Source: Actinomycetes bacterium
GTDB lineage: Bacteria > Actinomycetota > Acidimicrobiia > IMCC26256 > VFJJ01
Assembly: GCA_031362415.1 (NCBI GenBank)
Contig: JANLSK010000006.1
Coordinates: 21,868-85,867, forward strand
Direction: 5' to 3'
Length of the DNA stretch: 64,000 nucleotides
Shown: one piece after another, positions 1 through 64,000 of the stretch
Position numbering within the stretch: the stretch's first letter is position 1
Layout: the number at the start of each line of letters is the position of its first letter
Program-made: the position numbers and the translations under genes
The notes under the pieces: generated by a model
Told to the model about the DNA's origin: nothing
What the model saw: the letters and a program-made list of their open reading frames with translations, nothing else
The model's database searches: none

Positions 1-332
1 ACGGCCGGATCGGTGGTGAGGTAGCCGAGGTGGTGGGGCCCGCCGCCGTGCTCGGCAAGGAAACCAGCGTGATGCGACGGGCCCGACAGCGGCTGGATGA
101 GCTCGATCTGAACGTCACCGCAATAGCCGAACGCCAGGTGCCAGGCGACCTCGACCGAACCCGTCGGCATCTGGAGCGTCGTCGGCATGTCGTTCATGAC
201 CAGCCAGCGGGGTACGCCGAGTTGCTCGGTGAAGCTTGCGCGTGCCGCCTCGATGTCGGCGACGACGAAGGCCTGTTGGAACAGACCCGGCCACAGATGG
301 GCGATGGCTGCGGAGGTGCTCGTCCCGCTCAT
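1..332 (-). CDS. VOC/glyoxalase-family protein, N-terminal part only (gene runs off the left edge)
   Basis: Hand translation of the minus strand from ATG 332..330 gives MSGTSTSAAIAHLWPGLFQQAFVVADIEAARASFTEQLGVPRWLVMNDMPTTLQMPTGSVEVAWHLAFGYCGDVQIELIQPLSGPSHHAGFLAEHGGGPHHLGYL... The frame stays open to position 1. It is absent from the ORF track because there is no stop inside the window. Confidence 0.55.
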   Translation of the reverse strand, partial: MSGTSTSAAIAHLWPGLFQQAFVVADIEAARASFTEQLGVPRWLVMNDMPTTLQMPTGSVEVAWHLAFGYCGDVQIELIQPLSGPSHHAGFLAEHGGGPHHLGYLTTDPA

Positions 333-379
333 GACGTCATCCTCGCCTCCAGGGCGCCCGGTGTGCCATTGTCGGGGCC

Positions 380-1036
380 ATGGACGTCTTCGAAGCGCTC
401 TACACGACCCGAGCCATGCGCCGGGTGAAGCCCGATCCGATTCCCGTCGAGGTGCAGCAGAAGATCCTCGACGCCGCGATCCGTGCCCCCTCGGGCGGGA
501 ATCAACAGAACTGGCGCTTCATGCTGGTCGACGACCCGGCGGTGAAGGCCGGGCTCGGCCCGATCTACCGGGAGTGCCTCGGCACCTTGTGGACCACATT
601 TTACAAGCCCCGAGCCGATGCGGCGGCTGCCGATCCCGAGCATCCCGACAGCGTCTCGTTCGAGACGATGCGACGTTCGGCCCAGTATCTCGCCGACAAC
701 TTCGAGACCTACCCGTTGCTGTTGCTGGGTTTCGCGCAGCACGACTCGAGCGGCGGCTCGATCTACCCGGCGATCTGGTCGGCCCAACTCGCGGCCCGGG
801 CCGAGGGCGTCGGCTCGGCCCTCACGTCGGTGATGCTCTTCCAAGCCGAGGCGGCGCTGGCCGTGCTCGGGGTACCCGCCGACCAGGGTTGGAACATGGC
901 CTGCTGTGTCACGTTCGGCTACCCCACCGGGACATGGGGCGTCGCACCCCGCCGTCCCGTGCATGAGGTGTCGTACCGCAACCAGTGGGGCACCCCCCTC
1001 CCCTGGGAGATCAACCAACCCCTCTGGAGCACCTGA
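380..1036 (+). CDS. nitroreductase family protein
   Basis: 218-aa ORF. RAMRRVKPDPIP..ILDAAIRAPSGGNQQNWRFMLV is the classic nitroreductase N-terminal signature. Confidence 0.85.
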   Translation: MDVFEALYTTRAMRRVKPDPIPVEVQQKILDAAIRAPSGGNQQNWRFMLVDDPAVKAGLGPIYRECLGTLWTTFYKPRADAAAADPEHPDSVSFETMRRSAQYLADNFETYPLLLLGFAQHDSSGGSIYPAIWSAQLAARAEGVGSALTSVMLFQAEAALAVLGVPADQGWNMACCVTFGYPTGTWGVAPRRPVHEVSYRNQWGTPLPWEINQPLWST

Positions 1037-2224
1037 ACCACCGGGCTCGGCCCAGGCGTATCGATCGGCAAAGACGGCTCCAGCGCTCCGTCGAGGGAAC
1101 CGTTGGCTCGCAACCGCGTCACCTCGGCCTGCAGCTCCTGGTTCTCGTTGCTGAGAGCGTCAACCGTTGCCGCGAGATCCTCGAGCTCGGCGATGCGTTC
1201 GCGCGCCGCCAGCAACTCTGGGTAGAGCTGAGATACCTGGATCCGTCGCTCGCGGACCTCTTCGACAATGACCTGATGCGGCTCCAACGCGAAGTACCGA
1301 CCGCCTGTGCGCATCGCAGCCTGTTCGCGCTCGTCCTCACGATCGAGACGACGAGCCAGGTGCCCCGACTCGAGCGCCCCCTTGTCGGGGCGGGCGACGT
1401 AAAAAGCGAACAGGTTCGAGTCATGATGATCCAATGAATATACCAGGTCGGCGGCCACGACATGATCGACCCACTTTTGCCGAGTTTCTGCTTCCGCGGC
1501 AACGAGGCGGTCGTTGAAGTTGAGGATCGGGTAGGCGAGCGCGCATCCGAGATGTGCCAGCTTATCGATGGAGAAGAAACGCTCCAATGACTCTAGGATG
1601 AGTTCGGAGTGCACTGATTCGGTGGGGTCGGCAGTAATCATATCTGAAAGCGACAGATACTCGAGGATCTGGCGAACCGATTCCGGAAGTTGCTCATTGA
1701 GACGGTGCGCTGCCTCCCAGTCGCGCCAGGGATACTGGTTTCAATGGGGGCCCACGTAGTCGTACCCTACGAACCAGCCATCGACGGGAAGTATCTCGCA
1801 GATCGCAGCAAAGAGCCGCTCGACATGCGTGATGTGATGTGCCGCAGCCACGTTGACCACGACGTCAAATCCTTCCTCAGGAAGGACCGCGCGGTTCGTG
1901 TCACACGAGTAGTAGCGATAGCCCAGTCCGGCCTCGGAAGCCCCGACCCGCGCGGCTTCGAGATGCCCTGCCGAGATGTCGATGCCTACGGCATCGAGGA
2001 ACAACCCCTCGAACCCCAAGCTCGCGCTCTACCCATCCGTTTCCACAATTGAGAATCAGGGCCTTCTCAAACGGCACCGGACCGCGTAAATCAACGAGAT
2101 GCTGCTGCCAGTCGACGCATTCATCGCCAGACACGCGACGGTTGAGCTCAGGCTGGGCTTCGGGAATTCGAGTCAGATAGCGACCCCAGTACTGGTCTTC
2201 GTAGTAGTCCCGCTCCATCGTCAT
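919..2224 (-). pseudogene. class I SAM-dependent methyltransferase with coiled-coil C-terminus, disrupted by one frameshift and one in-frame TGA
   Basis: Three track ORFs (1901..2224, 1741..2019, 919..1641) join into one protein: ...ALILNCGNGWVERELG / FEGLFLDAVGIDISAGHLE...VGYDYVGPH * NQYPWRDWEAAHRLNEQLPESVR...MITADPTESVH... The frame changes inside a C4/G4 run at about 2014..2017. TGA 1743..1741 is in the same frame as the 919..1641 ORF. Confidence 0.6.
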
Positions 2225-2359
2225 GGTCTACTCGAACCGGACTGGGTCGAGATCGATGCGCGAGCGTCAACGCCCCAGCCACTCGCGCTGGTCAGCGACT
2301 CAGGCAAGGGGCCTGAGAAGATCATCCACCAGATCGCGGCTTCCCAGCGGGTCTCGGTT

Positions 2360-2418
2360 CCCCCGTTCTTTGCGTCCACCTCCGCGCCGGGCGCGGACCT
2401 AGACGCAAAGAACGGGGG
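2360..2418 (-). terminator. long perfect hairpin immediately downstream of the SDR gene (candidate intrinsic terminator without U-tract)
   Basis: cccccgttctttgcgtc (2360..2376) pairs perfectly (17 bp) with gacgcaaagaacggggg (2402..2418). There is an inner GC-rich stem, tccgcgcc/ggcgcgga. It starts 8 nt after the stop at 2426. No T-run follows on the transcribed strand. Confidence 0.45.
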
Positions 2419-2425
2419 TTGTGGG

Positions 2426-3223
2426 TCACTCGGTGAGGTTCCGGGGACGCGAGCGGGAGAGGTGGGCGCCGGCGTCGGCCAGGATGAGCTGACCGGTGAT
2501 GCAGCGGGCCAGGTCGGAGCAGAGGAACACCGACAGGCGGGCCAGCTCGTCGTGCTCGACCATTCGTCGCAAGGGTGTGCTGGCAACGATGTTGGCAACG
2601 TGCTCGTCGGTGAACACCGGCCGGACGGTCTCGGTGAGCGTGGTGCCCGGCGCGATGGCGTTGACCCTGATGCCGTGCGGGCCCCACTCGACGGCCATCG
2701 TCCACGTGAGGTGGTTCACGGCGTGTTTCGCCGCTGCGTACGGCTCGAGTCCAGGGGATGGACGTGTTGTCTCACCTGATGAGACATTGAGAATGACACC
2801 CCCGCGACCCTGCTCGATCATCACCCGGGCCCCGGCAATGGCGCACAACATCGTGGTGAGCACGTTCTGGTCGAGGAGATCGCGGATGTGTGCGGCGTCG
2901 ACACCCAGCAGGGGCACAGCCGAGCGCCCCGCGTGCATGCCCACGTTGTTCACGAGGATGTCGAGCCCGCCGAGCTCGTCGACGACGCCGGCCACGAGCG
3001 ACGCCACCTCCGACTCGTCGCGCACGTTGGCCGGAGCGACGATGGCCCGGAAACCCTCGGCGGTGATCTCGTCGACGACCGCTCGGGCCGGTTCGGCACG
3101 GATGTCGTTGACGGCAACGGCCGCACCGGCTCGGGCGAGCCAGAGGGCGATCTCGCGGCCGATCCCCGCGCCGGCCCCGGTGACGATCGCGGTCTTGCCC
3201 TGCAGGTCGATCTCGATGGTCAT
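2426..3223 (-). CDS. SDR family oxidoreductase
   Basis: 265 aa. Contains TGAGAGIG Rossmann motif, NNVG, and the Y-AAK catalytic motif (YAAAKHAV). Confidence 0.9.
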   Translation of the reverse strand: MTIEIDLQGKTAIVTGAGAGIGREIALWLARAGAAVAVNDIRAEPARAVVDEITAEGFRAIVAPANVRDESEVASLVAGVVDELGGLDILVNNVGMHAGRSAVPLLGVDAAHIRDLLDQNVLTTMLCAIAGARVMIEQGRGGVILNVSSGETTRPSPGLEPYAAAKHAVNHLTWTMAVEWGPHGIRVNAIAPGTTLTETVRPVFTDEHVANIVASTPLRRMVEHDELARLSVFLCSDLARCITGQLILADAGAHLSRSRPRNLTE

Positions 3224-3266
3224 CGCTGTGGAATCCCCTCGGCCGGTCTCCCGCGTGCCGACGACA

Positions 3267-4208
3267 TCACGGCTCCAGCACCACCTTGATGGCCCCCGAC
3301 GCTCGATCGGCGGCCACCCGGAACGCCTCGGACGCGTCGTCGAGCCCGAAGCGGTGCGTCACGATGGCCTGGGCGATCTCGGGCTGCTCGGCCAGCATGA
3401 TCGCGGCGTTGTCGAAATCGCGCCCACCGGCGTGGCGGCAGTACGCCATCGACTGGAGGATCGTGAGCTCCTTGATCAACGAGGTCGCTCCCGGCAGGGG
3501 CACCATGTCGAAATAGACGCCGAGGAGCACGAGACGCGCCCCCGGACGGGCCAGGTCGCAGCACGCGGCAACGGCCGAGGCCGAGCCCGCGGCGTCGACG
3601 ACCACGTCGTACTCACCGGTCGCGGCCCGTCCCACGCCGATTTTCTCGGCCGCCGCGAGCTGCACCGGATGCCGGGCAACCAGGTCGACCTCGCAGCCGA
3701 GGCGCTTCGCCGCCGCCGCGGCAAGCAGGCCGATCGACCCTCCGCCCACGATCGCCACGCGCTCGCCTCCCTGGGTTGCCGCTCGCCGGATGCCGTGCAG
3801 GGCAACGGATGCCGGTTCGCACAACGCGGCGTTGGCCACAGGAAGTGCCCGGGGCAACGGTACGAGGCAGTAGGGGTCGACCACGATCTCGTCGGCGAGG
3901 CCGCCGTCCCAGAAGATCCCGTAGTTCGTGAAGTTGCGGCAGCGGTTCGAGACTCCGAGCCGGCACTGGTCGCACGTGCGACACGGGGCGATGGGCTCGA
4001 TGGCGACGGGTGTCCCGTCGGCCAGCTCACCGCCGAACTCGTGCCCAAGCGTGTAATCGGCCGGCCCCATGGCCAGCATGTTGAGGTCGGTCCCACAGAT
4101 ACCGGTGCTGCGGATTCGTATCCTGACGCCATCGCTCCCGGGCGCAGGCTCGGGTGTCGGAACCTGTACGACCCTGACCCCCTCGAGGGTGTTGCGTACC
4201 GCTCTCAT
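3267..4208 (-). CDS. zinc-dependent alcohol dehydrogenase (MDR superfamily)
   Basis: 313 aa. Contains GICGTDLNM..GHEFGG, a structural-Zn Cys cluster CRTCDQCRLGVSNRC, and GGGSIGLLAA NAD-binding motif. A GGAGAAGGAAGG SD lies upstream. Confidence 0.9.
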   Translation of the reverse strand: MRAVRNTLEGVRVVQVPTPEPAPGSDGVRIRIRSTGICGTDLNMLAMGPADYTLGHEFGGELADGTPVAIEPIAPCRTCDQCRLGVSNRCRNFTNYGIFWDGGLADEIVVDPYCLVPLPRALPVANAALCEPASVALHGIRRAATQGGERVAIVGGGSIGLLAAAAAKRLGCEVDLVARHPVQLAAAEKIGVGRAATGEYDVVVDAAGSASAVAACCDLARPGARLVLLGVYFDMVPLPGATSLIKELTILQSMAYCRHAGGRDFDNAAIMLAEQPEIAQAIVTHRFGLDDASEAFRVAADRASGAIKVVLEP

Positions 4209-4226
4209 GGATTCCTTCCTTCTCCG

Positions 4227-4784
4227 CTACGTGGTCAGGAGCTCCAGCACCCGGTCGACGATGGCGTCGGCCCGAGCGAGGAGCAGGTCTTCGGCGGTGC
4301 CGCCCAACGGGTGCTCCATGACGGCGGTCCGGGCCCGGGGCAGGCCGAAGCTCCTGGCGACGGTCCGGGTGAGGGTCTCGAACTGGGTCGTCGTGACCAC
4401 CACGGTCGGGATCCCGCTGCATTCCAGCTCGACGAGGTCGTGGACACTCCACGACGTGCACGAGCCTCAATCGGCTGAACCGGTGAGCACGAGATCGGCA
4501 CTGGCTCGCACCGCGGCGAGCTCGCTGGGCTCGGATGGTGTCGCGGCGCCACCCCGCTTGGCCACGGTGACGCCCACGACGGCTCCCGTCCTCTCGGCGA
4601 GACGGCCGGCGATGTGCTCCATGACCAGGCGGGCGTTGGGCTTGCCATTGTCGAGCACGACGATGCGGCGGCCGGTGAGCACGGCGGGCGCGGCGGTCAA
4701 CACCGCGGGCGGGGTGCCGACGTCACCTTCGGGTGAAAGAATGCGAACCACGGGAACTCCTTTGTCCACAAGTGCTTTCGGCAC
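4227..4784 (-). CDS. UGSC-family selenoprotein (in-frame TGA at 4469..4467 read as Sec, codon 106 of 185)
   Basis: Track ORF 4467..4784 stops at a TGA, but the frame continues 79 more codons to TAG 4229..4227. The junction reads LVLTGSAD-U-GSCTSWSVHDLVELECSGIPTVVVTTTQFETLTRTVARSFGLPRARTAVMEHPLGGTAEDLLLARADAIVDRVLELLTT. The U-G-S-C motif and a SECIS-like hairpin 11 nt downstream support recoding. Confidence 0.8.
4437..4455 (-). promoter_or_regulatory. candidate bacterial SECIS hairpin for the UGSC gene
   Basis: mRNA sequence is UGA-GGCUCGUGCAC-GUCGUGGA-GUG-UCCACGAC. This is a perfect 8-bp stem with G/U in the apical loop, starting 12 nt after the UGA. Confidence 0.55.
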
Positions 4785-4802
4785 GCGACGGTCGATGGTG
4801 GG

Positions 4803-5861
4803 TCAGGGTTCGAGGGCGAGCGTGACCGACCGGGTGACACCCCACGACGGGATCACACACGAGTGCTTGCCCGCACCTCCGGCGACGAAGACCTTGACGT
4901 TGTCGGGGCTGTCGGTCATGGGCAGGAGGTGGTCGTCGGCCACGGCGTGCATCCACGGTCGCCACCGCCGGTTGGCGAACGCCTCCCTGAACATCGCCGC
5001 CGGCAGGCGGGCCCGCTCGTACAGGTAGGCCGACACGTCGGCCCGGGCCCATCCGGCCCCGGCGATGGTGGCCGCATGCTCGGGACACAGGGCCACGAAG
5101 AACTCGCCCTCGGAGATGCAGGCGTTGTTCATACCCAATGACGACATGGCCGATGCGGCCTTGTCAAGGATGCGGGCCGGCTCGTCGGATTCCATGTCGT
5201 GGAAGTTGTGCGGGTTCTCGCCGCAATGGACGGTGACGGCCGACTCGGCATCGACGCCGACGCTGCGCTGATAGCCGCCCCAGGGTGAGGAAACGACGTT
5301 CTCCCCCACGCAGAACGTGTATTTCGACGGCTGACCCTGGGTGGAGGCGTCGCCGGGACCAGGCGTGGCGCCGGCGACATGGAGCAACACCAACCGGACC
5401 GCCCGGCCCACCGTGGCGTTGGCCCGGTTGCCGGGACCGAACGCGCCGAGGCCGCCGTTGAAACCCAGCTCGTCAACCGCCCGACCGTGCACGATCGTCA
5501 ACACCGACACGGGATGCGTGGTGGCGTTGACTCCCCGCAGGTTCACCTGAGGCTGACCCAGCGCCCGGATGGCCGTCACCACCACGGGCATCCACTCGGG
5601 CCGGCATCCGGCGAGCACGGCGTTCACCGCTATGGCCCGGCGAGTGGCCTTGCCGAAGCGGGGCGCCAACACGGCGACGACCTCGTCGGGATCACGGTCG
5701 CCCGTCGCCGCGAGCATGGCGGCGACCCGGTCCTCGGTGGGCGCGACGAGCGGGAGACCGTCGCCCCATCCCCGGGCCTCGAACGCCGCGTACAAAGCCT
5801 CGGGACTCTCGATCGGGATGTCGAGGAACGCCATGTCGGGCATCTGATCGTCGGGGGCCAC
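4803..5861 (-). CDS. conserved protein of unknown function (GWGDGLP motif), directly upstream of the UGSC gene
   Basis: 352-aa ORF with non-repetitive, globular-looking sequence (ARGWGDGLPLVAPTEDRV..., NATTHPVS, VHCGENPHNFHD). Its stop is 18 nt before the UGSC start. The start could be any of M1, M7 or M10. Confidence 0.7.
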   Translation of the reverse strand: MAPDDQMPDMAFLDIPIESPEALYAAFEARGWGDGLPLVAPTEDRVAAMLAATGDRDPDEVVAVLAPRFGKATRRAIAVNAVLAGCRPEWMPVVVTAIRALGQPQVNLRGVNATTHPVSVLTIVHGRAVDELGFNGGLGAFGPGNRANATVGRAVRLVLLHVAGATPGPGDASTQGQPSKYTFCVGENVVSSPWGGYQRSVGVDAESAVTVHCGENPHNFHDMESDEPARILDKAASAMSSLGMNNACISEGEFFVALCPEHAATIAGAGWARADVSAYLYERARLPAAMFREAFANRRWRPWMHAVADDHLLPMTDSPDNVKVFVAGGAGKHSCVIPSWGVTRSVTLALEP

Positions 5862-5957
5862 GGCCGAGTCTCACGCCTGCCCGTCCCCGCCGGCAACACT
5901 CGGGTTCGGGTGTGGGGCATGCTTGCGCCCGTTCGAGCCCGTCAAGCTGGCAGACGG

Positions 5958-6016
5958 GTCACCTGAGTCACCTGAGTCACCTGGTTCACCGGGTCACCGG
6001 GGTCAAGTGGGTTCAC
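5958..6016. repeat. about 9-bp phased array of (G/T)TCAC(C) motifs, 7 copies, in the divergent intergenic region upstream of the quinone oxidoreductase gene
   Basis: Units are gtcacctga gtcacctga gtcacctgg ttcaccggg tcaccgggg tcaagtggg ttcaca. TCA(C/A) starts at 5959, 5968, 5977, 5986, 5994, 6003 and 6013. The array ends 4 nt before SD aaggag (6021..6026) and ATG 6031. Confidence 0.8.
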
Positions 6017-6030
6017 AGCGAAGGAGCGGC

Positions 6031-6984
6031 ATGCCGGGCACACGTGGGGTCGGGGTCGTGGAGTTCGGCGGACCGGAGGTGCTGCGCCTCGTCAACCTCG
6101 ATGAGGTCCACGCCGGACCCGGGCAGGTGCGCCTCCGGGTGCATGCCGCTGCGGTGAGCCCCACCGACACCCACCACCGGGCCGGATCACGAGCCGCAGC
6201 CCTGGCCAAGGATCCGCCGCCCTACATCCCGGGGATGGACGCGGCCGGGGTCATCGACGAGATCGGCGACGGCGTCACGGTGGGCGGCCTTTCTGTGGGC
6301 GACGCCGTCATGGCGATGGTCATCCCCAGGGGAAGCCACGGCGCCTACCGCGAGAGCCTGGTGCTGTCGGCCGACGCCGTGGCCCGGGCCCCCGTCGGTT
6401 CGACCCACGCCGAGGCCTCGACCCTGCCCATGAACGGGCTCACGGCCCGGCTGTCGCTCGATCAGCTCGCGCTGCAACCGGGCCAGACGCTCGCCGTGAC
6501 CGGCGCCGCCGGCTGCTACGGCGGCAACGTCGTCCAGCTCGCCAAGGCCGACGGGTTGCGCGTGGTCGCCGACGCGTCGGCGGCCGACGAGGCGCTCGTG
6601 CGCAGCCTGGGCGGCGACATCGTGGTGAGGCGGGGCAACGACGTCGCGGCGAACGTCCTCGCCGTGTGTCCGGGCGGCGTCGACGGTCTGGCCGACGGGT
6701 CGGTGCAGAACGAGCTCGTGGTCGCGGCCATTCGCGATGGCGGGGGGTACGCCTCGGTGCGGGGCTGGCCGGGGACGGGCGAGCGGGGCATCTCGTTCCA
6801 CGTCACCTGGGTGCGCGAGTACGACCGCCGGGCCGATCTGCTCGACGCCCTGGCCCGCCAGGTCGAGACGGGAGCGCTGACACTGCGCGTCGCCGCCGTG
6901 ATCGACGCCTCGGTCGCATCGGAGGCCCATCGCCGCCTCGAAGCCGGGGGATCCCGCGGCCGCTTCGTCATCGCCTTCCCCTGA
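6031..6984 (+). CDS. NADPH:quinone oxidoreductase-like zinc-binding dehydrogenase (MDR)
   Basis: MPGTRGVGVVEFGGPEVLRL... has the typical QOR N-terminus. Also contains AVTGAAGCYGG and a GSRGRFV tail. I prefer ATG 6031 (SD aaggag 5 nt upstream) over the track start at 5923, which would translate the repeat array. Confidence 0.85.
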   Translation: MPGTRGVGVVEFGGPEVLRLVNLDEVHAGPGQVRLRVHAAAVSPTDTHHRAGSRAAALAKDPPPYIPGMDAAGVIDEIGDGVTVGGLSVGDAVMAMVIPRGSHGAYRESLVLSADAVARAPVGSTHAEASTLPMNGLTARLSLDQLALQPGQTLAVTGAAGCYGGNVVQLAKADGLRVVADASAADEALVRSLGGDIVVRRGNDVAANVLAVCPGGVDGLADGSVQNELVVAAIRDGGGYASVRGWPGTGERGISFHVTWVREYDRRADLLDALARQVETGALTLRVAAVIDASVASEAHRRLEAGGSRGRFVIAFP

Positions 6985-6996
6985 CCCACTCCCGGT

Positions 6997-7036
6997 CCTG
7001 GCCTGGTCTGGTCTGGCCCGGCCTGGCCTGGCCAGG
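6997..7036. repeat. pentanucleotide array (YCYGG/CCWGG) x8 in a convergent intergenic region
   Basis: Units are cctgg cctgg tctgg tctgg cccgg cctgg cctgg ccagg. The last 10 nt, cctggccagg (7027..7036), are palindromic. The array lies between stops at 6984 (+) and 7042 (-). Confidence 0.8.
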
Positions 7037-7041
7037 AGGCG

Positions 7042-8448
7042 TCAGCGCAGGCGGAGGGTGACGGGACCGGCGGTCGGATCGACGCCGGCCAACCATCCAG
7101 CGTCGATCTCCACCGGACGCGTCGGCACCAGCCGGCCGAGGCTCTGACGATCGAGCGGATGACCGTCCTGCTCCACCACGAGCCGAGCGCTCCGTACCAG
7201 GTGACCAACACGGCCCACGAGACGATGACGGGGCGGCGGTCCGAGCCCGAGCGTCACGGCGCCGGGAGCCACCCACAGCAGCGGCGAATCGCAGACGATC
7301 GGAACGGTCACGGTGGGCCAGGCCCCGCCCCGGAGATAGGCCACGACGGCCGGTGCCGACGCCCGCCCGGCCAGCGAGCACACGTCGGCGGCCTCGGCCG
7401 GATGCACCAGGTTCCCCACGGCGAAGACCCCCTCGCGAGACGTGTGGCCGCCCTGGTCGGCCAGGGGGCCACCCGACCCGGGGTCGATGGTGAGGCCGCC
7501 GACACGGGCCAACTCGTGGTCGGGGATCCAGTCGCCGCTGAACACGACCGTGTCGCAGTCGATGCGCCGAGCTCGGCCCGTGCCCATGTCGACGATCTCG
7601 ACCGCTTCGACGACACCGTGACCGCCCACCAGGGAGACCACCCGCGAGCCGGTGTGCACCGGCACGCGCCAGCGCAGCGCCGCCGCCGCCCGCACGACCG
7701 GGAACGTCTGATGGCTGCGGTGCTCGGTGACCAGAGCGACCGTCCGGCATCCGGCATGGGCGAGCGTCATCACCGCCGAGAACGACACGTGCTCGGCACC
7801 GACAACCACGGCCCGACGGCCCACCTGCGCGGCCGTCATCTCCTTCATCGCCAACTGTTGCAAGGCTCCCGTGGTCAACACGCCGCGACCGGGACGGTCG
7901 CCGGCAACGAGCCGGGCTGCCCTCGGGCGCTCGCGGCACCCCGTGGCCAACACCACCGCGGTGGCCGTGAGCTCGCTCGGGCCGTCGGCGCTCGCGATCG
8001 TGAGGCGATGGTTCCCGTGGGCCGCACCGCCGGCGTCCGCGGCCGCGACCGGTGCCGCTTCACCGGCCGCACCCGAAGCGGCGGAGAGGTGGGCGGCCGT
8101 GGCCGTGTCTGGGGTGGCGTCCACTGCGCCGCATGTGTGGGACGCCGAGCCGGCTTCCGGGGCTTCGCCGGGTTCCCAGCCGGTCACGGTGGTGGCGCAG
8201 AGGATGTCGACACCCCACTGTCGGGCCCGGGCCACCAACGTCGACGCGTAGCGCGGGCCGCTCATCACCCGGTGGAGGTCGCGCAGCCCGAATCCGGTGT
8301 GGTCGCTGTGGCGCGGCGTGCCGCCAGCCTCGCGCTCGCGTTCGAGCACCGCGACCCGTCCCGCCCCCTGTTGGCGCAAGGCGGTTGCCGCAGCCAGACC
8401 CGCCGGCCCGCCACCGATCACGACAACGTCGAAGGTCGGGCTGCTCAC
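7042..8448 (-). CDS. NAD(P)/FAD-dependent oxidoreductase (pyridine nucleotide-disulfide oxidoreductase fold)
   Basis: FDVVVIGGGPAGLAAA dinucleotide motif right after GTG 8448..8446. A second Rossmann motif is RRAVVVGAEHVSFSA. The GTGA overlap with the upstream gene's stop sets the start. The longer track ORF N-terminus is Arg/Pro-rich junk. Confidence 0.8.
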   Translation of the reverse strand: MSSPTFDVVVIGGGPAGLAAATALRQQGAGRVAVLEREREAGGTPRHSDHTGFGLRDLHRVMSGPRYASTLVARARQWGVDILCATTVTGWEPGEAPEAGSASHTCGAVDATPDTATAAHLSAASGAAGEAAPVAAADAGGAAHGNHRLTIASADGPSELTATAVVLATGCRERPRAARLVAGDRPGRGVLTTGALQQLAMKEMTAAQVGRRAVVVGAEHVSFSAVMTLAHAGCRTVALVTEHRSHQTFPVVRAAAALRWRVPVHTGSRVVSLVGGHGVVEAVEIVDMGTGRARRIDCDTVVFSGDWIPDHELARVGGLTIDPGSGGPLADQGGHTSREGVFAVGNLVHPAEAADVCSLAGRASAPAVVAYLRGGAWPTVTVPIVCDSPLLWVAPGAVTLGLGPPPRHRLVGRVGHLVRSARLVVEQDGHPLDRQSLGRLVPTRPVEIDAGWLAGVDPTAGPVTLRLR

Positions 8449-9869
8449 CGCGATGCCCGGGCCAGGGATAGGGACGGGTCGAGGAGCGCCGTCACCTCGG
8501 CAAGACAGAAGTCGCCCTGGCATCGTCCGGCCAGGGCCCGGGTGCGCCGCCGCAGCCCGTCGAGATCGACCGGCGGGAGATCGCTGGCCAGTGCATCGAG
8601 GATCTCGCTGCGGGTCACCCGCTCGCAATGGCACATGATCGGGCCGCAGCCCGAGGCCTGGTAGCGCCGGGCTGCGGCCTCACCCAGGTTCGCCATCGTC
8701 GGCGGCGCGGCCAGCCCACCCGGGGCGCCCAGCCCACCCGGTTGCGCGGCATCGTGGAGTCCCATCTCGGCCACAAGGTGCTCGGCGATGGCCATGCTGG
8801 CGGTGAGGCCGGTTGAGCGAATGCCAGCCAGGCACGCGTACCGGCGATCGCGCTCCACTGTGATCTGGTAGTCACCAAGCTCGGTCACGGCTCGCAGCCC
8901 GGCGTCGGTGGCAGTGATCTCCTCGTGCGCCAAGGCCGGGAGGATACGTCGGGCCTCGGCCACCAGCGCTGCCAGACCACACTCGGTCGTCGAGCGATCG
9001 TCGTTGTCGGTGAGATCCTCGGCCGTCGGACCCACCATCACGTTGCCGAACACCGTCGGGCTCACCAGCACGCCCGTGGTCACGGCCGTCGGCACGGGGA
9101 GCACGATGTGGCGCAGAAGTGGACGGGCGAGCTTGTCGTACACGACCAGCTCGCCCCGCCGGGGCGTCACCGGCAATGGCGCCGGCCCGGGAGTGACCAT
9201 CCGGTCGATCTCGTCGGCGTGCAGCCCGGCCGCGTTCACCAGCCAGTCGGTGGTGATGACACCGTGCGGGGTCTCGAGCTCCCAACCCATGTGGCCGTTG
9301 GCTCCCAGGGTGTTCACGGCCAGCACGGGCGTGGAGCGCAGAACCTGTGCCCCGTTGCTCACGGCCTCGGTGGCGAACGCGAACACCGGCGTGTACGGGT
9401 CGATGATCGCCTCGCCGGGGACCGCCAGACCCCCGAGGGCTCCGGGACCGAGGTGGGGCTCGCGTTCGAAGACCTCGGCGGTCGTCAGGGCTCGGCACGC
9501 GTGGTAGCCGTTGGCCTCGGCCCGTTCCCGGAGCGACGGGAGCCACTCGACCTGCTCGTCGTCCCACGCAACGAGCACCGCTCCGGTGCGCTCGACGGCG
9601 ATACCGGTCGCTCGCGCGTAGTCGCCGAGGAGCTCGTAGCCCCAGGCCACCAGCCGCGCCTCGAGCGTTCCCGGCGTGGTGTCGAATCCCGTGTGGAGGA
9701 TGGCCGTGTCGACCACGCTCGTACCCGACCCGATGTCGGGAGCCGCCTCGACCAGCGCCACGCGGCGCATCGTGGTGCGCGACAAGGCCCGCAGGACGGC
9801 CGTCCCCACCACGCCCCCGCCGATCACCACGGCGTCGAAGCGCTCCGTGCCCGGCCACGTCTCACCCAT
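8445..9869 (-). CDS. FAD-dependent oxidoreductase (glycerol-3-phosphate/2-hydroxyglutarate oxidase-like) with C-terminal BFD-like [2Fe-2S] domain
   Basis: MGETWPGTERFDAVVIGGGVVGTAV starts from ATG 9869. The C-terminal CHCERVTRSEILDAL...RRRTRALAGRCQGDFC is the BFD-like Cys pattern. Confidence 0.85.
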   Translation of the reverse strand: MGETWPGTERFDAVVIGGGVVGTAVLRALSRTTMRRVALVEAAPDIGSGTSVVDTAILHTGFDTTPGTLEARLVAWGYELLGDYARATGIAVERTGAVLVAWDDEQVEWLPSLRERAEANGYHACRALTTAEVFEREPHLGPGALGGLAVPGEAIIDPYTPVFAFATEAVSNGAQVLRSTPVLAVNTLGANGHMGWELETPHGVITTDWLVNAAGLHADEIDRMVTPGPAPLPVTPRRGELVVYDKLARPLLRHIVLPVPTAVTTGVLVSPTVFGNVMVGPTAEDLTDNDDRSTTECGLAALVAEARRILPALAHEEITATDAGLRAVTELGDYQITVERDRRYACLAGIRSTGLTASMAIAEHLVAEMGLHDAAQPGGLGAPGGLAAPPTMANLGEAAARRYQASGCGPIMCHCERVTRSEILDALASDLPPVDLDGLRRRTRALAGRCQGDFCLAEVTALLDPSLSLARASR

Positions 9870-9960
9870 CGACACATCATCGCGGACCCAGCCGAACCCC
9901 GCCCTGCTGGGCAGAGTCATAGGAAAGGGACGACTACAAAAGGAAAAATGGGAGAGGCGG

Positions 9961-10179
9961 ATGGCCATGCATCTCACAAGGCTTGCTCTCGTTACCAGCG
10001 CGTTGGCATTGCTCTTCGCTTGCGGTTCCGAGCCGGAGAGCGCCGCTGCGGCACGCGCCGTGGTGCTAACGCACGACACGCCACCGCCGCACGATTGGTT
10101 CCTCGGGCTGCGCATGGGCTCGGTGAGCGCCGAGGTCGCCCACCATGCGCCGTGCCCCGTCGTCGTCGTCCCCAGAGGA
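9961..10179 (+). pseudogene. chimeric ORF: lipoprotein-type signal peptide fused to the last ~25 residues of a universal stress protein
   Basis: MAMHLTRLALVTSALALLFAC(GSEP) has a lipobox-like LFAC. It is followed by GLRMGSVSAEVAHHAPCPVVVVPRG, which matches the USP C-terminal consensus (GSVS..V..HA.CPV.VV). There is no USP core. The surrounding DNA (9900..10020) is visibly more AT-rich. Confidence 0.35.
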
Positions 10180-10337
10180 CACAGCACGTTTCCCACGAAC
10201 TCGCCACCCACTGAGCTGCGGCCCCGAGCACCTTCGGAGCGGGCGCGATCCGTGGGCGGCGTGGTGCTCCGGTGGGTGGCTCATTGGAGACGCCGTCGAT
10301 ACGCTGGCCCGGTCCTGTCGCTCACACCGGGGGAACG

Positions 10338-10760
10338 ATGGCCGTCACTGGGCTCGCGAACATCGCGGTGAAGGTCGCCGATCTCGATGCCGCGTGCGAC
10401 TTCTACCGGGCGGCTGGGGGTGAGATCCGTGACCGGATGCCCTGGCGCGACGGTGAGCGCGCCGACGCGTTTCTCGGCCCGGTGATGATCACGCTGTTCA
10501 CCCGGGCCATCTACGAGGATCGTGTGGCCGTTCCCGCCGAAGGGTTCCTGCACCCGGCGCTGTTCACCGACGATCTCGAGGCCCAGCTCGTCGGGCACGA
10601 CGTGGTCTGGGGACCCGAGGTGGTCGAGGGCGCGTTCGGCCGGCGCCGGATCGCTTTCGTCACCGCACCGGGTGGGATCAGGCTGGAGTTCATGGAGCAG
10701 CTCGAACCGGAACCGCCGAGCGACCCCGAGTCCGAGGATTCCCAAGGGGGCACAGGGTGA
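10338..10760 (+). CDS. VOC (glyoxalase/bleomycin-resistance/dioxygenase) family protein
   Basis: MAVTGLANIAVKVADLDAACDFYRAAGGE... starts from ATG 10338 with a gggggaa SD-like stretch upstream. The track ORF begins earlier, at 10272. Confidence 0.8.
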   Translation: MAVTGLANIAVKVADLDAACDFYRAAGGEIRDRMPWRDGERADAFLGPVMITLFTRAIYEDRVAVPAEGFLHPALFTDDLEAQLVGHDVVWGPEVVEGAFGRRRIAFVTAPGGIRLEFMEQLEPEPPSDPESEDSQGGTG

Positions 10761-11134
10761 AGGCTCGGCGCATCCATCACGTGTCGGTGAACGTCAACGG
10801 CGTCGATGTCGACGAGATGGTCGCGTTCTATCGAGACGTGCTGGGCCTCCACGACCTGGCTCGGCCCGAGATCCCCGGTGTTCCCGGGCATTGGCACGCG
10901 GTGGGCGATGTGGAGCTCCATCTCGTAGGCGCTCCCACACGAGGGACCCACGTCGACTCGCACGCTCACCACGTCTGCGTGACGGTCGACGACATCGACG
11001 CCGCGGTCGGCGAGCTCGTCGACCGGGGCATCGAGCACGTGAGAGGGGTTCAAGGTTCGGGAACCGTGCAGATCTGGTTCACCGACCCGGCGGGGAACAC
11101 GATCGAGTTGCAGCAGGAGACCCATCCCACATGA
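10757..11134 (+). CDS. VOC family protein
   Basis: 125 aa. Contains IHHVSVNVNGVDVDEMVAFYRDVLGL...HVCVTVDDIDAAV..L...G. It has a GTGA overlap with the previous VOC gene. Confidence 0.85.
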   Translation: MKARRIHHVSVNVNGVDVDEMVAFYRDVLGLHDLARPEIPGVPGHWHAVGDVELHLVGAPTRGTHVDSHAHHVCVTVDDIDAAVGELVDRGIEHVRGVQGSGTVQIWFTDPAGNTIELQQETHPT

Positions 11135-11166
11135 CGTTCGCTGGGATGGTCAGGGATAGTGGCGGG

Positions 11167-11202
11167 GGTGGTGGTGGTGGTGGTGGTGGTGGTGGTGGTG
11201 GT
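11167..11202. repeat. (GGT)12 trinucleotide microsatellite, intergenic
   Basis: Twelve perfect ggt units, counted by hand. It lies between the stop at 11134 and the ATG at 11296. Confidence 0.95.
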
Positions 11203-11295
11203 GAGGCGCCCGATTTCGAGCAGTGTTCAGTTGGACACGGAATGTGACGTCGTTGTGAACATCGTTCGGCGCACTTCGAGCGGAGCCACACGCCG

Positions 11296-12399
11296 ATGAC
11301 GTTCACGCCGTACGCGCACCGACCGGTCCGGGCCGCGATCGTGGGCCTGGGTCGTATCTACGACCTCAACGTGCGGGGCTACGTCGGCAACCCCGACGTG
11401 GAGGTCGTGGCTCTCGTCGACCCGAGCGAGGAGCGACGAGCGCAGCGCCAGGTCGACTGGCCGGGCTCGGCCACATTCTCCTCGGCCGCCGAGCTCGCCG
11501 CGAGTGGCATCGAGGTTGACGCGGTCGAGGCTCTGCTGCCGATCCCCTTGCACGTCGCGGGCGTTGTCGAGCTGCTCGGCCATGGCTGGCACGTGAACCT
11601 GCAGAAGCCGATGTGCAACGACCTCGCCAGTGCCGAGCGGATGCTCGAGGCAGCTCGCCGCAATGACCGCGTCTTACGGGTGATGGAGAACTACCTGTTC
11701 TACGAGCCGCTGCGGAAGCTCAAGGCTGTGGTCGAGTCGGGCGAGATCGGTGCAGTGAGCGGTTACCACATGAAGATGGTGGGCAGCGGCCGCGGCGGGT
11801 GGGACGTCCCGATGAGCAGCTTCGACTGGCAGCTCCAGCAGATGCGCCAAGGGCGCGGGATCCTCGTCTTCGACGACGGCTGGCACAAGCTCGCCACTGC
11901 GCTCTGGTTGTTCGGTCCCGTCAAGGAAGTGCGGGCCTGGATCGGCGCCACCGAGGTTGCGCCGACCATCAGCATCGACGCTCCCACCACCATTTCCTGG
12001 GAGCACGACAACGGCGTGCGCGGAGTGTGGGACATCACGCTGGCGCCCGAGCTGTACCTGCGGTCCGACTACTACACCAACGACGAGCGCTGGGAGGTGA
12101 CCGGCCGCAAGGGGTTCGCCCGGGTCAACCGCTGCACGGGTCGCGGCGTGCAACAACCCAGCCTGGAGGTGTACGCCGACGGCGAGATGCGCGGCTTCCA
12201 TGCGCTCGACGACGACTGGGCGAGCAGCTTCCGCGACTCGGGGCGGCACTGGCTTCGCTGGCTCCGAACCGGCGACGGCCCCCTCCTGTGGAGCGGCGAG
12301 GAGGCGGTCGACGTGCTCCGCTTCGCCCTGGCCGCATACGCAAGCAGCGAGCAGGGCGGCCTCGGCATCGACCCGTCCACCGTGGCGTACCCGGCGTAA
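11296..12399 (+). CDS. Gfo/Idh/MocA family oxidoreductase
   Basis: 367 aa. Contains VRAAIVGLGRIYD Rossmann start and EKP-like LQKPM motif. Confidence 0.85.
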   Translation: MTFTPYAHRPVRAAIVGLGRIYDLNVRGYVGNPDVEVVALVDPSEERRAQRQVDWPGSATFSSAAELAASGIEVDAVEALLPIPLHVAGVVELLGHGWHVNLQKPMCNDLASAERMLEAARRNDRVLRVMENYLFYEPLRKLKAVVESGEIGAVSGYHMKMVGSGRGGWDVPMSSFDWQLQQMRQGRGILVFDDGWHKLATALWLFGPVKEVRAWIGATEVAPTISIDAPTTISWEHDNGVRGVWDITLAPELYLRSDYYTNDERWEVTGRKGFARVNRCTGRGVQQPSLEVYADGEMRGFHALDDDWASSFRDSGRHWLRWLRTGDGPLLWSGEEAVDVLRFALAAYASSEQGGLGIDPSTVAYPA

Positions 12400-12452
12400 C
12401 CCAGCCTTGCGCCGACGATCGCAGGCTCAGGCCGCTCGGCCGTAGCGTAGGG

Positions 12453-14102
12453 CTACTCGCTCTCTCCGGCGTAGGTGCCGAAGGACCAAAGGTTGCCTTC
12501 GGGATCGCGGATGGTGAAGACGAGGCCATCGGGGTCGTACTCAGGGGCCTCGGGGGCGGCGACGACCACAACCCCGGCGGCGGTGCAGCGCTCGTACACC
12601 GCCAGCGGGTCGGCGGTGATCACGTAGAGGCTCTCGGTACCGGTCGGACGCTCGGAGAACGGGTTGCCGGCCCGGTTGGCTGTCGCTGCTTGGACCACGC
12701 CCCCTTCGGGCCAGCGCAGTTGGCTGTGCTCGATGATCTCCGGGTCGGAGCCGGGCACGATGAGATCGGTCTCGAAGCCCAGCACCTCGACCATGAAGCG
12801 GATCCCGGCTCCGGCGTCGGCAAAATTGAGCGCGGCCCAGATCCCCCCTCGAGCCCGGCGATCGACGGGACGGGCCCTGCGGGTCACCACCCCCACGCCC
12901 GCAGCCACGCCCACGCCCTTGTCTCCGGCACCGTTGCCATCCGCCAACGTGAGCGGGTGGCCCATGCGCGCGAAGGCTTCCGATATCGAGCCGCCGAAGA
13001 ACGAAGCCTGCACGTTGGACGGGACGTCGGCGAGCAACGACTCGTAGTAGGTGACAGGGTCGGGGTTTCCCTCGTTGTGGGCGTAGTCGCTCGAGAAAAC
13101 GACGGACTCGGGCAGCATCTCGAGCAACCGCAAGGGATTCTGGTCGGGCGTCGGCAACGGGGTTATCCGTACGTTCCGGCGCACGAACTCGGTCGGCGAC
13201 AATGACCACGGGTAGTCGCCGAAGTACACCCGCGGATTCACGGAACGGCGGGCATTGCGCTGTTCCATGTGCTCGACGGTTCCCCCGAACCAGTGGATGC
13301 CGCACTCGGCGATCAGCACGGTCAGCTCAGGATGGCGCTCGAACACGCCGCCGAAGACCATCCCGTTCAGGAACACCTGGATCTGCTGGTGTCCCTGGCA
13401 CACGCCGAGTTGGCGCAGCAGGGTGATGTCGCCTTCGACGTTGGCCCAGCCGTCGGCGAACATGGCCGGGTTGGCGCCCACGTGCAGGATGGCCAGCATC
13501 CCGAGATCGACCGCAGCCGACCAGATCTTGTCGTAGCCCGAGTGGAAATGCGGGATGCCGTTGACGGGCACCGCACTGATGAGGAACGACCGGCTTCCCA
13601 AGGCCCGCATACGGGTCATCTCGGCGACGGCCCAGTCGAGATCCTCGAAGGTGAGCGCCGTCGTGGGCCAGAGCCGATCGGTGTAGCCCTGATGGCACTC
13701 ACCCATGTAGGTGTTACCAGCAGCGATGAGGTCACGGGACGCGACCCGATCATCGAGGAACCGGGTGGAGGTGAGGCCGCGCAGGGAGATGATGTTCTGC
13801 GCGTCGATGCCCCGCGCGTCCAGCCAGGCCAATCGTTTGGCCGGATCGGCCAGACCGCTCTGCTCGGCACCCTCGTAAGCGAACCCCTCGACACGCTCGA
13901 ACCCGGCGATGGCTGCCGCGCCCGGAGGGAGGAGATCAGCCAGCGCAGGCCACTGCTGACGAGGAAGGGTCGTCAGCAGATCGCCGGCCACGAAGCGCAT
14001 CGTGACCTCGCCAACGTCGTAGGGCGGGAGTCCCGCTCGCTGCCAGGCCTCGGCGATCACGTCTTCCGGTGGCTCACCGTGCGAGTCGACGTCGATGATC
14101 AT
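12453..14102 (-). CDS. amidohydrolase-2 (ACMSD-like metal hydrolase) fused in frame to a C-terminal VOC/glyoxalase domain
   Basis: MIIDVDSHGEPP... and ...VVFSSDYAHNEG are amidohydrolase-2 hallmarks. After a Gly/Arg-rich linker comes GIWAALNFADAGAGIRFMVEVLGFE...HSQLRWPEGGVVQ...FTIRDPEGNLWSFGTY, a complete VOC module. Confidence 0.8.
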   Translation of the reverse strand: MIIDVDSHGEPPEDVIAEAWQRAGLPPYDVGEVTMRFVAGDLLTTLPRQQWPALADLLPPGAAAIAGFERVEGFAYEGAEQSGLADPAKRLAWLDARGIDAQNIISLRGLTSTRFLDDRVASRDLIAAGNTYMGECHQGYTDRLWPTTALTFEDLDWAVAEMTRMRALGSRSFLISAVPVNGIPHFHSGYDKIWSAAVDLGMLAILHVGANPAMFADGWANVEGDITLLRQLGVCQGHQQIQVFLNGMVFGGVFERHPELTVLIAECGIHWFGGTVEHMEQRNARRSVNPRVYFGDYPWSLSPTEFVRRNVRITPLPTPDQNPLRLLEMLPESVVFSSDYAHNEGNPDPVTYYESLLADVPSNVQASFFGGSISEAFARMGHPLTLADGNGAGDKGVGVAAGVGVVTRRARPVDRRARGGIWAALNFADAGAGIRFMVEVLGFETDLIVPGSDPEIIEHSQLRWPEGGVVQAATANRAGNPFSERPTGTESLYVITADPLAVYERCTAAGVVVVAAPEAPEYDPDGLVFTIRDPEGNLWSFGTYAGESE

Positions 14103-14132
14103 GCTGGCTCCTCGTGGGTTGACGCTCAGCGA

Positions 14133-14870
14133 TCAGTTTCGCACGGCCGCCGCAGCGGCCTCGGCGATGAACGTGTCGAAGAACCGCTGCTGCACGGGGT
14201 CGGTGGCTGCGGTGTCTTCGGGATGCCATTGCACGGCGACGATCCAGGCATCGCTCTCGTGCTCGAGCGCCTCGACGACCCCGTCGTCGGCCCGGGCCGT
14301 GACGACCAGCCCGTCACCAACCCGATCGACGGCCTGATGGTGCCACGACAGGCACATCGGCCGATCGGTCCCCAACGCCTTGTACACGCGTGAACCCGCC
14401 TCCACGGTCACCTCGTGCAGCACCCCGCGACGGTGCTCGATGGTGCCGGCGACATCGGGAACGTGCTGCACCAGCGTGCCGCCCAGCGCGACGTTGAGCA
14501 CCTGATGACCCCGGCATATGGCCAGGGTCGGCGTCCCGGTGGCGATCGCGGCACGAGCCAGCGCCAGCTCGAAGGCGTCGGAGTCGGCGCTGGTGCCGTA
14601 CACCTCGGCGTGCGGGTCCTGGCCGTATCGGGCCGGGTCGACGTCGCCGCCGCCGATCAGCACCAGACCGTCGAAGCGCTCCAGCCTCTCGGCCGCAGCG
14701 TCGTCGGTGAGCGGGATGGGGAGCTGCACCGCCTCGAGACCGCCGGCCCTTTGGATGGCGTCGATGTAGGCCCGGGAGCACGCCATCACGTTCTCCCGGT
14801 AGCCCTCGATCTGGGCCTTGGGGACGGGCCGCGATGTCACGGCGATCAGCGGACCACGATCACGAGCCAT
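14133..14870 (-). CDS. gamma-glutamyl-gamma-aminobutyrate hydrolase family protein (class I glutamine amidotransferase, peptidase C26)
   Basis: 245 aa. Contains LVLIGGGDVDP, nucleophile elbow ICRGHQVLNVALGGTL, and HHQAV...WHPE. Confidence 0.85.
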   Translation of the reverse strand: MARDRGPLIAVTSRPVPKAQIEGYRENVMACSRAYIDAIQRAGGLEAVQLPIPLTDDAAAERLERFDGLVLIGGGDVDPARYGQDPHAEVYGTSADSDAFELALARAAIATGTPTLAICRGHQVLNVALGGTLVQHVPDVAGTIEHRRGVLHEVTVEAGSRVYKALGTDRPMCLSWHHQAVDRVGDGLVVTARADDGVVEALEHESDAWIVAVQWHPEDTAATDPVQQRFFDTFIAEAAAAAVRN

Positions 14871-15041
14871 GCACCCACCTGCGGTCGAAGGACGCCATCA
14901 GCGAGACAGCCCAACGCTACCCCGACTGCGTTGGCTTACGACCGGAGCGCCGGCCTCGGACCCGACGGGCGACGAGACCGGCGCAGACACCGGCCTCGTC
15001 GCGCCGCGGAGCCTGCGCCCCGGCCATGACCTCGGTGAGAG

Positions 15042-16148
15042 CTATCCGACGGTGAAGGCCTGCGTCATCCCGTGGGCGAGGTGGGGTGTTCCGTCGGCGT
15101 TGGGGATGTAGCAGAACATCATGTACTCACCAGGGACGAGGTCGACGGTCAGTACCTCGTCGTCGCCAGGAAGGGCCACATACGAGCCGAAGAACGCGGC
15201 GACGGCGTCCTCGTCCTCGCTGCCGAACGCCTGCTCGGCGGTGAAGCCCTCGGCGGCCTGCAGGATCACCATGACGTGGGACAGCTCACCGTCGTTGGTC
15301 ATGGTGAACGTGGTCGGCCCCGCTGCCGGCGGGTCGAAGGCGAAGGCGAACTCCGTCGCTGACACCGCAACCTGGGCCGCCTCGGGGTCGGGCTCGGTGA
15401 TGGCCGGGTCCTGGAAGTCGCCCGGGTCCTGGGGGATGCCGCAGTGCTCGGCGTTGAAGGTATTGATGACCACGATGCGCTCGTAGGACTCTCGGACAAG
15501 GCCGAGACCAGGGTCCCCGGCAGCGATGCCCTCACGGAACGCGGCGACCACGATATCGACGTCGCCGCTGATCTCGTCGGGCGCGTTTACTTCGAGGGCG
15601 CCGAGCAGCTCCTCGGTCGGGACCGGTTCGTCTTCGATCTGCGCGGCGACGGTGCACCAGTCGGCGAACTCGGCGTCGATGTCACCCGATGCGATCTCGT
15701 CGGCCTCGTCGCCGGCCACCTCGGGCCCGCACGTCTCGATCTCGAAGGATGTGATGATCTCGAGCGCCGGCGCCACCTCGGGGTCGGCGAAGACGCTCTG
15801 TGGGTTACCGGAGTCGACGGCAGCAATGAACGCCGGCACCACGATCGCCAACTGGTCCTGGATGTCGTCGGGGGCCACCTCCTGGTAGGCGGTGAGTTGG
15901 TCGACGGTGGGGAAGTCTCCTGCGTTGAGCTCGGTGGCCAGCCTGCAGTACTCGTCGAGCTCGCCCGCACCTCCGCCCTCGGGGGCCGCCGTCCCGATCG
16001 TCGTCGCGGCCGTCGTCGTGATCGCGGCCGGGGCCACCGTGGTCGCGATCGCGGCCTGGTCGGCGGCTTCGTCATCGTCGCCGCAACCTGCGGCCGCGAG
16101 GGTGAGTGCGAGCACCGTGGCCGTGAAGTACCTGTGTCGTGTGTTCAT
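15042..16148 (-). CDS. lipoprotein with two Cys-pair repeat domains and a C-terminal cupredoxin-like domain
   Basis: ATG 16148 has SD gaaggag upstream. MNTRHRYFTATVLALTLAAAGCGDDD is a signal peptide plus lipobox-like Cys. Two ~95-aa repeats are each bounded by (Y/W)C ... (T/H)CG. The C-terminus FTMTNDGELSHVMV...MFCYIPNADGTPHLAHGM has an H/C/H/M pattern like type-1 copper sites. Confidence 0.75.
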   Translation of the reverse strand: MNTRHRYFTATVLALTLAAAGCGDDDEAADQAAIATTVAPAAITTTAATTIGTAAPEGGGAGELDEYCRLATELNAGDFPTVDQLTAYQEVAPDDIQDQLAIVVPAFIAAVDSGNPQSVFADPEVAPALEIITSFEIETCGPEVAGDEADEIASGDIDAEFADWCTVAAQIEDEPVPTEELLGALEVNAPDEISGDVDIVVAAFREGIAAGDPGLGLVRESYERIVVINTFNAEHCGIPQDPGDFQDPAITEPDPEAAQVAVSATEFAFAFDPPAAGPTTFTMTNDGELSHVMVILQAAEGFTAEQAFGSEDEDAVAAFFGSYVALPGDDEVLTVDLVPGEYMMFCYIPNADGTPHLAHGMTQAFTVG

Positions 16149-16488
16149 CGTCTCTCCTTCGTCAGTCGCATGACGACCCTCGTGCTCGGGAACTCGATGC
16201 ACAGCAGCTCGAAGTGAGTCGCTGCGACCAACGCGCACCCTGCCCGTGAAGCTCCCCGGAAACCGGGCCTGAACGACGGGGCTGCGTGCCTGTCCACATC
16301 GTCCGCTCCCCGCGCCCCGGAAGCGATCGCGTGGCAGAGGTATCTCGCTGTCCGAGCAGTAAGGCTCAGGTAACCGGATGGGCAGGCTCGTCCTCGGGCG
16401 CAGCAGTGGCGCAGCGCACCCGTCCCCCATCCGAGCACTTGTCACCAGCGACATCACAGACCGTGTCCTCGTGAACACTTCTCGGGGG

Positions 16489-19400
16489 TCAGCGGGAACA
16501 GGTCGACCGGGTGGCTTGACCGGGAAGGTATCGATCCCATTCGCCGGGAGTGAGCTCGCGTCCGGCGACCGCACAGGCTGCGGCTCGCCAATCGGCTGGA
16601 TCGAGAGACCAGATCATCGGGGCGTCGCTGCCCACATACAGCGACGCACCGTCGGGGCTGAACGCCGGGACGAAGGGTATCTCCGGACGGTCGGGCTCAG
16701 GAATGGCGGCGACGGTGACCGGGAGCGCGCCTCCCACCAGGCTGCCACCGATGGGTGCACCGGTAGCGGTGTCCCAGAGCTGGGTCGTGGCGAACTCGGT
16801 CGTCGAGGCGAGAAGTGATCCGTCGACGTTGAACGCCAGGCCCCGCACGGGATAGAGACTCTGCTCGCCGGCTGGCGCCGCCGGTTCGAGCGTGTCCGCA
16901 TCCCAGAGCTGCACGGTGCCGCCGGAAGTTCCGGTGGCGATCCGTCGACCGTCAGGCCCCCACGCGACAGCGAAGAACGGGACGTCGACGCTCTCCAGAT
17001 AACCCGCTTCGAGCGTGCGACCTTCGACGTCGATCAGACGCACGACATTGTTGTCCACAACGGCGGCGAGGCGATCGCCGTCGGGTGAGAAGGCCAGGCC
17101 TATCGCCGAGCCGCCGACGGTCGTGACGGCGTCTCCAACGGGTTCGAGCGTGACCGCGTCGAGGAAGATGATGTCATGAGTCAGTCGGTCGCTCGCTTGA
17201 TCGGCTCCCACCGCCACCAAGGCGCCCGACGGGTCCCAGGCGACGGCTTCCACGGGATGATCGAAGCGAACCGGTCCGCCCACGGTCGTGCCGTCAGCGA
17301 CGTCGAGCACGGCCAGCCGGCCGTCCGCGCCACCGAGGGCGATCCGGGTGCCGGTCGCATCGAGGGCCGCGGTCCAGATCGGCTCCCCGGTCTCGACGTG
17401 CCAGCGCGTCGTATCGGTACCGACCTCTCGCGCCGTCACCGATCCGTCGAAGGAAGCGGTCAGGATGGTTTCGCCGTCAGGCAGTGCCATCACGGCCACG
17501 ACCGCGTCGCTGTGGCCGGTGATCGGACGACCGAACGAACGTGAACCGTCGAGGCTCCAGACCGACCCGGTGCGGTCGCTCCCGGCGATGGCGAGGTGCG
17601 ACCCGTCGGGGCTGAACGCGACGTCGTTGACCTCACCGGCCAGCCCGGTCAACGGAGGAGCGGCGAGGCGGCCGGTGGCGCTGGCGAAGAGTCGGGTGGA
17701 GCCGAGGAACCCGCCGACGGCGATCAGGGATCCATCGGGCGAGAAGGCGATCGCCGAGGCGACGTCGCCGTCGAGGTCGAAACGCCGAATCGGCATGACC
17801 CGAGCGCTCCCGATGGCTTCCCGTGACAGTTGGGCGAGGACGACCTCCCCCAACTCGTTGCCGATGGCGAGACGCCCGCCGCCCGGGTCGTAGGCGATGG
17901 CCGTCGGGAGCGCCTCGGCGTGCAGCAACGCGCTCACGTCGACATCCATGGCAGTGGTCGTACCCGGAGCCGCATCCGGGCCGGGCACCGGACCTGGCGC
18001 CCGGGCCACGGCGCGTATCGTCAGCATCCCGTTGCTGGACACGACGACGAGGGAGGTGCCGGCAACGCCGATGGCCCAGGGTTGGTCGACAACGCGCTCG
18101 ACGGCTTCGGCGACGCCCCGGTCGATATCGACCATCTGGATCGCCGCCACCCAGTCGGGCTCCTCCGAGAACCGGGTCGCGGAGATGGGATATCCCGCAA
18201 CGGCGACATGGGTGTCGTCGATGACGATGACACGCTCAGGCAGAACACCGAGCGGCAGGCTGGCGCGCTGCTGTCGTGTCGTCACGTCCCACACCTGCAG
18301 AGTTGCCGCGGCTGATGCGAACTCGTTCTCGGTGCGCTGCTCGGCCACACCGACCACGACGACGGTGCTGCCGCTGGGCGTGAAGGCGGCGTCGAAGTCG
18401 ATCTGGAATTCCTCCCCGGTGGCCAACGGTTCGCCCGTCGGACGATAGGTAGCCGTATCCCACGTGAACGTGCCCGTCGAGTCGGATGTGGGTGCGACCA
18501 GCTTCGTGGCGTCGGGCGACCAGGCCAGCGATTCGAAGCCCGACTCCACGCCGTGGAGCTTCGCCACGAGCATCGGCTGGGCGGCCAGCGCATGCAGCAG
18601 GGCGCTGCGCGTATCGACGGTGTCGCGGCGGCGGTTCGCCTCGACAGCCAGCAACAGAGCCAGATCGGGTTGCGTGGCCGCCGCCGTCCGGGCCTCGGCA
18701 CCCAGGCGGGCGATGTCGGCGTTGGCGCTGGCGTTGTCGGCCCGGTCACGTTGGTCAGACGTCCGACCGAGCTGCACCACGGCTACGACGGCCGCCACCA
18801 TGGCGACGACCAGCGCGAACGCGACACTTACCAGTAAACGCCGCAGGCGCCGGTTGACGACCCCGGCTCGGCGGGCCTCGTCGGCGTGCGTTGCGACCGA
18901 CGCCTCGATGAACAACGTCTCGGTCACCGTCAACGAAACACGGTCGGTCAGCTCGACCGCTCCCGCGAGGCGCCCGCCACGGTAGAGCTCGGCGGGGTCG
19001 TGGCTGGCCGTGGTCCAGGCGCCGGCCGCGGCCGTGAGATGGCGGTGGCGGCGGAGATCGTCGCGTTGATCGGCGATCCAATCAGCCAGCCGGGGCCATT
19101 CCCGCAGCAACGACTCGTGCGCCGGTGCAACGGTGTGACCGTCGACGGTCACGAGGCGTGCGGCGGCGAGACGGTCGACGAGGCGATCGATCGACTCGTG
19201 CTCGCCCAGATCGCGTAGCTCGTCGAGGTCGACCCGGCGCCGGCTGTCGGCCGTGCCTTCGCCCGGCTGCACCATGCGCATGAGCACAGCGCGAACCGTC
19301 TGGCGGTCGGTGTCTCCGAGGCTCCCGAACACGGCTTCGGCCGACGTCGCGATGGCGCCGTGCACTCCGCCGGCGGCGCGATATCCGGCGACGGTCAGGG

Positions 19401-21372
19401 TCCGACCGTCGCGTCGCAACCAGGTTTCACGCATGGCCTGAGCGACGAGCGGCAACGCCCCGGGCTCGTCGCCGGCGTCGGCCAGGACCAGCTCGGCCAG
19501 CCCGGCCTCGAGCCGGAGACCGCGTCGCTCGGCGGGAACCTCGATGGCTGCTCGCAGTTGATCGGGACGCATCGGGGCGAGCAGCAGATGACGACTCGCC
19601 ACGGCGTCGGCGAAGTGGGGGAAACGGGAGAGCTCGCCCAGCGCGTCGCCCCGTAGGCCCACCACGACGCCGGCGGGGTGAGCGCACAGCCGCTCGACGA
19701 AGACCCGTCGAGCATCCTTGTCGTCGCACAAGGTGAACAGCTCCTCGAGCTGATCGACGATGACCACACCGTCCCCGAGGCGGTCCAACGCCTGGAGGGG
19801 ATGGGCGCCCGGGGTGCACACGGTGGCCCCGGGGAGGTGCGGCAACAGGCCAGCGCGCAGCAGCGAGCTCTTGCCGCTGCCCGACGCCCCCAGCACGGCC
19901 ACGACCCGTCCGGGCCCGACCAACTGGCGCAGCATGACGACGGCGTCATCCCGGCCGACGTAGACATCGGCATCTTCCGGCTCGAAGCTGGCCAGCCCGG
20001 GGTAGGGCGCTACCGCGGGATCGGGCGGAACGTCGAGCCCCGCGGCCGACACCGCGACCACGTGATCGGGCGGGCCGACACCACCCAGATGATGGGCGCC
20101 GAGGGCGACCAGGCCGATGCCATCGAGGTGCTCGGCGGCGACGAGGCCCGCCGTCGTCGCCGAGAGCAGCACCTGGCCGGCTCCGGCGAGGTCTCGAATC
20201 TCCCCGGCCCGGTTCACCGTGGTCCCGTGCCCGCCTCGCTCTCCGAGCCCGGGGTGGCCTCCAATGACCGAGAGCTCACCGGTGTGCACACCCGAGCACA
20301 CTTCGATGACCGGATCGCATGTGCCGACGAGGTCGCGGTTGATCGCAACTGCGGCCCGCACCGCCTGCGCGGCGCGGGTGAACACCGAGACCGTGGTCTC
20401 GCCGTGGGTCGCAGCGCCGATACCCCGGCCACCGTGGTGCTCGACGATGCGATCGACGATCAGGTCGTGGCGGGCCAACGCCGCCGGCATCGCCAACCCG
20501 TGCGTCTGCCACAACGTCGCGAAGCGGGAGATGCGCGTCGTGAGAATCGTCACCGTGCCCGTGGGCAACGTGTCGGGCTCACCGGCGCGCAGCATCTCCA
20601 CGAACTCGCCGACGGTCGGGGGACGGCGGCCGGGGTCGATGGCCAAGCCCCTCCGGATCGCCACTTCGAGGTGCTCGGCCCGCGCCGGCTCGATGCCGCT
20701 CCACCGGGGGAGCACCCCCGTCGGGGGCCCACCGGTGAGCAATGCGAACACCGTGGCGGCCAGCCCGTAGATGTCGGCTGCCGGCCCCGGCTCGTCACCC
20801 ACCATCAACTCCGGTGCCCGATAGCCGGGCGTACCACCTCGCTGCACGAGTCCCGGCAGCGACGACACGCCGAGGTCGACGCACACGATCCGTCCTTGCC
20901 GATCGAGCACGAGGTTGGCCGGCTTCACGTCGCAATGGACGATCGGAGGATCGTGGCGATGGAGGTGCGTCAGGGCCTCGGCGGCCTGGGCGGCCCAGCG
21001 CAGCACCGTGGACGGGGGCAGCCCGGGCGTGCCGTCGGTGGCCAACACGCGCCCGAGGTCGATGCCGTCGACCCAGTCGAGGACCACGACATGCTGGTCG
21101 TGCTCGAAGAAGTCGTCGCGCACGACCGGCAGCCCGGGGTGCGGCGCCAGCTCGAGCAACGTACGAACCTCACCCAGGACCCGCTCGGCTTCGAGCGGGT
21201 TGGCGGGGATCCGGCGGATCTTCAGGGCCACGAACCGGTCGTGGCGGGTATCGAGCGCCTTGACCACGGTCCCCTGACCGCCCCGACCCACCGTCTCGAC
21301 CACGTCGTAGCGCTGGCGTATTCGTTGCGAGCCGCCCGTTCGTTGCGAGCCGCCAGCTGGGGCCGACGGCAT
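16489..21372 (-). CDS. multidomain signalling protein (1627 aa): Ser/Thr protein kinase, degenerate class III cyclase-homology domain, STAND P-loop NTPase, TM helix, WD40 beta-propeller repeats
   Basis: Start at ATG 21372..21370 overlaps the stop of the upstream FHA-LuxR gene (ATGA). Motifs seen are GRGGQGTV..VALK, HCDVKPANLVL, DLG, YRAPE (kinase). Then GTVTILTTRISRF..GVHTGE..GTTVNRA (cyclase-like) and GASGSGKSSLLRAGL plus VVIVDQLEELF (Walker A/B). RRLLVSVAFALVVAMVAAVVAVV is the TM helix. Many AFSPDG-type WD40 blades follow. Confidence 0.9.
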   Translation of the reverse strand: MPSAPAGGSQRTGGSQRIRQRYDVVETVGRGGQGTVVKALDTRHDRFVALKIRRIPANPLEAERVLGEVRTLLELAPHPGLPVVRDDFFEHDQHVVVLDWVDGIDLGRVLATDGTPGLPPSTVLRWAAQAAEALTHLHRHDPPIVHCDVKPANLVLDRQGRIVCVDLGVSSLPGLVQRGGTPGYRAPELMVGDEPGPAADIYGLAATVFALLTGGPPTGVLPRWSGIEPARAEHLEVAIRRGLAIDPGRRPPTVGEFVEMLRAGEPDTLPTGTVTILTTRISRFATLWQTHGLAMPAALARHDLIVDRIVEHHGGRGIGAATHGETTVSVFTRAAQAVRAAVAINRDLVGTCDPVIEVCSGVHTGELSVIGGHPGLGERGGHGTTVNRAGEIRDLAGAGQVLLSATTAGLVAAEHLDGIGLVALGAHHLGGVGPPDHVVAVSAAGLDVPPDPAVAPYPGLASFEPEDADVYVGRDDAVVMLRQLVGPGRVVAVLGASGSGKSSLLRAGLLPHLPGATVCTPGAHPLQALDRLGDGVVIVDQLEELFTLCDDKDARRVFVERLCAHPAGVVVGLRGDALGELSRFPHFADAVASRHLLLAPMRPDQLRAAIEVPAERRGLRLEAGLAELVLADAGDEPGALPLVAQAMRETWLRRDGRTLTVAGYRAAGGVHGAIATSAEAVFGSLGDTDRQTVRAVLMRMVQPGEGTADSRRRVDLDELRDLGEHESIDRLVDRLAAARLVTVDGHTVAPAHESLLREWPRLADWIADQRDDLRRHRHLTAAAGAWTTASHDPAELYRGGRLAGAVELTDRVSLTVTETLFIEASVATHADEARRAGVVNRRLRRLLVSVAFALVVAMVAAVVAVVQLGRTSDQRDRADNASANADIARLGAEARTAAATQPDLALLLAVEANRRRDTVDTRSALLHALAAQPMLVAKLHGVESGFESLAWSPDATKLVAPTSDSTGTFTWDTATYRPTGEPLATGEEFQIDFDAAFTPSGSTVVVVGVAEQRTENEFASAAATLQVWDVTTRQQRASLPLGVLPERVIVIDDTHVAVAGYPISATRFSEEPDWVAAIQMVDIDRGVAEAVERVVDQPWAIGVAGTSLVVVSSNGMLTIRAVARAPGPVPGPDAAPGTTTAMDVDVSALLHAEALPTAIAYDPGGGRLAIGNELGEVVLAQLSREAIGSARVMPIRRFDLDGDVASAIAFSPDGSLIAVGGFLGSTRLFASATGRLAAPPLTGLAGEVNDVAFSPDGSHLAIAGSDRTGSVWSLDGSRSFGRPITGHSDAVVAVMALPDGETILTASFDGSVTAREVGTDTTRWHVETGEPIWTAALDATGTRIALGGADGRLAVLDVADGTTVGGPVRFDHPVEAVAWDPSGALVAVGADQASDRLTHDIIFLDAVTLEPVGDAVTTVGGSAIGLAFSPDGDRLAAVVDNNVVRLIDVEGRTLEAGYLESVDVPFFAVAWGPDGRRIATGTSGGTVQLWDADTLEPAAPAGEQSLYPVRGLAFNVDGSLLASTTEFATTQLWDTATGAPIGGSLVGGALPVTVAAIPEPDRPEIPFVPAFSPDGASLYVGSDAPMIWSLDPADWRAAACAVAGRELTPGEWDRYLPGQATRSTCSR
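16492..18660 (-). other. WD40/beta-propeller repeat region (aa ~905-1627), predicted extracytoplasmic
   Basis: Recurrent blades include SLAWSPDATKLV, AIAFSPDGSLIAVGG, DVAFSPDGSHLAIAG, GLAFSPDGDRLAAV, AVAWGPDGRRIATG...VQLWD and GLAFNVDGSLLAS...TQLWD. The tail is ACAVAGRELTPGEWDRYLP. Confidence 0.8.
18769..18837 (-). other. single predicted transmembrane helix separating the NTPase from the WD40 region
   Basis: RRLRRLLVSVAFALVVAMVAAVVAVVQLGR. A positive cluster lies on the N-terminal side and about 22 hydrophobic residues follow. Confidence 0.7.
19003..20010 (-). other. STAND-type P-loop NTPase plus winged-helix region (aa ~455-790)
   Basis: PYPGLASFEPEDADVYVGRD precedes Walker A VLGASGSGKSSLLRAGLLP. 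Walker B is VVIVDQLEELF. Downstream are LVTVDG...AHESLLREWPRL..W. Confidence 0.75.
20053..20562 (-). other. cyclase-homology domain with substituted metal-binding residues (aa ~271-440)
   Basis: GTVTILTTRISRFATLW sits where class III cyclases have vTvlFtDIvgFT, so Asp is replaced by Arg. HGETTVSVF sits where GD..ma.F is expected, so Asp is replaced by Glu. GVHTGE and G.TVNRAGEI are retained. Confidence 0.6.
20587..21309 (-). other. Hanks-type Ser/Thr kinase domain of the 1627-aa protein (aa ~22-262)
   Basis: Gly loop GRGGQGTV and VALKI lysine. The catalytic loop is HCDVKPAN (HRD replaced by HCD). DLG replaces DFG. GTPGYRAPE is present. Confidence 0.85.
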
Positions 21373-21971
21373 CAGCTGGCGCCGAGATCGGTGATGCTCA
21401 CCGCACCGGTGGCGAGTGCAGCGTTGGCGAGGCGGGAACGGCGGCGTTCCCCTCCGACCACCCTGAACTTGTCGTACAACCGTCCCAGGTGCTGCTTCAC
21501 CGCCGCGTCGCTCACGATGAGCGCAGCCGCGATCTGGCGCACCGAGGCCGGTTCGGTGAACGGGTCGCCCGACAGCAGCGGCTGGCACAGAGCGATCAGC
21601 ACGTCACGCTCGCGAGCCGTCAGCACCGGCACCTCGTCGGTCACCAGTGTCTCGGAGCCGCCCATGCTGCCCACGCCGCGCAGCACCAGACGAGCGCGTC
21701 CGAGGCGTATCTCGTCCGACGCTCGCACGACTCGGCGTACCTGCACCCGCTCGCCGTTCACGAACGTGCCGTTGCGCGACGCCAGGTCCTGCACGAACCA
21801 CGAACCGCCCAGCCACTCCAGCAGGGCGTGGACCCGCGAGACCGAGGCGTCGACGACCACGATGTCAGCCGCCGATGAGCTGCCGATGGTCGCCCGATCA
21901 GCGGGGATCGTCAGCAACTCGCGGCCTGCCCCGGTCCACAGCTCGAGATGTCCTTCCACGCGCTCCATCAT
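21372..21971 (-). CDS. FHA domain plus LuxR/GerE-type HTH transcriptional regulator
   Basis: MMERVEGHLELW... starts from ATG 21971. The FHA core is ATIGSSSAADIVVVDASVSRVHALLEW..WFVQDLASRNGTFVNGERV. The C-terminal LTARERDVLIALC...SVRQIAAALIVSDAAVKQHLGRLYDKF is a GerE HTH. Confidence 0.85.
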   Translation of the reverse strand: MMERVEGHLELWTGAGRELLTIPADRATIGSSSAADIVVVDASVSRVHALLEWLGGSWFVQDLASRNGTFVNGERVQVRRVVRASDEIRLGRARLVLRGVGSMGGSETLVTDEVPVLTARERDVLIALCQPLLSGDPFTEPASVRQIAAALIVSDAAVKQHLGRLYDKFRVVGGERRRSRLANAALATGAVSITDLGAS

Positions 21972-21988
21972 CGCGCCGCCCGACACAT

Positions 21989-22881
21989 TCACACCCCGCA
22001 GATCTGCTCGTCGTAGGCCAGGACCCGGGCGTGATGGTCGCGAATGGCAGGATCGGTCTGCTGGACGATGGCTCGATCCTCGGGCGTGCCCTCGAGGATG
22101 AGCCGTCGGAGGTCGTAGTCGAAGGCGATCAGGACCTCGGGGCCGCGCGTTCGCAGCCACTCGGTCAACGCCTCGACATCTGCGGCGATCACCGCGGGTG
22201 CGTTGGCGGCCTGGGCGTCGAGGACCATCGTGTATCCAGGGCTCTCGATGAACGCTCTGAGCAGTGCGGGTTCGAAGGCCGAATTCACGACCGCGGCGTA
22301 CCCGTCATCGAACGCGGCCACGGTCTCGCAGTAGTCAGCCGCTGTCGGGTCGTCCGCGAAGCTCACCTCGGCGGCTCCTCCCGGACCGGTACCGCAGACC
22401 TGGCTCTCGTAGGCCAGGATGGCAGCCTGGGCGGCCTGCACGTCGGGGGGTGGCTCCAGCGCCTGTTCCGCCGGGGTGCCCTCGGATCCGATGCGCTCCA
22501 CGTCGAAGTCGTACGTCTCGAGCACCGGTGTCAGCATCGTCATGATGGTCTCGTTGTTGAGCACCCAATGCTCCCTGATGCTCGCAGGCGACTGCGCCAA
22601 TGCGGTATCGATGAACTCGAGGTACTCGGCCCAATAGGCCCTAACGCGGCCGGATTGGCCTGATCGTCACCGTCACCGTCGAGCTCGTGCACCGTCCAGA
22701 CGCGAGCGGTGTCGCAGTACGCGCTGTCGGGATCGTCGAGCAACGCGCCGGCAGCATCGTCGTCGCCCCCTCCACACGACGATATGAGCAGCGCCACCGC
22801 CAAACCCGTCACCGCCCGCTTGGTTGCTCCATGCCAGTGTTGTCTTACGAGATAGGTACGCCCGAGGCGTCGAATGGTCAT
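21989..22881 (-). pseudogene. paralogous two-repeat Cys-pair lipoprotein, interrupted by one frameshift (or an assembly indel)
   Basis: ORF 22540..22881 supplies the signal peptide and lipobox (LAVALLISSCGGGDDD) and the start of repeat 1 (SAYCDTARVW...). ORF 21989..22600, in another frame, supplies the end of repeat 1 (...AYESQVCG) and all of repeat 2 (ADYCETVAAF...AYDEQICGV). The frames can be joined near 22641..22652. Confidence 0.6.
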
Positions 22882-23225
22882 GGCGACATCATCCGTGAAG
22901 CGCGACGGCCCAAGCGATGGCGCGACCGCGCTATCTCCCTGTCCCCGGGATAAGGCTCATGTGACGAGAGGGACAGGGCACACCGAGCCGGACGCTCGAA
23001 CCCAGGACTGCCTGACACAGGCGCACGGAGCGACATCCGGTCGTGAAGACCGCTTCGCGCGGGCGGGGTGGAGTTCCGCCACCCAGTGACGACCCGGGAG
23101 GTGATCGTCGCCGAGCTGGGTCACTCGATCGCCAGATCGAGGTCGCCAAACCCGGAGCGGCCGGCATCCCAGTCCCGTCCTGTTCCGCCACGGTCTCGAG
23201 GACCTCGCGGGAAGGCCCATCTGGC

Positions 23226-23366
23226 CTCGTCGCTACCGCCGATGAGCACCAGCGCGTCGAAGTGCTCCAGCCGTTCGACGGCCGCGTCGACGGTGAGCGG
23301 CACCGGAGGCTGCACGGCCTCCACGCCGCCGGCGCGCCGAATGGCCTCCAGGGCTGGCCCCGCAAC
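23226..23366 (-). pseudogene. internal fragment of a second C26 glutamine-amidotransferase gene (paralog of 14133..14870)
   Basis: Minus-strand translation after TGA 23369..23367 is VAGPALEAIRRAGGVEAVQPPVPLTVDAAVERLEHFDALVLIGGSDE. The intact paralog reads AYIDAIQRAGGLEAVQLPIPLTDDAAAERLERFDGLVLIGGGDVD. DNA 23231..23360 aligns by eye with 14650..14780. No catalytic Cys/His region follows. Confidence 0.6.
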
Positions 23367-23405
23367 TCACGACGGCAGTTCACGGCCGCAGCTCGGGGCC
23401 GCCGT

Positions 23406-24608
23406 TCAGGGACGGGGCTCGCGGGGAAGTCCCAACGAGCGTTCTCCGATCACGTTCTTCATGATCTCGGTGGTGCCACCAGCGATGGTCATTGAACGGC
23501 TCGCGATGAGTCGGTTCCCGGCCGCCATGTCGTCGGTGCTGAGACCGGCGATTGCTTCGAGGCCGACCGTTGACGCTCCGAGCTCGGCCAGTCGCTGGGC
23601 CAGGATCGACCAGGCCAGCTTGATGACCGACGACACCGCTCCCGGGGCTGCGGCGCCCGTCATCTCGGCCAGGGCTCGCGAGCCCATCCACTGCAGGATG
23701 CGCGACCCGCTGTAGAGGCGGCTCGCCTCCTGGCGGTGCACGCCCACGAGCCCGCCCGGCCGGCCAGGAGCCCCTCCCGGGCCGCCCGAGCCTCCGCGAC
23801 TGCCACCGGTGCCACGGTCACCGAGCACGAGTCGCTCGACGTCCTCGACGAGGTTCCCGGCGATCGAGATCACGCCGGCACGCTCGAAACCCAGCGTGGC
23901 CATGGTGACACGCCAGCCGTCGTTCACGGCGCCGAGCACCGAGTCGGCCGGCACGTGCACGTCGGTGAAGTGCATCTCGGCGAAATCGCTGTCGCCGCTG
24001 ATCTGGGTGATGGGACGGCGCTCGATGCCCGGGAGATCGAGGGGCACCATGAGCGCCGAGATGCCCTTGTGGGCTGGAGCCACGAGGTCGGTGCGCACCA
24101 GCAGCATGCAGTGCGTCGCCCACATGCCGATCGACGTCCAGACCTTGGAACCATTGACGATCCAGGTGTCGCCGTCGAGCTCGGCCCGGCAGCGCAGGCC
24201 AGCGAGATCGCTGCCCGCGTCGGGCTCGCTGAAGCCCTGGCACCACACTTCCTCGGCCGTCAGGATCCGTCCCAGGCTGAGACGCTGCTCGGGCGTGCCG
24301 TGCACGGCGATGGTCGGGCCCACGTTCTTCACGCCGAACACCGCGACCTGGCGAGGCGCGCCGGCCCGGTGGAACTCGGCGTCGCAGGCCACCTGCTCGG
24401 CCACATCGAGGCCGCGGCCGCCGATGTCGGCGGGCCAGGCCGGCGCGGTCCAGCCGTGGCGGCCGAGCGTACGTTGGAAGTCGATCCAGGCTTCCCAGCT
24501 CCCGTGGGCGCCGAAGCGGGCCCGGTGCTCGGGAACGATGACCGCCAGGAGCTCACGCAGCTCCTCGTGCGGTCGGGGGGACAGGTGCGCGGGGACGAGT
24601 TGGCTCAT
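23406..24608 (-). CDS. acyl-CoA dehydrogenase family protein
   Basis: MSQLVPAHL... starts from ATG 24608, which overlaps the upstream stop (ATGA). Contains WCQGFSEPDAGSDLAGL, NGSKVWTS and TIAGGTTEIMKNVIGERSLGLP. Confidence 0.85.
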   Translation of the reverse strand: MSQLVPAHLSPRPHEELRELLAVIVPEHRARFGAHGSWEAWIDFQRTLGRHGWTAPAWPADIGGRGLDVAEQVACDAEFHRAGAPRQVAVFGVKNVGPTIAVHGTPEQRLSLGRILTAEEVWCQGFSEPDAGSDLAGLRCRAELDGDTWIVNGSKVWTSIGMWATHCMLLVRTDLVAPAHKGISALMVPLDLPGIERRPITQISGDSDFAEMHFTDVHVPADSVLGAVNDGWRVTMATLGFERAGVISIAGNLVEDVERLVLGDRGTGGSRGGSGGPGGAPGRPGGLVGVHRQEASRLYSGSRILQWMGSRALAEMTGAAAPGAVSSVIKLAWSILAQRLAELGASTVGLEAIAGLSTDDMAAGNRLIASRSMTIAGGTTEIMKNVIGERSLGLPREPRP

Positions 24609-25504
24609 GGGGTCGACGACGCCACGCCGGTCGCGGTACCGCCGATCGAGTTGAACGGCGGGTAGCCCCAGTTCGTGGGACCGTACGGATGCGGCAGCGT
24701 GGCCCCGTCGACCAGGTCGGCCCACACCGAGAACTGCGGAGCGTCGACGGTCCGTCCCGAGAACGCCATGGGGTGCGGATGTGCTGCGATGTACGCGCAC
24801 ACCGAGCCGGGCACGTCGACGGGGAGGCCGTTGGCGTAGTCGATGCCGAGGTCGCGCATGGTGATCTCGGCCCGCTCGGTGAGCACGAATCCCGGCTCCA
24901 GGTTCACCACGGCGACGTTGTATCCCTTGAGCTCCTTGCCCAGACCGAGCGCCACCCGGTTGTGGGCGACCTTGGTGATCGAGTACGAGAACGGCCAACC
25001 CCCGTCGCCAGGCTGCTTCGACGTCTCGTTCTGGCCCGCCCCCGAGGTCACGTTGACCACCAGGCCGCGACCCAGGCGCTTGAACGTGGGGAGCACCAGC
25101 TTGATGAGATACAGGCCGGCGAGCACGTTGCCGGCGAAGCCCTGGTCGTACTCCTCGATGTCGGTGTCCTCGAAGGAGCGCATGGGGCCCTTGGGTTGAT
25201 AGATCGCGTTGTTCACGAGCACGTCGATCCGACCCAGCTCGGTCAGCGCGGTCGCGACCGACGCGTCCATCGTGGAACGGTCGAGCACATCGAGCTTCGT
25301 GACGACGGCCCGCCGGCCCAGTGCCCGAATCTCGGCGGCGGTGGCTTCGAGCGTGCCCGGCACACGCGACGTACCCCGGTCGGCCTCGTTGACCGTCCGA
25401 GCCGCGACGACCACGTCGAAGCCGGCCCGAGCCAGGTGGATGGCGCAGCTCCGCCCGATCCCCCGACTCGCCCCCGTCACCAGCGCCACCCGTGCCTCAG
25501 CCAT
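24605..25504 (-). CDS. SDR family oxidoreductase
   Basis: 299 aa. Contains VALVTGASRGIGRS, NNAIY and Y..TK (YSITKVA). Confidence 0.85.
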   Translation of the reverse strand: MAEARVALVTGASRGIGRSCAIHLARAGFDVVVAARTVNEADRGTSRVPGTLEATAAEIRALGRRAVVTKLDVLDRSTMDASVATALTELGRIDVLVNNAIYQPKGPMRSFEDTDIEEYDQGFAGNVLAGLYLIKLVLPTFKRLGRGLVVNVTSGAGQNETSKQPGDGGWPFSYSITKVAHNRVALGLGKELKGYNVAVVNLEPGFVLTERAEITMRDLGIDYANGLPVDVPGSVCAYIAAHPHPMAFSGRTVDAPQFSVWADLVDGATLPHPYGPTNWGYPPFNSIGGTATGVASSTP

Positions 25505-25593
25505 GGCCGGAAGTTAGCCCCCGACGACCGAGACCGCACCCGGGCACCCGTGGCGGAAAGCGCCTGCCTCGCGACAGCCCCGCCGACGAGCCC

Positions 25594-26367
25594 CTACTCG
25601 GGGGTCGTGTAGGCGGCGGTGATACCGCCGTCGACGAGCAGTGAGGCGCCGGTCATGAAGGACGAATCATCGGACGCCAAGAACAGGGCGGCCTTGGCGA
25701 TCTCCTCGGGCTCACCGAAGCGTCCCATGGGGACGTGCACCAGTCGGCGCTGGCGTTTGGCATCGTCCGACAGGAACTTGGCCAGCAATGGGGTGAGGAC
25801 CGGGCCCGGGCACAGGGCATTGACGCGAATTCCTTGGCGGGCATAGATCACCGCGATCTCGCGGGTCATGGCCAAGACGGCGCCCTTCGACGCCGTGTAG
25901 GCGATCTGGGGTGTCGCCGAGCCCATGTGGGCCACGAACGAGGCCACGTTGACGATCGAGCCGCCGCCACCAGTGGCGAGCATGGCGGGAATGCCGTGCT
26001 TGCAGCAGCGAGCGACGCCCTGCACGTTGATGTCGAGCACCGTCCGCCACGTCTCCTCCGACGTGTTCGTGGGGCCGGAGTCGTCGCCGGGGCTGATCCC
26101 GGCGTTGTTGTAGAGCACGTGAAGTCCTCCGTGAACGGTGACGGCATGCGTGATCGCCGCCGCCACCGAGTCGTCGGAGGCCACGTCGCAGAACACGTAC
26201 GTCGCCCACCCCCCGGCCGCTTCGATGGCAGCCACGGCTTCCGAGCCGTCGACCACGTCGGCGATCACGACCGCGGCGCCCTCCCGAGCGAACAGCTCAG
26301 CGCCCACCCGCCCCAAGCCGCTCGCGGCCCCGGTGATCAAGGCCACCTTGCCTTCCAGACGCCCCAT
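25594..26367 (-). CDS. SDR family oxidoreductase
   Basis: 257 aa. Contains KVALITGAASGLG, NNAG and YTASKGAV. Confidence 0.9.
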   Translation of the reverse strand: MGRLEGKVALITGAASGLGRVGAELFAREGAAVVIADVVDGSEAVAAIEAAGGWATYVFCDVASDDSVAAAITHAVTVHGGLHVLYNNAGISPGDDSGPTNTSEETWRTVLDINVQGVARCCKHGIPAMLATGGGGSIVNVASFVAHMGSATPQIAYTASKGAVLAMTREIAVIYARQGIRVNALCPGPVLTPLLAKFLSDDAKRQRRLVHVPMGRFGEPEEIAKAALFLASDDSSFMTGASLLVDGGITAAYTTPE

Positions 26368-26715
26368 CGGGTTCCTCCTCGATCGTCGGCTGGTGGGCGG
26401 ACTCGGGGATGGACTGGGAGCTCGCCATACCCGCCATGATCGCGTACACGGAGGTCACGACGGCCGTCCTCCCGTCCGAGGAGCCCCGCGAACGCCCGGT
26501 TCCCGCCCGGCCCGGCGACGCGGATGGGCCGAAATGGGCCCGAAACGGAGTTGCAACTCGGTCGCCCAGGGCGACTGGGGCTCGGCCCGACTTGCATCAT
26601 CACGTACCCTTGGAGTTGCCTACAGCGCCGGTCGGGGTCCATTCCTACGGTCCGTGGCACGATCACGACCCGGCGTACCGCCAGTGTGCGCCCAAACACG
26701 AGGAGAGCGATCACC

Positions 26716-27003
26716 GTGGCTCAGAAAGCCGTGGTCGCCAAGACGACGAAGCCCGACGAGGTCAAGAAGCCGCTGTCGAAGGCGGCAGCCGCCAAGCTCG
26801 CCGCGGCTGCTGCCGCTCAGGCCGCCAAGCCCCGGGCCCCCAAGCCCAAGGAAGACCAGGCGTCGGTCGAAGAGCGACGTACCGACCGGCGCCCGCCGGC
26901 CACGCATGGTACGGTCCGCATGGCCAACGAAGGCTGCCGGTGCGATCTGTGCCGTACGGCGCTGTCCGACTACCGCCGCGAGCGCGCCACCGCCGACTGG
27001 TAG
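26716..27003 (+). CDS. small (95 aa) Lys/Ala-rich protein with C-terminal HGT...GCRC..CR motif; function unknown
   Basis: GTG 26716 lies 5-12 nt after gaggagag. Sequence is VAQKAVVAKTTKPDEVKKPLSKAAAAKLAAAAAAQAAKPRAPKPKEDQ...HGTVRMANEGCRCDLCRTALSDYRRERA. The longer track ORF upstream (26524..) does not look like a real protein. Confidence 0.55.
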   Translation: MAQKAVVAKTTKPDEVKKPLSKAAAAKLAAAAAAQAAKPRAPKPKEDQASVEERRTDRRPPATHGTVRMANEGCRCDLCRTALSDYRRERATADW

Positions 27004-27024
27004 CGCCTGGCCCCGAGGGCTCGC

Positions 27025-28221
27025 TCAAGCAAGCGCCATTCGGAGATCTGCGATCAGGTCGTCGATGTCCTCGATGCCGACCGAGAGCCGGATGAGCGCC
27101 GGATCCACCTCGAGGGCCGAACCGGCCACCGAAGCGTGGGTCATCCGCCCAGGATGCTCGATGAGCGACTCCACGGCCCCGAGCGACTCGGCCAGGGTGA
27201 AGATCTCGGTGCGGGCCACCGCCGCAAGCGCTGCGCTCTCCCCGGCCTTCAGGGTGAACGAGACCATCCCCCCGAAGCCCCGCATCTGACGGGCGGCGAC
27301 GGCGTGACCGGGGTGCGACGGCCGTCCCGGGTAGAACACCTCGCCCACCGCCGGATGACCAGCGAGGAACTCGGCCACCGCAGCCGCGTTGCGGCAGTGC
27401 TGTTCCATTCGGGCGGCGAGGGTCTTGACCCCGCGCAGCACCAGGTAGCAGTCGAAGGGACCGGGGACCGCGCCGGCGGCGTTCTGCAGGTAGGCGAGGC
27501 GCTCGGCGCAGGCATCGTCGTTGGTGGCCAGGAATCCGCCGACGACGTCGGAGTGCCCGCCCAGGTACTTGGTTGAGGAGTGCATGACCACGTCGGCGCC
27601 GAGGGCGAGCGGCTGCTGGAGGTAGGGTGTGGCGAAGGTGTTGTCGACGACCACCGTGGCGCCGCTTCGATGTGCCAGTGCGCTGATCGTCTCGATGTCG
27701 AGGATCCGCAGCACCGGATTGGTGGGCGTCTCCATGACGACCATGGCTGTCGGACGGTTCAGGGCGGCTTCGACGGCCGTGGGATCGCTCAGGTCGGCGA
27801 TGACGACCTCGACCCCGAGGGGGCCGTAGATCCGAGCCAGGAGCCGGTAGGTGCCGCCGTAGGCGTCGTTGGAGAGCACGACGCGATCGCCTGGCGCGAG
27901 GTCGCGGCACACGACGTCGAGCGCGGCCAAGCCCGACGCGAACGCCAAGCCGTGACGGGCGCCCTCCAGCGAGGCCACGCACCTCTCGAGGGCCTGCCGG
28001 GTCGGGTTGCCGCTGCGGGAGTACTCGAAACCCTGGTGGACGCCCACGGCTTCCTGGGCGAACGTCGACGAGAGCACGATGGGCGTGACCACCGCCCCCG
28101 TCGTGGGGTCGTGGGGTTGGCCGGCGTGGATGGCCCGGGTGGCAAACCCCTTGCCGGCGAAAGGTTCCGGGGAATCGGGCGGGCCGGTGGGCTCGGTGGG
28201 CTCGGTGTCGGCCACGATCAC
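27025..28221 (-). CDS. cystathionine gamma-lyase/gamma-synthase (Cys/Met-metabolism PLP enzyme)
   Basis: 398 aa. Contains TRAIHAGQ, YSRSGNPT and the PLP lysine motif HSSTKYLGGHSD. ATGA overlap with cbs. Confidence 0.9.
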   Translation of the reverse strand: MIVADTEPTEPTGPPDSPEPFAGKGFATRAIHAGQPHDPTTGAVVTPIVLSSTFAQEAVGVHQGFEYSRSGNPTRQALERCVASLEGARHGLAFASGLAALDVVCRDLAPGDRVVLSNDAYGGTYRLLARIYGPLGVEVVIADLSDPTAVEAALNRPTAMVVMETPTNPVLRILDIETISALAHRSGATVVVDNTFATPYLQQPLALGADVVMHSSTKYLGGHSDVVGGFLATNDDACAERLAYLQNAAGAVPGPFDCYLVLRGVKTLAARMEQHCRNAAAVAEFLAGHPAVGEVFYPGRPSHPGHAVAARQMRGFGGMVSFTLKAGESAALAAVARTEIFTLAESLGAVESLIEHPGRMTHASVAGSALEVDPALIRLSVGIEDIDDLIADLRMALA

Positions 28222-29600
28222 CGCCCGGCGGCGGGCGCTGGCCGCGACGAGAGGAACCCCAGCACGTCGGAGCGCGTGATGATGCCGACGGGATGGCCGG
28301 CGTCGAGCACGAGCACGGCGGGCGCGCTGCCGAGCAGCTCCACGGCCGTCTCGACCGACTCCCCGGTTCCCATACGAGGCAACGCCGGTCCCATCACATC
28401 GCCGATATGCCGGTCGAGCCCGTCGGGGTCACGAAACGCCAGCTCCATCAGGTCGCGATCGTGCACCGCCCCCGCGACCTCGGCGGCATTGAGCGGAGGC
28501 TCGTGCTTGACCACCGGCATCTGCGAGACCCCGTACTCGCGCAGAATGTCGATGGCCTGCCTCACGGTTTCCTCGGGGTGCACGTGCACCAGATCGGGAA
28601 GCGCGCCGCCCTTGCGGGCCAACACGTGGGCCGCCGTCGGGCCGTCGCTGCTCAAGAAGCCGTAGTCGGCCATCCACGAGTCGTTGTAGAGCTTGGAGAG
28701 ATAACCCCGACCCGAATCGGGGATGAGCACGACCACCACGTCGTCGGGCCCGAGATCGCGAGCCACCTCGAGGGCCGCCCACACGGCGGTGCCGGCCGAG
28801 CCACCCACGAGGATCCCCTCCTCCCTCGTGACTCGGCGGGCGGTGAGGAACGACTCGCGGTCGGTGACCATGACGATCGTGTCGATGACGGACGCGTCGT
28901 AGGTGGTGGGCCAGAAATCCTCGCCGATTCCCTCGACGAGGTACGGACGGCCGGTCCCGCCCGAATACACCGAGCCCTCCGGGTCGGCGCCCACGATCTG
29001 GACCTTGGGATTGAAAGCCTTCAACGCCTTGCCCACACCGGAGATCGTGCCCCCGGTGCCGATCCCGGCAACGAAGTGGGTGACCCGTCCGTCGGTCTGG
29101 CGCCAGATCTCGGGGCCGGTCGAGGCCACGTGCGAGGCCGGGTTGGCCGGGTTGTGGTACTGGTTGGGCTGGAAGCCACCGGGGATCTCACGCGCCAGGC
29201 GGTTGGCGACGGAGTAGTACGACTCGGGATGGTCGGGGGCCACGGCCGTCGGACAGACGATCACCTCGGCTCCGTAGGCCCGTAACAGGGCGATCTTCTC
29301 CTGGCTCATCTTGTCGGGCATGGTGAACACACAGCGGTAACCCCGACGCGCCGCCACGATCGCCAAGCCCACGCCGGTGTTGCCGCTCGTGGGCTCCACG
29401 ATCGTGCCTCCCGGCCCGAGCAGACCGTCGCGCTCGGCCGCTTCGATCATGGCGACGGCCGGACGATCCTTGACCGATCCGCCGGGGTTCAGCAGCTCGA
29501 GCTTGGCGAGCAGCGTGCACCGCACACCCTTGCCGACGCGGTCGAGGCGAACGAGCGGCGTGTTGCCGATGAGATCAAGCAGCGAATCGTGGACGTCCAT
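28218..29600 (-). CDS. cbs: cystathionine beta-synthase (PLP fold-II catalytic domain plus tandem CBS domains)
   Basis: 460 aa. Contains IGNTPLVRL, NPGGSVKDRPA and PTSGNTGVGLA. The C-terminal CBS pair is ETVRQAIDILREYGVSQMPVV ... PVGIITRSDVLGFL. Confidence 0.85.
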   Translation of the reverse strand: MDVHDSLLDLIGNTPLVRLDRVGKGVRCTLLAKLELLNPGGSVKDRPAVAMIEAAERDGLLGPGGTIVEPTSGNTGVGLAIVAARRGYRCVFTMPDKMSQEKIALLRAYGAEVIVCPTAVAPDHPESYYSVANRLAREIPGGFQPNQYHNPANPASHVASTGPEIWRQTDGRVTHFVAGIGTGGTISGVGKALKAFNPKVQIVGADPEGSVYSGGTGRPYLVEGIGEDFWPTTYDASVIDTIVMVTDRESFLTARRVTREEGILVGGSAGTAVWAALEVARDLGPDDVVVVLIPDSGRGYLSKLYNDSWMADYGFLSSDGPTAAHVLARKGGALPDLVHVHPEETVRQAIDILREYGVSQMPVVKHEPPLNAAEVAGAVHDRDLMELAFRDPDGLDRHIGDVMGPALPRMGTGESVETAVELLGSAPAVLVLDAGHPVGIITRSDVLGFLSSRPAPAAGR

Positions 29601-29832
29601 TCCGAGGCCTTCCGCCGACGAGGTGAACCGCCGTCGAGCGTACCGGCTGCGGTTGGGGACGACCGTCGCCGTCAGGCGCCGGTCAGTCCTCGGTCAGTCC
29701 CCGGCAGGCAACGCTGTTCATCTCCGCATCTACCCGGGGTCCCGCACTCAGCCACGACCCCCGGAGCTGACGCTCGGCTCGGCGGAGGGGCCGACAGCAT
29801 TTGCGGACGGGCCGCTGGGGGTAGCTCATGAG

Positions 29833-30300
29833 TCACCACCCCGGATCAGACGGCACGAAGAACGGGGCTGTGACCTCGCCGTCGACGCCCCGGAAACGCA
29901 AGGGGCGGAAGGCGACCGTGACAGCCATGTCAAAACGGAGATCACCCGGTTCGGTCTCGACCATCCGGGTCGGAACCCGCACCTCGGGGGCGTCGTCGAG
30001 CGAGACCAGTGCAGGCACGAACGGAATGGCATCGGCGTACTGGGGGAGAAACGGTCGATGCACCACGACCCACGAGAAGAGCGTGCCCCGGCCCGACATC
30101 ACCCGCCACGTGAACGCCCTGCCTCCGCACGCCCCGCACGTCGCCTCCGGAAACCAGTTCGAGGCTCCGCACCCGTCGCAGAACGGGATGCGCAGCTCGT
30201 TGGCCGCGGCCCCGGCCCAATAGGGCGCTGTGGCCGGCCACTCGACGTCGGGGAGCGGGAACGTGGCCCGACTCGTCGAGCCCTCGCGGTACTCAGCCAC
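29833..30300 (-). CDS. Zn-ribbon/OB-fold protein (DUF35 type), partner of the adjacent thiolase-like protein
   Basis: 155 aa. Contains the rubredoxin-like knuckle CDGCGASNWFPEATCGACGG followed by an OB-fold-like segment. Its start lies 3 nt after the stop of the upstream thiolase-like gene. Confidence 0.85.
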   Translation of the reverse strand: MAEYREGSTSRATFPLPDVEWPATAPYWAGAAANELRIPFCDGCGASNWFPEATCGACGGRAFTWRVMSGRGTLFSWVVVHRPFLPQYADAIPFVPALVSLDDAPEVRVPTRMVETEPGDLRFDMAVTVAFRPLRFRGVDGEVTAPFFVPSDPGW

Positions 30301-30303
30301 TGA

Positions 30304-31515
30304 CTACCCCCGGTGCTTTCTGAGCACGAGCACGCTCGCCTGCGGGCCGGTATACCCGGCGTAGATGCCGATCTCGGCGTCGGGCACCTGGGCGTGGGCC
30401 TCACCCCGCAACTGATGGACGACCTCGACGACGTGAGATATCCCCAACACGTAGGCGTGCGACAGCATCCCGCCGTGCGTCTGGATCGGCAGCCCGCCGC
30501 CGTCGTGCGTGAGCGGCGTCGACTCGAGGAAGGCCCCGATCTCGCCTTTCGGACAGAAACCCAGGTCTTCAATGGTCATCGCCGTGACGATCGTGAACGG
30601 GTCGTAGCAGGTGAACACGTCGACATCTGCCGTGGAGATACCGGCCATACCGAAGGCCCCGGCCGCTGAGAACACGTGGGGCGTCGACGTGAACGCCGCC
30701 TGCTGCGACCAGTGCGGCCCGGTGTGGCTGTTCCCCAGCCCGACCCCGGCCACCTCGATGACCGGCTGCCGAAGATCACGGGCCCGCTCGGTGGACGTCA
30801 TGATGTATGCGCCGCCACCGTCGGAGATGAGACAGCAATCCTCTTTACGGAACGGGTCGACCAACATGGGCTTGGCGAGATACTCGTCAAGCGTGAGCGC
30901 CTTGTGGTTCATCACCGCACCGGGGTGGAGATTCGCGTGCGCCCGACACGCAACAGCGATGCGCCCCAGATGCTCGGGACGGGTCCCGAACTCGTGCATG
31001 TGCCGACGGGCGATGGTGGCGAAGTAGACGGGTTGCGGGAACCAGCCCATCGGCACTTCGAGGTTCTGCTTGAACAGCTCCTTGGCGTGACTCTCGCCCG
31101 GCCCCCCGACCATGGAGTTGCGCTGGGTCGCCCAGGCGACGGCGAACGTGTTGAGGATGTATTTCGCCTTGCCTTCACGGATCGCCATGGCAGCGGTATG
31201 CGGCGCCGTCGCCGCCCACACCATCCCACCACCCTCCTTGGAGACCCACAGATCATGCGTGACCCCGAAATACTCGCGGAAGTCGTCGTCGGTGAACTCC
31301 ATGCCGGCCATGGGAACGTGCATGATCCCGTCGATGTCGCGGGCCCGCAGCCCGGCATCTTCGAGCGCCCGCTCGATCGCCTGCGCCGCCACCTCCTTCT
31401 GGCCCCGACCCGACGCCGAGCTGTGGTCGGCGTCGCCCACCCCAACGATGGCCACCTCGCCGCTGGTGTCTTCGAGCGCCGAGGCATAGCCCCACTCGCC
31501 CTTGGGAGTCGCCAT
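30304..31515 (-). CDS. thiolase-like lipid-transfer protein (SCP-x type thiolase)
   Basis: 403 aa. Has the thiolase-like fold pattern (VAIVGVG..., CLISDGGGAYIMTS, GGGLPIQTHGGMLSHAYVLGISH). Confidence 0.85.
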   Translation of the reverse strand: MATPKGEWGYASALEDTSGEVAIVGVGDADHSSASGRGQKEVAAQAIERALEDAGLRARDIDGIMHVPMAGMEFTDDDFREYFGVTHDLWVSKEGGGMVWAATAPHTAAMAIREGKAKYILNTFAVAWATQRNSMVGGPGESHAKELFKQNLEVPMGWFPQPVYFATIARRHMHEFGTRPEHLGRIAVACRAHANLHPGAVMNHKALTLDEYLAKPMLVDPFRKEDCCLISDGGGAYIMTSTERARDLRQPVIEVAGVGLGNSHTGPHWSQQAAFTSTPHVFSAAGAFGMAGISTADVDVFTCYDPFTIVTAMTIEDLGFCPKGEIGAFLESTPLTHDGGGLPIQTHGGMLSHAYVLGISHVVEVVHQLRGEAHAQVPDAEIGIYAGYTGPQASVLVLRKHRG

Positions 31516-31572
31516 CCGTCGGTCCCCTCGCGTTCATCTCGTCGCCAGCCGGCGGACGTTACCCTGGCCCGC

Positions 31573-33390
31573 TTGGACGCCGCCGACCCCGCCGACCCCG
31601 CCGACCCCGCTGACTCTGCTGACTCTGCTGAGGCTGCTGAGGCTGCTGACCCGGTTGCCGAGTTCGCCCCGCGACCGATCCCCCGTCGAACGTTCCTGGC
31701 TGCAGGCCTCGCGGGAACGGCTGCGGTGCTCGTAGGCTGCAGCGACGACGACGCGTCCGCACCGACGACCGGCACCACCACACCGGGCTCCACCACGCCG
31801 GCCACTGCGGCCGCCAGCACTTCGGTGACGCCGGGCACCACGGCGGCCGGCGCTCCCGCGACCACCACGACGACCGCAGCCAGCGCCACCACCGCGCCGG
31901 CCCCTGAGCAGCGGACCGCTCAGCCCATCGCTGGACCGGCGTTCAGTCTGGGTGTCGCCTCCGGGGATCCCGACGACACCTCGGTCGTGCTGTGGACACG
32001 CGTGCACCTCGGCGAGGTTCCCGGTGCCGATACGGCACCCCTGACCGATGACGTGATCGACGTCGTCTGGGAGGTGACGACGGCTGACGATGCCGACTTC
32101 GCAGCGCCCGTCGCCCGAGGGCTGGCCGAGGCCCCGGCGGCGCTGGGTTACAGCGTGCACGCGCTGGCCACCGGGCTCGCGGCCGACACCCGATATCTGT
32201 ACCGATTTCGAGTAGTCGCCAGCAACGGCGAGCAGACGAGCGATATCGGCGTCACTCGCACCTTCCCGTCGCCCGACGCCTCCCCCGACATGCTCACGTT
32301 CGCCTTCGCGTCGTGCCAGGACTACCAGGCGGGCTACTACTCGGCCTGGCGCGACGTGGCCCAGCAGGCCCCCGATCTCGACTGCGTGGTGTTCCTCGGC
32401 GACTACATCTATGAGGGGGGCGTGAAGGACGACGCCATCCGGCCCCATGACAGCGACACCGTCCGGACGCTCGACGAGTACCGCAGGCGTTACGCGCTCT
32501 ACAAGGGCGATCCCGACCTCCAGGCCGCGCATCGGGCCGCGCCCTGGCTCGTCACCTGGGACGACCACGAGGTGGCCAACAACTATGCGGCCGACACCGT
32601 CGAGCGGGCCGACCCCGACTTCCTCGTGCGGCGCGCCGCCGGCTACCAGGCGTGGTGGGAGCACATGCCGACCCGCATCGCCCCGCCGGACGGGCCCGAT
32701 CTGGTCATCTATCGGGAAGCCAGCTTCGGCGATCTCGCCAGCTTCTACGTGCTCGACGGCCGCCAGTACCGCAGCGTCCAGCCGTGCCGCGGGTCGACGG
32801 TCAGCGACTTCGGCGCCTCCTGCGCGGCCGTCGACGATCCCGACGCCACGCTGCTCGGCCGGGAACAGGAGGGTTGGCTGCTCCAGGGCCTCACCGCCTC
32901 GTCGGCCGTGTGGGACGTGCTGTGCAACGACGTGATCCTCTCGGGGTTCAACTTCGACCCCGCCCCCGACAAGGCCCTGTACCTTCTCGACACGTGGGAC
33001 GGGTATCCCGTCCAGCGAGATCGGCTGATCGAGGCCCTGGACCGAAATCTCTCGCCCAACCGCAACTTCGTGGTGATCACCGGCGACGTGCACGCCGCGT
33101 TCGCCATGGACACGGTCACTTCGGAGGGCACCATCGTGGCCAGTGAGTTCGTCGGGGCCGGCATCTCCTCGGCCTACCCGATCGGTGCGCTCACCCGGAA
33201 CGCCTTGAGCGCCAACGCCCATGTGCGCTTCTACGACGAGCGCAAGGGCTACGTGCTGTGCCGGGTCACCCGAGACGCCTGGGTGGCCGACTTTCGCAGT
33301 ACCGACGCGCTGAACCGCGATTCACGGGTGGAGTCAACGGCCACCTTCACGATCACCGCGGGCACACCGGGAGCCGTCAAGACCTCGTGA
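31573..33390 (+). CDS. phoD: alkaline phosphatase D family protein with Tat-type signal and lipobox
   Basis: RRTFLAAGLAGTAAVLVGC (twin-Arg plus LVGC) is followed by FSLGVASGDPDDTSVVLWTRV and the metallophosphatase core (GDYIYE, WDDHEVANNY). TTG 31573 is the only plausible in-frame start upstream of the RR motif. The long track ORF 5' part is antisense shadow of the thiolase gene. Confidence 0.8.
   Translation: MDAADPADPADPADSADSAEAAEAADPVAEFAPRPIPRRTFLAAGLAGTAAVLVGCSDDDASAPTTGTTTPGSTTPATAAASTSVTPGTTAAGAPATTTTTAASATTAPAPEQRTAQPIAGPAFSLGVASGDPDDTSVVLWTRVHLGEVPGADTAPLTDDVIDVVWEVTTADDADFAAPVARGLAEAPAALGYSVHALATGLAADTRYLYRFRVVASNGEQTSDIGVTRTFPSPDASPDMLTFAFASCQDYQAGYYSAWRDVAQQAPDLDCVVFLGDYIYEGGVKDDAIRPHDSDTVRTLDEYRRRYALYKGDPDLQAAHRAAPWLVTWDDHEVANNYAADTVERADPDFLVRRAAGYQAWWEHMPTRIAPPDGPDLVIYREASFGDLASFYVLDGRQYRSVQPCRGSTVSDFGASCAAVDDPDATLLGREQEGWLLQGLTASSAVWDVLCNDVILSGFNFDPAPDKALYLLDTWDGYPVQRDRLIEALDRNLSPNRNFVVITGDVHAAFAMDTVTSEGTIVASEFVGAGISSAYPIGALTRNALSANAHVRFYDERKGYVLCRVTRDAWVADFRSTDALNRDSRVESTATFTITAGTPGAVKTS
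31582..31653 (+). repeat. 9-bp in-frame tandem array (8 units) encoding the acidic n-region of the PhoD signal peptide
   Basis: (gccgacccc)x3 (gctgactct)x2 (gctgaggct)x2 gctgacccg, translated as ADP ADP ADP ADS ADS AEA AEA ADP. Confidence 0.9.
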
Positions 33391-33430
33391 CGCGGGCTCG
33401 GTGACGGCCCCGGGGAGCGCCGGCGTCACG
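33386..33430. terminator. inverted repeat spanning both stop codons of convergent genes (candidate bidirectional terminator)
   Basis: cgtgacgc (33386..33393) pairs with gcgtcacg (33423..33430). The loop is about 29 nt, GC-rich, with additional pairing. No U-tract. Confidence 0.3.
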
Positions 33431-35135
33431 AACGCTCCATCCGGTCGAAGGCGCTCTCGAGAGCCGCAAGCCGCTGGTGGTACTCGTTGCGATAGCTGCC
33501 GTGGGTGATGACGTAGCGCGCATCGGCGAGGAGATCGGCCACGAGGTTGCGCACGGCGTGCTCGGGCGTGGCCACCTGCTCGGGACCCATGCCGCTGCTC
33601 GCGAGCAACACCTCGATGTCGTCGGGGAGCAGGACCCACGCCCCCGTGTCTGCCGGACGGGCGAGTGCGCTGCTCTCGAGGTGACGCGTCATCATCCCCG
33701 CCGGGAACACCACGGTGACACCGATGCCCTCGTGGGCGAGCTCCTGGCGCAACGTCTCCCCGTAACCCAGCACGGCGAACTTGCTCGTCTGGTAGGCGCC
33801 GAGACGCTCGCTGGGCACGAGCACACCCGACGACGCCGTGAGCACGATCCGCCGCCAACCCGATCGCCGCCGCAGCAGGGGCAGGAACGACGCCACCGTG
33901 CGGACGGTCCCCAGCACGTTGACGTTGATCACCCATGCCCAGTCGTCGTCGGTGAGCCGGTCGATGGCCCCGAACTGTTGCACGCCAACGTTCGCGCACA
34001 GCAGATCACAGCCCCCGAGTCCGGTCTCGACGGCGGCCGCGGCATCGGCCAGGGAACCGAGGTCGCCCACGTCGACCCGGATCGCCATGGTCGCCACGCC
34101 GTGCTCGCTCGCCAAGGTGGTGGCCACGGCTCGAGCCCGGTCTTCGTCGATGTCGAGCGTAGCGATGGCCATACCCGCTTCGGCGAAGCGCCGGCACATC
34201 GCTGCGCCGAACCCCGAACCCGCTCCGGTGACCACGGCGATCCGACCGGCCAGCTCGGTCGGATCGGCAACCCCGGTCGACTCGCCACCCTCGGGAGATT
34301 CAGTACCTTCGGTGGGCTGCCCCGGCTCCACCGGTTCGGCGCTCATCGTGGCCACTACGACGCCGGCGATGCGCCCGTCATCACCGAGGACAGCGGGGGG
34401 CTCGTCGTCATGGAAGGTCACCGAGCATCGGTGGGACGCGTCCTTGTGCACGATCACGTCGGCGTTGGCCATCGTCGGTGCGATGTGCTGTTCGAGATTG
34501 GGGCGGTTGACCTGGGCCCACACCATTGAGGCCATGTCGATGCGAGCGCCGACATCGAGACCTGTGAACTGCCGGTAGAACGAGCCCGGATCGTCTGCGG
34601 CCGCGTCGCACAGCCCGAGAAACCGCTCCACGAACCACGCCTCGACGTGTTCATCGGCAGCGTCGACGTAGACACGACAATGCAGCCGCTCGGCAAGCAG
34701 CGGCGCCAACGCATTCACGCCTTCGAAGATCACGGTGCCCGCTCGCTCGATGCGGAGCGTGTTGACCGGGTCGATGTCGTAGAGGTCGTGCGAGTACAGC
34801 GGCGCCTCGACCACGGGCTGGCCGCCTCGCAGCGCGTCCAGGAACTCGACCATCGCTCCCACGTCATAGGTGTCGGGAAATCCCTTGCGGTACAAGGCGC
34901 CCTGCTCGCAGAGAACCGAGTTCGAGAGCAAGAAGCCATCGGTGGATACGACCACCGCACCCGTAGCGTCGGCGACGGCACGGGCGATGGTGGTCTTGCC
35001 TACGGCGACGGCTCCAGCGATGCCCACGATGAACGGCGCATGCTGGCAGCGGCACCGCTCGATCGCCTCGAGCAGGCCACCGAGCTCGTCACCGGGCTCG
35101 TCACCGGGCCGGCTCGAAGTCGCCGCTCCGGTCAC
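33426..35135 (-). CDS. type I pantothenate kinase-like (CoaA/uridine-kinase fold) P-loop kinase fused in frame to an SDR oxidoreductase
   Basis: GTG 35135 overlaps the upstream stop (GTGA). The N-terminal half has FIVGIAGAVAVGKTTIARAV...VSTDGFLLSN...YRKGFPDTYD...PLYSHDLYD (CoaA pattern). After the linker PVEPGQPTEGTESPEGGEST comes GRIAVVTGAGSGFG...YQTSKFAV (SDR). No stop codon separates them. Confidence 0.75.
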   Translation of the reverse strand: MTGAATSSRPGDEPGDELGGLLEAIERCRCQHAPFIVGIAGAVAVGKTTIARAVADATGAVVVSTDGFLLSNSVLCEQGALYRKGFPDTYDVGAMVEFLDALRGGQPVVEAPLYSHDLYDIDPVNTLRIERAGTVIFEGVNALAPLLAERLHCRVYVDAADEHVEAWFVERFLGLCDAAADDPGSFYRQFTGLDVGARIDMASMVWAQVNRPNLEQHIAPTMANADVIVHKDASHRCSVTFHDDEPPAVLGDDGRIAGVVVATMSAEPVEPGQPTEGTESPEGGESTGVADPTELAGRIAVVTGAGSGFGAAMCRRFAEAGMAIATLDIDEDRARAVATTLASEHGVATMAIRVDVGDLGSLADAAAAVETGLGGCDLLCANVGVQQFGAIDRLTDDDWAWVINVNVLGTVRTVASFLPLLRRRSGWRRIVLTASSGVLVPSERLGAYQTSKFAVLGYGETLRQELAHEGIGVTVVFPAGMMTRHLESSALARPADTGAWVLLPDDIEVLLASSGMGPEQVATPEHAVRNLVADLLADARYVITHGSYRNEYHQRLAALESAFDRMERS

Positions 35136-35812
35136 GACTTCGTGGCCCGTCGTTGCGCCTTGACGCGGGCGTGCTCGAGGTCGATCGGAGCGGTGCGCTC
35201 GCGTTTGATCTCGGCGAAGTTGTCGTAGCGGGCGAGCCAGGAAACGTGGCGCCAGAGCTCGACGGCGTCGGCGTCGTTGGGCGGGGAGCTGATGACCGGG
35301 CCGAACACGGCCGAGCCCTCCCCGTCGTCGAGCACGATGGTGGCCACGCCGAACGCTCCGACCCGGGCGTGCACGGCTCGGTACTCCTCCTGCAACCGGT
35401 CCCAGGTCGAGACGTCGGCCTGGGCCTTCTCGTACAACGTCGGGTCCAGCGCGCTGTCGCGGAGTGCGGCCTCGACCACCGCCGCCTCGGCCAGGTTCTC
35501 GACCCCGTCCCACGTGCGGGCGCCCAACGCCTCGTAGAACCGAGCGACGCCTTCGTTCCCTGCGACGTCGCGAACAGCCACAGCCGTGCGCAACGCCCGT
35601 ATCCCCTTACGTTTCACTGCCTCGTCGATGCTCAGCTCATGATCGGGCGCGTTGTGCAGCTCCAGAGAGAAGAATCGCCACGACGCTTCCACCACGCCGA
35701 GCTCGACCAGCCGGCGGACCCATTTCGAGGTCAGGTAGCACCAGGGTCACAACGGGTCGAAGTAGAAGGCGATGCGTTCGCGTGCGTCGGGTGCGGTCTG
35801 ACCAGAGGGCAT
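35132..35812 (-). CDS. DsbA-like (Rv2466c/mycoredoxin-2 type) thiol reductase with Sec in the active site: U-P-W-C (TGA 35749..35747, codon 22 of 226)
   Basis: The track ORF starts at 35695 (GTG), but the frame is open upstream apart from one TGA. From ATG 35812 it reads MPSGQTAPDARERIAFYFDPL-U-PWCYLTSKWVRRLVELGVVEASWRFF... The TGA occupies the first Cys position of the thioredoxin-fold CxxC motif. The C-terminus VFGPVISSPPNDADAVELW...FAEIKRERT also fits this family. Confidence 0.75.
35696..35715 (-). promoter_or_regulatory. possible SECIS-like hairpin downstream of the UPWC TGA (weak)
   Basis: mRNA GCCGGCU-GGUCG-AGC(U)CGGC is a 7-bp stem with one bulged U and a GGUCG apical loop. It begins 32 nt after the UGA, which is at or beyond the usual distance limit. 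Confidence 0.3.
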
Positions 35813-35832
35813 GAGCCCGAGAGTACCGTGAT

Positions 35833-36714
35833 TCACTCCGAGGCAAACCAGGCGCCAGCCTCGGTGCGGACGCGTCGCAGGCCGTCAAGCGCGTCACGGG
35901 TACGAGCCCAGGGCTTCACGACCAGACGGTCGACACCCAGCTCGGCCCAGCGAGCGATGTCGTCGTTGCCGATGGTCGGATCGAGCGTGCAGACGGTGAT
36001 CGAGAACGGCTGGTCCTGCACCGCCCTGCCGACAGCCTCGGTTTCGAGCCGAAGCCGCCGGAGCTCGGCGATCTGCCCGGCGGCTGACTCGAACGTGTGG
36101 GGCATGCTCATCCAACCGTCGTGACGCGCCGCGCGGCGGAGCGCGGCTGGGGACTCCCCGCCCACGAGCACCGGCGGATGGGGCCGCTGCACCGGCTTGG
36201 GCTCGAACATCACCGGATCGAAGCGCCAGAACTCGCCCTCGTGGGCCACGACCTCGTCGGTCCACAGGCGTTTCGCCACCGTGAGGGCCTCGTCGAGCCG
36301 ACGGCCCCGGGCCGCGAAATCGGCATCGGGGCCCAGGGTCGCCGTCATCTCCGCGGCGAGCCATCCGGCACCGACGCCGATCTCGGCCCGTCCTCCGCTC
36401 ACGATGTCGAGGGTCGTGAACGCCCGAGTAGCGATGAACGGATGCCTGAGCCCGAACAGGTAGACGAATGTACCTAATCTAATCTGCGTCGTCCGGGCCG
36501 CGATGAAGCACAGGAGCGCCGGGTAGTCGTGCAGCGGTGTCGACGGAGGAACACCGGCCGACGACCCGTCTGCGTAGAGCGCTCCTGTCATGTCGAGCGG
36601 GAACACGAGATGATCGGGGGTCCACACCGACTCGTAGCCCAGCTCGTCGGCGAGCATCGCGGCTTCGATCCATTGCGCCGTATGGAGATGCGAGAGGGCG
36701 ATGCCGAAGCGCAT
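35833..36714 (-). CDS. LLM-class (luciferase-like) flavin/F420-dependent oxidoreductase
   Basis: MRFGIALSHLHTAQWIEAAMLADELGYESVWTPDHLVFP... starts from ATG 36714. The track start at 36762 adds 16 unlikely residues. Confidence 0.85.
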   Translation of the reverse strand: MRFGIALSHLHTAQWIEAAMLADELGYESVWTPDHLVFPLDMTGALYADGSSAGVPPSTPLHDYPALLCFIAARTTQIRLGTFVYLFGLRHPFIATRAFTTLDIVSGGRAEIGVGAGWLAAEMTATLGPDADFAARGRRLDEALTVAKRLWTDEVVAHEGEFWRFDPVMFEPKPVQRPHPPVLVGGESPAALRRAARHDGWMSMPHTFESAAGQIAELRRLRLETEAVGRAVQDQPFSITVCTLDPTIGNDDIARWAELGVDRLVVKPWARTRDALDGLRRVRTEAGAWFASE

Positions 36715-36908
36715 TCGTGTGTCCCGTCTTGTGGCGTCACGCCAGGTTGCGTGTTTCGACACTCAGCGTCGTGGCCCCGGCCCCGCTGTCGGCCGTCCGA
36801 CAACCTCGACCGTACCTGACATGCCGGCCGCGGGCTCGGGCGGCCGGCGAGCGAAGGTCGGGATCGGCAGCGTACGGAAGGACGTCCGAATGCGCTTCCG
36901 CGGAACGG

Positions 36909-37265
<357 letters not shown>

Positions 37266-37572
37266 ATCCACTCACCCTTCTGTTGAGCCCTATCGGAGGT
37301 CTCTCGCTTCTTGGGGTCTACTGACGCTTTCGTGGGTGGGTGACGGGTCGGTGGGGCGAGGGTCTGGGTGCGCACGCCGTTCCGGTTTTACGTTTCCAGC
37401 TGTTGGAGGCCGGCGACGGAGGGCAACGGCGACCACCAGACCAGACGTTTTCTTCGCGCCGCGATTGAGAGTTGATCGACACGGTCATACGACCCGGCGA
37501 CACGGTGACGTCACCGCTCGACTTCGGGACGCTCGCCAGGCGAACGTGCCAGGCGGGCTTGCTGGCGCCGGC

Positions 37573-38388
37573 TCAGGTGCGGTAGGTGGTCTCGGACGGG
37601 AGGCGGCGCCAGCCCTTGGCTGCGCTGTTGCCACCGTCGAGCGCTATCGAGCATCCGGTGACGAACCGGGCGAGATCGCTGGCGAGAAACAGGCACACCC
37701 CGGCGGCGTCGTCGGCCGTGGCGAAGTACCCGAGCGGCGGTGTGTACGTGGGCTCGAAGGCGATGTCGGGCTGGTCGACCTGGCTCATCATGTTGGAATC
37801 GCCGGTGGTTTCGACGGCGTCGACGGCGATCGAGTTCACCCTGATCTGCCTCGGGCCCAGCTCCAGCGCCAGGCTCTCCGTGAGGCTCGCCATGGCTGCC
37901 TTCATCGCCGCGTAGATCCCGAAGCCCGGCGCTGCCTGGCCGGCCTCGATCGAGGTGACGTTCACGATCGAGCCACCGTCGCCCATGAGCGGGACACACT
38001 CCCGGATGAACGTGGTGCACTGCGTGAAGTTCTCGTCGATCATCGCCTGTTGGCCCTTGTCATTCGTGACCATGAAATCAGCCAGGAACGACCCGCCCGC
38101 GTTGTTGACGAGCACGTCGACCTTCCCGAACCCCGCCGCCACCTCGGCGATGTGGATGCGGACGGCATCGGCGTGGCGCACGTCGATCACCGCCTCGATG
38201 GCTTGCCGTCCCGTGGCCCTGACAGCCGCGGCCGTCTCGGCCAACCCCTCGGCGTTGCGGTCGCAGATGGCCACGTCGGCCCCGAACCGTGCGAACGCCC
38301 GTGCCGTCGCTGCGCCGATCCCGCTCGCCGCCCCCGTCACCACCGCCAGCCGATCGGTCAGCAGCACAGCATCCGGCCCGAAGATCAC
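37573..38388 (-). CDS. SDR family oxidoreductase
   Basis: 271 aa. Contains LAVVTGAASGIGAA, NNAGG and YAAMKAAM. Confidence 0.9.
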   Translation of the reverse strand: MIFGPDAVLLTDRLAVVTGAASGIGAATARAFARFGADVAICDRNAEGLAETAAAVRATGRQAIEAVIDVRHADAVRIHIAEVAAGFGKVDVLVNNAGGSFLADFMVTNDKGQQAMIDENFTQCTTFIRECVPLMGDGGSIVNVTSIEAGQAAPGFGIYAAMKAAMASLTESLALELGPRQIRVNSIAVDAVETTGDSNMMSQVDQPDIAFEPTYTPPLGYFATADDAAGVCLFLASDLARFVTGCSIALDGGNSAAKGWRRLPSETTYRT

Positions 38389-38649
38389 CGCCGCAGGTTA
38401 TCGAGGCGCCCACGTCTCAACGGCACAGCGTCTGCGGAGCGACCGTTCTGGCGCGACACGGCGACGGTCAGCCCGTGATCGATCAGCAGTCCGGGAGGTG
38501 GTGATCCACCTCATCGGCTACGTCGGTACGCCCTCGAGCGGGAGCCTGTACCAGGCCGCCGAGTTGGCGATCGCCGCCCACGTCCGAGCCACCGGCAACC
38601 TCGACAGTGCCCACAGCCCCGAGTCCCTCGACAGCCACGGAGCAATGTC

Positions 38650-39523
38650 GTGAACGAGCCCACCCCGGTGGGGTTCGTCGGTGTGGGACGGATGGGCTCG
38701 GCCATGGCGCTGCGCGTCCTCGACACGGGCGGAGCGGTCATCGCCTACGACACCGCAGCCGAACCCCTCAGGCAGCTCGCCGAGGCCGGTGCCGCTATCG
38801 AGTCGTCGCCGGCCGGCGTGGCCCGGCGGTGCCCTGTCGTTTCGGTGGTCGTCAACGACGACGCCCAGGCCCGTGCCGCCGTCACCGGCCCCGACGGGAT
38901 CCTCGACGGGGCCGAGGCGGGTTCGGTCGTGGCCATCCACTCCACGCTGCATCTCAGCACCCTCGAGGAGCTGGCCGCCGCTGCGGCGCTCCGGGGCGTT
39001 GCCGTCGTTGACGCTGCGGTCACGGGAGGGGCCGACGCAGCCCGGCGCGGCGAGCTGGCGGTGATGCTCGGCGGTGCGCCCGAAGCCCTTCAGCGCCTGC
39101 GCCCCGTCGTCGAACGCTACGCGTCGTTCGTCGTGCATGCCGGCGACCTCGGCGCGGGGATGGCGGCCAAGGTCGCGCTCATGGTCGTGTCGTTCGTCAA
39201 GCTGGCCGCAGCCTCCGAGGGACTGGCCCTGGCTCGGGCCGCGGGTGTCGATCTCGACTTAGTTCGTACAGATCGTGCGCCACACCGAAGCCCAGAGCGG
39301 CATCCACGACTTCTTCCTCCGCGAGCGAGCCCGACTCATCGTCGATCCGGACGGCCCCCTCGCCGAGATCGCCCGCGTCGAGACGCCCAAGTCGCGCAAG
39401 GATCTCCACGCCGAGCGCGAGCTCGCCGCCCGCCTCGGCCTCTCGCTGCCCATCACCGCTGTCACCCACGACGAGATGCCCACGGTCTGGGGCGCCTCCC
39501 TCGAAGGGCCCGCCGTAGTCTGA
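38650..39523 (+). pseudogene. 3-hydroxyisobutyrate/6-phosphogluconate dehydrogenase-family NAD(P) oxidoreductase with one frameshift near 39262
   Basis: The N-terminal part (track ORF 38650..) has VGFVGVGRMGSAMA...AKVALMVVSFVKLAAASEGLALARAAGVDLDL and then turns into Arg/Pro junk. The sensible continuation FVQIVRHTEAQSGIHDFFLRERA...PITAVTHDEMPTVWG is track ORF 39275..39523 in another frame. One extra nucleotide at about 39262 (gac tta g ttc) explains the shift. Confidence 0.7.
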
Positions 39524-39578
39524 CGCCAACGTCAGTTGCGGACGCGCAGGAAGCGCAGGAAGCGCCGGGAGGATCGCT

Positions 39579-42035
39579 ATGAGCACCAGCGAGCACGACG
39601 ACGACCGAGACGAGCGCGCAGGAACCGAGGGGCTTCTCGCCGGGGTGCGGATCGTCGATCTGGCCGGGGAGCCCGCGGCCATGACCGGAAGAATCCTCGC
39701 CGACTTGGGCGCCGAGGTCGTCAAGATCGAACCGGTCGACGGCGATCCGCTCCGCCGGCGGGGGCCGTTCCATCCCGACGGCCGCTCGCTGCGTTTCGAG
39801 GCCTGGAACGCCGGGAAGGTCTCGGTCGTCGTACAGGGCGCCGACGACCCGGCGCTCGACGCGCTGTTCCAGAGCGCCGATGTCGTGATCGACACCCCCG
39901 GCTTCGCCGGCTCGTGGCAGATCGATCCGTCCCGGGCTGCGCAGGCCGTCTGGGTGTCGGTCACGCCGTTCGGGCGCACCGGACCCTGCTCGCACTGGGT
40001 CGGCACCGACCTGGGAGCCATGGCGGCCTCGGGGAACATGTTCTCGACCGGCGATCCCGACCGACCGCCCGTCCGCTGCACGGAGCCCACGGCGTACGCC
40101 CACAGCGGGCCCGAGGCGGCGCTGGCGGCGCTGGCGGGCCTTGCGACGGGACGGCCGCAGCTCGCCGACGTGTCGATGGCCGAGACCGTCGGCATCGCGT
40201 CGATGGGCTCGACGGGCCGGTACTTTCGCGACGGCGTCCGCGGGCAACGTCAGGGGGCGGTCACCGGGCGAACTCGCGAGATCTGGCCCACCAAAGGCGG
40301 CGGTTTCGTGAGCTTCGGCCTCCGGGGCGGCAAGGCGCGCGTCCCCACCCTGGAGCTGATCACCAAGCTGGTGTACGAGGACGGCATCGAGAGCTCCGTG
40401 CTCGACCGCAACTGGGAGACCTACTCGCCCACAACCGCAAGCGCCGACGAGCTGCGGGCCATGGAGACCGCGATCGGCGAGTACTTCTCGCGCCACACGA
40501 TGGGCGAGCTGTTCGACATCGCCTGCAAGACCAACCTGATGCTGGCGCCCACGGCCACGAACCTGGTGATCCTCGAGTCGAAGCAGCTCGCCGCTCGGGA
40601 GTACTTCGGGCCGGTCGGCGACATCGGGGCGTTCCCCCGGGCGTTCACCATCGTGCGCTCTGTCGACGGTCGAGCTGCTCCGGCCCGTCCGAGTGCCGCA
40701 GCGCCCCTCCTCGGCGCAGGCCCGTCGCCTCCCTGGACCTCGCACGGACCTGAGCGCCGCGAGCCGCCCGCAGGCGCTCCCGGACGCCCGGCGTGGGAGG
40801 GCACCCGCATCCTCGAGTTCGGCTCGGGAGCGGCCGGGCCCATCGCCACCCGCTTCTTCGCCGAGCACGGGGCCACCGTGGTGCGAGTGGAGTCGCGTAC
40901 GCGCCCCGACTTCCTCCGCGTGTACGCCCTCGGGCCCCAGAATCCCCACGGCCTCGAGGGGGCCGACATGTTCGACGCGCTCAACGTGGGTAAGCGCACG
41001 ATCTCGCTCGACCTCAAGAAGCCCGAGGCCAAGGAGGTCGCCGTGCGGCTCTTCCAATGGGCCGACGGGGTGTGTGAAAACTTCGCTCCCAAGGCCATGC
41101 GCAATTTCGGGCTCGACTACGACTCGATGGCCGCGCTCAAGCCCGACCTGGTGATGATCTCGGCCTGTCTCAACGGCAACACCGGTCCGTACCGCGACTA
41201 TCCCGGCTTCGGCGGTCAAGGCTCGGCGCTGAGCGGTTTCAACTGGCTCACCGGCTGGCCCGACAAGGAACCGGCGGGCCCCTTCGGAACCATCACCGAC
41301 TCGTTGGCTCCCCGCTTCGTGGCCGCCGGTCTCGCCGCGGGCCTGCTGTATCACCGCCGGACGGGCCGCGGGTGTTATCTCGATCTGGCCCAGGTGGAGG
41401 CCGGTATCTATACCCTCTCGACCGCTATCCTCGATGGCGCGGTGAACGCCAACGTGGTCACCCGAAACGGGAATCGCCACGACGCGGCCGTCCCCCACGG
41501 AGCGTTCCGATGCGCTGATGCACCTGGCGATACCACCCGTCCAGAGGGTGCCGGAACTGTCGGCGATCGTTGGATCGCCATCGCCTGCTGGGACGACGAG
41601 CAGTGGGCCCGTCTGGCGAACGAGATCGGCGGTGCGGCGCTCAACGCGGGCCTGTCCGACCTCTCTGGTCGCCGGGCCCGCATCGGCGAGGTGGAGGCAC
41701 TGGTGAACTCCTTCACAAGCTCCAAGCAGGCCATGGAGATCGCGGAACGCTTGCAATCACTGGGGATCGAGGCGGTCCCGGTCAACGACTTCCACGACTG
41801 CTTCATCGATCCCCAGCTCACCCACCGTCAGCACCTCGTGGCCTTGACCCACCCGTTTCTCGGGGAGGGTCGCTACGAGCGCAACGGCTTCCGGCTGTCC
41901 GACGCCGACGCGGTCGCCGAGGGTTACTGGCGGGCCGGGCCGACGCTCGGACAAGACAACGAGTGGATGCTCGACCAACTCGGTTACACCCCCGCCGAGA
42001 TCGCCCACCTCGCCGACGTCGGCGCCCTGGCGTGA
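39579..42035 (+). CDS. tandem-duplicated family III (CaiB/BaiF) CoA-transferase (two complete modules in one 818-aa chain)
   Basis: Module 1 starts LLAGVRIVDLAGEPAAMTGRILADLGAEVVKIEP. Module 2 starts WEGTRILEFGSGAAGPIATRFFAEHGATVVRVES. Each is followed by about 350 aa of family-III-like sequence. Confidence 0.85.
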   Translation: MSTSEHDDDRDERAGTEGLLAGVRIVDLAGEPAAMTGRILADLGAEVVKIEPVDGDPLRRRGPFHPDGRSLRFEAWNAGKVSVVVQGADDPALDALFQSADVVIDTPGFAGSWQIDPSRAAQAVWVSVTPFGRTGPCSHWVGTDLGAMAASGNMFSTGDPDRPPVRCTEPTAYAHSGPEAALAALAGLATGRPQLADVSMAETVGIASMGSTGRYFRDGVRGQRQGAVTGRTREIWPTKGGGFVSFGLRGGKARVPTLELITKLVYEDGIESSVLDRNWETYSPTTASADELRAMETAIGEYFSRHTMGELFDIACKTNLMLAPTATNLVILESKQLAAREYFGPVGDIGAFPRAFTIVRSVDGRAAPARPSAAAPLLGAGPSPPWTSHGPERREPPAGAPGRPAWEGTRILEFGSGAAGPIATRFFAEHGATVVRVESRTRPDFLRVYALGPQNPHGLEGADMFDALNVGKRTISLDLKKPEAKEVAVRLFQWADGVCENFAPKAMRNFGLDYDSMAALKPDLVMISACLNGNTGPYRDYPGFGGQGSALSGFNWLTGWPDKEPAGPFGTITDSLAPRFVAAGLAAGLLYHRRTGRGCYLDLAQVEAGIYTLSTAILDGAVNANVVTRNGNRHDAAVPHGAFRCADAPGDTTRPEGAGTVGDRWIAIACWDDEQWARLANEIGGAALNAGLSDLSGRRARIGEVEALVNSFTSSKQAMEIAERLQSLGIEAVPVNDFHDCFIDPQLTHRQHLVALTHPFLGEGRYERNGFRLSDADAVAEGYWRAGPTLGQDNEWMLDQLGYTPAEIAHLADVGALA

Positions 42036-42089
42036 TCGGCGCTTGGGAGTGACGGCGTAACGACGCATCGGCGTGACGGGTCACGGGCA

Positions 42090-43784
42090 TCACCGCACGG
42101 TCACGTCGTCGAAGCGGGTGCGGGACGGGGTGGCGAGCGCGTTGTCGTCGTGGTTCACCAAACGCAGCGTCACCCGATGCCCGGCATGGGGGCGGAGGTC
42201 GAAGGTGACCTGGCTCCACGTCGTGGTGTTGGCACACCGGCGGCGCAACACGGTGGCCGTGGATCCTGCCGTGTGATCGACCAGCGTCACCGTTGCCCAG
42301 TCGCTCGAAACCGTACCCAGGCACGTCGGCCGGAACCACAAGCCGAGCGAAGCAGCTCCTGTGGGCACCACGAACGCCTGGCTCAGGGTCGAATCGCCAG
42401 CCGTTGGACTCGCGGCCCCCAGAAATCCAGCCCAGGCTCCGGTCTGTGCGCCCGATCGCTGACCCACGGTTCCGCTGGCCGCCCAGCCCACCGTCGCGCC
42501 GAGCTCGAACCCTCCGTTCACCACCGGATCGACGACGGCCCGCGGTGAACCCACGGTCGTGGTGGTCACGGACGGAGGCCTGGTCGTCGTGGTCACGGAC
42601 ACGCCGGTGGTCGTGGTCGTCGGAGGCTTGGTCGACGTCGTCGTCGTCGGAACCGTCGTTGCAGGAGCGGTCGATGTCGTCGTCGACGACGGAACCGTCG
42701 GAGGAGGAGGAGGAGGAGGAGGAGGAGGAGGAGGAGGCGACGTGTTCCCGAACGCCGATTGGAACGCCGGACGGCTCAGCGGCACCCGTTGGAGACGGCC
42801 GGCGTGCGAGTCGGGATCGCTCACGCCCCAGCCCGGCTGCTCCCAGAACGCGTGGTAGGCGATGTTCCATGCCGGGTCAGCGATGATCGCCTGCATCCGC
42901 TGGATGAATCGGGGATTGTCACCCCCACCCCACGACACGCCGGCGCCCGCGTCGATCCACAGTTGCAGGCCCCACTCGGGGATGCTCAAGGGCTTGCCGT
43001 GGGCTCGGGCGAAGTCGCGATAGAAGACCATGCCCCTGGGGTTGTTGAGCACCCAGTCCCATGAGGCGTCCTGCTGGGCCGGGGTCGGGGGAGGGTCGAT
43101 GCCGGGGCGCCATCCGGCGTAGGCGCCGCCGTCGTAGACGTCGATGGCCACCCTGTCGACATAGGCGTCGCCCGGCCAGGCATCCTCGGGGCGGGGCAGG
43201 GTGAACGTGCCGATCGTGGGGTTCCAGTCGAACGTGAATCGCTGCCCAGGCACCGACCGCATGACCGTCACCCACCGCCGCCACGAGGCGATGAAGTCGG
43301 TGACCTCCGACTGGTCGACCCCGTAGTGGAACCAATTGCCGTTGAACTCGTGGGCGCCCCGCAAGATGGCGTTTTCCTGGCCGGTGGCCACGAGGCGCTG
43401 ACCCAGCTCGAGCCAATGAGCGTCATACGTCCCTTGGGCGCCAGCCTTCCACGTCCCGCCAACCGGGAACACGCCGGTGCCGCCGAGAACCATTCGGTAC
43501 GGGAGCGGCTGCCAGGCGTTCGACATCCATGCGGGCCACTTCTGGTTGGCCCAGGTGTCGACGTCCTGGAAGTCGAGTGCATAGTCGACACGCCGCCCGA
43601 GGAAGGCCTCGTAGGAGCCCAGCTGCGCTACGCCCCATGGCCCCGGGCCCCGGTAGACCCCGATGGCTGCGGGCGGTGGTGCTGCGGCCGCGGCCGTTCC
43701 CGCGACGTGGTCGATCGACAGCGAGGCGAGAGCGAACAGGCCGGTCGCGACGAGCGCGCCGATCCGACGAAATGGAGTACCCAT
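42090..43784 (-). CDS. secreted glycoside hydrolase (GH26-like) with Pro/Thr linker and C-terminal carbohydrate-binding-like beta-sandwich domain
   Basis: ATG 43784 is followed by signal peptide MGTPFRRIGALVATGLFALASL. Contains GAHEFNGNWFHYG and LSIPEWG (GH26-like acid/base and nucleophile contexts). The linker is P13 plus TTTSTAPATT. The C-terminal domain is VNGGFELG...W. Confidence 0.7.
   Translation of the reverse strand: MGTPFRRIGALVATGLFALASLSIDHVAGTAAAAAPPPAAIGVYRGPGPWGVAQLGSYEAFLGRRVDYALDFQDVDTWANQKWPAWMSNAWQPLPYRMVLGGTGVFPVGGTWKAGAQGTYDAHWLELGQRLVATGQENAILRGAHEFNGNWFHYGVDQSEVTDFIASWRRWVTVMRSVPGQRFTFDWNPTIGTFTLPRPEDAWPGDAYVDRVAIDVYDGGAYAGWRPGIDPPPTPAQQDASWDWVLNNPRGMVFYRDFARAHGKPLSIPEWGLQLWIDAGAGVSWGGGDNPRFIQRMQAIIADPAWNIAYHAFWEQPGWGVSDPDSHAGRLQRVPLSRPAFQSAFGNTSPPPPPPPPPPPPPTVPSSTTTSTAPATTVPTTTTSTKPPTTTTTGVSVTTTTRPPSVTTTTVGSPRAVVDPVVNGGFELGATVGWAASGTVGQRSGAQTGAWAGFLGAASPTAGDSTLSQAFVVPTGAASLGLWFRPTCLGTVSSDWATVTLVDHTAGSTATVLRRRCANTTTWSQVTFDLRPHAGHRVTLRLVNHDDNALATPSRTRFDDVTVR
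42700..42737. repeat. (GGA/GAG)12 trinucleotide repeat encoding a poly-Pro linker on the minus strand
   Basis: Twelve gag units at 42701..42736, flanked by g on both sides. Minus-strand translation is P13, inside the glycoside hydrolase linker. Confidence 0.95.
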
Positions 43785-43903
43785 GCAACCGTCCTCGGTG
43801 AGCGCACCATGGCGCATCCCGAGCCCTGCCCCACCACAGTCAACGGCATTCCGGGGTGGTGAACTTGAACGGCGTGTAGGTCGATCGGCCTACGCCAGGC
43901 CGA

Positions 43904-45004
43904 CTACGCCTCGGCGTCCCACAAGCGCTGGCAGCGATTCGCGGCCTCGATCACCAGCCCGGCGTCGACGACGGTGCGGGTCTCCCACACGGCTTGGGCC
44001 GCCCACTCGCACACGAAGACGAGATCGCCCGCCGGCGGCAGGGGCCAGATCCAGAAGGCCGCGTCGTAGCGACGGTGACCGCCCCCGCCTCCCCGCACGG
44101 CGATCACCCGGTCGGCCGGTGGCGCGCTCGAAAGCACAAGGGGCGCCAAGTCGGTCGACGACACCGACGTGCCGTCGGCGAACTCGATACGCAGACGGAA
44201 CCGATCGGGCGGACCTGCGGGGGCATCGCCCGGCCGCACCGGTTGGGGCAGGAACGAGCGGCCGATGGTCCCGTCGTCGGGCAGTCGCAGATGCAGCGCC
44301 AGACCCACCACGAATCCCGTGGGATAGGCCGAGAGCCCCCGGACCACCAGGGCCACGTCGGGGGTGGCGATGAGCGCGTCGTCGAAGGGGACGATCCGCC
44401 CGCCCCAGTCGTCGGGCGGACCCAGCCACTCGGGGATCGACGGCACCTGCCGGCGCGGTGTCGAGCCCCACCCCGGCGCCGAGCGCCCGGCTCGTCCGCT
44501 GGGCGAGCTGACGTCGGCACCGGACTCGGTGTCGGTATCGGATCCGGGGCGGCCACCGGCCGGATGCCCGGCAGCTCGCGTCACGAGCGCGCCGGCGTCG
44601 ACGCCGAGTCCCCGGGCCAGGGCCTCGACCGCTCCCGATGCCGGATCGAACAGGAGACCCACGAGCAGGTGCCGCGGCTGGATCTCGTCGCCGCCTCCCC
44701 GCATCGAGACCCGGAGGGCCTCCCCCAGAGCGGCCTTGGCTCGATCGGTGAACAGCCGCGCGCCCTCGGGGACCGGGGCGGCGGGCTGAGCTCGCTCGGA
44801 GACCTGTCGGCGGACGGCCATCCGGGCCCGTTCCAGGGTCACCGCCGACTGTTTGAAGAGGCCCGCGAGCGAGCCCTCCTTGATGACGCCCAACAGGAGG
44901 TGCTCGGTGCCGAGACGTTCGTGTCCCAACGTCGAGGCCTCCTCCTGGGCCAGGACGATGGCTCGACGGGCTTCCTCGGTGAAGCGCTCGAACATGGCAC
45001 TCAC
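43904..45004 (-). CDS. Clp N-terminal (Clp_R repeat) domain protein with uncharacterized C-terminal domain
   Basis: MFERFTEEARRAIVLAQEEASTLGHERLGTEHLLLGVI... is the canonical Clp_N start, and a second repeat follows (FTDRAKAALGEALR..IQPRHLLVGLL). There is no AAA+ module. The start is either GTG 45004 (GTGA overlap with the pepN stop) or ATG 44995. Confidence 0.75.
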   Translation of the reverse strand: MSAMFERFTEEARRAIVLAQEEASTLGHERLGTEHLLLGVIKEGSLAGLFKQSAVTLERARMAVRRQVSERAQPAAPVPEGARLFTDRAKAALGEALRVSMRGGGDEIQPRHLLVGLLFDPASGAVEALARGLGVDAGALVTRAAGHPAGGRPGSDTDTESGADVSSPSGRAGRSAPGWGSTPRRQVPSIPEWLGPPDDWGGRIVPFDDALIATPDVALVVRGLSAYPTGFVVGLALHLRLPDDGTIGRSFLPQPVRPGDAPAGPPDRFRLRIEFADGTSVSSTDLAPLVLSSAPPADRVIAVRGGGGGHRRYDAAFWIWPLPPAGDLVFVCEWAAQAVWETRTVVDAGLVIEAANRCQRLWDAEA

Positions 45005-47667
45005 CGACTCTCGGCCAGCAGATAGGCACGCAGACGGGCCTGCTCCCGGGCCTTGAGCGTGATCCCGACGGCTTGGCGGTCGAGGGCCTGCTCGACGGTC
45101 TTCATGGCGGCGGGCAAGGGGTGCTCGGTGACCAGCGAGCGGAGCTGGTCAGCCACGTGGGCGTCGGCGACGATGCGGAGGGCGCCGATCACGTTGCGGG
45201 CCACCAGCGCGGGAGCGAACCGCTCGATGATTGCCGGCCATCGTTCGCGTACGACATCCCAGGCGACACGCCCCTGGGTGCGGTTCGCCAGCGCCCGACC
45301 GATGAGGAAAGGGCCCGACTGGGCCCGCACCTCGCCGCTGAACGCCAGATCGAGCGCCCGCCGAACCAGCGCGGGATGGTCGAAGTCGCCCAGGGCGTAG
45401 AGATAACGCTGCTCGTCCTGCGGCGTGGCCGCGCTCCGATACCGATCGAGATGGGCGGCGAACTCGCTCTCGCCACCGCCGGCCGCAACGACATCGACGC
45501 AAGCGGCCACCACGTCGGGATCGACCGTGGCCGGCTCGGCCAGCGACCGGGCGTGCCACTCCGCAGCCGCGAGACGGACATCGGGGTCGGCTCCGAATCC
45601 GCCCATCGCTCCGATCACCAAACGCCGCAAGGTTCTTCGGGTTTCGGGCTCGGACGGGCCGGTTTCCCAGCCAAGCGTTGCCAGATGGGGCGCGGCGATG
45701 CGCCGCAGGAAGGCACGCAGGGCGGCGAGGGCCTCATCGTCGACCAACCTGCTGATCTGTCCGAGCCCGGCCAGGATCGCCCGCCATACGACGGGATCGT
45801 CGTCGGACGCCATCGCCTCCACCAGGCCGAGATACTCCGACGCGGCGATCGAACCGGCGACCACAGCGGCGAACGTGTCGTCGAGCAGGGTGTACCGCTC
45901 GACGGTGCTGAGCGCGGTGCGGGCGTTCGTGGCCAGGCACTCGCGCAGATCGGCCGAGTACGTGACCCGGTAGAAGCCGTGTGAACCGGCGTTCACCACG
46001 AGCCAGGACGGCTGCCCGTCGAGGTCGACAACGGCCTCGGGACCCTCGAGCACCACCCGGTGCTCGCGCGTCGAGCCGTCGGCCGATCCGCTGCGCACGA
46101 TGACCGGCACCGCCCAGCGGTCTCCCGGACCCGCCGGACTCCCGCCCGCCTCAGCGCCCTCAGCGCCGCCGCCCCCGACGCCCCCGACACCGCCGACATC
46201 TCGGACGTAGAGGAATCGACGTTGTGACAGCCGGAGCGTGCGCCCGTCAGCGCTGCGCTCGGCGGCCACCTCGGGGAAGCCGGGGCGGTAGATCCACCCG
46301 TCCATGATGCGACGCGCCTGCACACCCGAGGCCGTCTCGAGGGCGTCCCAGAGGTCGACCGTCTCGGTGTTGGCATACCGATGGCGCTGCATGTAGAGCC
46401 GTATCCCCTCCCGGAACACATCGGGCGTGAGGTACTGCTCGAGCATGCGAACCAGTGCCCCGCCCTTTTGGTAGGTGAGCACGTCGAACATCCCCTCGGC
46501 GTCTTCAGGGGTGATGACCGGATACTCGACGGGACGGCTGCTCTCGAGGGCGTCGATGTCGAACGCAGCGCTGCGTTCCAGCGAGAACTCGTCCCATCGG
46601 TGCCAGTCGGGTCGGAAGGCGGCATTGCCCTGGATCTCCATGAACGTGGCAAAGGCCTCGTTGAGCCAAATCCCGTTCCACCAACCCATGGTGACGAGAT
46701 CACCGAACCACATGTGCGCGATCTCGTGACAGATCACGTCGCAGACCCGACTGAGCTCCTGGGTCGACACCGTGGCCTCGTCGACGAGGAGGAGCACCTC
46801 ACGGAAGGTGACGGCGCCCAGGTTCTCCATGGCCCCGAAGGCGAAGTCGGGGACGGCAATCAGGTCGAGTTTGTCGCCCGGGTACGGGATGGCGAAGTAT
46901 TCGGTGTACCAGCGCAGCGCGTGACGGGCCACGTCGATCGCGAAGCCGGTGAGATGGCCCTTGCCCGGGATGTGCACGATGCGCACGGCGACACCGTCGA
47001 CGTCGACGGGACTGGTGGCTTCGAGCTCACCCACGACGAAACAGACGAGGTAGCTCGACATGGGAATGGTGTCGGCGAAGCGCAATCGTCGTCGCCCGTC
47101 GGCGGTGCGGCTCTCTTCGACGATCCCCCCGTTGGCGACGGCGTCGAGCCCCTTGGCGATCACCAGCGTGACCGCGAACACGGCTTTGCGATCGGGCTCA
47201 TCCCAGCAGGGAAAGGCCCGGCGGGCGTGGGGCGCCTCGAACTGGGTGACGGCCACGGTACGGGTCTGGCCCTGGTCGTCGGTGTAGGTGCTCCGGTAGA
47301 AGCCCCGCAGGTCGTCGCCGAGGACGCCGTCGAACGCGAGATCGACCCGAGCCGGGCCGGGCTCCATCGGCGACGGCAGGTGCAGGATCAGTCGCTCGCC
47401 CTCGGCGTCGATCGTGACCTTTACCTCCACCGCGTGTCCCTCAGGGCGAACAACGATCGCGGTGCCGATCTGCAGCCCCGCCGAGTTCAGCTCGATCGTG
47501 GCGACCGTCTCGACGATGTCGAGGCTGATCGCCACGTGGCCCGAGAACGTCCCCGCAACCAGGTCGGGCTCGAGGACGAGCTCGTAGCGACTTGGTCTTA
47601 CATCGTAAGATAGCCGGTGCGACGCCTTGGGATGCGAGTGCTCAGAGGTCTCGGGGGTGACGGTCAT
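45001..47667 (-). CDS. pepN: aminopeptidase N (M1 metallopeptidase)
   Basis: GAMEN motif (FGAMENLG) and HEIAHMWFGDLVTMGWWNGIWLNEAFA (HExxH-18-E). I prefer start ATG 47667 (MTVTPETSE...). Confidence 0.9.
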   Translation of the reverse strand: MTVTPETSEHSHPKASHRLSYDVRPSRYELVLEPDLVAGTFSGHVAISLDIVETVATIELNSAGLQIGTAIVVRPEGHAVEVKVTIDAEGERLILHLPSPMEPGPARVDLAFDGVLGDDLRGFYRSTYTDDQGQTRTVAVTQFEAPHARRAFPCWDEPDRKAVFAVTLVIAKGLDAVANGGIVEESRTADGRRRLRFADTIPMSSYLVCFVVGELEATSPVDVDGVAVRIVHIPGKGHLTGFAIDVARHALRWYTEYFAIPYPGDKLDLIAVPDFAFGAMENLGAVTFREVLLLVDEATVSTQELSRVCDVICHEIAHMWFGDLVTMGWWNGIWLNEAFATFMEIQGNAAFRPDWHRWDEFSLERSAAFDIDALESSRPVEYPVITPEDAEGMFDVLTYQKGGALVRMLEQYLTPDVFREGIRLYMQRHRYANTETVDLWDALETASGVQARRIMDGWIYRPGFPEVAAERSADGRTLRLSQRRFLYVRDVGGVGGVGGGGAEGAEAGGSPAGPGDRWAVPVIVRSGSADGSTREHRVVLEGPEAVVDLDGQPSWLVVNAGSHGFYRVTYSADLRECLATNARTALSTVERYTLLDDTFAAVVAGSIAASEYLGLVEAMASDDDPVVWRAILAGLGQISRLVDDEALAALRAFLRRIAAPHLATLGWETGPSEPETRRTLRRLVIGAMGGFGADPDVRLAAAEWHARSLAEPATVDPDVVAACVDVVAAGGGESEFAAHLDRYRSAATPQDEQRYLYALGDFDHPALVRRALDLAFSGEVRAQSGPFLIGRALANRTQGRVAWDVVRERWPAIIERFAPALVARNVIGALRIVADAHVADQLRSLVTEHPLPAAMKTVEQALDRQAVGITLKAREQARLRAYLLAESR

Positions 47668-47725
47668 CCCCGCAGGTTGCCACACCCCTGCACCGACCGG
47701 GGCGGTTCAGCGCTGCGGACCCCGC

Positions 47726-48421
47726 TCAGCCCGCTCGCTGTCGGCGCTGTCGGCGCTGCGGGCGCTGGGGGCGCCGTTGCGGCTCGGGGAGGAGATTCAC
47801 CTCGTAGGCGCACCGGGACCCGCCCGAGAGCACGTGCTGCGTACGCTCGACGGTGCAGTCGCTTCCGAGCGCCACGCGGAACAGCTCGAGCTCGGCGCGG
47901 CACAGGCCGTCGCACGACTGGGCCACGGCGTACACCGGGCAATGGTGCTCGATCAGCGTGTAGGCACCGTCGGGATGGGCTTGGACCTCGGCGACGTACC
48001 CCTCGACCGAGCGCTGCGACGCCAAGGCCCGGACCCGCTCACCCAGGTGACGGTGGGGATCGATCAGCTCCCGGTAGACGCTGAGCTGTTGGATCGCCCG
48101 GTGTGCAACGACCTGCTCGAGCGCATGCTCGCCGAGAGTCGAACGCACGGCATCGATCAGCTCCACTGCGAGGTCGGCGTGGCGGTCGGGGAACAGCTCA
48201 CGGGCCAAGGCGGTGAGACGCCACACCGCCGCAGGCCGCCCCCGGCCGACCGGGGGCCGGGAGCCGGGCTCCACGAAACCCATGGTGGACAAGGCTGCGA
48301 GATGCTGGCGGATAGCGGCCTCGGTCATGCCCAGTGGACCGGCGAGCTCGGACGGCGTGACGCCATCGGAGCGCTTGAGCCGATCGACGATGACCCGCTT
48401 TGTGTCGGTGAGCTCGGCCAT
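47726..48421 (-). CDS. ArsR/SufR-like winged-HTH regulator with C-terminal Cys cluster (possible Fe-S/metal/redox sensor)
   Basis: N-terminus KRVIVDRLKRSDGVTPSELAGPLGMTEAAIRQHLAAL is the wHTH. C-terminus HHCPVYAVAQSCDGLCRAELELFRVALGSDCTVERTQHVLSGGSRCAY carries five Cys. It is divergent from the Rieske gene. Confidence 0.75.
   Translation of the reverse strand: MAELTDTKRVIVDRLKRSDGVTPSELAGPLGMTEAAIRQHLAALSTMGFVEPGSRPPVGRGRPAAVWRLTALARELFPDRHADLAVELIDAVRSTLGEHALEQVVAHRAIQQLSVYRELIDPHRHLGERVRALASQRSVEGYVAEVQAHPDGAYTLIEHHCPVYAVAQSCDGLCRAELELFRVALGSDCTVERTQHVLSGGSRCAYEVNLLPEPQRRPQRPQRRQRRQRAG
47737..47772. repeat. 9-bp tandem array x4 at the 3' end of the regulator gene
   Basis: gctgtcggc gctgtcggc gctgcgggc gctgggggc. 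It encodes the Q/R/P-rich tail ...PQRRPQRPQRRQRRQ on the minus strand. Confidence 0.8.
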
Positions 48422-48472
48422 GTTCTCGTACCTCCTGCGTCACGGAGCGCCGGATCGATGAGACGAGGGGTC

Positions 48473-48512
48473 TTGACACGGAGGTGCCGATGGCAGAATA
48501 TCACAAGAATAT
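48473..48512 (+). promoter_or_regulatory. candidate promoter (TTGACA-N17-GAATAT) plus 7-bp direct repeat AGAATAT x2 spaced 11 bp, in the regulator/Rieske divergent region
   Basis: ttgacac at 48473..48478, then a 17-nt spacer, then gaatat at 48496..48501. agaatat occurs at 48495..48501 and again at 48506..48512. This is a locally AT-rich island in a high-GC window. The second repeat overlaps ATG 48511. Confidence 0.3.
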
Positions 48513-50133
48513 GCTTGCGAAAATACATCAGAGCGACGGGTCAACCTCACAGCACGCCGTCGCCGACCTCGCCGAGCTCCCCCAGGGCACGATGCGTACG
48601 GTGAAGGCCGGTGGGCAGCGGATCGTCGTGTGTCACACCGCAACCGGCGTCTACGCGCTCGACAACGCCTGCCCGCATCAGGGCTACGGACTCGTCCAGG
48701 GCGATCTGACGGGTGAGACCCTCACCTGCCAGTGGCACAACTGGAAGTTCCGGGTGAGCGACGGCACGTGCACCTTCGGCGAGGAGAACGTGCGGGCGCA
48801 TCCGTGCCAGGTGACCGAGGAGGGCACCGTGATCGTCACGATCACCGAGCCCAGCCCCGAGCAACGGCGAGCCGAGCTGTGGCCGAGCCTCGGGCGCGCC
48901 CTCGCCCGTCACTACACGGGCCAGATCGCTCGCGACACGGCCCGTCTCCTCAAGGCCGGGGCCACGCCCGCCGAGATCGTGCGGGCCGGCCTCGAGTACG
49001 GGCTCCCCCGGGCCGAGTACGGATGGGGCCACGCCTACGCCGTCGCCGCCGATGCGCTCACGATCGCTGAAGCCCGCTCGGGCGACGATCGGGTGCTCCC
49101 CCTGGTGCACGCGCTCGACGGGATCGCCGAGTCGGAGCTGCGGCGCCCGCTCCGTGTGGGCCCCGAACCTGCCGCCCCGACCGGGGCGCCCGCCGGGACC
49201 GCGACCGCGACCGGGGCGCCCGCCGGGGCTGCGGCCGTCGTCCACGGCGATCCCGCGGCCGTCTTCCGGGCGTTGGTCGAGCACGAGCAGGTCCCCCAGG
49301 CCGAAGCGCTCCTCATCGACGCGATTCATCGGGGGGTCGGCGCGGCCGAGCTTCGGGGCTGGCTGATCGGCGCCGTCAGCGACCACCATCTGGGCTTCGG
49401 GCACTGCGCCATCTACCTACAGAAGGCGTACGGCCTGCTCGAGCGTCTCGGGACCGACAGGGCCACGTTGCGCCTGGTCCTTGCTCCGCTCGTTCCCGAC
49501 ATCGTGCTCGCCACCCGCTACGACACGCTGCCGTTCATGCGCCCGGCCATGCGCGCCATCGGTTCCGTCGATCTCGAGGCGCTCGCCGCTGCACCCGGCC
49601 GTCGCACGACCGGCTGGCGCGACCGCGGGCACCTGCTCGACGCCATGCTCACCAGGGGCCCGGTCCCCATCACCGCCGCAGTCGAGGCTGTGGGCGCCGG
49701 CGGCGGCATCGACGGGCTGCTCGACACGGTGGTGCTGGCGGCCTCCCACCATCTCCTGCGGTACGACCCGGCCGAGGACTTCGACCACCGCAACGAGTTC
49801 GGCTGGCTCGACATCACCCACGCCCTCACCCACGCCAACGCCGTGCGCTGGGCCTGGCGGATGGCCCCCGGCCCCGACACGGCCCGGCTGGCGCTGTTCG
49901 CGGTGTTCATGGCCCACGATGCCGGACGGGCTGCGTGGCGGGGCCGAGCGTCCGACCTGACCCCGCAGTGGGAGCCGGCGGTCGGCGATCTCAAGGCTGC
50001 GGTGTCCGACCGGCGGGTCGATGACGCCGTGGCGATGGCCTTGGGGTTGCCCGTCGGTGATGTGGCCGACGCCCTCGAGCGAGCCGCGTTCGACGATCGG
50101 GCGGGCTCGTTCATCGTGGCCGCCACCTCGTGA
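48484..50133 (+). CDS. Rieske [2Fe-2S] domain protein with large uncharacterized helical C-terminal domain
   Basis: CPHQGYGL...CQWHNWKF is the Rieske CxH...CxxH motif. About 420 further residues have no motif I recognise. The start is ambiguous (GTG 48484, ATG 48490, ATG 48511). Confidence 0.8.
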   Translation: MPMAEYHKNMLAKIHQSDGSTSQHAVADLAELPQGTMRTVKAGGQRIVVCHTATGVYALDNACPHQGYGLVQGDLTGETLTCQWHNWKFRVSDGTCTFGEENVRAHPCQVTEEGTVIVTITEPSPEQRRAELWPSLGRALARHYTGQIARDTARLLKAGATPAEIVRAGLEYGLPRAEYGWGHAYAVAADALTIAEARSGDDRVLPLVHALDGIAESELRRPLRVGPEPAAPTGAPAGTATATGAPAGAAAVVHGDPAAVFRALVEHEQVPQAEALLIDAIHRGVGAAELRGWLIGAVSDHHLGFGHCAIYLQKAYGLLERLGTDRATLRLVLAPLVPDIVLATRYDTLPFMRPAMRAIGSVDLEALAAAPGRRTTGWRDRGHLLDAMLTRGPVPITAAVEAVGAGGGIDGLLDTVVLAASHHLLRYDPAEDFDHRNEFGWLDITHALTHANAVRWAWRMAPGPDTARLALFAVFMAHDAGRAAWRGRASDLTPQWEPAVGDLKAAVSDRRVDDAVAMALGLPVGDVADALERAAFDDRAGSFIVAATS

Positions 50134-50297
50134 AGATGGCGCGCACGGCCGGCGTGGAAGCCGTCGAGACCGGGTCGTCGCTCCCCCTGGCCGCCACGGC
50201 CCGCTTCATGGCGTCACCCCGGCTCGAACGGTTCGTCACCGCCGAGGTCGAGCAGGCCCTCGAGCTCCTGAGGACGGGCGCCCCGCCCAAGCGCTGA
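50130..50297 (+). CDS. small ORF (55 aa), or the out-of-frame C-terminal continuation of the Rieske-domain protein
   Basis: GTG 50130 overlaps the Rieske stop (GTGA). Sequence is VKMARTAGVEAVETGSSLPLAATARFMASPRLERFVTAEVEQALELLRTGAPPKR. It is protein-like, with G/C third positions throughout. It is under 60 aa and so absent from the track. Confidence 0.3.
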   Translation: MKMARTAGVEAVETGSSLPLAATARFMASPRLERFVTAEVEQALELLRTGAPPKR

Positions 50298-50384
50298 GCA
50301 GTGCCATCCCCGTCTGCGCAGCACGGCTCATGGGGGCCGAGCGATGTTGCGCAGATTCGTGTGGGGGAACGACGATGGCGAGCC

Positions 50385-51218
50385 ATGATGACGGAACCGA
50401 GCGGGGCCCACGTCGTCGCCAACGGGGTCCGGCTGTGGTTCGACGAGCACGGTGAAAGGCGTCATCCGAGCGTGCTGCTGGTGATGGGCCACGGTTCGCA
50501 GGCCGTCGACTGGCCCACGGACATGGTGGACGGCCTGGTGCGCGCCGGCCGCCATGTGGTGCGCTTCGACAACCGCGATGCTGGGCGCTCCGAGGACTTC
50601 GACGGCCGCACCTACTCCGTGCGCGACATGGTCGACGACGTCAACGCGCTGGTCGACGTGCTGGGGCTGGGCGAGGTCCACATCGTGGGCTGCTCGATGG
50701 GCGGTGTGGTGAGCCAGCTGGCGGTGCAGGCCAACCCACGACGGTTCACGACCCTCACCGCGATCATGTCGAGCCCGGGCGACCGCGAGCTGCCCGGCGA
50801 GCACGAGACCTACGCCCTAGCTCGCGTGCCCGCACCGGGACCGTCGGCTGACGCACGGGTCGAGTACGTGATGCGCCTGTGGCGAGCGATGAACGGTGCC
50901 GCGCTCCCGTTCGACGAGGGCCACTGGCTGCCGCTGGCCGAGCTCGTCGTGACCCGAGGATGGAACGTCGGTCGGGTCAAGCGCCAGCTCGTGGCCGCCC
51001 TCTCGGTCCCCTACGACGGTACCGCCCACCACCTCGTCACCATCCCGACGCTCGTCATCCATGGCACCGAGGACACCGTGCTCCCCTACCCCCACGGCGT
51101 GGCCCTGGCCCGACGCATCGCCGGGGCCCGGCTCGTCACGTTGGAACACATGGGCCACCTCCTGCACCCGAGCGTGGTGGAGCCGATCACCCAGGCCGTC
51201 GTGGAGCACACGGGCTGA
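50385..51218 (+). CDS. alpha/beta hydrolase
   Basis: MMTEPSGAHVVANGVRLWFDEHG.. starts from ATG 50385. The nucleophile elbow is VGCSMGG. HG-type oxyanion context is LLVMGHGS. Confidence 0.85.
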   Translation: MMTEPSGAHVVANGVRLWFDEHGERRHPSVLLVMGHGSQAVDWPTDMVDGLVRAGRHVVRFDNRDAGRSEDFDGRTYSVRDMVDDVNALVDVLGLGEVHIVGCSMGGVVSQLAVQANPRRFTTLTAIMSSPGDRELPGEHETYALARVPAPGPSADARVEYVMRLWRAMNGAALPFDEGHWLPLAELVVTRGWNVGRVKRQLVAALSVPYDGTAHHLVTIPTLVIHGTEDTVLPYPHGVALARRIAGARLVTLEHMGHLLHPSVVEPITQAVVEHTG

Positions 51219-51239
51219 CCATGCGTGCCTCCACCGGGC

Positions 51240-52175
51240 TTAGACAGGCTCGGAGACGGGGACGGCCGCGACGACATCAGCTGGGCGGGTACGACTGCGC
51301 ACGGCCCCGACGGCATCGCTCGCCAGCACGATCAACGCCAGCCACACCAACACAAAACCGGCGATGCGCTCAGGCGGCAGCGACTCCCCGAACACCAGGA
51401 TGCCGCACAGGAGCTGACCCGTCGGCGTGAGGTACTGGAGCAAACCCAGCATCGACAACGGGATGCGCCGGGCTGCGGTGGCGAACAACAGCAAGGGAAC
51501 GGCGGTCACGACGCCCAGCGCCACCAGACCGATGTCGCGCACGACCGAGCCGTTCAGGAACGCGGCGTCACCCCGGACCTCGGCCATCGTCAACCACACC
51601 AAGGCGATGGGGAGCAGAACGGCCGTCTCCACCGCGAGCGAAGGCGTCGGCCCGATGGTGATGGCCTTTTTCTGGAAGCCGTAGCCGGCGAAGCTGGCCG
51701 CCAGAACGAGGGCGATCCACGGGGGACGGCCGTAGCCCACGGTCAGCACCACGACCGCCGCCGCCCCCAGCCCCAACGCGACCATCTGGGTCCGCCGGAG
51801 CCGCTCGCCGAGCACCACGATGCCGAGCGCCACGGTGAGCAACGGGTTGATGTAGTACCCCAGCGCGGCATCGACCACGTGATCGGCGTTCACGGCCCAG
51901 ATGTACACGAGCCAGTTCGTGGCCACCAGGAGGCTGGCACTCACCAGGCGCGCCAGCTCACCCGGCCGACTCAGCAGCGGTCGCACCCACCCCTTCGGGC
52001 CCCGCCAGACCAGCAGCACCAGCACCACCACGAACGACCAGAGGATCCTGTGCACGAAGACCTCGAAGGCCCCGACCGAGTCGAACTGGCGGAACACAAG
52101 CGGGAATGCACCCCACAGCGTGTACGCACCGACGCCGGCGATGACCCCCGACCGCTGCGTCCGCTGCGTGGTCAT
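51240..52175 (-). CDS. rarD: EamA-family transporter RarD
   Basis: 311 aa from ATG 52175. GVGAYTLWGAFPLVFRQ is the RarD-type N-terminus. There are about 10 hydrophobic helices. The remainder of the 602-aa track ORF upstream is antisense shadow of the next gene. Confidence 0.85.
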   Translation of the reverse strand: MTTQRTQRSGVIAGVGAYTLWGAFPLVFRQFDSVGAFEVFVHRILWSFVVVLVLLVWRGPKGWVRPLLSRPGELARLVSASLLVATNWLVYIWAVNADHVVDAALGYYINPLLTVALGIVVLGERLRRTQMVALGLGAAAVVVLTVGYGRPPWIALVLAASFAGYGFQKKAITIGPTPSLAVETAVLLPIALVWLTMAEVRGDAAFLNGSVVRDIGLVALGVVTAVPLLLFATAARRIPLSMLGLLQYLTPTGQLLCGILVFGESLPPERIAGFVLVWLALIVLASDAVGAVRSRTRPADVVAAVPVSEPV

Positions 52176-52281
52176 CTCGTCGGGACGGGCGGTGGTCACC
52201 TGAACCACGCTACCGGGTGCCGGTCCCGGGCCCTCTGGGATTCCCGGCGCTCTCTTGCTGCCCAGCCGTAGCCTGGAGGCC

Positions 52282-54453
52282 ATGACCCAGCGCGATGTCG
52301 TCAGCTTCTGCCGGATCTGCATTGCGATGTGCGGCATCGTGGTCACGGTCGAGGACGAGCCTCCCGTCGATGGCCACGGCAGCGACGGCACCCGGGTGCT
52401 CCAGGTGCGGGGCGATCCCAACCATCCGCTCTCGCGCGGGTACACCTGCCCCAAGGGCCGGGCCCTGCCCCAGTACCACCACCATCCGCACCGGCTGCAC
52501 CATCCCCGGATGCACGACACGAACTGCACCGGCGCCGACGTCGACGTCGCCACCTCCTGGGACGGGGTGCTCGGCGACCTGGCCAACCGGGTCCGTTCCA
52601 CCGTCGAACGCAACGGCGCGTCGACCGTCGCCATGTACCTGGCCAGCGGCTCGTCGTTCGACACCAACGGCCGCCGGGCTGCCGAGCGCTTCCTGAAGGT
52701 GCTGGGGAGCCCCCAGAAGTACACGGCCACCACGCTCGACACGCCGAGCAAGCCCCTCGTGGCCGAGCTCGTCGGAGGCTGGTCGGGCCTCACGCCGATG
52801 CTCGATCCCGACCGGTGCGGGCTGGTCCTGCTGTTCGGCACCAACCCCGTCGTCTCGCACGGCCACAGCAGTGGCCTCCCCGACCCGATCGTGCGCCTGC
52901 GCGAGGTCCACGCCCGGGGCGGAGAGGTCTGGGTGGCCGACCCGCGCCGCACCGAGACCGCTGCGCTGGCCTCCCGACACCTGTCGCTCAGGGCCGGCAC
53001 CGATTGGCTCGTGCTGGGATACCTCGTGCGGGAGCTGCTCACCGGCACCGGCCCGGGGCTCGACCACGCCTACGTCGAAGCCCACACCGATCCCGCCGAC
53101 CTCGCCGCGGTCACCGAAGCGTTGGCGCCGTTGACGATCGAACTGGTGACCGAGCACACCGGCCTCGCTGGCGCCGATCTCACCGAGCTGCTCGCTGCGG
53201 TGCGCCGGCACAGAAAGGTGAGCGCCCTCACCGGCACCGGCGTGTCGATGAGCCGTACCGCCAACGTGGCCGAGTGGCTGCTGTGGCTGCTGCACATCGT
53301 GACCGGGTCGTACGACACGCCCGGCGGGATGTGGTTCAACCCGGGCTTCTTCTTCCAGATGGACCGGCGCCGGATGACCCCGTCCGACGGCGTTCCCGGC
53401 CCGGGCCCGGCCTCGCGCCCCGAGCTCCCACGCCGCTTCGACGAGTACCCGTGCGCCGGCCTGGTCTCGGAGATCGAGGCCGGCAACGTCACGGCGCTGT
53501 TCGTGGTCGGCGGTAACCCGCTCATGGTGTTCCCCGAGCCCGAGCGCCTCAGGGCGGCCTTCGAGCGCCTCGACGTGCTCGCCGTCGTCGACGTCGTCGA
53601 GACCGAGACCGTGGCCGTCGCCACCCACGTGCTGCCCGCCGCCGATCAGCTGGAACGGGCCGATCTCCCCTGGGCGCTCGACGCCTACCAGCCGGCCGTC
53701 ATCGCCCAGTACACGCCGGCGGTGGTGTCGCCGCCCGCCTCCGAGCACCGGGCCGTGTGGTGGATGTTCGCCGATCTCGCCCGCCGCATGGGGATGCCCT
53801 CGATCCTGCCCGGCGGTCTCGATCCCGACGCCGCCACCGACGACGATCTCCTCGCCCTCCTCGCAGCCAACGGCCGGCTGCCGCTCGACGAGCTCCGGGC
53901 CGCCCCGAGCGCCGTCGTCGTCGAGCGCGCCGTTCACGGATGGGTGCTCGACGGCGTTCTGCCCGACGGACGGTTCCGCGTCGCACCCGAGCCGCTTCTG
54001 GGTCAGCTACGCGAAGCCTTCGAGGCCTTGGCGTCGATCGTCGAAGCCAGTCCGTCGGCATCCTCGACCGCGACAACGGCGACACCAGTGGCACCCGGAA
54101 CACCTGACACGCCGGTGACGCTGCAGCTCATCCCCCGGCGGATCGTCCGCACCATGAACTCCCAGATGCGCGACGTCTCGGCGCGCGGCGACAACGGTGG
54201 GGTCCGGCTCCATCCCCTCGACGCGGCCGAGCGCGGCATCGGCACCGGCGATCAGGTCCGGCTCACCAACGCGTCCGGCACGGGCTGCGGGACGGCCGTC
54301 ATCGACGAGCACGTGAGCCGGGGGGTGATCTCGGTCACCCACGGCTGGGCCAGCCCCAACGCCGGCTCGCTCGCCAGCTCCGACCGCGACGTCGACCCCC
54401 TCACGGGCATGGTCGTGCTGAGCGGAATCCCCGTCACCGTCAGCCGGGCGTGA
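52282..54453 (+). CDS. molybdopterin-dependent oxidoreductase (DMSO reductase/formate dehydrogenase superfamily)
   Basis: MTQRDVVSFCRICIAMCGIVV...GDPNHPLSRGYTCPKG is the N-terminal Fe-S Cys motif. The C-terminal beta-barrel is VRLHPLDAAERGIGTGDQVRLTNASG. The ORF is continuous, with no in-frame TGA. Confidence 0.85.
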   Translation: MTQRDVVSFCRICIAMCGIVVTVEDEPPVDGHGSDGTRVLQVRGDPNHPLSRGYTCPKGRALPQYHHHPHRLHHPRMHDTNCTGADVDVATSWDGVLGDLANRVRSTVERNGASTVAMYLASGSSFDTNGRRAAERFLKVLGSPQKYTATTLDTPSKPLVAELVGGWSGLTPMLDPDRCGLVLLFGTNPVVSHGHSSGLPDPIVRLREVHARGGEVWVADPRRTETAALASRHLSLRAGTDWLVLGYLVRELLTGTGPGLDHAYVEAHTDPADLAAVTEALAPLTIELVTEHTGLAGADLTELLAAVRRHRKVSALTGTGVSMSRTANVAEWLLWLLHIVTGSYDTPGGMWFNPGFFFQMDRRRMTPSDGVPGPGPASRPELPRRFDEYPCAGLVSEIEAGNVTALFVVGGNPLMVFPEPERLRAAFERLDVLAVVDVVETETVAVATHVLPAADQLERADLPWALDAYQPAVIAQYTPAVVSPPASEHRAVWWMFADLARRMGMPSILPGGLDPDAATDDDLLALLAANGRLPLDELRAAPSAVVVERAVHGWVLDGVLPDGRFRVAPEPLLGQLREAFEALASIVEASPSASSTATTATPVAPGTPDTPVTLQLIPRRIVRTMNSQMRDVSARGDNGGVRLHPLDAAERGIGTGDQVRLTNASGTGCGTAVIDEHVSRGVISVTHGWASPNAGSLASSDRDVDPLTGMVVLSGIPVTVSRA

Positions 54454-54477
54454 GGCCGGGCGCAGAGGCAGTCGGGC

Positions 54478-54891
54478 TCACGGCGTCTGGCCTCGAAACC
54501 GCGCAACCATCGGGTGCCTATCGACGACGTGGGCGAACCGGCAGACCTGGCCCGCATCGTCGAACGTCCACAGGTGGATCTCGATGTCGTCGTCGACGAT
54601 CCCCGTGCCCATGACCTCGACGCTGATCTTGAGCACCACACCCACCAGATTGGCCCCGACGAGAAAGTTGGTCGGCTCCATCGAGTGGATGACCAGGCCC
54701 GCAGCGAGCGCGCCGAAGAACTCGCTCACGCCGTTGCGGCCCGTTCGGGGCTCGTACCACGGCAGGCCCCAGCTCGGGGTGTCGTGGTCCCAGATCACGT
54801 CCTCGGCCAACGCCCCGAGGACCCCGGGGACGTCACCACGCCCGAACGCCTCGTAGATCCCCTGTACCGTCTCCACGTTGGCTTCACTCAT
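54478..54891 (-). CDS. SnoaL-like/NTF2-family protein
   Basis: MSEANVETVQGIYEAFGRGDVPGVLGALAEDVIW... starts from ATG 54891. This is the typical NTF2-like ketosteroid-isomerase-related N-terminus. Confidence 0.75.
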   Translation of the reverse strand: MSEANVETVQGIYEAFGRGDVPGVLGALAEDVIWDHDTPSWGLPWYEPRTGRNGVSEFFGALAAGLVIHSMEPTNFLVGANLVGVVLKISVEVMGTGIVDDDIEIHLWTFDDAGQVCRFAHVVDRHPMVARFRGQTP

Positions 54892-55023
54892 CGTCACCCC
54901 CGGGTCCACCACGATCACGTGTCCCAACGATACGCATCGATGACGCCGAGACACGTCCCTGTCGCGAAGTGTTCGCCCTGCCGGGATTTGTGGATCACAC
55001 CCGTCAGCGAGCTTCGTGGCCGA

Positions 55024-56229
55024 TCACTTCCGGGGTAGGCCCAGCACCCGTTCGGCGATGATGTTGCGCTGAATCTCGCTGGTGCCGCCGGGGACCGTCA
55101 ACGCGAACGTCTGCAGGTACTGGGCCAGCCAGCTCGGACCCGCGCTGATGCCGGGGCCGAGATCGGGCGATCCGCTGATGTCGGCGTGAAGTCCGGCCGG
55201 GCCGAGCAGCTCGGCGCCGGCCAGCATGAGCCGCTGGATGAGCTCGCTCGAGTACAGCTTCATGAGCGACTGCTGCGGTGCCGACCGTCCCCGCTCCTCG
55301 GCGTTGAAGCCCCGGTACCCGAGGAGCTCACCGGCACGGGCGTCGATGTACAGCCCGGCCACGACATCACGCACCCGCTCGTCGCAGCGACCCAGAGCCG
55401 ACGCCGCTCCGGTATCGCGGGCCAAGGCGATCAGGGCGTCGGCCGCACGTTTGCCCGTCTGCACCTGGTCGATCCACAACGTTGCCCGCTCCTCGGCGAG
55501 GGACGCCTGGGTGAGCGCCCATCCCCCGTGCAGCGAACCAACCAGATTCTCGCGGGGAACGTCGACGTCGGTGAGGAACACCTCGCACAGGTCGGGATGA
55601 CCGTGGAGATCGTTGATCGGGCGCACGTCGACCCCCGGCAGCGTGAGGTCGAGGAGGAGGCAGCTGATCCCCTTGTGCTTGAAGGCGTCGGGATCGGTAC
55701 GGCAAAACAGCAGGCACCAGTCGGCGTCGAGCGCGCCGCTCGTCCAGATCTTCTGGCCGTTCACCACGAAGCGGTCGCCGTCGAGGACGGCCCGGGTGCG
55801 CAGACCACCGAGGTCGCTGCCGGCGCTGGGCTCGCTCATGCCGAGGCACCACGAGATCTCAGCGCGCATGGTGGGCATGAGGAAGCGGTCGCGCTGCTCG
55901 TCGGTTGCGTAGCCGACGAGCAGCGGAGCGACGACGGGGATGGCGCACCAATTCGTGGACCGGGGCAGGCTGCGGGCGGCGAGCTCCTCGAAGTACACGA
56001 GCTGCTGACGCACGGTGGCGTTGCGGCCGCCGAGCTCGGGCGGCCATCCGGGTACGAGCCAGCCGTCGTCGAAGAGGTGGTTGACCCAGCGTCGGCCCCA
56101 CGATGTGTAGTAGCCCGATGACCGCGGAGGGTCGATCGCCATCTCGGCGGGAGTCGGGGCGTTGGCGTCGAGCCAGGCAACCCACTCGGCCCGGAATTGC
56201 TCGTCGGCTGCGGTGTGCTGGAGCCTCAT
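55024..56229 (-). CDS. acyl-CoA dehydrogenase family protein
   Basis: 401 aa. Contains WCLGMSEPSAGSDLGGL, NGQKIWTSG and TVPGGTSEIQRNIIAERVLGLP. Confidence 0.9.
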   Translation of the reverse strand: MRLQHTAADEQFRAEWVAWLDANAPTPAEMAIDPPRSSGYYTSWGRRWVNHLFDDGWLVPGWPPELGGRNATVRQQLVYFEELAARSLPRSTNWCAIPVVAPLLVGYATDEQRDRFLMPTMRAEISWCLGMSEPSAGSDLGGLRTRAVLDGDRFVVNGQKIWTSGALDADWCLLFCRTDPDAFKHKGISCLLLDLTLPGVDVRPINDLHGHPDLCEVFLTDVDVPRENLVGSLHGGWALTQASLAEERATLWIDQVQTGKRAADALIALARDTGAASALGRCDERVRDVVAGLYIDARAGELLGYRGFNAEERGRSAPQQSLMKLYSSELIQRLMLAGAELLGPAGLHADISGSPDLGPGISAGPSWLAQYLQTFALTVPGGTSEIQRNIIAERVLGLPRK

Positions 56230-56311
56230 CGCTCCGGGACGCTAGACCGGGCGGAGACGTGCTGCACCGCTGTGGACACCCGGGACTGATCGAGCACAGG
56301 AGAGCACCGCC

Positions 56312-57139
56312 ATGGGCGACTTCGAGACCATCACCTACGAGGAGCGGAACCGGGTCGCCTGGGTGACCCTGAATCGGCCCGAGGTGCTCAACGCCTTCAA
56401 CCAGCAGATGCTGGAGGAGATCCACTCGGTGTGGCGCGCGTGCCGGTCCAACCCCGATGTGCGGGTCATCGTCCTCACCGGCTCGGGCGAGAAGGCTTTC
56501 TGCACCGGCGTCGACCGGCTCGCAACCTCGGTGGGCGTTGGCCCCGGGGCCCAGCGGGCCATGAACATCGGCAAGGTCGGCGACACCGCGCTGCACTTCA
56601 ACGATCCCGGCGACTGGCTGAGCCCCAAGGCCGCCGATCTGTGGAAGCCGGTGATCGCCGCCGTGAACGGGATGGCCTGCGGTGGCGCGTTCTACATGCT
56701 CGGCGACGTCGACATCATCATCGCCGCCGAGCACGCGACGTTCTTCGACCCGCACACCACGTACGGGATGGCCGCGGTGTTCGAGCCCATCCACATGCTC
56801 CAGCGCATGCCGCTGGGCGAGATCATGCGCGTCTCGCTGCTCGGGGCCTACGAGCGGATGTCGTCCCGGCGGGCCCACGAGATCGGCCTCGTCCAGGAGG
56901 TCGTGCCCATCGAGAAGCTGGCCGAGACCGCAGCCTGGGTGGCCGAGTCGATCGCGTCACAGCCCGCGACCGCCGTCCAGACGACGGTTCGGGCCATCTG
57001 GTACGCCAAGCGCATGGGCGAGCGTCACGCCCTCGATGTCGGCCGCACGCTGATCAACACCGGCTCCCGGCCCGAGGATCTGGCCGAGGGCCAGAAGGCG
57101 TTCACGTCCGGTCAGCGGGTGGAGTGGCGACTGCGCTAG
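56312..57139 (+). CDS. enoyl-CoA hydratase/isomerase (crotonase) family protein
   Basis: 275 aa. Contains VAWVTLNRPEVLNAF, VIVLTGSGEKAFCTGVD and AAVNGMACGGAF. Confidence 0.9.
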   Translation: MGDFETITYEERNRVAWVTLNRPEVLNAFNQQMLEEIHSVWRACRSNPDVRVIVLTGSGEKAFCTGVDRLATSVGVGPGAQRAMNIGKVGDTALHFNDPGDWLSPKAADLWKPVIAAVNGMACGGAFYMLGDVDIIIAAEHATFFDPHTTYGMAAVFEPIHMLQRMPLGEIMRVSLLGAYERMSSRRAHEIGLVQEVVPIEKLAETAAWVAESIASQPATAVQTTVRAIWYAKRMGERHALDVGRTLINTGSRPEDLAEGQKAFTSGQRVEWRLR

Positions 57140-57226
57140 AACGCACGACACGATCTGACGGGGCCGTCGACCGTCAGTTCGTCACCGAGAGCGCCGTCGT
57201 CGCCGCCGCACGACCTTGGAGTCCCC

Positions 57227-58384
57227 ATGCCCCGCTGGCAGCCCCGACGTCGAGTCGCCATCGTGGGAGCCGCGCTCTCCGACTGCGGACGGGTCGACGA
57301 CAAGAGCGCGTTCCAGCTCCATCACCAGGCGTCGAAGCGGGCCCTGGCCGATGCCGGGCTGGCCAAGACCGACGTCGACGGCTTCATGTCGGCCTCGGCC
57401 GGGATCATGGCGCCCGTCGAGCTGGCCGAGTACCTGGGCCTTCGGCCCACCTACGTCGACGGCACCCAGGTGGGCGGCAGCATCTGGGAATTCTATGTCG
57501 AGCACGCGGCGGCGGCCGTCGCCGAAGGGTTGGCCGAGACCGTGCTCCTCGTCTACGGGTCGACCGCCCGGGCTGACCTCAAGCGCAAGCGCCGTACGGC
57601 CAACATCGGCATGGGCGCGGCCGGGCCCACCCAGTTCGACGCCCCGTTCGGCCACTCGCTGATCTCCAAGTACGCCATGGCCGCCCGGCGGCACATGCAC
57701 GAGTTCGGGACCACCATCGAGCAGCTCGCCGAGATCTCGGCCTCCGCCTACTACAACGCCTCGTTCAACCCCGAGGCGTACTACCAGGAACGGCTCACGA
57801 TCGAGCAGATCAACGCCACCCGGATGATGGCCGATCCGCTCACGGCCAAGCACTGTTGCATCCGTTCCGACGGCGGCGGCGCGGTGGTCATCACGTCCGA
57901 GGAGCGGGCGCGCGACTGCGCCAAGACCCCGATCTGGGTCCTCGGGACGGGTGAGGCGGTCTCGCACACCACCATGAGCGAGTGGGTCGACTTCACCGAG
58001 TCGCCCGCCAAGCGGTCGGGGGCGCTGGCGTTCGAGCGGGCCGGGGTGACCCCGGCCGACATCGACGTGCTCCAGCTCTACGACTCGTACACGATCACGG
58101 TGCTGCTCACCCTCGAAGCCCTCGGATTCTGTGGGAAGGGTGAAGGCGGCCCGTTCGTCGCCGACGGCAAGCTGCGCTTCGACGGAGCGCTGCCCACCAA
58201 CACCGACGGTGGCGGGCTGGCGGCGTGCCATCCGGGGATGCGGGGCATCTTCTTGCTCGTGGAGGCCGTCCGCCAGCTCCGGGGCGAGTGTGGTGCCCGC
58301 CAGGTGCCGGGGGCCGAGCTGGCCTGCGTCAACGGCACCGGCGGCTGGTTCACGTCGGCGGGGACCACGATCCTCGGCCGGTAG
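57227..58384 (+). CDS. thiolase-like lipid-transfer protein (SCP-x type)
   Basis: 385 aa. Contains RVAIVGAALSD, CCIRSDGGGAVVITS and NTDGGGLAACHPGMRGIFLLVEAV. Confidence 0.85.
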   Translation: MPRWQPRRRVAIVGAALSDCGRVDDKSAFQLHHQASKRALADAGLAKTDVDGFMSASAGIMAPVELAEYLGLRPTYVDGTQVGGSIWEFYVEHAAAAVAEGLAETVLLVYGSTARADLKRKRRTANIGMGAAGPTQFDAPFGHSLISKYAMAARRHMHEFGTTIEQLAEISASAYYNASFNPEAYYQERLTIEQINATRMMADPLTAKHCCIRSDGGGAVVITSEERARDCAKTPIWVLGTGEAVSHTTMSEWVDFTESPAKRSGALAFERAGVTPADIDVLQLYDSYTITVLLTLEALGFCGKGEGGPFVADGKLRFDGALPTNTDGGGLAACHPGMRGIFLLVEAVRQLRGECGARQVPGAELACVNGTGGWFTSAGTTILGR

Positions 58385-58418
58385 CCGTCACCCCGGCCGC
58401 CGTTGGTGGGCTCCCCGC

Positions 58419-59246
58419 TCAGACCGCGGCGCGTTCCATCCCATGTGAACGAGACGCCATGGACTGGCGACCGATCCGTCGGAACCGCAGGCGCGAGACC
58501 CACGGATCGATGCGGAAGGCCACCCAGAGCAGTGCGGCTGCGACGACGGCATCGAGCCAGTAGTGGTTGGCGGTGAGGACGATGGCCGCCAGCGTGAGCA
58601 CCGGGTGGAGGAGCACGATGGCCCGGAACCGGCTGCGCGCGTGGCGCATCGCAGCCCAGCCGATGAGCGCCGCCCATCCGAAGTGCATCGACGGCATGGC
58701 CGCGAACTGGTTGGCGAGAGCCCGGAACGAGCTGTTCTCACCGTAGGTGTCGGGGCCGAACACCTTGGCGGTGTCGACGAAGCCGATGTCGCTCAACATC
58801 CGGGGCGGCGCCAGCGGATAGGCGATGTGGACAAGGAGTCCGAGCAGGGTGAGCGTGATCAGCACCCGTCGGCATTTCGCGTACCCCACGGGATGGCGGG
58901 TGTACAACCAGACGAAGGTGATCATCGCGGCACTGAAATGCCCCAGCAGGTAGTACTGGTTGAGGAACTTCACGAACCACTCGCTGCTCAGGGCCAGCTG
59001 CTGAAGCTCGACCTCGGTGAAGATGCCCAGCACCTGTTCGAGGTGCACGATCTCCTTACCGTGCTCGAAGGCCGAGCTGACCCGGCTCCCGGCCGAGTGG
59101 CGCACCAGCTTGTACACGAAGAACAACCCGTACAGGAGCCCGATCTCGCAGAACATCCGGTAGCCGATTCGCGACTCCCACCAGCGACGCAGGCGCGTGG
59201 GGGCGACCAAAGGCTCGTTCTCGAGGGCTGTGGCTTCGCTGTCCAT
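58419..59246 (-). CDS. PAP2-superfamily integral membrane protein (PAP2_3/inositolphosphotransferase-like)
   Basis: MDSEATALENE... starts from ATG 59246. It has multiple TM helices. Motifs AMPSMHFGWA and TANHYWLD are present. Confidence 0.65.
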   Translation of the reverse strand: MDSEATALENEPLVAPTRLRRWWESRIGYRMFCEIGLLYGLFFVYKLVRHSAGSRVSSAFEHGKEIVHLEQVLGIFTEVELQQLALSSEWFVKFLNQYYLLGHFSAAMITFVWLYTRHPVGYAKCRRVLITLTLLGLLVHIAYPLAPPRMLSDIGFVDTAKVFGPDTYGENSSFRALANQFAAMPSMHFGWAALIGWAAMRHARSRFRAIVLLHPVLTLAAIVLTANHYWLDAVVAAALLWVAFRIDPWVSRLRFRRIGRQSMASRSHGMERAAV

Positions 59247-59500
59247 CGGCTGAACTCCGACGCGGGATCCATCGAGCCCGCGAAGATCGGTGATCGTTGA
59301 GAGGTCGGGGCGGCGCCTCACCAGCCACCTGCCGCTGAGGCGAACCACAACCTCACCATGTTTGTTCCTCGAACGGCCCAGCGCAAGCACAATTCCATCT
59401 TGTCCTCGCTCGCCTGTGTGACGCTGACGATGGCACGTTCGCAGCGCCTCGCGTCGTCGGATCGTTCTGAATGCCCGCTGAGCCGGTCAGCCGGCGTGGC

Positions 59501-60142
59501 TCAGGCGGGCTGGCCGGCGAAGAAGCCCCGATGCACGACCCGGGCGACCGTGGTGTACCCCGCCTCGTCGTCGGTCTCCACACCACGCGACAGGCGGAAG
59601 TAAGCCAGGCGCTCGAGCATGGCGATGAGCGCGACCGCGGCGGCTCGACTGTCGACCTGATCGCTGCGGGCCTGGCTGATCCGTTGGTCGATGCGCGACG
59701 CCATGTGGCGCCACGTGCGGGCACCCAAGCGGCGGAGCTCGAGATGGTCGCTGGCCCCCTCGGCCCACGCCCGCAGCACCGCGCCGTGACGGTGCGACAG
59801 CCCGACGAAGTCTCGGAGGAACCGCGCCAGCTCGGCCAGCCCGTCGGCGCCGGGGCCGATCTCGGCCAGCGACTCGACGACATCGGTCATGTCACGCGCA
59901 CATTCCTCGGCCAGGACGTACAGGAGGTCGTCCATGTTCGTGAAGTACAGGTAGAAGGTCCCGTGCGACGTGTGCGCCGCTCGGACGACGTCGTCGACCC
60001 GCGCCGCGTGGTAGCCCCGGTCGGCGAACACCGCATTGGCCGCGTTGAGCAGACGGCGCATGGTCCGTCGGCCCTGGACGCGTTGATCCCTGACGGCCTT
60101 GGCTGCACGATTGGGGCCTGGCGGCCCGGACTCGGCGCTCAC
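59501..60142 (-). CDS. TetR/AcrR family transcriptional regulator
   Basis: RRLLNAANAVFADRGYHAARVDDVVRAAHTSHGTFYLYFTNMDDLL is the TetR HTH signature. It is divergent from an acyl-CoA dehydrogenase gene. Confidence 0.85.
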   Translation of the reverse strand: MSAESGPPGPNRAAKAVRDQRVQGRRTMRRLLNAANAVFADRGYHAARVDDVVRAAHTSHGTFYLYFTNMDDLLYVLAEECARDMTDVVESLAEIGPGADGLAELARFLRDFVGLSHRHGAVLRAWAEGASDHLELRRLGARTWRHMASRIDQRISQARSDQVDSRAAAVALIAMLERLAYFRLSRGVETDDEAGYTTVARVVHRGFFAGQPA

Positions 60143-60308
60143 GAGCGCGGAATCTACCCGGCAGCTCCGTCCCGAGGAGCTTTCACGACGATGTCACGAC
60201 GGTGCCGCGACGTTGCCGCGCTGGGGAGCCCGGCGATACGGTGCGGCGAGGGACCGGCGAGAGCGCCGTGTCCCGCGCTTCGCGTACCGTCACTTGAGGA
60301 GTCCATCC

Positions 60309-61436
60309 ATGCAGCTGGAGTTCACCCCCGATCAGGACGAGCTCCGCGATTCCGTGCGGGCGGTGCTGGCCAACGAGGTGCCCGCGACGTTCGTACGGTC
60401 GATCGTCGAGCACGGCGCCAGCACCGACGAGCTCTGGCGCACATTCTGCGGGCTCGACTGGCCGGCGCTCACCATCGCCGAGGAGCACGGCGGCGTCGGG
60501 CTGGGCTTCATCGAGCTGGCCGTGGTCGTCGAGGAGCTGGGCAAGGTCATGGCGCCGGGGCCGTTCCTGGCCACCGTCACCCAGTTCCTGCCGATGGTGC
60601 GCGAGTGCGGCTCGGAGTCGGACCAGCGCGAGCTCCTGGGGCGTGTCGCGGCCGGCTCAGCCACGGGAACCGTCGCCATCGCCGAGGCCTCGGGGAGCTG
60701 GAACCCCGCCGATGTCGCCGGCACGGCCCGGCCCGACGGCAACGAGTGGGTGCTGTCGGGAACCAAGCGGTACGTGAACGACGGGGCCTCCGCCGACGAG
60801 ATCGCCGTTGTCGTGCGCCTCGAAGGTACCACGGGCGACGACGGCATCGCCGTGTTCGTCGTTCCCCAGACTGCGGTGCGCTCGGAGGCGATCACGGCGC
60901 TCGACGGTTCCCGCCAGTTCGCCACCGTGGTGCTCGACGGGGTTCGCGTCGGCGCCGACCGGGCCCTCGGCACTCCGGGCACGTCGGGCGCTTCGGTACG
61001 GCGGGCCATCGAGGAGGCCACCGCCGCGCTGGCCCTCGAGATGGTCGGCACCTGCCAGACGATCTTCGACATCACGCTCGACTACGCCAAGAACCGCATC
61101 CAGTTCGACGTGCCCATCGGCTCGTTCCAGGCCATCAAGCACAAGTTCGCCGACATGTTCGTGGCCCTCGAACGGGCCCGGGCCACGGCCTACTTCGCCG
61201 CCGCCACCATCGCCGAGGACGATCCCCGCCGGGCGCTCGCAGTGGCCATGGCCAAGGCCGCGGCGGGCGACTGCCAGAAGCTCATGGCCAAGGAGGGCAT
61301 CCAGATCCATGGGGGCATCGGCTTCACCTGGGAGCACGACATGCACCTGTACGTGAAGCGGGTGAAGTCGGGTGAGGCCGTGTTCGGGACCGCCGCCACC
61401 CAGCGCCAGCGAGTCGCCGACCTCATCGGCCTGTGA
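60309..61436 (+). CDS. acyl-CoA dehydrogenase family protein
   Basis: MQLEFTPDQDELRDSVRAVL... starts from ATG 60309. Also contains IQFDVPIGSFQAIKHKFADM and IHGGIGFTWEHDMHLY. Confidence 0.9.
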   Translation: MQLEFTPDQDELRDSVRAVLANEVPATFVRSIVEHGASTDELWRTFCGLDWPALTIAEEHGGVGLGFIELAVVVEELGKVMAPGPFLATVTQFLPMVRECGSESDQRELLGRVAAGSATGTVAIAEASGSWNPADVAGTARPDGNEWVLSGTKRYVNDGASADEIAVVVRLEGTTGDDGIAVFVVPQTAVRSEAITALDGSRQFATVVLDGVRVGADRALGTPGTSGASVRRAIEEATAALALEMVGTCQTIFDITLDYAKNRIQFDVPIGSFQAIKHKFADMFVALERARATAYFAAATIAEDDPRRALAVAMAKAAAGDCQKLMAKEGIQIHGGIGFTWEHDMHLYVKRVKSGEAVFGTAATQRQRVADLIGL

Positions 61437-61876
61437 CCGTCGACGAGCCCGCTCCCGAGCCCGATCCGCGTGGGCTCCTGCGGGTCTCGGGTTCGCTGCG
61501 CATCCCCCTCGACGAGATGGAGTGGCGCTTCAGCGCCTCGGGAGGCCCCGGCGGACAGCACGCCAACACCTCCAACACCAAGGTGGAAGTGCGCTTCGAT
61601 GTCGAAGGGTCACCGTCGCTCGGTCCTCGTCAGCGAGCGCGCCTGCTCGAGCGGCTGGGCCCCCTCGTCCGGGTGGTGGCCTCCGACGAGCGGTCACAGG
61701 CTCGCAACCGGGAACTGGCGCTGGGCCGTCTCGCCGAGCGTCTCAACGAGGCCCTGAAGGTCGAGACCCCCCGCCACCCGACCCGCCCGTCCAAACGGGC
61801 CAAGGCCCGCCGCGTCGACGAAAAGCGCCACCGCTCCGCCACCAAGCAGACGCGCCGCCGCCCCGAAGCCGAGTGA
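61433..61876 (+). CDS. arfB: alternative ribosome-rescue factor ArfB (peptidyl-tRNA hydrolase, GGQ domain plus basic tail)
   Basis: 147 aa. Contains SGGPGGQHANTSNTKVEVRFD and a Lys/Arg-rich C-terminal tail. GTGA overlap with the preceding gene. Confidence 0.85.
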   Translation: MTVDEPAPEPDPRGLLRVSGSLRIPLDEMEWRFSASGGPGGQHANTSNTKVEVRFDVEGSPSLGPRQRARLLERLGPLVRVVASDERSQARNRELALGRLAERLNEALKVETPRHPTRPSKRAKARRVDEKRHRSATKQTRRRPEAE

Positions 61877-61907
61877 CCCCCACCACCAACACCCGCCGGG
61901 GGGGTCA
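61874..61907. terminator. inverted repeat spanning both stop codons of convergent genes
   Basis: tgaccccc (61874..61881) pairs with gggggtca (61900..61907). The loop is 18 nt. Confidence 0.3.
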
Positions 61908-62366
61908 GGCCTTGGGGGTGAAGTCGAGGTCGGGCGGAGCGGTGTCGGGCAACTTCCACTGGATGTAGGGCTTGTCCTTCAGGTCGTGATAGGCGTTGGC
62001 CGACCTGATCGACTCGTGGAAGAGCTCCTCGAACGCCGCGAAGTCCTTGTCCTTGATGGGTTGCTCGAGCTTCTTCCAGTCGTTCTCGAGGTACTCGTAG
62101 AGCGCCTCTTCGTGCTTGGCCCGGAGGAACGCGCCCTTCTCGAACAGGCCGCGGATCTCCTTCCACTGGAACGTGGCGTGGTCCCAGTTCCCCGCCTGGG
62201 CGGCGTAGTAGAGCTTCCAGGTGCGGGCCCCCACATCGGGCATCACGTCGGCCAGGCCCGGCTGGACCATCACGAGGCCTTCGAGGGAGAAGTCCTTCTT
62301 CTCGCCCCTGATCATGTACTCGTCAAGAATCTCGAGAACCTTGGCCTTGAGGGTGGCGTCGTCCAT
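61905..62366 (-). CDS. hypothetical protein (153 aa, Lys/Glu-rich, lower GC than neighbours)
   Basis: Clean ORF with protein-like sequence MDDATLKAKVLEILDEYMIRGEKKDFSLEGLVMVQPGL...KPYIQWKLPDTAPPDLDF. I do not recognise the family. Confidence 0.6.
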   Translation of the reverse strand: MDDATLKAKVLEILDEYMIRGEKKDFSLEGLVMVQPGLADVMPDVGARTWKLYYAAQAGNWDHATFQWKEIRGLFEKGAFLRAKHEEALYEYLENDWKKLEQPIKDKDFAAFEELFHESIRSANAYHDLKDKPYIQWKLPDTAPPDLDFTPKA

Positions 62367-62437
62367 GGTGATCCTTCTCGTCGGTTGCCTCGGCGCGGCA
62401 TCCTACCGAGGCCACAAAGCTGACGCTGACGTCACCA

Positions 62438-63442
62438 ATGCGTCAAGATGAGCCCGTGACCGACCCCACACGACGACCCATCGCCTACGTGACCGCACCG
62501 CTCCGGGGCGAGGGCCTGGCCCGGCTCCGCGAGCTGTGCGACATCGTCCACGAGCCCTGGATCGACCAGCAGCCGCTGCGGATCATGAACGCCGAGCAGC
62601 TCGCGGCCCGCGTCGTCGAGGTCGGGGCGACCGTCCTCATCGTCGAGAGCGACTCTGTGAAGGGTCCGGTCCTCGATCTGCCGCTCCGGGTCATCGGCTC
62701 GACGCGGGGAGATCCGACCAACGTCGACCTTCCCGGGGCCACCGCCAAGGGGATTCCCGTGCTGCGCTGCCCAGGCCGCAACGCCGACGCGGTGGCCGAG
62801 ATGACCGTCGCCCTGGTGTTCGCGGCCACTCGGGGCCTGGTGCAGGCCGATCGTGACGTGCGGGAAGGCCAGACGTACCGGGGCGGGACGATCCCCTACC
62901 AGCGCTACCGGGCCTGGCAGCTCGCCGGCCGCACCGCGGGCATCGTCGGCCTCGGCGCCGTCGGACGGGCCACGCGCTGGCGGCTGCAGGGTCTGGGCAT
63001 GACCGTGATCGCCGCCGACCCCTACCACCCCGAAGCAACGCACAGCCTCGACGACCTCTGCGCCGTAGCCGAGGTCGTATCGATGCACGCCATGGTGACG
63101 CCCGAAACCAAGGGGCTCATGGGCCGGAGGCAGTTCGAGGCCATGAGAGACGGCGCGATCTACGTCAACTCCGCCCGCGCCGCGCTCCACGACACCGACG
63201 CGCTGGTGTGGGCGTTGCAGACCGGCAAGCTCGCCGCCGCCGGCCTCGACCATTTCGAGGGAGAGAAACTGGCTCTCGACCATCCGCTCATCGGGATGGG
63301 CAACGTGGTGCTCACACCCCACATCGGCGGCGCCACCTACGACGTCGAGGTGATCCAGGCCACGATGATCGCCGACGACGTCGAACGGATCCTGGCCGGC
63401 CAGCACCCCGTCAACATCGCCAACCCGGAGGTCTACCCGTGA
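62438..63442 (+). CDS. D-isomer-specific 2-hydroxyacid dehydrogenase family (phosphoglycerate dehydrogenase-like)
   Basis: 334 aa. Contains GRTAGIVGLGAVGRA NAD motif, NSARAALHD and VVLTPHIGGAT. Confidence 0.85.
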   Translation: MRQDEPVTDPTRRPIAYVTAPLRGEGLARLRELCDIVHEPWIDQQPLRIMNAEQLAARVVEVGATVLIVESDSVKGPVLDLPLRVIGSTRGDPTNVDLPGATAKGIPVLRCPGRNADAVAEMTVALVFAATRGLVQADRDVREGQTYRGGTIPYQRYRAWQLAGRTAGIVGLGAVGRATRWRLQGLGMTVIAADPYHPEATHSLDDLCAVAEVVSMHAMVTPETKGLMGRRQFEAMRDGAIYVNSARAALHDTDALVWALQTGKLAAAGLDHFEGEKLALDHPLIGMGNVVLTPHIGGATYDVEVIQATMIADDVERILAGQHPVNIANPEVYP

Positions 63443-64000
63443 GCGACGCCGCAACCGGCTCAACCAGTGCACCCAAGGCTCCGGTGAGTGCGGGGACCGA
63501 TCCGCTGGAGATCAAGCTCGGGCTCATCGAGACCTCGCGAGCCTTGATCCGCAAGGGCCTCACGGTCGGGACGGCCGGGAACCTGAGTGCACGGCTCCCC
63601 GACGGCACCATCGTGCTCACCCCGTCGTCGCTCGACTACGACCTGATGACCGTCGACGACCTGGTGGTCACCGACCTCGACGGCAACGTGGTCGAAGGCC
63701 ACCGCAAGCCCACCACCGAGAAGACCCTCCACCTGGAGTGCTTCAAGCTCTACCCCCACGTGGGCGCGGTGATCCACTGCCATCCCTTGTACGCCACGAT
63801 GTTCGCGGTCACCCAGCAGCCCATCCCGGCGGTCATCGAGGAGTTCATCATCTACGTGGGCGGCGACGTTCCCTGCGCGCCCTACCGCACCACGGGGTCC
63901 GACGACCTCGGCCGCGTCGCCGCCGAATCGCTCGACGGGAAGTTCGCCACGCTCATGGCCAACCACGGGCTGCTCGTTGCCGGAGCCAACCCCGACAAGG
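63439..64000 (+). CDS. class II aldolase/adducin-domain protein, N-terminal part (runs off the right edge)
   Basis: Hand translation from GTG 63439 (GTGA overlap) gives ...RKGLTVGTAGNLSARLPDGTIVLTPSS...VIHCHPLYATMF...MANHGLLVAG. The frame is open to 64000. Confidence 0.8.
   Translation, partial: MSDAATGSTSAPKAPVSAGTDPLEIKLGLIETSRALIRKGLTVGTAGNLSARLPDGTIVLTPSSLDYDLMTVDDLVVTDLDGNVVEGHRKPTTEKTLHLECFKLYPHVGAVIHCHPLYATMFAVTQQPIPAVIEEFIIYVGGDVPCAPYRTTGSDDLGRVAAESLDGKFATLMANHGLLVAGANPDK

Follow-up and report, generated by a model that had tools for sequence, protein, structure and literature searches.

Does the TGA that closes a 105-aa open reading frame (ORF) at 4467..4784 on the minus strand end a short protein, or is it read as Sec? 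The terminator of this ORF is TGA 4469..4467, past which this frame runs without a stop for 79 further codons to TAG 4229..4227 (−), and the peptide across the junction would be ...LVLTGSAD-U-GSCTSWSVHD... (peptide spanning the putative Sec, ...LVLTGSAD-U-GSCTSWSVHDLVELECSGIPTVVVTTTQFETLTR). A first-pass annotation of the window (the whole 64 kb stretch of DNA analyzed here) had taken this ORF to be the truncated front of a UGSC-family selenoprotein; the ORF end, the 79-codon extension, the junction and all of the coordinates that it gave agree with the sequence, and each of its suggested checks that was carried out here favors that interpretation. The comparisons below make it very probable that 4227..4751 (−) is a UGSC gene that encodes Sec and has a working SECIS. 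In the annotation, the ORF fragments 4467..4784 and 4227..4403 would then be joined into a single selenoprotein of 174 aa, the TGA being marked as a translation exception (features in Table 1).

Table 1. Features of the predicted UGSC locus and of the genes that flank it in the window
Feature	Position	Strand	Description
Partner gene, 346 aa	4803..5843	−	ATG 5843 (alternative GTG 5861), stop TGA 4805..4803
Alternative UGSC start	GTG 4784, upstream	−	Would make 185 codons
UGSC ribosome-binding site	4757..4763	−	AAAGGAG, 5 nt before GTG 4751; direct sequence reading
Predicted UGSC-family selenoprotein gene	4227..4751	−	GTG 4751, 174 codons plus stop, Sec = codon 95, TAG 4229..4227
In-frame TGA	4467..4469	−	U of U-G-S-C; Cys in aligned homologs
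Predicted SECIS, extended	4426..4466	−	With 6-bp lower stem GGCUCG/CGAGCU; MFE −21.1 kcal/mol
Predicted SECIS core	4437..4455	−	GUCGUGGA-GUG-UCCACGAC; 8-bp perfect upper stem, apical loop GUG, −11.1 kcal/mol
Zinc-type medium-chain dehydrogenase	3267..4208	−	Next in same-strand cluster; Pfam ADH_N, ADH_zinc_N
Short-chain dehydrogenase (SDR)	2426..3223	−	Last of same-strand cluster; adh_short_C2, E 1.7e-55

Family membership and the reading frame past the TGA

UGSC is an established selenoprotein family (PMC2398784, PMC5029168, PMC13188914) that has been catalogued since 2007–2008 and has a curated NCBI model; its type example is ABI76733.1 of Hyphomonas neptunium. It is abundant in non-marine aquatic and soil metagenomes (PMC2398784, PMC13188914), and a 2026 review still gives its function as unknown. 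The first-pass annotation had described the family as one from marine selenoproteome surveys, likewise of unknown function, in agreement with the literature (PMC2398784, PMC1976440, PMC13188914). Its proposal of an HMM search to check the family assignment was followed and bears the assignment out. The read-through protein matches Pfam PF24696 (UGSC) from end to end, over profile positions 2–171 of 172 (E 5.6e-43; 147.5 bits, cut-off 25). With U replaced by C it also matches NCBIfam NF041046 over positions 2–147 of 147 (E 5.4e-35), and its 120.6 bits fall narrowly (by 4.4 bits) below that model's curated cut-off of 125, the full-length match above a curated cut-off being that to PF24696; the Cys homolog P0001 scores 131.4 bits against NF041046. 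PF24696 is found in all of the best 120 of 244 homologs, nearly all of which are single proteins of 173–198 aa. The nearest relative comes from the metagenome-assembled genome (MAG) Actinomycetota Bin_62_11 (locus L006, 89% identity), and the next, at about 57% identity, from Acidimicrobiia.

Homologs extend past the TGA column and have Cys or Sec exactly there. Among genome loci, 51 distinct ones encode Cys there (TGC or TGT), and L006, L031 and L046 have TGA, as do about 110 distinct metagenome sequences. SAD-U-GSC-TSW of the window falls opposite SAD-C-GSC-TSW, a stretch that does not vary across 59 homologs; the U/C-G-S-C tetrapeptide thus stands at a conserved column. As is expected of a bacterial selenoprotein gene, the in-frame UGA occupies the Cys column of the homologs and coding is conserved on both sides of it. 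The window gene shares with the UGSC family (PF24696, NF041046) the full-length HMM match, the U-G-S-C column and the Cys homologs, and like other members it has a SECIS directly after the UGA (PMC2398784, PMC13188914); it shows no essential difference from them, the host here being an uncultured high-GC actinobacterium. Judged by sequence, it is a member of an already described family, and the gene itself is not new.

Translation likely starts at GTG 4751, which would give a product of 174 aa, residue 95 being Sec. This start is favored by the ribosome-binding site in front of it and by the positions at which its relatives begin: the PF24696 profile starts 3 residues inside GTG 4751, and homolog N-termini lie there too. 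For these reasons the values given at first pass, 185 aa with Sec at 106, are replaced.

GC3 in the gene is 0.81 upstream of the TGA and 0.95 downstream of it. In comparison with L006 the downstream part has 24 synonymous and 5 non-synonymous substitutions, and the changes in these 79 codons are distributed 4/2/26 over codon positions 1/2/3; the segment past the TGA is thus under purifying selection. The TAG is separated from ATG 4208 of the next gene by an 18-nt gap that holds a ribosome-binding site, GGAGAAGGAAGG (4214..4225). This arrangement had been correctly described, but the accompanying statement that nothing but read-through makes sense of the operon geometry went too far, and as an argument the geometry is weaker than the downstream coding signature (GC3 0.95) and the purifying selection. 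Since TGA is the ordinary stop codon of 27 of the 35 window genes, the recoding would be local and UGA is not reassigned. A scan of the window for further Sec-like in-frame TGAs gave nothing but shadow frames on the antisense strand and the ends of genes.

The hairpin after the UGA in Sec and Cys forms

The hairpin starts 11 nt past the TGA (spacer 4466..4456), and the distance from UGA to loop is 19 nt. It agrees with the bSECIS model on all four published criteria (PMC13188914, Fig. 2), namely a loop of 3–9 nt with G in its first two positions, a stem of 4–16 bp, a UGA-to-loop distance of 16–37 nt and an MFE of −7.5 kcal/mol or lower. As in the bacterial SECIS consensus, whose prototype is that of E. 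coli fdhF, it lies inside the coding region just past the UGA, and the 3-nt loop starting with G-U, the 8-bp stem, the 19-nt distance and the energy of −11.1 kcal/mol all resemble that consensus. Unlike the consensus, the UGSC element has a sequence peculiar to its family and lies within the codons of a highly conserved peptide; because of this overlap, its evolution is almost confined to wobble positions. No SECIS family of Rfam was matched in the whole window at gathering thresholds or in 4300..4600 at permissive thresholds.

The folding energy is unexceptional in comparison with shuffled sequences (z = −1.05; 30 of 200 shuffles fold equally well, at 69% GC). As this test is not significant the energy is not counted as evidence, and significance is drawn only from comparison among genes. 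The hairpin had been offered at first pass as evidence in itself; taken alone it is no more than expected by chance, part of the stem being due to the conserved peptide T-S-W-S-V-H-D, and it is the comparison with other genes that upholds it. The lower stem is present in the window, yet only 63% of its cells are paired family-wide (one pair is CG in 21 cases and GC in 21), and it is therefore treated as lineage-specific.

The pattern used to search metagenomes left the wobble bases and everything 3′ of the Trp codon free. A stem of at least 7 bp can form in 105 of 110 distinct TGA forms and in 11 of 51 Cys forms (Fisher 3e-22), and the Ser codon in the loop is AGT, a rare codon that makes up 3.7% of Ser codons in the window, in all 103 TGA forms and none of the 37 Cys forms compared (1e-34). 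For Thr, ACG is used by 106 of 110 TGA forms and 26 of 51 Cys forms; the loop is followed by NTC in 108 of 110 TGA forms, where Cys forms often have GTG or GCG; and a compensatory change that couples TCA with CAT (three of three cases) occurs in TGA forms only. The upper stem is paired in 98.8% of cells over 93 distinct sequences (34–45% in slid controls), with little covariation, four of its eight pairs never varying. That about one-fifth of the Cys forms also make the stem is explained by the peptide TSWSVHD, which nearly encodes it when written in preferred codons. Sec and Cys forms are interleaved on the tree, with at least 10 transitions between them, so the association of these features with the TGA form is replicated. 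Among these sequences, then, the hairpin is kept at synonymous sites specifically in the TGA forms, and this comparison settles its standing as a SECIS; the earlier proposal that an 8-bp stem with a G/U loop 11 nt after the UGA is a SECIS holds on both counts, the fit to the bSECIS model (PMC13188914) and the conservation specific to TGA forms. At the codon level the family SECIS can be written ACG-UCG-UGG-AGU-NUC-CAC-GAC, which separates Sec from Cys forms almost perfectly.

Three other readings of the locus bear on this conclusion. The TGA could be a true stop, created by a TGC-to-TGA mutation in a pseudogene or by an assembly or sequencing error, and the product would then be a fragment of 94–105 aa at most. 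TGA is indeed the usual stop codon of the window, the hairpin energy is ordinary, and selA, selB, selC (tRNA-Sec) and selD were all missing from the 64 kb window, which is a fraction of the genome and uninformative on this point. However, L006, a MAG assembled independently, has the identical TGA, as do about 110 distinct sequences from metagenomes (more than 100 contigs), which excludes an assembly error; a ratio of 24 synonymous to 5 non-synonymous changes and a GC3 of 0.95 would not persist in a dead region; and the TGA travels with the synonymous codon choices that build the SECIS. A true stop is thus extremely improbable. We give just as little credence to the idea that the stem-loop is a by-product of T-S-W-S-V-H-D and a GC-rich codon bias, with the real SECIS, if any, elsewhere. 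The stems of at least 7 bp in 11 of the 51 Cys-form genes, the scant covariation (four of eight pairs fixed) and the z of −1.05 would fit it, but it does not account for stem frequencies of 95% in TGA forms and 22% in Cys forms, for the AGT (103/103 against 0/37), ACG (106/110 against 26/51) and NTC (108/110) codons, or for the TCA/CAT compensation confined to TGA forms, nor for the recurrence of these differences over at least 10 Sec/Cys transitions; the 51 nt past the UGA showed no other conserved structure.

Reading of the UGA as Cys or Trp by a near-cognate or suppressor tRNA, with the hairpin as a generic stimulator of read-through, is very unlikely, if a shade less so than the two preceding readings. 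Most homologs do work with Cys at this position, and Sec machinery, none of which lies in this window, was seen in one relative, L046. There, however, tRNA-Sec and SelB (PDB 5lzb_z, E 3e-54) are encoded directly beside a TGA-form fusion of UGSC and its partner at 8396..10111; the G-U loop, stem length and spacing in the window fit the SelB-type bSECIS model (PMC13188914); the standing of UGSC as a selenoprotein family is established (PMC2398784, PMC5029168, PMC13188914); and a need for Cys could be met by TGC, as it is in relatives.

With Sec insertion, which is the preferred reading, decoding would proceed as in established bacterial Sec biology, from which the mechanism is inferred, the RNA element itself being shown by the comparison. 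The mRNA would fold into the 8-bp stem with its G-U-N loop from 11 nt past the UGA, SelB.GTP.Sec-tRNASec would bind this SECIS and bring Sec as the UGA enters the ribosomal A site, and translation would then run 79 codons more to the TAG.

Predicted fold and distant likeness to protein B

The structure modeled (AF2) was that of P0001, a Cys homolog 57% identical to the window protein. The model (pLDDT 91.8) consists of five beta-alpha units, with Cys98 between a strand (90–94) and a helix (99–114), and on this basis UGSC is predicted to be a five-stranded, flavodoxin-like alpha/beta domain in which U-G-S-C would lie at a helix N-terminus right after a beta-strand. The N-terminus of a helix that follows a beta-strand is the standard place of a redox-active CxxC pair. 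The top 50 Foldseek matches to the model are mostly flavodoxin-like proteins or chains with a fused flavodoxin, and thioredoxins are absent from them; TM scores normalized to the query are 0.40–0.51 for flavodoxin-like proteins and 0.26–0.32 for PTS EIIB, with probabilities of up to 1.0. The five beta-alpha units are shared with flavodoxin, WrbA, the flavodoxin domain of flavodiiron proteins and PTS EIIB-cellobiose, but the likeness is at fold level alone (9–17% identity). No FMN-binding motif was identified in UGSC, and the reactive residue is predicted to follow strand 3 and not to lie in a flavodoxin-type cofactor loop. A thioredoxin-like fold had been a published guess for UGSC (PMC2398784); the thioredoxin order of elements (beta-alpha-beta-alpha-beta-beta-alpha) does not occur in the P0001 model, which is flavodoxin-like, though the UxxC is predicted at a helix N-terminus.

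A second resemblance is to protein B of the glycine, betaine, sarcosine and D-proline reductases (GrdB, GrdF, GrdH, PrdB; PF07355). The window protein matches TIGR01917 at profile positions 334–401 of 431 with 17.1 bits (cut-off 602.2), and a local match to this model occurs in 51 of 59 UGSC members (best 3.8e-6); among the same 59, TIGR01918 is matched by 34, GrdF by 27 and GrdH by 25. In the two alignments inspected, the match covers about positions 329–401 of the 431 of the GrdB model. Like protein B, UGSC has a UxxC Sec motif and similarity in the Sec region, and it is paired with a second polypeptide, which in protein B systems binds the substrate. Unlike GrdB it is about 175 aa long and lacks the N-terminal roughly 330 residues, and its partner is not GrdE/PrdA-like and matches no pyruvoyl-proprotein family. 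Membership in protein B was therefore rejected: the match is far from full length and far below the cut-off (17.1 against 602.2 bits), and neither a GrdE/PrdA subunit nor other grd/prd genes accompany UGSC. No grdA, grdC, grdD or thioredoxin system genes were linked to it, and no grd/prd families were among the 25 families listed for the flanking genes of 37 diverse loci. UGSC thus appears by this local and weak similarity to be distantly related to the Sec-bearing part of GrdB/PrdB and not a member of that family.

The partner protein and neighboring genes

The gene just upstream of UGSC encodes a protein with no match in Pfam, NCBIfam or PDB in single-sequence and profile searches (Pfam was run on all 67 alignment members), and every one of its at least 2,974 homologs is labeled hypothetical. 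It adjoins UGSC in 77 of 79 genome loci. Of 99 informative metagenome loci with the TGA form, 95 have the two genes side by side or fused, 48 of them as in-frame fusions; adjacency or fusion holds overall for about 96% of loci. The partner has an invariant pocket made up of D28, T36, N74, T109, R147, D165, K174, E181 and H256. Culturable carriers of the Cys form include Embleya, Yinghuangia, Sphingomonas and haloarchaea. The pairing or fusion is thus near-obligate, and the partner is an uncharacterized protein of about 350 aa. In the window lineage, in contrast to other UGSC loci, the partner gene lies upstream of UGSC and is neither downstream nor fused. In many relatives the two are one fused polypeptide. 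The 2008 GOS paper describes UGSC fused to a domain without a proper name ("Unknown_1"), which may be the same protein as this partner. A reading of the partner as a class I (Fe-S) fumarate hydratase was tried and rejected: such hydratases were the only fold matches of the partner, and Foldseek gave them a probability of up to 0.98, but with a TM of about 0.24, no sequence match accompanied them, and the three-Cys [4Fe-4S] site is missing, C80 and C178 being present in about 88% and C207 in 25% of 138 distinct partners.

In the mechanism proposed here UGSC would be the redox-active subunit and the 346-aa protein the second component of an enzyme. Sec95 and Cys98 would cycle between selenol/thiol and selenenylsulfide: Sec would attack a substrate bound by the partner, the neighboring Cys would resolve the product of that attack, and a cellular thiol system would re-reduce the pair. 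This chemistry is deemed the most likely because of the distant homology to the Sec region of protein B. Such a two-subunit, GrdB-like mechanism is drawn by analogy and is tentative, on balance rather doubtful. The wider suggestion that UGSC and its neighbor make up an unrecognized two-subunit or fused selenoenzyme, a minimal and widespread relative of protein B with a flavodoxin-like Sec domain, is offered with the same reserve, as a possibility and not as an expectation. If it is true, the partner would represent a new family, catalytic or substrate-binding, that Pfam lacks, and a selenoprotein family that ranks among the most abundant in the environment would have a function open to testing. 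The codon definition of the SECIS, the partner pairing and the GrdB/PrdB similarity lead to concrete experiments on UGSC function.

A third conserved gene was not found among 145 flanking ORFs at 37 diverse loci, where none of 139 Pfam families occurs in more than six ORFs, and the surroundings therefore point to no pathway. The medium-chain dehydrogenase that follows UGSC in the window resembles polyol/threonine dehydrogenases in NCBIfam, under the cut-offs, and is kept next to UGSC only in the nearest relative, L006. SDR homologs (47–65% identity) lie about 0.5–0.66 kb after the UGSC start in L014, L025, L028 and L029, and likewise in L031, L032 (a 77-aa partial match), L033 and L038; an SDR gene thus directly follows UGSC in several other lineages.

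The UGSC gene and its in-frame TGA codon

The minus-strand ORF starting at GTG 4784 runs into a TGA codon, past which the frame stays open for 79 further codons to a TAG, and the peptide across the junction reads LVLTGSAD-U-GSCTSWSVHD. The coordinates that the first-pass annotation had given for this locus were all correct on re-reading, as was its remark that the ORF track truncates the gene at the TGA, which ordinary ORF callers do likewise. Its frame and read-through are borne out, but its protein start and length are revised; translation probably begins at GTG 4751, giving 174 aa with Sec at residue 95. This GTG is preceded by AAAGGAG, the homologs start there, and the Pfam profile starts three residues further in. 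The TAG is separated from the ATG (4208) of the next gene by 18 nt, within which GGAGAAGGAAGG lies.

An untranslated tail or a pseudogene after the TGA is incompatible with the strong purifying selection that codon comparison indicates for the protein beyond it. L006, an Actinomycetota MAG locus whose UGSC protein is 89% identical and also has TGA at the Sec column, differs from the window in the 79 downstream codons by 24 synonymous and only 5 non-synonymous codon changes (4, 2, and 26 substitutions at codon positions 1, 2, and 3). In the UGSC frame GC3 rises from 0.81 upstream of the TGA to 0.95 downstream, versus 0.51–0.65 in the other two frames. Genome-wide reassignment of UGA is ruled out, since TGA terminates 27 of the 35 annotated genes in the window.

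Profile searches, run with Cys in place of U, place the read-through product in the family that had been proposed; it matches Pfam PF24696 (UGSC) end to end (E 5.6e-43, profile positions 2–171 of 172) and NCBIfam NF041046, "UGSC family (seleno)protein", at E 5.4e-35 and 120.6 bits, which is 4.4 bits below the curated cut-off. Searching a large protein collection yielded 244 homologs, of which the best 120 are nearly all 173–198 aa long and all contain PF24696; several bear the NCBI name "UGSC family (seleno)protein". Across 79 genome loci the homologs carry a Cys codon (TGC or TGT) at the aligned Sec column, with TGA only in L006, L031, and the second copy in L046 (a Myxococcales MAG). The annotation's placing of the family in ocean metagenome selenoprotein surveys agrees with the literature: a "UGSC-containing protein" was first noted in Hyphomonas neptunium and ocean metagenomes (PMC1976440), and the GOS survey found UGSC among the most abundant families (255 Sec and 21 Cys sequences), with enrichment in non-marine samples (PMC2398784). 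It is catalogued as a selenoprotein of unknown function (PMC2398784, PMC13188914), and a 2026 review links it to NF041046 (PMC13188914).

No tRNA gene lies in the 64-kb window, and none of its about 40 annotated ORFs has a SelA, SelB, or SelD domain, which says little because only 64 kb is visible. In L046 a tRNA-SeC gene (anticodon TCA, 8128..8226) and selB, whose 637-aa product has E. coli SelB 5lzb (3e-54) and Aquifex SelB (2.4e-50) as best PDB matches, lie directly beside and divergent from a TGA-form UGSC-partner fusion ORF (8396..10111), so at least one relative ties the TGA form to Sec decoding. This cluster occupies 6167..10111 and the fusion motif is U-G-A-C; at about 3071..4635 L046 also has a separate Cys-form UGSC with a partner of its own.

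Window coordinates of the features discussed
Feature	Position	Strand	Remarks
Partner gene	4803..5843	-	346 aa, upstream of UGSC
Partner TGA stop	4805..4803	-	in UGSC reading frame, 51 nt upstream of UGSC start
Partner–UGSC spacer	4752..4805	-	holds UGSC ribosome-binding site
AAAGGAG	4763..4757	-	5 nt from GTG 4751
UGSC gene	4227..4751	-	probable start
Candidate Sec codon TGA	4469..4467	-	
TGA-to-hairpin spacing	4466..4456	-	11 nt
Hairpin GUCGUGGA-GUG-UCCACGAC	4455..4437	-	
TAG stop	4229..4227	-	
GGAGAAGGAAGG	4225..4214	-	
ORF without Pfam match	15045..16574	-	
1,699-aa ORF	16492..21588	-	Ser/Thr protein kinase, nSTAND1 STAND NTPase (E 1.7e-103), C-terminal WD40 propellers
ORF without Pfam match	21992..22600	-	
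PLP enzymes	27028..29600	-	
Catabolism-type genes	29836..31515	-	
Rv2466c-like homolog	35135..35695	-	mycothiol-dependent nitroreductase
ORF without Pfam match	38521..39138	-	
Catabolism-type genes	39579..42032	+	
ORF without Pfam match	47729..48421	-	
EamA-transporter ORF	51243..53048	-	start probably called too far upstream
Molybdopterin oxidoreductase	52255..54450	+	Fe4S4, Molybdopterin, Molydop_binding domains
Catabolism-type genes	55027..61433		

The hairpin downstream of the TGA

The SECIS-like hairpin that the first-pass annotation saw after the UGA has an 8-bp stem and a 3-nt loop starting G-U, with 19 nt from UGA to loop and a folding energy of -11.1 kcal/mol, and it agrees with all four published bSECIS criteria (PMC13188914 Fig. 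2). This energy is unremarkable against shuffles of the 69% GC DNA (z = -1.05; 30 of 200 fold as well), and no Rfam model detects the hairpin. Metagenome contigs were scanned with a pattern that fixed only the peptide [ST]-A-D-U-G-[ST]-C-T-[ST]-W and placed no constraint on any wobble base or on the sequence 3' of the Trp codon; at least 120 matches were obtained, and after duplicate removal the 110 TGA sites among the matches listed were compared with 51 Cys sites.

Stem and codon features at TGA sites (among the matches listed) and Cys sites
Feature	TGA forms	Cys forms	Significance
Contiguous stem of 7 bp or more at this position	105/110	11/51	Fisher 3e-22
Loop serine codon AGT	103/103	0/37 (36 AGC)	1e-34
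Stem-closing Thr codon ACG	106/110	26/51	
Codon after loop	NTC in 108/110	often GTG or GCG	

The stem is concentrated in TGA forms, and the remaining five listed pair 7 bp around a 5-nt loop containing G and U. Among Ser codons of the window, AGT accounts for only 3.7%. Because the stem overlaps the conserved peptide, its covariation is limited; among the matches listed, three TGA forms have TCA at the first Ser, all with CAT at His (a compensatory G-C to A-U change), and eighteen forms have Asp replaced by Gly with a U.G wobble pair kept. Over 93 distinct sequences 98.8% of upper-helix cells are paired, versus 34–45% in slid controls; the window also has a lower helix, a lineage-specific one for which pairing falls to just 63% of cells. 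Mapping the Sec/Cys character onto a neighbour-joining tree of 160 distinct UGSC cores takes at least 10 changes, and the association of TGA with the hairpin is therefore replicated rather than a single inherited event. Some Cys forms (L007, L008, and L035) have the full 8-bp stem about 14–32 nt after TGC/TGT, with loop GCG (AGC codon); these could be fossil SECIS elements in genes that recently changed from Sec to Cys, or codon bias alone could have produced them.

On these sequence comparisons the window gene is very probably a genuine Sec-encoding UGSC gene. The earlier observation and its interpretation were both right, and the element is a family-typical SECIS in a member of an already known selenoprotein family, so its novelty is low.

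The partner protein and a possible GrdB-like mechanism

The partner has no match in Pfam, NCBIfam, or PDB sequences, and its homologs (at least 2,974) are every one annotated hypothetical. It adjoins UGSC in 77 of 79 genome loci (Actinomycetota, Binatia, Sphingomonadales, Myxococcota, haloarchaea, and Methanobacterium) and is adjacent or fused in 95 of the 99 informative TGA-form metagenome loci among the matches listed: fused in-frame after UGSC in 48, directly downstream in 31, and directly upstream in 16. In the window the two are separate genes, whereas in relatives they are fused in the opposite order. The 2008 GOS paper mentions a "UGSC/Unknown_1" fusion (PMC2398784), and Unknown_1 may be the partner. 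The partner is conserved more than UGSC (60–70% versus 47–59% identity), and no other conserved gene accompanies the pair; in the window a zinc-type dehydrogenase and then a short-chain dehydrogenase follow on the same strand (gaps 18 and 43 nt), the latter after UGSC in several other lineages too.

An AlphaFold2 model of P0001, a 57%-identical Cys homolog (pLDDT 91.8), predicts for UGSC a five-fold beta-alpha, flavodoxin-like sandwich with the reactive Cys/Sec position between strand 3 and the N-terminus of helix 3, which does not fit the thioredoxin-like fold proposed in 2008 (PMC2398784). Foldseek matches are at fold level only (query-normalised TM 0.40–0.51 for flavodoxin-like proteins, including flavodoxins and WrbA, and 0.26–0.32 for PTS EIIB). 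The partner model (pLDDT 87.9) matched class I fumarate hydratases (Foldseek probability up to 0.98), but an Fe-S hydro-lyase was rejected because TM is only about 0.24 and a conserved three-Cys site is absent across 138 distinct partners, in which D28, T36, N74, T109, R147, D165, K174, E181, and H256 are invariant.

GrdB and PrdB work with a second, substrate-binding subunit. The GrdB model TIGR01917 is matched by 51 of 59 UGSC members (best 3.8e-6), the general glycine/betaine/sarcosine/D-proline reductase selenoprotein-B model by 34, GrdF by 27, GrdH by 25, and PrdB by 4, all with scores far below family cut-offs. In two alignments, those of the window protein and P0001, the match covers about positions 329–401 of the 431-position GrdB model, taken to be its Sec-bearing region; a UxxC motif is present in GrdB and PrdB (PMC9312934). 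UGSC might be a free-standing version of the GrdB-type Sec domain and form with its partner a two-subunit reductase-like enzyme, in which Sec would attack a substrate bound by the partner, with the neighbouring Cys then resolving the intermediate as a selenenylsulfide. We offer this mechanism tentatively, as a lead from sequence that is somewhat doubtful; the partner is related to neither GrdE nor PrdA, and the UGSC-GrdB link is not stated in the literature examined that mentions the family. An Rv2466c-like homolog in the window suggests a mycothiol-using actinobacterium, which bears on the thiol system that could re-reduce the UGSC protein.

Other genes of the window

Four ORFs whose coding signature is good (GC3 above 0.8) have no Pfam match at E <=1e-6. 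The molybdopterin oxidoreductase gene has no in-frame TGA; the EamA-transporter ORF, in its called extent, covers about 800 nt of it, hence the doubt about that start. Of the two neighbouring PLP enzymes, one is a Cys/Met-metabolism gamma-lyase/synthase and the other a cystathionine beta-synthase-like protein with a CBS domain; they resemble a transsulfuration pair. Three stretches concentrate genes of the lipid or steroid side-chain catabolism type, which encode a ChsH2-like OB-fold protein, thiolase-like proteins, a double CoA-transferase III, acyl-CoA dehydrogenases, and an enoyl-CoA hydratase.

Follow-up and report, generated by a model that had tools for sequence, protein, structure and literature searches.

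Two adjoining genes in the window (the whole 64,000-nucleotide stretch of DNA analysed here) probably, at a rough probability of 60%, form a transmembrane module in which a STAND receptor kinase controls transcription through an FHA-LuxR protein. All features described below lie on the reverse strand. The receptor gene (16489..21372, 1627 aa plus stop) encodes a Hanks-type kinase, a class III cyclase-homology domain, an nSTAND1 NTPase, a single predicted transmembrane (TM) helix and a tandem double WD40 beta-propeller; the regulator gene (21372..21971, 199 aa) encodes an FHA domain and a LuxR-type helix-turn-helix (HTH). The architecture is conserved among relatives, the two genes are paired and their products co-vary, and the kinase and NTPase motifs are intact. 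A literature search turned up only the naming of nSTAND1, in agreement with the original prediction that neither the domain combination nor its pairing with such a regulator had been characterized.

The coordinates and reading frames predicted for both genes proved correct when the open reading frames and translations were re-read. The genes overlap as proposed, but by a single common base and not by a four-base ATGA: the junction reads ...AGC TGA TGC CG..., with TGATG at 21374..21370, and base 21372 belongs both to the regulator stop codon (TGA, 21374..21372) and to the receptor ATG. This ATG is the sole plausible receptor start: V24, the next start codon in frame, already falls within kinase strand beta-1. 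A lipoprotein gene upstream (21989..22881; signal peptide with LISSC lipobox, two Cys...CG modules; three-frame translation and tblastn) stops 17 nt ahead of the regulator ATG and is broken by a 1-nt frameshift near 22640. Intact homologues were found at loci L024, L007, L018, L010, L002 and L005, and lipoprotein homologues adjoined the regulator/receptor pair in 9 loci (tblastn), making the protein a possible accessory component. No other gene consistently adjoined the pair in the related loci compared.

The FHA domain of the regulator (21678..21950, aa 8-98) scored 71.3 bits in Pfam against a cut-off of 20.7 (E = 9.3e-20), and the AF2 model of the protein (pLDDT 84.8) showed an FHA beta-sandwich joined by a disordered linker to a helical HTH domain. 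Foldseek matched the sandwich to the FHA domains of GarA, OdhI, EmbR and CT664 with probability 1.00; the top structures were 6i2p, 7rj3, 4qcj and 6hc1 (GarA/OdhI and DgcB group), and the EmbR structures matched were 2ff4 and 2fez. The LuxR/GerE-type HTH domain (21381..21623, aa 117-197) carries the insertion CQPLLSGDPFTEPA after its first helix. Its GerE/LuxR match was marginal and partial, yet above the cut-off (24.1 versus 23.5 bits, E = 2.8e-5), and many relatives already carried PF00196 in precomputed annotation. The modelled HTH helices span residues 119-197, and the LTxRE motif is present as L117-T118-x-R120-E121, with T, R and E invariant and L in 55/65 regulators. Profiles, model and structural matches thus agree with the predicted placement of an FHA domain on a LuxR HTH in the partner protein.

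Alignment of 65 regulators showed G30, S45, H48, N67 and G68 of the FHA domain to be invariant, and T69 was kept in 64. The five-residue FHA signature (G, R, S, H, N) was incomplete, the Arg of the GR motif being absent from all 65 (Lys in 46, Thr in 12, Ser in 6, Asn in 1; Ser31 in the window's regulator). As this is the canonical phosphothreonine-contacting Arg, phospho-dependent binding may be weak or work differently; R46, directly after S45 in the window's domain, might compensate for it. Within the otherwise variable linker between FHA and HTH, Thr108 (codon at 21648..21650) was invariant in 65/65 regulators, and pLDDT fell below 50 at residues 102-111, so modelled as disordered. We take Thr108 as the candidate phospho-acceptor.

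The kinase domain of the receptor (20578..21309, aa 22-265) matched Pfam Pkinase over aa 22-218 (99.4 bits, cut-off 31.7, E = 2.9e-28). The motifs GRGGQG, K51, E68, D148, N153, D166 and APE are all intact in the window and conserved among 115 full-length relatives, and the K/E/HxD/N/DxG set was intact in 115/115 full-length relatives. The HCD (H146-C147-D148) and DLG (D166-L167-G168) variants noted in the original prediction were both present; relatives have HGD at the former position in 113 of 115 cases. By these motifs the kinase family is of the non-RD type, without the Arg of HRD, a loss that is not expected to affect catalysis. The DFG+1 residue is Leu throughout the family and Val in the window. 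In eukaryotic kinases, Leu at this position is reported to favour Ser over Thr (PMC3898841). This eukaryotic rule counts against Thr108 as a target and may not apply here.

The class III nucleotide cyclase homology domain (20053..20565, aa ~270-440) was detected with Guanylate_cyc at 24.2 bits (cut-off 21.9, E = 2.8e-5) when aa 264-470 were scanned alone. Its tetrad positions are occupied by R280 (D to R), E325 (D to E), N387 and E391 (R to E), and a 7-residue insertion precedes the Asn motif. Judged by these residues the domain is catalytically degenerate, and predicted to be dead only in the window's clade, where each of the five closest relatives has a different degenerate pattern. The description as a pseudo-cyclase thus fits the window but not the family: the complete D/D/N/R tetrad survives in 77 of 115 relatives.

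More than 115 full-length receptor relatives (36-67% identity) were found in Acidimicrobiia and Thermoleophilia, with at least 212 species-level genomes encoding one, and receptor architecture and length were stable over these two actinobacterial classes. Of 79 species-level loci (those kept each from a different genome), 65 had a regulator homologue beside the receptor gene, and 14 a full-length receptor without an adjoining regulator; L061 has two receptors in tandem. Three more regulators, chosen independently on long contigs, were again each followed by a receptor gene. The predicted co-occurrence of the two genes is thereby borne out, and the pairing far exceeds chance. Pairwise identities of regulator and receptor were correlated (r = 0.89, Mantel 0/2000), a co-variation that a shared species phylogeny would also give. 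The pairs occurred in three orientations: 18 co-directional (spacing -4 to +7 nt), 37 divergent, and 9 with the regulator downstream of the receptor, of which 8 were convergent; L050 is probably convergent and could not be classified cleanly. Since adjacency survives these changes of orientation, the tie appears to be functional and not merely transcriptional. Translational coupling, which the original prediction had proposed, holds in the window's clade but not as a general trait, being confined to that one clade while other loci are divergent or have the regulator downstream.

In the divergent loci just ~25-110 nt separate the two start codons, as is typical where a regulator gene faces the gene that it controls. 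These loci would suit a reverse arrangement in which the FHA-LuxR protein controls the receptor gene and itself, its FHA domain answers another kinase or a non-phosphorylated ligand, and the receptor kinase and cyclase have different targets; an FHA domain without the canonical Arg fits that arrangement, as does the intact cyclase of most relatives, which would supply a second, diffusible output. We find it doubtful, given the 9 loci with a downstream regulator, where adjacency is kept without a common promoter region, and given the translationally coupled upstream regulator of the window's clade. Moreover, characterised neighbours encoding a Hanks kinase and an FHA protein, such as PknH-EmbR and PknB/PknG-GarA, are kinase-substrate pairs. 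Reverse regulation is compatible with the kinase-to-regulator module, as autoregulation and phosphorylation could operate together.

C-terminal to the cyclase homology lies the nSTAND1 module (18994..20010, aa ~455-793), which matched PF20703 with 347.8 bits (cut-off 27.1, E = 1.5e-103); the rival NTPase profile AAA_16 reached only 19.2 bits. Walker A (G495ASGSGKS) and Walker B (V536VIVDQLEE) stand as originally read, the GASGSGKS and hhhhDQxEE motifs were kept in 115 relatives apart from rare conservative substitutions, and the domain order, kinase/cyclase to NTPase to WD40, is that of a STAND protein. The sole hydrophobic segment of its kind in the receptor, 23 residues long (18772..18840, aa 845-867; Kyte-Doolittle 2.96) and preceded by NRRLRRLL, matches the single TM helix that had been predicted, and was likewise the sole such segment in 107/115 relatives. 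The AF2 model of aa 800-1627 (pLDDT 89, pTM 0.85) showed a long helix across this segment, a tandem double propeller and two short helices. The propeller (16603..18570, ~13-14 blades; Pfam WD40 families, AF2) matched tandem WD40 proteins in Foldseek. WD40 blades do follow the helix as proposed, but they cover about 655 aa and not ~720, because the modelled propeller spans aa ~935-1590. The tail after it (16492..16602; invariant columns W..LDP..W..AC.VAGR.LT..EW..YLP....TC) contains C1600 and C1625, the only two Cys after the TM helix; both are invariant and form a candidate disulfide.

Two features of the sequences point indirectly to the outside location of the WD40 region that had been proposed. 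The 15 residues before the helix contain on average 6.2 K+R versus 3.1 after it, with more on the N-terminal side in 108/115 relatives, and the number of Cys was even in 109/115 relatives after the helix versus 47/115 before. Similarly, among 112 proteins that share the nSTAND1-TM-WD40 chassis but carry an unrelated N-terminus, the charge bias was found in 103, and an even Cys count in 103 after the helix and 52 before. Even Cys counts are expected of exported, disulfide-bonded actinobacterial domains. The propeller is probably extracytoplasmic, with the receptor a single-pass N-in/C-out protein, and is predicted to be the sensor. Were the segment instead not membrane-spanning, or a mere tether at the inner face, the WD40 part would be cytoplasmic and the receptor an ordinary STAND protein, soluble or peripheral, whose effector is a kinase; the sensor-NOD contacts required by the canonical STAND mechanism and the low AF2 confidence at the helix start (pLDDT 47-64 at model residues 41-60) would fit. 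This seems unlikely to us against the length, hydrophobicity and conservation of the segment, also found in 147/150 of the nearest chassis relatives, the positive-inside bias in both sets, and Cys counts that are even solely C-terminal of the helix, with about half even on the N-terminal side.

The chassis itself comprises about 12,500 protein clusters at 50% identity (E <= 1e-30). At least 81 of its 150 nearest members carried a fused DNA-binding domain (XRE HTH in 44, SARP in 26 and, in combinations, in 11 more), with kinase plus cyclase in 21, cyclase in 18 and kinase in 4; an AAA16-type ATPase was also recognised. No death-type effector, nuclease, protease or TIR domain was recognised, in a scan that used exemplars only for DNA-binding, cyclase, kinase and AAA16-type families and left 14 modules without assignment. 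Fusion to a DNA-binding domain is the usual state of this chassis, which favours transcription as the output and lowers the likelihood of a defence role.

In a defence role, the WD40 part would sense an invader and the STAND module would release the kinase to act as an effector, by toxicity or abortive infection, with FHA-LuxR as an accessory or immunity-type regulator. The definition of nSTAND1 came from predicted conflict systems, where S/T/Y kinase and FHA are listed as domains associated with it, and the members described by Kaur, Burroughs, Iyer and Aravind (2021) carry effector-associated domains, caspases, TIR and similar domains, and FGS/C-lectin sensors (PMC8195603). The window's clade shares the Pfam family with these NTPases of predicted conflict systems; unlike them it has a TM helix, WD40 sensors, DNA-binding, cyclase or kinase N-termini and no defence context. 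PADLOC gave matches to mad6 and PD-T4-6, but these were confined to the generic kinase domain (aa ~15-260), with none for the STAND module or the whole architecture. The 10 neighbouring genes, ordinary metabolic ones, gave no PADLOC match; as PADLOC-DB dates from 2023, this lack is no proof of absence. Divergence is much faster in the WD40 part than in the N-terminal half, flanking genes lack synteny even with the closest relative, and some genomes hold extra copies, such as the L061 tandem, all of which would suit a defence system. Architecture and length that are stable in two classes, in loci each from a different genome, would not, nor would N-termini that, where recognised, are DNA-binding, cyclase, kinase or AAA16-type ATPase modules. 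Characterised Avs-type STANDs sense phage proteins inside the cell, which a sensor outside the membrane could not reach. With no whole-protein or NTPase match, toxic effector or defence island found at the receptor locus, we consider a defence role quite unlikely.

Returning to the receptor-to-regulator module, we propose that the outside WD40 double propeller, held by the N-in/C-out helix, would bind an extracellular ligand or protein and thereby trigger NTP-dependent oligomerisation of the cytoplasmic nSTAND1 module. In canonical STAND proteins the NTPase is kept closed by sensor repeats folded back onto it. With a membrane separating the two, this model does not apply, so that activation would have to differ. 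Oligomerisation would gather the N-terminal non-RD kinase domains and switch them on, and in most relatives would also gather the dimer-dependent class III cyclase domains; the window's cyclase, predicted to be dead, is probably structural only. The kinase would then phosphorylate the co-encoded FHA-LuxR protein, most likely at Thr108, nine residues ahead of the HTH. An intra- or intermolecular contact between FHA and phosphothreonine could alter dimerisation or DNA binding of the HTH and, we infer, transcription of its target genes, the FHA domain taking the role of the receiver domain in NarL/FixJ-type response regulators.

The original prediction likened this logic to that of PknH-EmbR of Mycobacterium tuberculosis, in which the gene of an FHA transcription factor adjoins that of a membrane Ser/Thr kinase whose sensor is extracytoplasmic. 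The gene arrangement is indeed alike, but phosphotransfer, demonstrated for PknH-EmbR, is here a prediction, and the GR Arg missing from all 65 regulators is present in EmbR. EmbR also has a C-terminal FHA domain and a SARP (wHTH+BTAD) instead of a LuxR DNA-binding part, and PknH is without STAND NTPase, cyclase domain and WD40 propeller. GarA/OdhI and Bdellovibrio DgcB, the top structural matches, join an FHA domain to a flexible segment with a conserved Thr and are switched by phosphothreonine in that segment; by analogy they could be a model for pT108 acting intra- or intermolecularly. In contrast to the window's regulator, their phospho-site is N-terminal and not C-terminal to the FHA domain, the GR Arg is present, and what they control is not DNA binding: the output is enzyme inhibition or activation of GGDEF.

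AfsK-AfsR of Streptomyces likewise combines Hanks kinase, beta-propeller repeats, STAND NTPase and DNA-binding domain, joined by Ser/Thr phosphorylation with transcription as the end point. There, however, the STAND module belongs to the substrate, together with the DNA-binding domain, and in AfsR no TM helix separates NTPase from repeats; in the window the module shares the receptor with the kinase, and a small FHA-HTH protein is the putative substrate. Proteins of the Rv0386/Rv1358/Rv2488c and LAL/MalT types unite class III cyclase, STAND-type ATPase and LuxR HTH in one signalling unit, but in one chain and with an AAA_16/MalT ATPase, whereas the window has a separate HTH with kinase and FHA interposed, an nSTAND1 ATPase and a sensor beyond a membrane helix. 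The commonest chassis relatives (XRE-HTH/SARP-nSTAND1-TM-WD40) resemble ToxR/CadC-type proteins in having a cytoplasmic DNA-binding domain, one TM and an external sensor, although ToxR-like proteins have no NTPase switch; in the window the fused DNA-binding domain is replaced by a kinase and a separate regulator.

On a broader reading, which we hold tentatively, the pair represents a STAND ('NOD-like') class of transmembrane receptors, very large and unstudied, that has the propeller outside, the NTPase inside and an interchangeable cytoplasmic output: fused HTH, SARP, cyclase, or kinase with a separate FHA-LuxR protein. If so, STAND proteins would not be solely intracellular sensors, a major actinobacterial receptor family would combine NLR with receptor-kinase logic, and FHA-LuxR would be the Ser/Thr-kinase-driven counterpart of NarL-type response regulators. 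If the WD40 part is truly outside, the textbook picture of a cytoplasmic, self-shut STAND would need a second mechanism, and the ~12,500-cluster chassis would be a major receptor class without any characterised member.

Acidimicrobiia and Thermoleophilia are actinobacteria that abound in soil and water; very few of their members have been cultured, and to our knowledge their signal transduction is almost unexplored. One carrier, Solirubrobacter soli DSM 22325 (locus L055), is in culture, so the predictions are directly testable; in one clade the cyclase has decayed and kinase and NTPase are intact, a natural comparison by which the two outputs could be separated. One receptor with its dedicated transcription factor unites a Hanks kinase/FHA pair, a STAND NTPase switch and cyclic-nucleotide synthesis, which are usually studied apart, and the module looks like an uncharacterised route from an outside signal to gene expression.

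The regulator gene, which encodes a 199-aa FHA-LuxR protein, runs from 21971 to 21372 on the (-) strand and is followed on the same strand by the receptor gene (21372 to 16489, 1627 aa). At the junction, AGC TGA TGC CG, the TGA of the regulator and the ATG of the receptor have one base, 21372, in common, and the overlap is TGATG rather than the four-base ATGA originally described. The ATG at 21372 is the sole plausible receptor start, since the following in-frame candidate falls within kinase strand beta-1. An 18-nt tandem duplication lies at the 5' end of the receptor gene (21319..21354 (-), ggcggctcgcaacgaacg / ggcggctcgcaacgaata, giving GGSQRT-GGSQRI), in an N-terminal extension (aa 1-13) that is missing from the family consensus. 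The G+C content of the window is ~69-70% along its whole length. At this genome's 70% G+C a promoter and terminator scan of 15900..23500 was uninformative: no sigma-70-like promoter was found, and the one terminator-like site was within a coding region and not above the level of shuffled sequences.

The kinase and NTPase assignments of the original prediction were backed by Pfam matches to Pkinase (receptor aa 22-218, E 2.9e-28) and nSTAND1 (PF20703, E 1.5e-103). Many WD40/beta-propeller families matched aa ~1150-1540, and aa 264-470, scanned by itself, matched Guanylate_cyc (24.2 bits, cut-off 21.9). Neither protein has an NCBIfam equivalog, the matches being kinase and FHA similarities at domain level that score far under the cut-offs. 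An AlphaFold2 model of receptor aa 800-1627 (pLDDT 89, pTM 0.85) has, in order, a long helix across the hydrophobic segment, two short helices, a tandem double propeller of about 13-14 blades (aa ~935-1590) and two terminal helices, and in Foldseek searches it resembled tandem WD40 proteins such as 2ymu, Utp21 and Aip1.

The catalytic sites were analyzed in an alignment of 115 full-length relatives. Kinase residues K51, E68, D148, N153 and D166 and the APE motif are invariant. The HRD arginine position is occupied by Gly in almost all relatives and by Cys in the window, therefore this is a non-RD kinase family; the DLG in place of DFG is confined to the window. Conservation extends to Walker A (GASGSGKS) and Walker B (hhhhDQxEE), where substitutions are rare and spare the critical residues. 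The cyclase tetrad (two metal Asp, Asn, Arg) is R/E/N/E in the window and is degenerate in the five closest relatives, differently in each (NDNH, SGNA, DGLR, S-GH, E-VR), a pattern from which the cyclase is predicted to be a pseudo-enzyme under relaxed selection for catalysis in this Acidimicrobiaceae clade, to which the loss is limited. The pseudo-cyclase originally proposed is thus upheld for the window and not for the family, since the tetrad is intact in 77 of the 115 relatives. The purine-specifying position (alignment column aa 319; G319 in the window) holds Lys in 43 of the 115 sequences, Glu in 27 and other residues elsewhere, so that different family members may produce different cyclic nucleotides.

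A Kyte-Doolittle scan of the receptor detected a single hydrophobic segment, aa 845-867 (score 2.96), with nothing similar elsewhere; this helix is the sole hydrophobic segment in 107/115 relatives. Because the N-terminal 840 residues comprise ATP-using enzymes without a signal peptide, they must be cytoplasmic, and one spanning helix would then place the propellers outside. The residues flanking the helix agree with this orientation: the mean number of Lys+Arg in 15 residues is 6.2 before the helix and 3.1 after it, with the N-terminal side higher in 108/115 relatives. In Actinobacteria that form disulfides, even cysteine numbers confined to exported domains are a known signature. The cysteine count C-terminal to the helix is even in 109/115 relatives, and exactly two in 87, versus an even count N-terminal to it in only 47/115; the two in the window, C1600 and C1625, never vary and belong to the conserved C-terminal tail. 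The same bias was found in 112 proteins outside the receptor family that share its nSTAND1-TM-WD40 arrangement (hereafter the chassis, whose N-terminal modules vary): cysteines were even in number after the helix in 103/112 and before it in 52/112, with Lys+Arg means of 5.7 before and 3.2 after. Cytoplasmic propellers, against which these charge and cysteine statistics speak, are quite unlikely; an extracytoplasmic location of the WD40 propellers, as predicted from sequence, is well supported, if not proven.

The regulator contains an FHA domain (Pfam E 9.3e-20) and a marginal GerE/LuxR match (24.1 bits, cut-off 23.5). Its AF2 model (pLDDT 84.8) comprises an FHA sandwich (8-98) and a helical domain (119-197) joined by a linker modelled as disordered (pLDDT <50 at 102-111), and the closest structures by Foldseek were the FHA domains of CT664, GarA, OdhI, EmbR and DgcB. 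In 65 regulators the FHA signature residues G30, S45, H48, N67 and G68 are invariant and T69 is present in 64. The Arg that follows the glycine in canonical FHA domains contacts phosphate; this position is never Arg in the 65 regulators (K 46, T 12, S 6, N 1; Ser31 in the window) and, judged from the alignment, its loss genuinely sets these regulators apart from canonical FHA domains. All 65 regulators have Thr at position 108, as do a further 44 relatives taken from the database. This Thr108 sits in the otherwise variable, disordered linker, nine residues ahead of the LTxRE motif with which the HTH begins. In GarA/OdhI and DgcB, switching works through a conserved Thr in a flexible segment beside the FHA domain.

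Relatives of the receptor form >115 clusters in the protein database (1500-1620 aa, 99% query coverage, 36-67% identity), those with names being from Acidimicrobiales or Actinomycetota MAGs. With one genome taken per species, 212 genomes encode a relative; 79 loci were retained, from Acidimicrobiia and Thermoleophilia (Solirubrobacterales, Gaiellales), only one of them from a cultured source, Solirubrobacter soli DSM 22325. Of the 79 loci, 65 have a regulator homologue directly beside the receptor gene. Three layouts occur: the regulator lies upstream on the receptor's strand in 18 loci, is divergent in 37, and lies downstream in 9 (8 convergent and one, L050, probably convergent and not cleanly classified). 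In the same-strand clade, which includes the window, the stop-start spacing ranges from a 4 nt overlap to a 7 nt gap. Adjacency kept through inversion is strong evidence that receptor and regulator are functionally tied. Pairwise identities of the two proteins are also correlated (r = 0.89; 0/2000 permutations as high), and three independently picked regulators on long contigs were each followed by a receptor, fragmented by assembly frameshifts; the pairing seen originally in one genome therefore recurs in related ones. A full-length receptor stands without an adjoining regulator in the other 14 loci. One of these 14, from a Solirubrobacterales MAG (L061), carries two full-length receptor paralogues in tandem (5501..10219 and 10241..15004), and an FHA-LuxR gene was not found near them. 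In three long-read loci (L080, L081, L082; ENA ERZ25039591 / ERZ25039547) the receptor gene was called as 2-7 fragments and tblastn matches switch frame along it; indels shift the frame there, and gene calls from these assemblies under-report the family.

We asked whether the intergenic regions of the 37 divergent loci carry shared signals. The start codons of regulator and receptor are ~25-110 nt apart, a TAnnnT -10 box lies ~7 nt before the regulator start, and a purine-rich stretch precedes the receptor start. In S. soli, where the two genes are back to back with start codons ~25 nt apart, the regulator start reads TAGACT-N7-GTG (9955..9990 of its locus, L055, where the receptor orthologue spans 9989..14617). 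With a -10 box so near its start codon, the regulator of divergent loci is probably translated from a leaderless mRNA. No convincing palindrome that could serve as a conserved operator was seen in the 37 regions. The divergent layout suggests another role for the regulator, namely control of the receptor gene and nothing more; the downstream-regulator loci (8 convergent) and the coupled layouts weaken this reading, which we regard as unlikely as a full account, and such control is in any case compatible with signalling from receptor to regulator.

When every ORF up to 5 kb from the pair was clustered across the 79 loci, no conserved gene emerged besides the regulator, and none of the window's 14 flanking genes is kept beside the pair in any locus, including the closest relative, L001. 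A lipoprotein gene (22881..21989 (-); signal peptide ...AVALLISSCGGG, two Cys...CG modules) ends 17 nt ahead of the regulator. It is split in two frames near 22640, where one base is missing (NPAAL / RAYWAEYL versus NPAALRKYWNEY in homologues), either through an assembly indel or because it is a true pseudogene. LpqB is an accessory partner of MtrB. By analogy, because intact homologues flank the pair in 9 of the 79 loci (8-9 for the family in the ORF clustering), the upstream lipoprotein may be an accessory extracytoplasmic partner. The downstream lipoprotein gene (16148..15042 (-), lipobox LAAAGC) encodes a protein with no Pfam match; it has two Cys...CG modules, akin to the upstream ones, and its C-terminal part (FCYIPNADGTPHLAHGM) is cupredoxin-like. 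The ORF at 15042..16574 was rejected as an operon member, its true start being M143 (16148), 340 nt beyond the receptor stop; one weak homologue occurs near the pair, in a single locus (L003). Other neighbours encode a peptidase C26, an amidohydrolase/glyoxalase, an acyl-CoA dehydrogenase, two short-chain dehydrogenases, a PLP enzyme of Cys/Met metabolism, a CBS-domain PALP enzyme, a thiolase-like pair and several FAD oxidoreductases.

The wider chassis was examined with receptor aa 450-940 as query, a stretch that covers NTPase, helix and linker. Among 1.84 billion representatives, 12,550 clusters matched at E <= 1e-30, and the 150 best of these were sorted by N-terminal module with local profile searches, exemplars being confirmed in Pfam: XRE-type HTH (44), SARP (winged helix + BTAD; 26), kinase + cyclase (21), cyclase alone (18), unassigned (14), SARP combined with cyclase or AAA_16 (11), none (<60 aa; 7), kinase alone (4), cyclase + AAA16 (3) and AAA16 alone (2). 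A hydrophobic helix follows the NTPase in 147 of the 150. The recognised modules make the chassis outputs those of classical signal transduction, and direct DNA binding is predicted for more than half of the best 150. Scanning with exemplars for the listed families only, which left 14 proteins unassigned, recognised no caspase, TIR or nuclease module among them. These regulatory outputs speak against a defence or conflict role, a context in which nSTAND1 has been named (PMC8195603). Defence models match the kinase domain of the receptor only (PADLOC, run on receptor, regulator and 10 neighbours, returned generic kinase matches or nothing), and the neighbourhood is metabolic and blank in PADLOC, making such a role unlikely.

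From the observed architecture, conservation, intact motifs and gene linkage we infer the following scheme for the pair. External propellers would bind a ligand or protein, NTP-dependent assembly of the nSTAND1 modules would follow, and proximity would activate the kinase domains and, in most relatives, the dimer-dependent cyclase as well; the window's cyclase, predicted dead, is probably structural only. The kinase would then phosphorylate the regulator, most likely at T108, and contact between the FHA domain and pThr would alter how the LuxR HTH dimerises or binds DNA. The phospho-relay is kept conditional chiefly because the phosphate-contacting Arg of the FHA domain is absent. Canonical STAND autoinhibition requires direct contact between sensor and NTPase, and a sensor across the membrane is hard to reconcile with that mode of control; ligand-induced clustering would be the simplest way for a far-side sensor to act on the NTPase.

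Several known systems resemble the pair in part. PknH-EmbR, to which it was originally likened, combines a kinase with an FHA transcription factor; AfsK-AfsR has the same parts otherwise distributed; Rv0386/LAL regulators carry cyclase, ATPase and LuxR on one chain; GarA/OdhI/DgcB have an FHA domain that responds to a phosphothreonine in a flexible segment of the protein itself, as proposed for the regulator; and ToxR-like regulators have the topology predicted for the receptor. The full combination is absent from all of these. Literature searches on the architecture and on any FHA-LuxR regulator gave nothing specific and no description of either, consistent with the original prediction that the pair is uncharacterised. 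The pair is interesting yet assembled from familiar parts: by comparison with the chassis proteins, it looks as if a one-chain design had been split, with DNA binding placed on a separate FHA-LuxR protein to which the kinase would provide the link.

Follow-up and report, generated by a model that had tools for sequence, protein, structure and literature searches.

Is the TGA that interrupts a thioredoxin-fold gene on the minus strand of this actinobacterial DNA a stop, or is it read as selenocysteine (Sec)? In the window, by which we mean the whole 64,000-nucleotide stretch that was analyzed, a mechanical list of open reading frames begins the gene at GTG 35695 and gives it 187 aa, and the public protein catalogue entry P0001 is exactly this truncated product. 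The original prediction, made from the letters of the sequence, extended the frame upstream to ATG 35812 with a sole interruption at TGA 35749-35747, and our translation confirmed it. Read directly on the minus strand, the recoded coding sequence occupies 35132..35812 (-), from ATG 35812-35810 to a terminal stop at TGA 35134-35132, and its translation, MPSGQTAPDARERIAFYFDPL-stop-PWCYLTSKWVRRL...KRERTAPIDLEHARVKAQRRATKS-stop, contains one internal stop. As TGA is the usual stop codon among the genes of the window, the genetic code has not been reassigned. Decoded as Sec, the in-frame UGA (35747..35749 (-)) would be residue 22 of a 226-aa Rv2466c-like protein with a DsbA fold, at the first, nucleophilic position of a U-P-W-C motif (codons 35749-35738 (-)). 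The 21 N-terminal codons missing from the annotation (35750..35812 (-)) contain the beta-1 strand, IAFYFDPL. We think it highly likely that gene 35812-35132 (-) encodes a cytoplasmic, Rv2466c/Mrx2-like thiol-disulfide reductase of the DsbA fold in which Sec has replaced the attacking Cys (U22-P-W-C25).

The TGA falls on the attacking cysteine of an Rv2466c-like reductase

With Cys typed at the TGA position, the conceptual protein scores 87.3 bits with the Pfam family PF22234 (Rv2466c-like), whose gathering threshold is 27, and its residues 21-204 cover profile positions 1-180 of 180. It also matches PF01323 (DSBA; 38.3 bits, cutoff 25.6), and an NCBIfam scan of the protein returned no family at E <= 0.001. 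Rv2466c of M. tuberculosis (Mrx2; PDB 4ZIL, 4NXI, 5XUR) belongs to the same Pfam family, and its structures align end to end with the window protein at 29% identity (E about 5e-22). The two proteins share FDP-L-C/U-PWC, FGPV(I/L)S and a C-terminal F.E(I/L)KR.RT. In this alignment, the beta-1 segment IAFYFDPL lies on Rv2466c residues 11-18, and the leading Cys of CPWC in both 4ZIL and 4NXI falls opposite the TGA, so that Sec stands in for Cys19. The C-terminal FGPVIS..P...A.ELW...Y.NF.EIKRERT aligns with FFGPVLSKIPRGEEAGKLW...YPHFFELKRTRT of 4ZIL, and the C-terminal likeness to Rv2466c noted in the original prediction is real. We examined 116 homologues of the Cys type, and every one has Cys where the window has TGA. 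Together with the structures, these homologues bear out the proposal that the TGA replaces the leading Cys of the CPWC motif. All 54 Sec forms, meaning relatives with TGA at this codon, retain the resolving Cys.

The window protein departs from Rv2466c at the cis-proline position of the thioredoxin fold. All 116 Cys forms and 52/54 Sec forms have Pro in this column, as does Rv2466c, where the residue is part of a TPT motif. In the window protein (Ala157, GCC, 35342..35344 (-)) and its three closest orthologues (L001, L002 and L003) it is Ala, and VAT takes the place of TPT; the Rv2466c-like TPT is absent from all four. As judged from this alignment, the window clade (the window, Bin_62_11 and two metagenome contigs) is a variant of the Rv2466c-like family with respect to the cis-proline. 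Rv2466c is a mycothiol-dependent reductase/nitroreductase, and both its CPWC motif and its mycothiol dependence are documented (PMC9841431 and references cited there). With only 29% identity to Rv2466c and the cis-proline missing, the biochemical function of the window protein is extrapolated, and it is from this identity that we infer that it may depend on mycothiol. The sole indirect pointer to mycothiol is a mycothiol-dependent formaldehyde dehydrogenase gene reported in marine Acidimicrobiales (PMC4337565), and a Pfam scan of the 30 window ORFs identified no msh genes.

Candidate hairpins and synonymous constraint follow the UGA

On the SECIS element, for which the original prediction proposed a check, the evidence is divided: candidate hairpins lie directly downstream of the UGA and synonymous sites there are constrained in Sec forms only, but the folds are not thermodynamically exceptional. 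The constrained zone, seen also in a sliding-window profile, comprises codons +1 to +20 after the UGA (35687..35746 (-)). Within it, all four Sec orthologues use the same codon in 12 of the 17 degenerate columns whose amino acid is invariant in the window clade; elsewhere in the gene they do so in 41 of 106 (p = 0.018 by Fisher's test). The same test on the nearest Cys clade gave 5/16 vs 41/134 (p = 1.0), and in the Poriferisocius group the result was only suggestive (p = 0.067).

Two hairpins are predicted in this zone. The first, H1 (35717..35732 (-)), spans nt 18-33 (numbered from the U of UGA) and has a 5-bp stem (GACCU/GGGUC), a CGAAAU loop with G at its second position, a UGA-to-loop distance of 19 nt and a fold energy of -4.6 kcal/mol. 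Its position is that of the apical loop of the hairpin at the UGSC-family gene of the window, described below. The second, H2 (35695..35716 (-); nt 34-55), has 8 bp, a bulged U and a GGUCG loop, and folds at -13.3 kcal/mol (z -2.06 vs dinucleotide shuffles).

We compared the pairing of these hairpins in Sec forms with that in Cys forms from a metagenome scan, in which eight of nine loci could be placed on the motif, all of them Cys forms. Among 19 Sec forms, H1 pairs are kept in 93.7% of cells, with one compensatory change from G-C to C-G, and the closing pair is present in 18/19 Sec forms vs 1/8 Cys forms. In H2, 13 Sec forms have G-C at pair 39:49, two have A-U and one has U-A; none of the eight Cys forms pairs these positions. 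H2 varies at a single site within the window clade, C51 to U51, which keeps the pair with G38 as a wobble. For the two hairpins together, 87.6% of cells retain the pairing (19-56% in slid controls), and compensatory changes are present; this covariation signal comes from few events in related sequences and from structures derived from these same sequences. In the Cys forms, retention is 77% for H1 and 52% for H2.

Against 300 synonymous recodings of the same peptide per sequence, hairpin minimum free energies were not exceptional: z for the window was -0.97, -0.27 and -1.26, and mean z ranged from -0.01 to -0.59 in Sec forms and from +0.29 to +0.47 in Cys forms, a difference in the expected direction but not a significant one. 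Folding the whole region against dinucleotide shuffles was uninformative (z = -0.19 and -0.37). A bSECISearch-like rule set was rejected as a discriminator, as 5/8 Cys forms satisfied it and 9/48 Sec forms did not. Hairpin registers vary from one subclade to another, and RNAalifold on all non-Poriferisocius Sec forms therefore yielded no one strong consensus.

The SECIS of E. coli fdhF is a hairpin after the UGA with G23 and U24 in its apical loop. H1 takes an fdhF-like position, with its loop starting from nt 23 and a G at 24, but is short (5 bp, -4.6 kcal/mol) and its loop is without the GU dinucleotide. Conversely, the GGUCG loop of H2 contains the GGUC of fdhF, but starts 38 nt past the UGA, at a distance greater by about 20 nt. 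These likenesses are between predicted folds, with no matching Rfam model: a scan of the whole window at gathering thresholds returned no SECIS model, and a scan at E <= 10, run on the UGSC site and on a 151-nt stretch that includes the TGA, returned only chance-level matches to unrelated families.

A second selenoprotein gene and the proposed decoding of UGA

The original prediction had counted two Sec genes within 31 kb. We found the other at 4227..4784 (-) (start coordinate approximate), where a gene for a UGSC-family (seleno)protein carries TGA 4469-4467 and its translation reads ...TGSAD-stop-GSCTSW... With Cys typed for Sec, the protein scores 120.6 bits against NF041046, for which the cutoff is 125. 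Its downstream hairpin (about 4426-4466 (-); -24.5 kcal/mol) has an 8-bp upper stem at nt 15-33, which begins 11 nt after the UGA, and a loop with G23, U24 and G25; in this predicted fold, it is textbook SECIS-like. The UGSC family is unrelated to the reductase, and it is relevant as corroboration alone, being a further gene in this organism that depends on UGA being decoded as Sec. A script for more in-frame TGA candidates in the window proved too strict and missed both known cases.

We also searched for the decoding machinery. Neither the window nor 0.68 Mb of related loci shows selA, selB, selC or selD: ARAGORN found no tRNA-Sec in the window or 56 related loci, a Pfam scan found no SelA, SelB or SelD domain in the 30 window ORFs, and an E. 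coli SelD query had no tblastn match in the 0.68 Mb. One carrier genome, sponge bin134 (the genome of L046; about 90% complete), has published COG counts, with SelD = 1, SelA = 0 and SelB = 0 (Table S4 of PMC5649159). Among other Acidimicrobiia, a full Sec machinery set is documented in the Actinomarinales (bioRxiv 10.64898/2026.04.03.716425).

Could a tRNA for Trp or Cys, either near-cognate or a suppressor, instead read through the UGA often enough to be useful and yield a full-length, selenium-free product? The lack of Sec machinery in the window and related loci, and of SelA and SelB in the bin134 counts, would fit such read-through, and UGA-C is a leaky stop context. We nevertheless consider this quite improbable. 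The UGA coincides precisely with the column of the catalytic Cys, a classic Sec signature; Trp at that column would inactivate the site; and were Cys intended, TGC and TGT are one mutation away and are used by sister clades. Read-through is also at odds with the structure-linked synonymous constraint downstream of the UGA, and with the presence in the same window of a second known selenoprotein family, UGSC, with its own TGA and hairpin.

The TGA form is conserved across Acidimicrobiia

The three closest orthologues, L001-L003, are 72-77% identical to the window protein and carry the same in-frame TGA within a conserved FYFDPL-U-PWCY. ERIAFYFDPL is conserved as protein in all four, and the differences among the ten codons upstream of the TGA are all at synonymous third positions (alignment columns 3, 15 and 18). 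Orthologous loci thus have TGA at that codon together with the upstream FYFDPL segment, as anticipated, and therefore do not begin at the downstream GTG. A pattern search of species-representative genomes gave 75 matches, where roughly 17 were expected by chance; 55 of these are the homologous TGA form and 20 are non-homologous. The same TGA in the same column of 55 species-representative genomes, nearly all Acidimicrobiia and many of them sponge symbionts (Ca. Poriferisocius), is beyond chance. It is retained across clades that are only 48-52% identical in protein to the window clade, and the protein sequence is conserved on both of its flanks.

As Sec is encoded by an in-frame TGA, gene callers shorten the reductase gene. 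All public records that we found for it and its Sec-type relatives are truncated to 164-191 aa; they lack the redox site and are not named as selenoproteins. A rough tree suggests repeated switching between Sec and Cys within one family; natural Sec/Cys pairs have 56-60% identity.

For the annotation to be correct, GTG 35695 would have to start a 187-aa thioredoxin-fold protein without a redox motif, with the 21 upstream codons a remnant or a separate small ORF. Although gene callers give this model everywhere, the upstream segment is protein-conserved in orthologues 72-77% identical and changes only synonymously, and 55 species share the FDP-x-TGA-PWC arrangement. Moreover, the product would lose beta-1 and the active-site start of alpha-1 (Rv2466c residues 11-36), and its start codon falls within hairpin H2. 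We give this model very little credence, less than read-through: the public 187-aa product is an artefact of the UGA being taken as a stop. A pseudogene with a newly arisen nonsense codon, or an error of sequencing or assembly, has nothing in its favor besides the presence of a stop codon and is effectively refuted by the conservation in 55 genomes, across clades 48-52% identical, and by two independent assemblies of the same organism from different sequencing runs, which have the same TGA and identical sequence and bear on the concern over read support. The frame has no other disruption, and GC3 downstream of the TGA is 0.88.

Genomic neighbors

The reductase gene lies between two genes of the same strand. 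Upstream, the stop of an F420-dependent LLM-class oxidoreductase gene (35833..36762 (-); TIGR03619, 212.2 bits, cutoff 166.9) is 20 nt ahead of the reductase ATG. Downstream, an ORF of 569 aa (33426..35135 (-)) overlaps the reductase stop by GTGA, and the two are probably co-transcribed; in L001-L003 the reductase gene likewise shares 4 nt with a PanK-like gene. The N-terminal part of this ORF resembles type I pantothenate kinase (TIGR00554 panK_bact, 196.8 bits, below the cutoff of 235), and its C-terminal part is an SDR domain, by SDR models.

A probable DsbA-like selenoprotein of the Rv2466c type

In the proposed Sec-containing reductase, SelB-GTP carrying Sec-tRNA(Sec) would bind one of H1 and H2 and compete with RF2 for the UGA, delivering Sec there. 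The U22 selenolate would then attack either a substrate's mixed disulfide or an adduct with a low-molecular-weight thiol; the model borrowed from Rv2466c is that of mycothiolated substrates. Cys25 would resolve the intermediate as a selenenylsulfide, and the thiol system of the cell would re-reduce the enzyme.

Form 1 of the DsbA-like selenoproteins is defined as UxxC with PF01323 (PMC13188914), and like the window protein (UPWC) has a DSBA domain with Sec at the first UxxC position. A DsbA-like UxxC selenoprotein with Cys homologues was described from the Sargasso Sea metagenome within COG2761 (PMC1088965), and 45 DsbA-like selenoprotein genes have been counted in 41 organisms (PMC5029168); NIP15863.1 and AACY01178397 are among the published exemplars. 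The examples named in this literature are from Deltaproteobacteria and Clostridia (such as Anaeromyxobacter, Desulfovibrio desulfuricans and Desulfotomaculum), whereas ours is from Acidimicrobiia, and the likeness to them is one of domain and motif as described. Many of the Cys homologues carry the JGI label 'predicted DsbA family dithiol-disulfide isomerase', which we take to be the label of COG2761. In the literature searched, we found no paper combining 'Rv2466c' with 'selenocysteine'. As DsbA-like UxxC selenoproteins have already been described (PMC1088965, PMC13188914), this is not a new kind of selenoprotein; the gene is almost certainly a real but ordinary unannotated member of a class known since 2005.

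We think it unlikely that the window clade is a functionally distinct selenoenzyme. If it were, Sec at the attacking position, Ala157 and coupling to the pantothenate-kinase-like gene, which may be translational in this clade, would suggest a selenium-dependent reductase for CoA-linked or other non-mycothiol thiol adducts. Its SECIS might be an unusual one of two hairpins, with H1 a folded spacer that brings the distal GGUC loop of H2 to SelB. As the clade is nearest to Cys forms and not to other Sec forms, it may also record a recent, independent conversion of Cys to Sec with a newly evolved SECIS.

For selenoprotein specialists, there is nothing surprising in an ordinary DsbA-like member of this kind, and the main practical consequence is for annotation, with the TGA form present in at least 55 species-level genomes. 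A 2026 review gives only a Pfam accession for the DsbA-like family (PMC13188914) and the protein has no NCBIfam match, so pipelines will probably go on missing the gene. With this gene, the DsbA-like selenoproteins gain an actinobacterial branch of the Rv2466c/Mrx2 type, in which the natural Sec/Cys pairs let the benefit of selenium to a mycoredoxin-type reductase be tested.

An in-frame TGA conserved across species

On the minus strand, positions 35812-35132 form one reading frame of 227 codons in the window translation, MPSGQTAPDARERIAFYFDPL-TGA-PWCYLTSKWVRRL...KRERTAPIDLEHARVKAQRRATKS-TGA, with the internal TGA at 35749-35747. Re-translation reproduced the coordinates and translation of the original prediction exactly. 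GTG 35695 is taken as the start in the mechanical ORF list and likewise in the public catalogue (P0001), yielding a product of 187 aa. Most high-GC3 ORFs in the window (69% G+C) use TGA as their ordinary stop, so the genetic code is not reassigned. The codon is reproduced independently: two contigs, one from run SRR20217213 and one from run SRR20217209, match the window exactly across the TGA site.

A search of orthologous loci for TGA versus a Cys codon, as the original prediction had proposed, found TGA together with a conserved upstream segment in the three nearest orthologues. Over the aligned gene, each shares 72-77% identity with the window, and each is called in the databases as a truncated product of 189 aa. 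At the DNA level, ER(I/V)AFYFDPL runs into the same in-frame TGA in all three, and PWCY(L/Q)TSKWVRRLVELGVVE continues after it. Among the four sequences, the ten codons 5' of the TGA differ only at synonymous third positions, indicating that the upstream segment is translated in this frame.

Scanning one genome per species with the pattern TTYGAYCCNNTNTGACCNTGGTG returned 75 loci, where about 17 chance matches would be expected by rough estimate; 55 are full Rv2466c-like proteins with TGA at the same column and 20 are unrelated. Nearly all of the 55 true matches come from Acidimicrobiia or Acidimicrobiales MAGs, many of them sponge-associated Ca. Poriferisocius, and one is labelled Deltaproteobacteria. 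In the public catalogues, all calls of Sec-type members (L004-L078 from the genome scan; P0121-P0128) are cut short at 164-191 aa and carry no selenoprotein name.

The TGA replaces the first Cys of an Rv2466c-type active site

For family searches with the 226-aa conceptual protein, Cys was typed at the TGA position. In Pfam, the protein covers the whole PF22234 Rv2466c-like profile at 87.3 bits (cutoff 27) and matches PF01323 DSBA at 38.3 bits; no NCBIfam model matched it. Residues 14-213 align to the M. tuberculosis Rv2466c structures 4ZIL, 4NXI and 5XUR (E about 5e-22), with the first Cys of CPWC falling at the TGA position. The two proteins have in common the C-terminal block FGPV.S...LW...F.E.KR.RT. 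Their overall identity is just 29%.

We aligned 116 Cys-type and 54 Sec-type homologues. As anticipated, the TGA column is Cys wherever it is not Sec: in 116/116 Cys forms, as in the Rv2466c structures. The F-D-P before this column and the P-W after it are near-invariant in the alignment, and the resolving Cys is present in all 54 Sec forms. The thioredoxin-fold cis-Pro is found in 116/116 Cys forms, in 52/54 Sec forms and in Rv2466c, whereas the window gene and its three orthologues (the window clade) have Ala at this position (residue 157; 35342-35344, minus strand). This substitution is clade-specific and is kept throughout the window clade.

In a quick neighbour-joining tree of the 54 Sec and 116 Cys forms, which is rough and has a Cys sample biased towards the query, at least seven separate pure Sec clades are interleaved with Cys forms. 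The window clade is 56-60% identical to Cys forms, compared with at most 52% to any other Sec clade. These relationships suggest repeated Sec/Cys exchange within the family.

Constraint and predicted structure in the mRNA 3' of the UGA

Within the window clade (n=4), nucleotide identity is 96% over positions +4 to +83 past the TGA, while the whole proteins are 72-86% identical. Over codons +1 to +20, identical codons are used in 12 of 17 amino acid-invariant degenerate columns, against 41/106 in the rest of the gene (Fisher p 0.018). The corresponding values in the nearest Cys clade (four sequences), which encodes nearly the same peptide here and has lower overall divergence, are 5/16 and 41/134 (Fisher p 1.0).

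Two predicted hairpins fit within this synonymously constrained zone (numbering from the U of UGA as 1): H1 at nt 18-33, GACCU-CGAAAU-GGGUC, at -4.6 kcal/mol, and H2 at nt 34-55, with loop GGUCG, at -13.3 kcal/mol. In a set of 19 non-identical Sec forms, the Poriferisocius group left out, standard pairs occupy 87.6% of H1/H2 pair cells, and sliding the partners by 1-3 nt lowers this to 19-56%; the structures were derived from the same sequences as those counted. Compensatory changes occur in this set at pair 18:33 (G-C to C-G) and at pair 39:49 (G-C to A-U twice and to U-A once). In eight Cys forms, 77% of H1 pairs and 52% of H2 pairs are kept, with pair 39:49 in 0/8 and the H1 closing pair in 1/8. 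Relative to synonymous recodings, H1 and H2 show no excess stability (window z -0.3 to -1.3); a generic SECIS rule set did not separate Sec from Cys forms, and an Rfam search returned no matching family.

Either candidate hairpin may be the SelB target. H1 lies at the position of the loop in the window's other recoded gene, described below, and at that of the E. coli fdhF loop; H2 has the better energy, differs more sharply between Sec and Cys forms and has a loop of the GGUC type. The Poriferisocius group (L009 and about 35 related loci) has a conserved, well-supported hairpin of its own at nt +18 to +37 past the TGA, GAC-AGCCC-GUU-GGGUU-C-GUC, in which nt 26-28 form a GUU triloop. It is made up of invariant CGT and GTT codons, locally unusual ones, within codons +7 to +12; at nt 21, A and G both occur and either pairs with U33.

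Evidence for Sec use by the organism

The sequences searched gave no direct evidence of Sec use in the form of Sec machinery genes, but the window contains a second Sec-type gene. SelA, SelB and SelD were absent among the 30 window ORFs scanned, and a tRNA search of the window found none. No tRNA-Sec was detected in 56 related loci, and an approximate E. coli SelD query had no match in 0.68 Mb of related sequence.

The second gene, 31 kb away (4227-4784, minus strand), encodes a UGSC-family (seleno)protein with TGA 4469-4467 in ...TGSAD-U-GSCTSW...; its NF041046 score, obtained with Cys in place of Sec, is 120.6 bits, slightly short of the cutoff of 125. A long hairpin predicted at about 4426-4466 is textbook SECIS-like, its 8-bp upper stem beginning 11 nt past the UGA and its loop being G23 U24 G25. 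Together, gene and hairpin are good indirect evidence that the organism uses Sec. Directly upstream, a 355-aa ORF without an NCBIfam match (4803-5870, minus strand) ends at TGA 4805-4803 and shares its frame with the UGSC ORF that comes next, which may be coincidence. Elsewhere in the window, a 749-aa molybdopterin oxidoreductase (52204-54453, plus strand; Fe4S4, Molybdopterin and Molydop_binding domains) has no in-frame TGA and, if of the formate-dehydrogenase type, is a non-Sec form.

Published data on related lineages point both ways. Complete Actinomarina genomes, of the class Acidimicrobiia, carry selA, selB, selC and selD (bioRxiv 10.64898/2026.04.03.716425). SelA and SelB were found together in most symbiont bins of an Aplysina sponge study, whose Table S4 lists SelA, SelB and SelD as present in one Acidimicrobiia bin, bin76, and SelD = 1, SelA = 0 and SelB = 0 in the other, bin134 (PMC5649159). 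Bin134 (Sva0996 group; about 90% completeness, 224 contigs) is the genome of the TGA-carrying locus L046 (MPNQ01000055.1), and its zero counts could reflect bin incompleteness or real absence. Mainly on account of these counts, we put it no more strongly than that the gene under study is very probably a genuine Sec gene.

Gene neighbourhood

Downstream, a 569-aa ORF (33426-35135, minus strand) overlaps the stop of the Sec gene with its start, by GTGA. Towards the N-terminus it is similar to type I pantothenate kinase (TIGR00554 at 196.8 bits against a cutoff of 235, lacking about 77 N-terminal profile positions) and its C-terminal part is an SDR, so that it appears to be a PanK-like/SDR fusion in the window genome. 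The three orthologue loci have an unfused PanK-like neighbour of 245-254 aa with the same 4-nt overlap. Upstream, after a 20-nt gap, lies an F420-type LLM oxidoreductase gene (35833-36762, minus strand; TIGR03619). A luciferase-like (LLM) gene also sits just upstream of the Sec gene in L012, L044, L054, L060, L070 and other Poriferisocius-group loci. The LLM proteins of the window and of these distantly related carriers are only about 24-25% identical, and the shared arrangement may be convergence or chance.

Proposed function and significance

The gene most likely encodes a Sec-for-Cys Rv2466c/Mrx2-type reductase. Sec would be inserted at the UGA in a SelB-dependent manner, the U22 selenolate would attack a mixed disulfide, Cys25 would resolve the intermediate, and the enzyme would be recycled via the cell's low-molecular-weight thiol system. 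By analogy with Rv2466c (PMC9841431 and references cited there) the cofactor would be mycothiol; the sole local pointer to it is a mycothiol-dependent formaldehyde dehydrogenase gene reported in marine Acidimicrobiales (PMC4337565).

The first report of DsbA-like UxxC selenoproteins, in 2005, came from the Sargasso Sea (PMC1088965). A 2016 count put them at 45 genes from 41 organisms (PMC5029168), and a review from 2026 enters them under 'DsbA-like protein form 1' (PF01323, UxxC), alongside UGSC proteins (PMC13188914). The window protein likewise combines PF01323 with UxxC. Our literature search found no paper connecting Rv2466c with selenocysteine. The original prediction thus correctly detected an unannotated selenoprotein gene, of an already known DsbA-like sort. 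The TGA form has a broad, hitherto undocumented presence in Acidimicrobiia; truncated, unnamed gene calls affect at least 55 species-level genomes, mostly of this class and many of them sponge symbionts.
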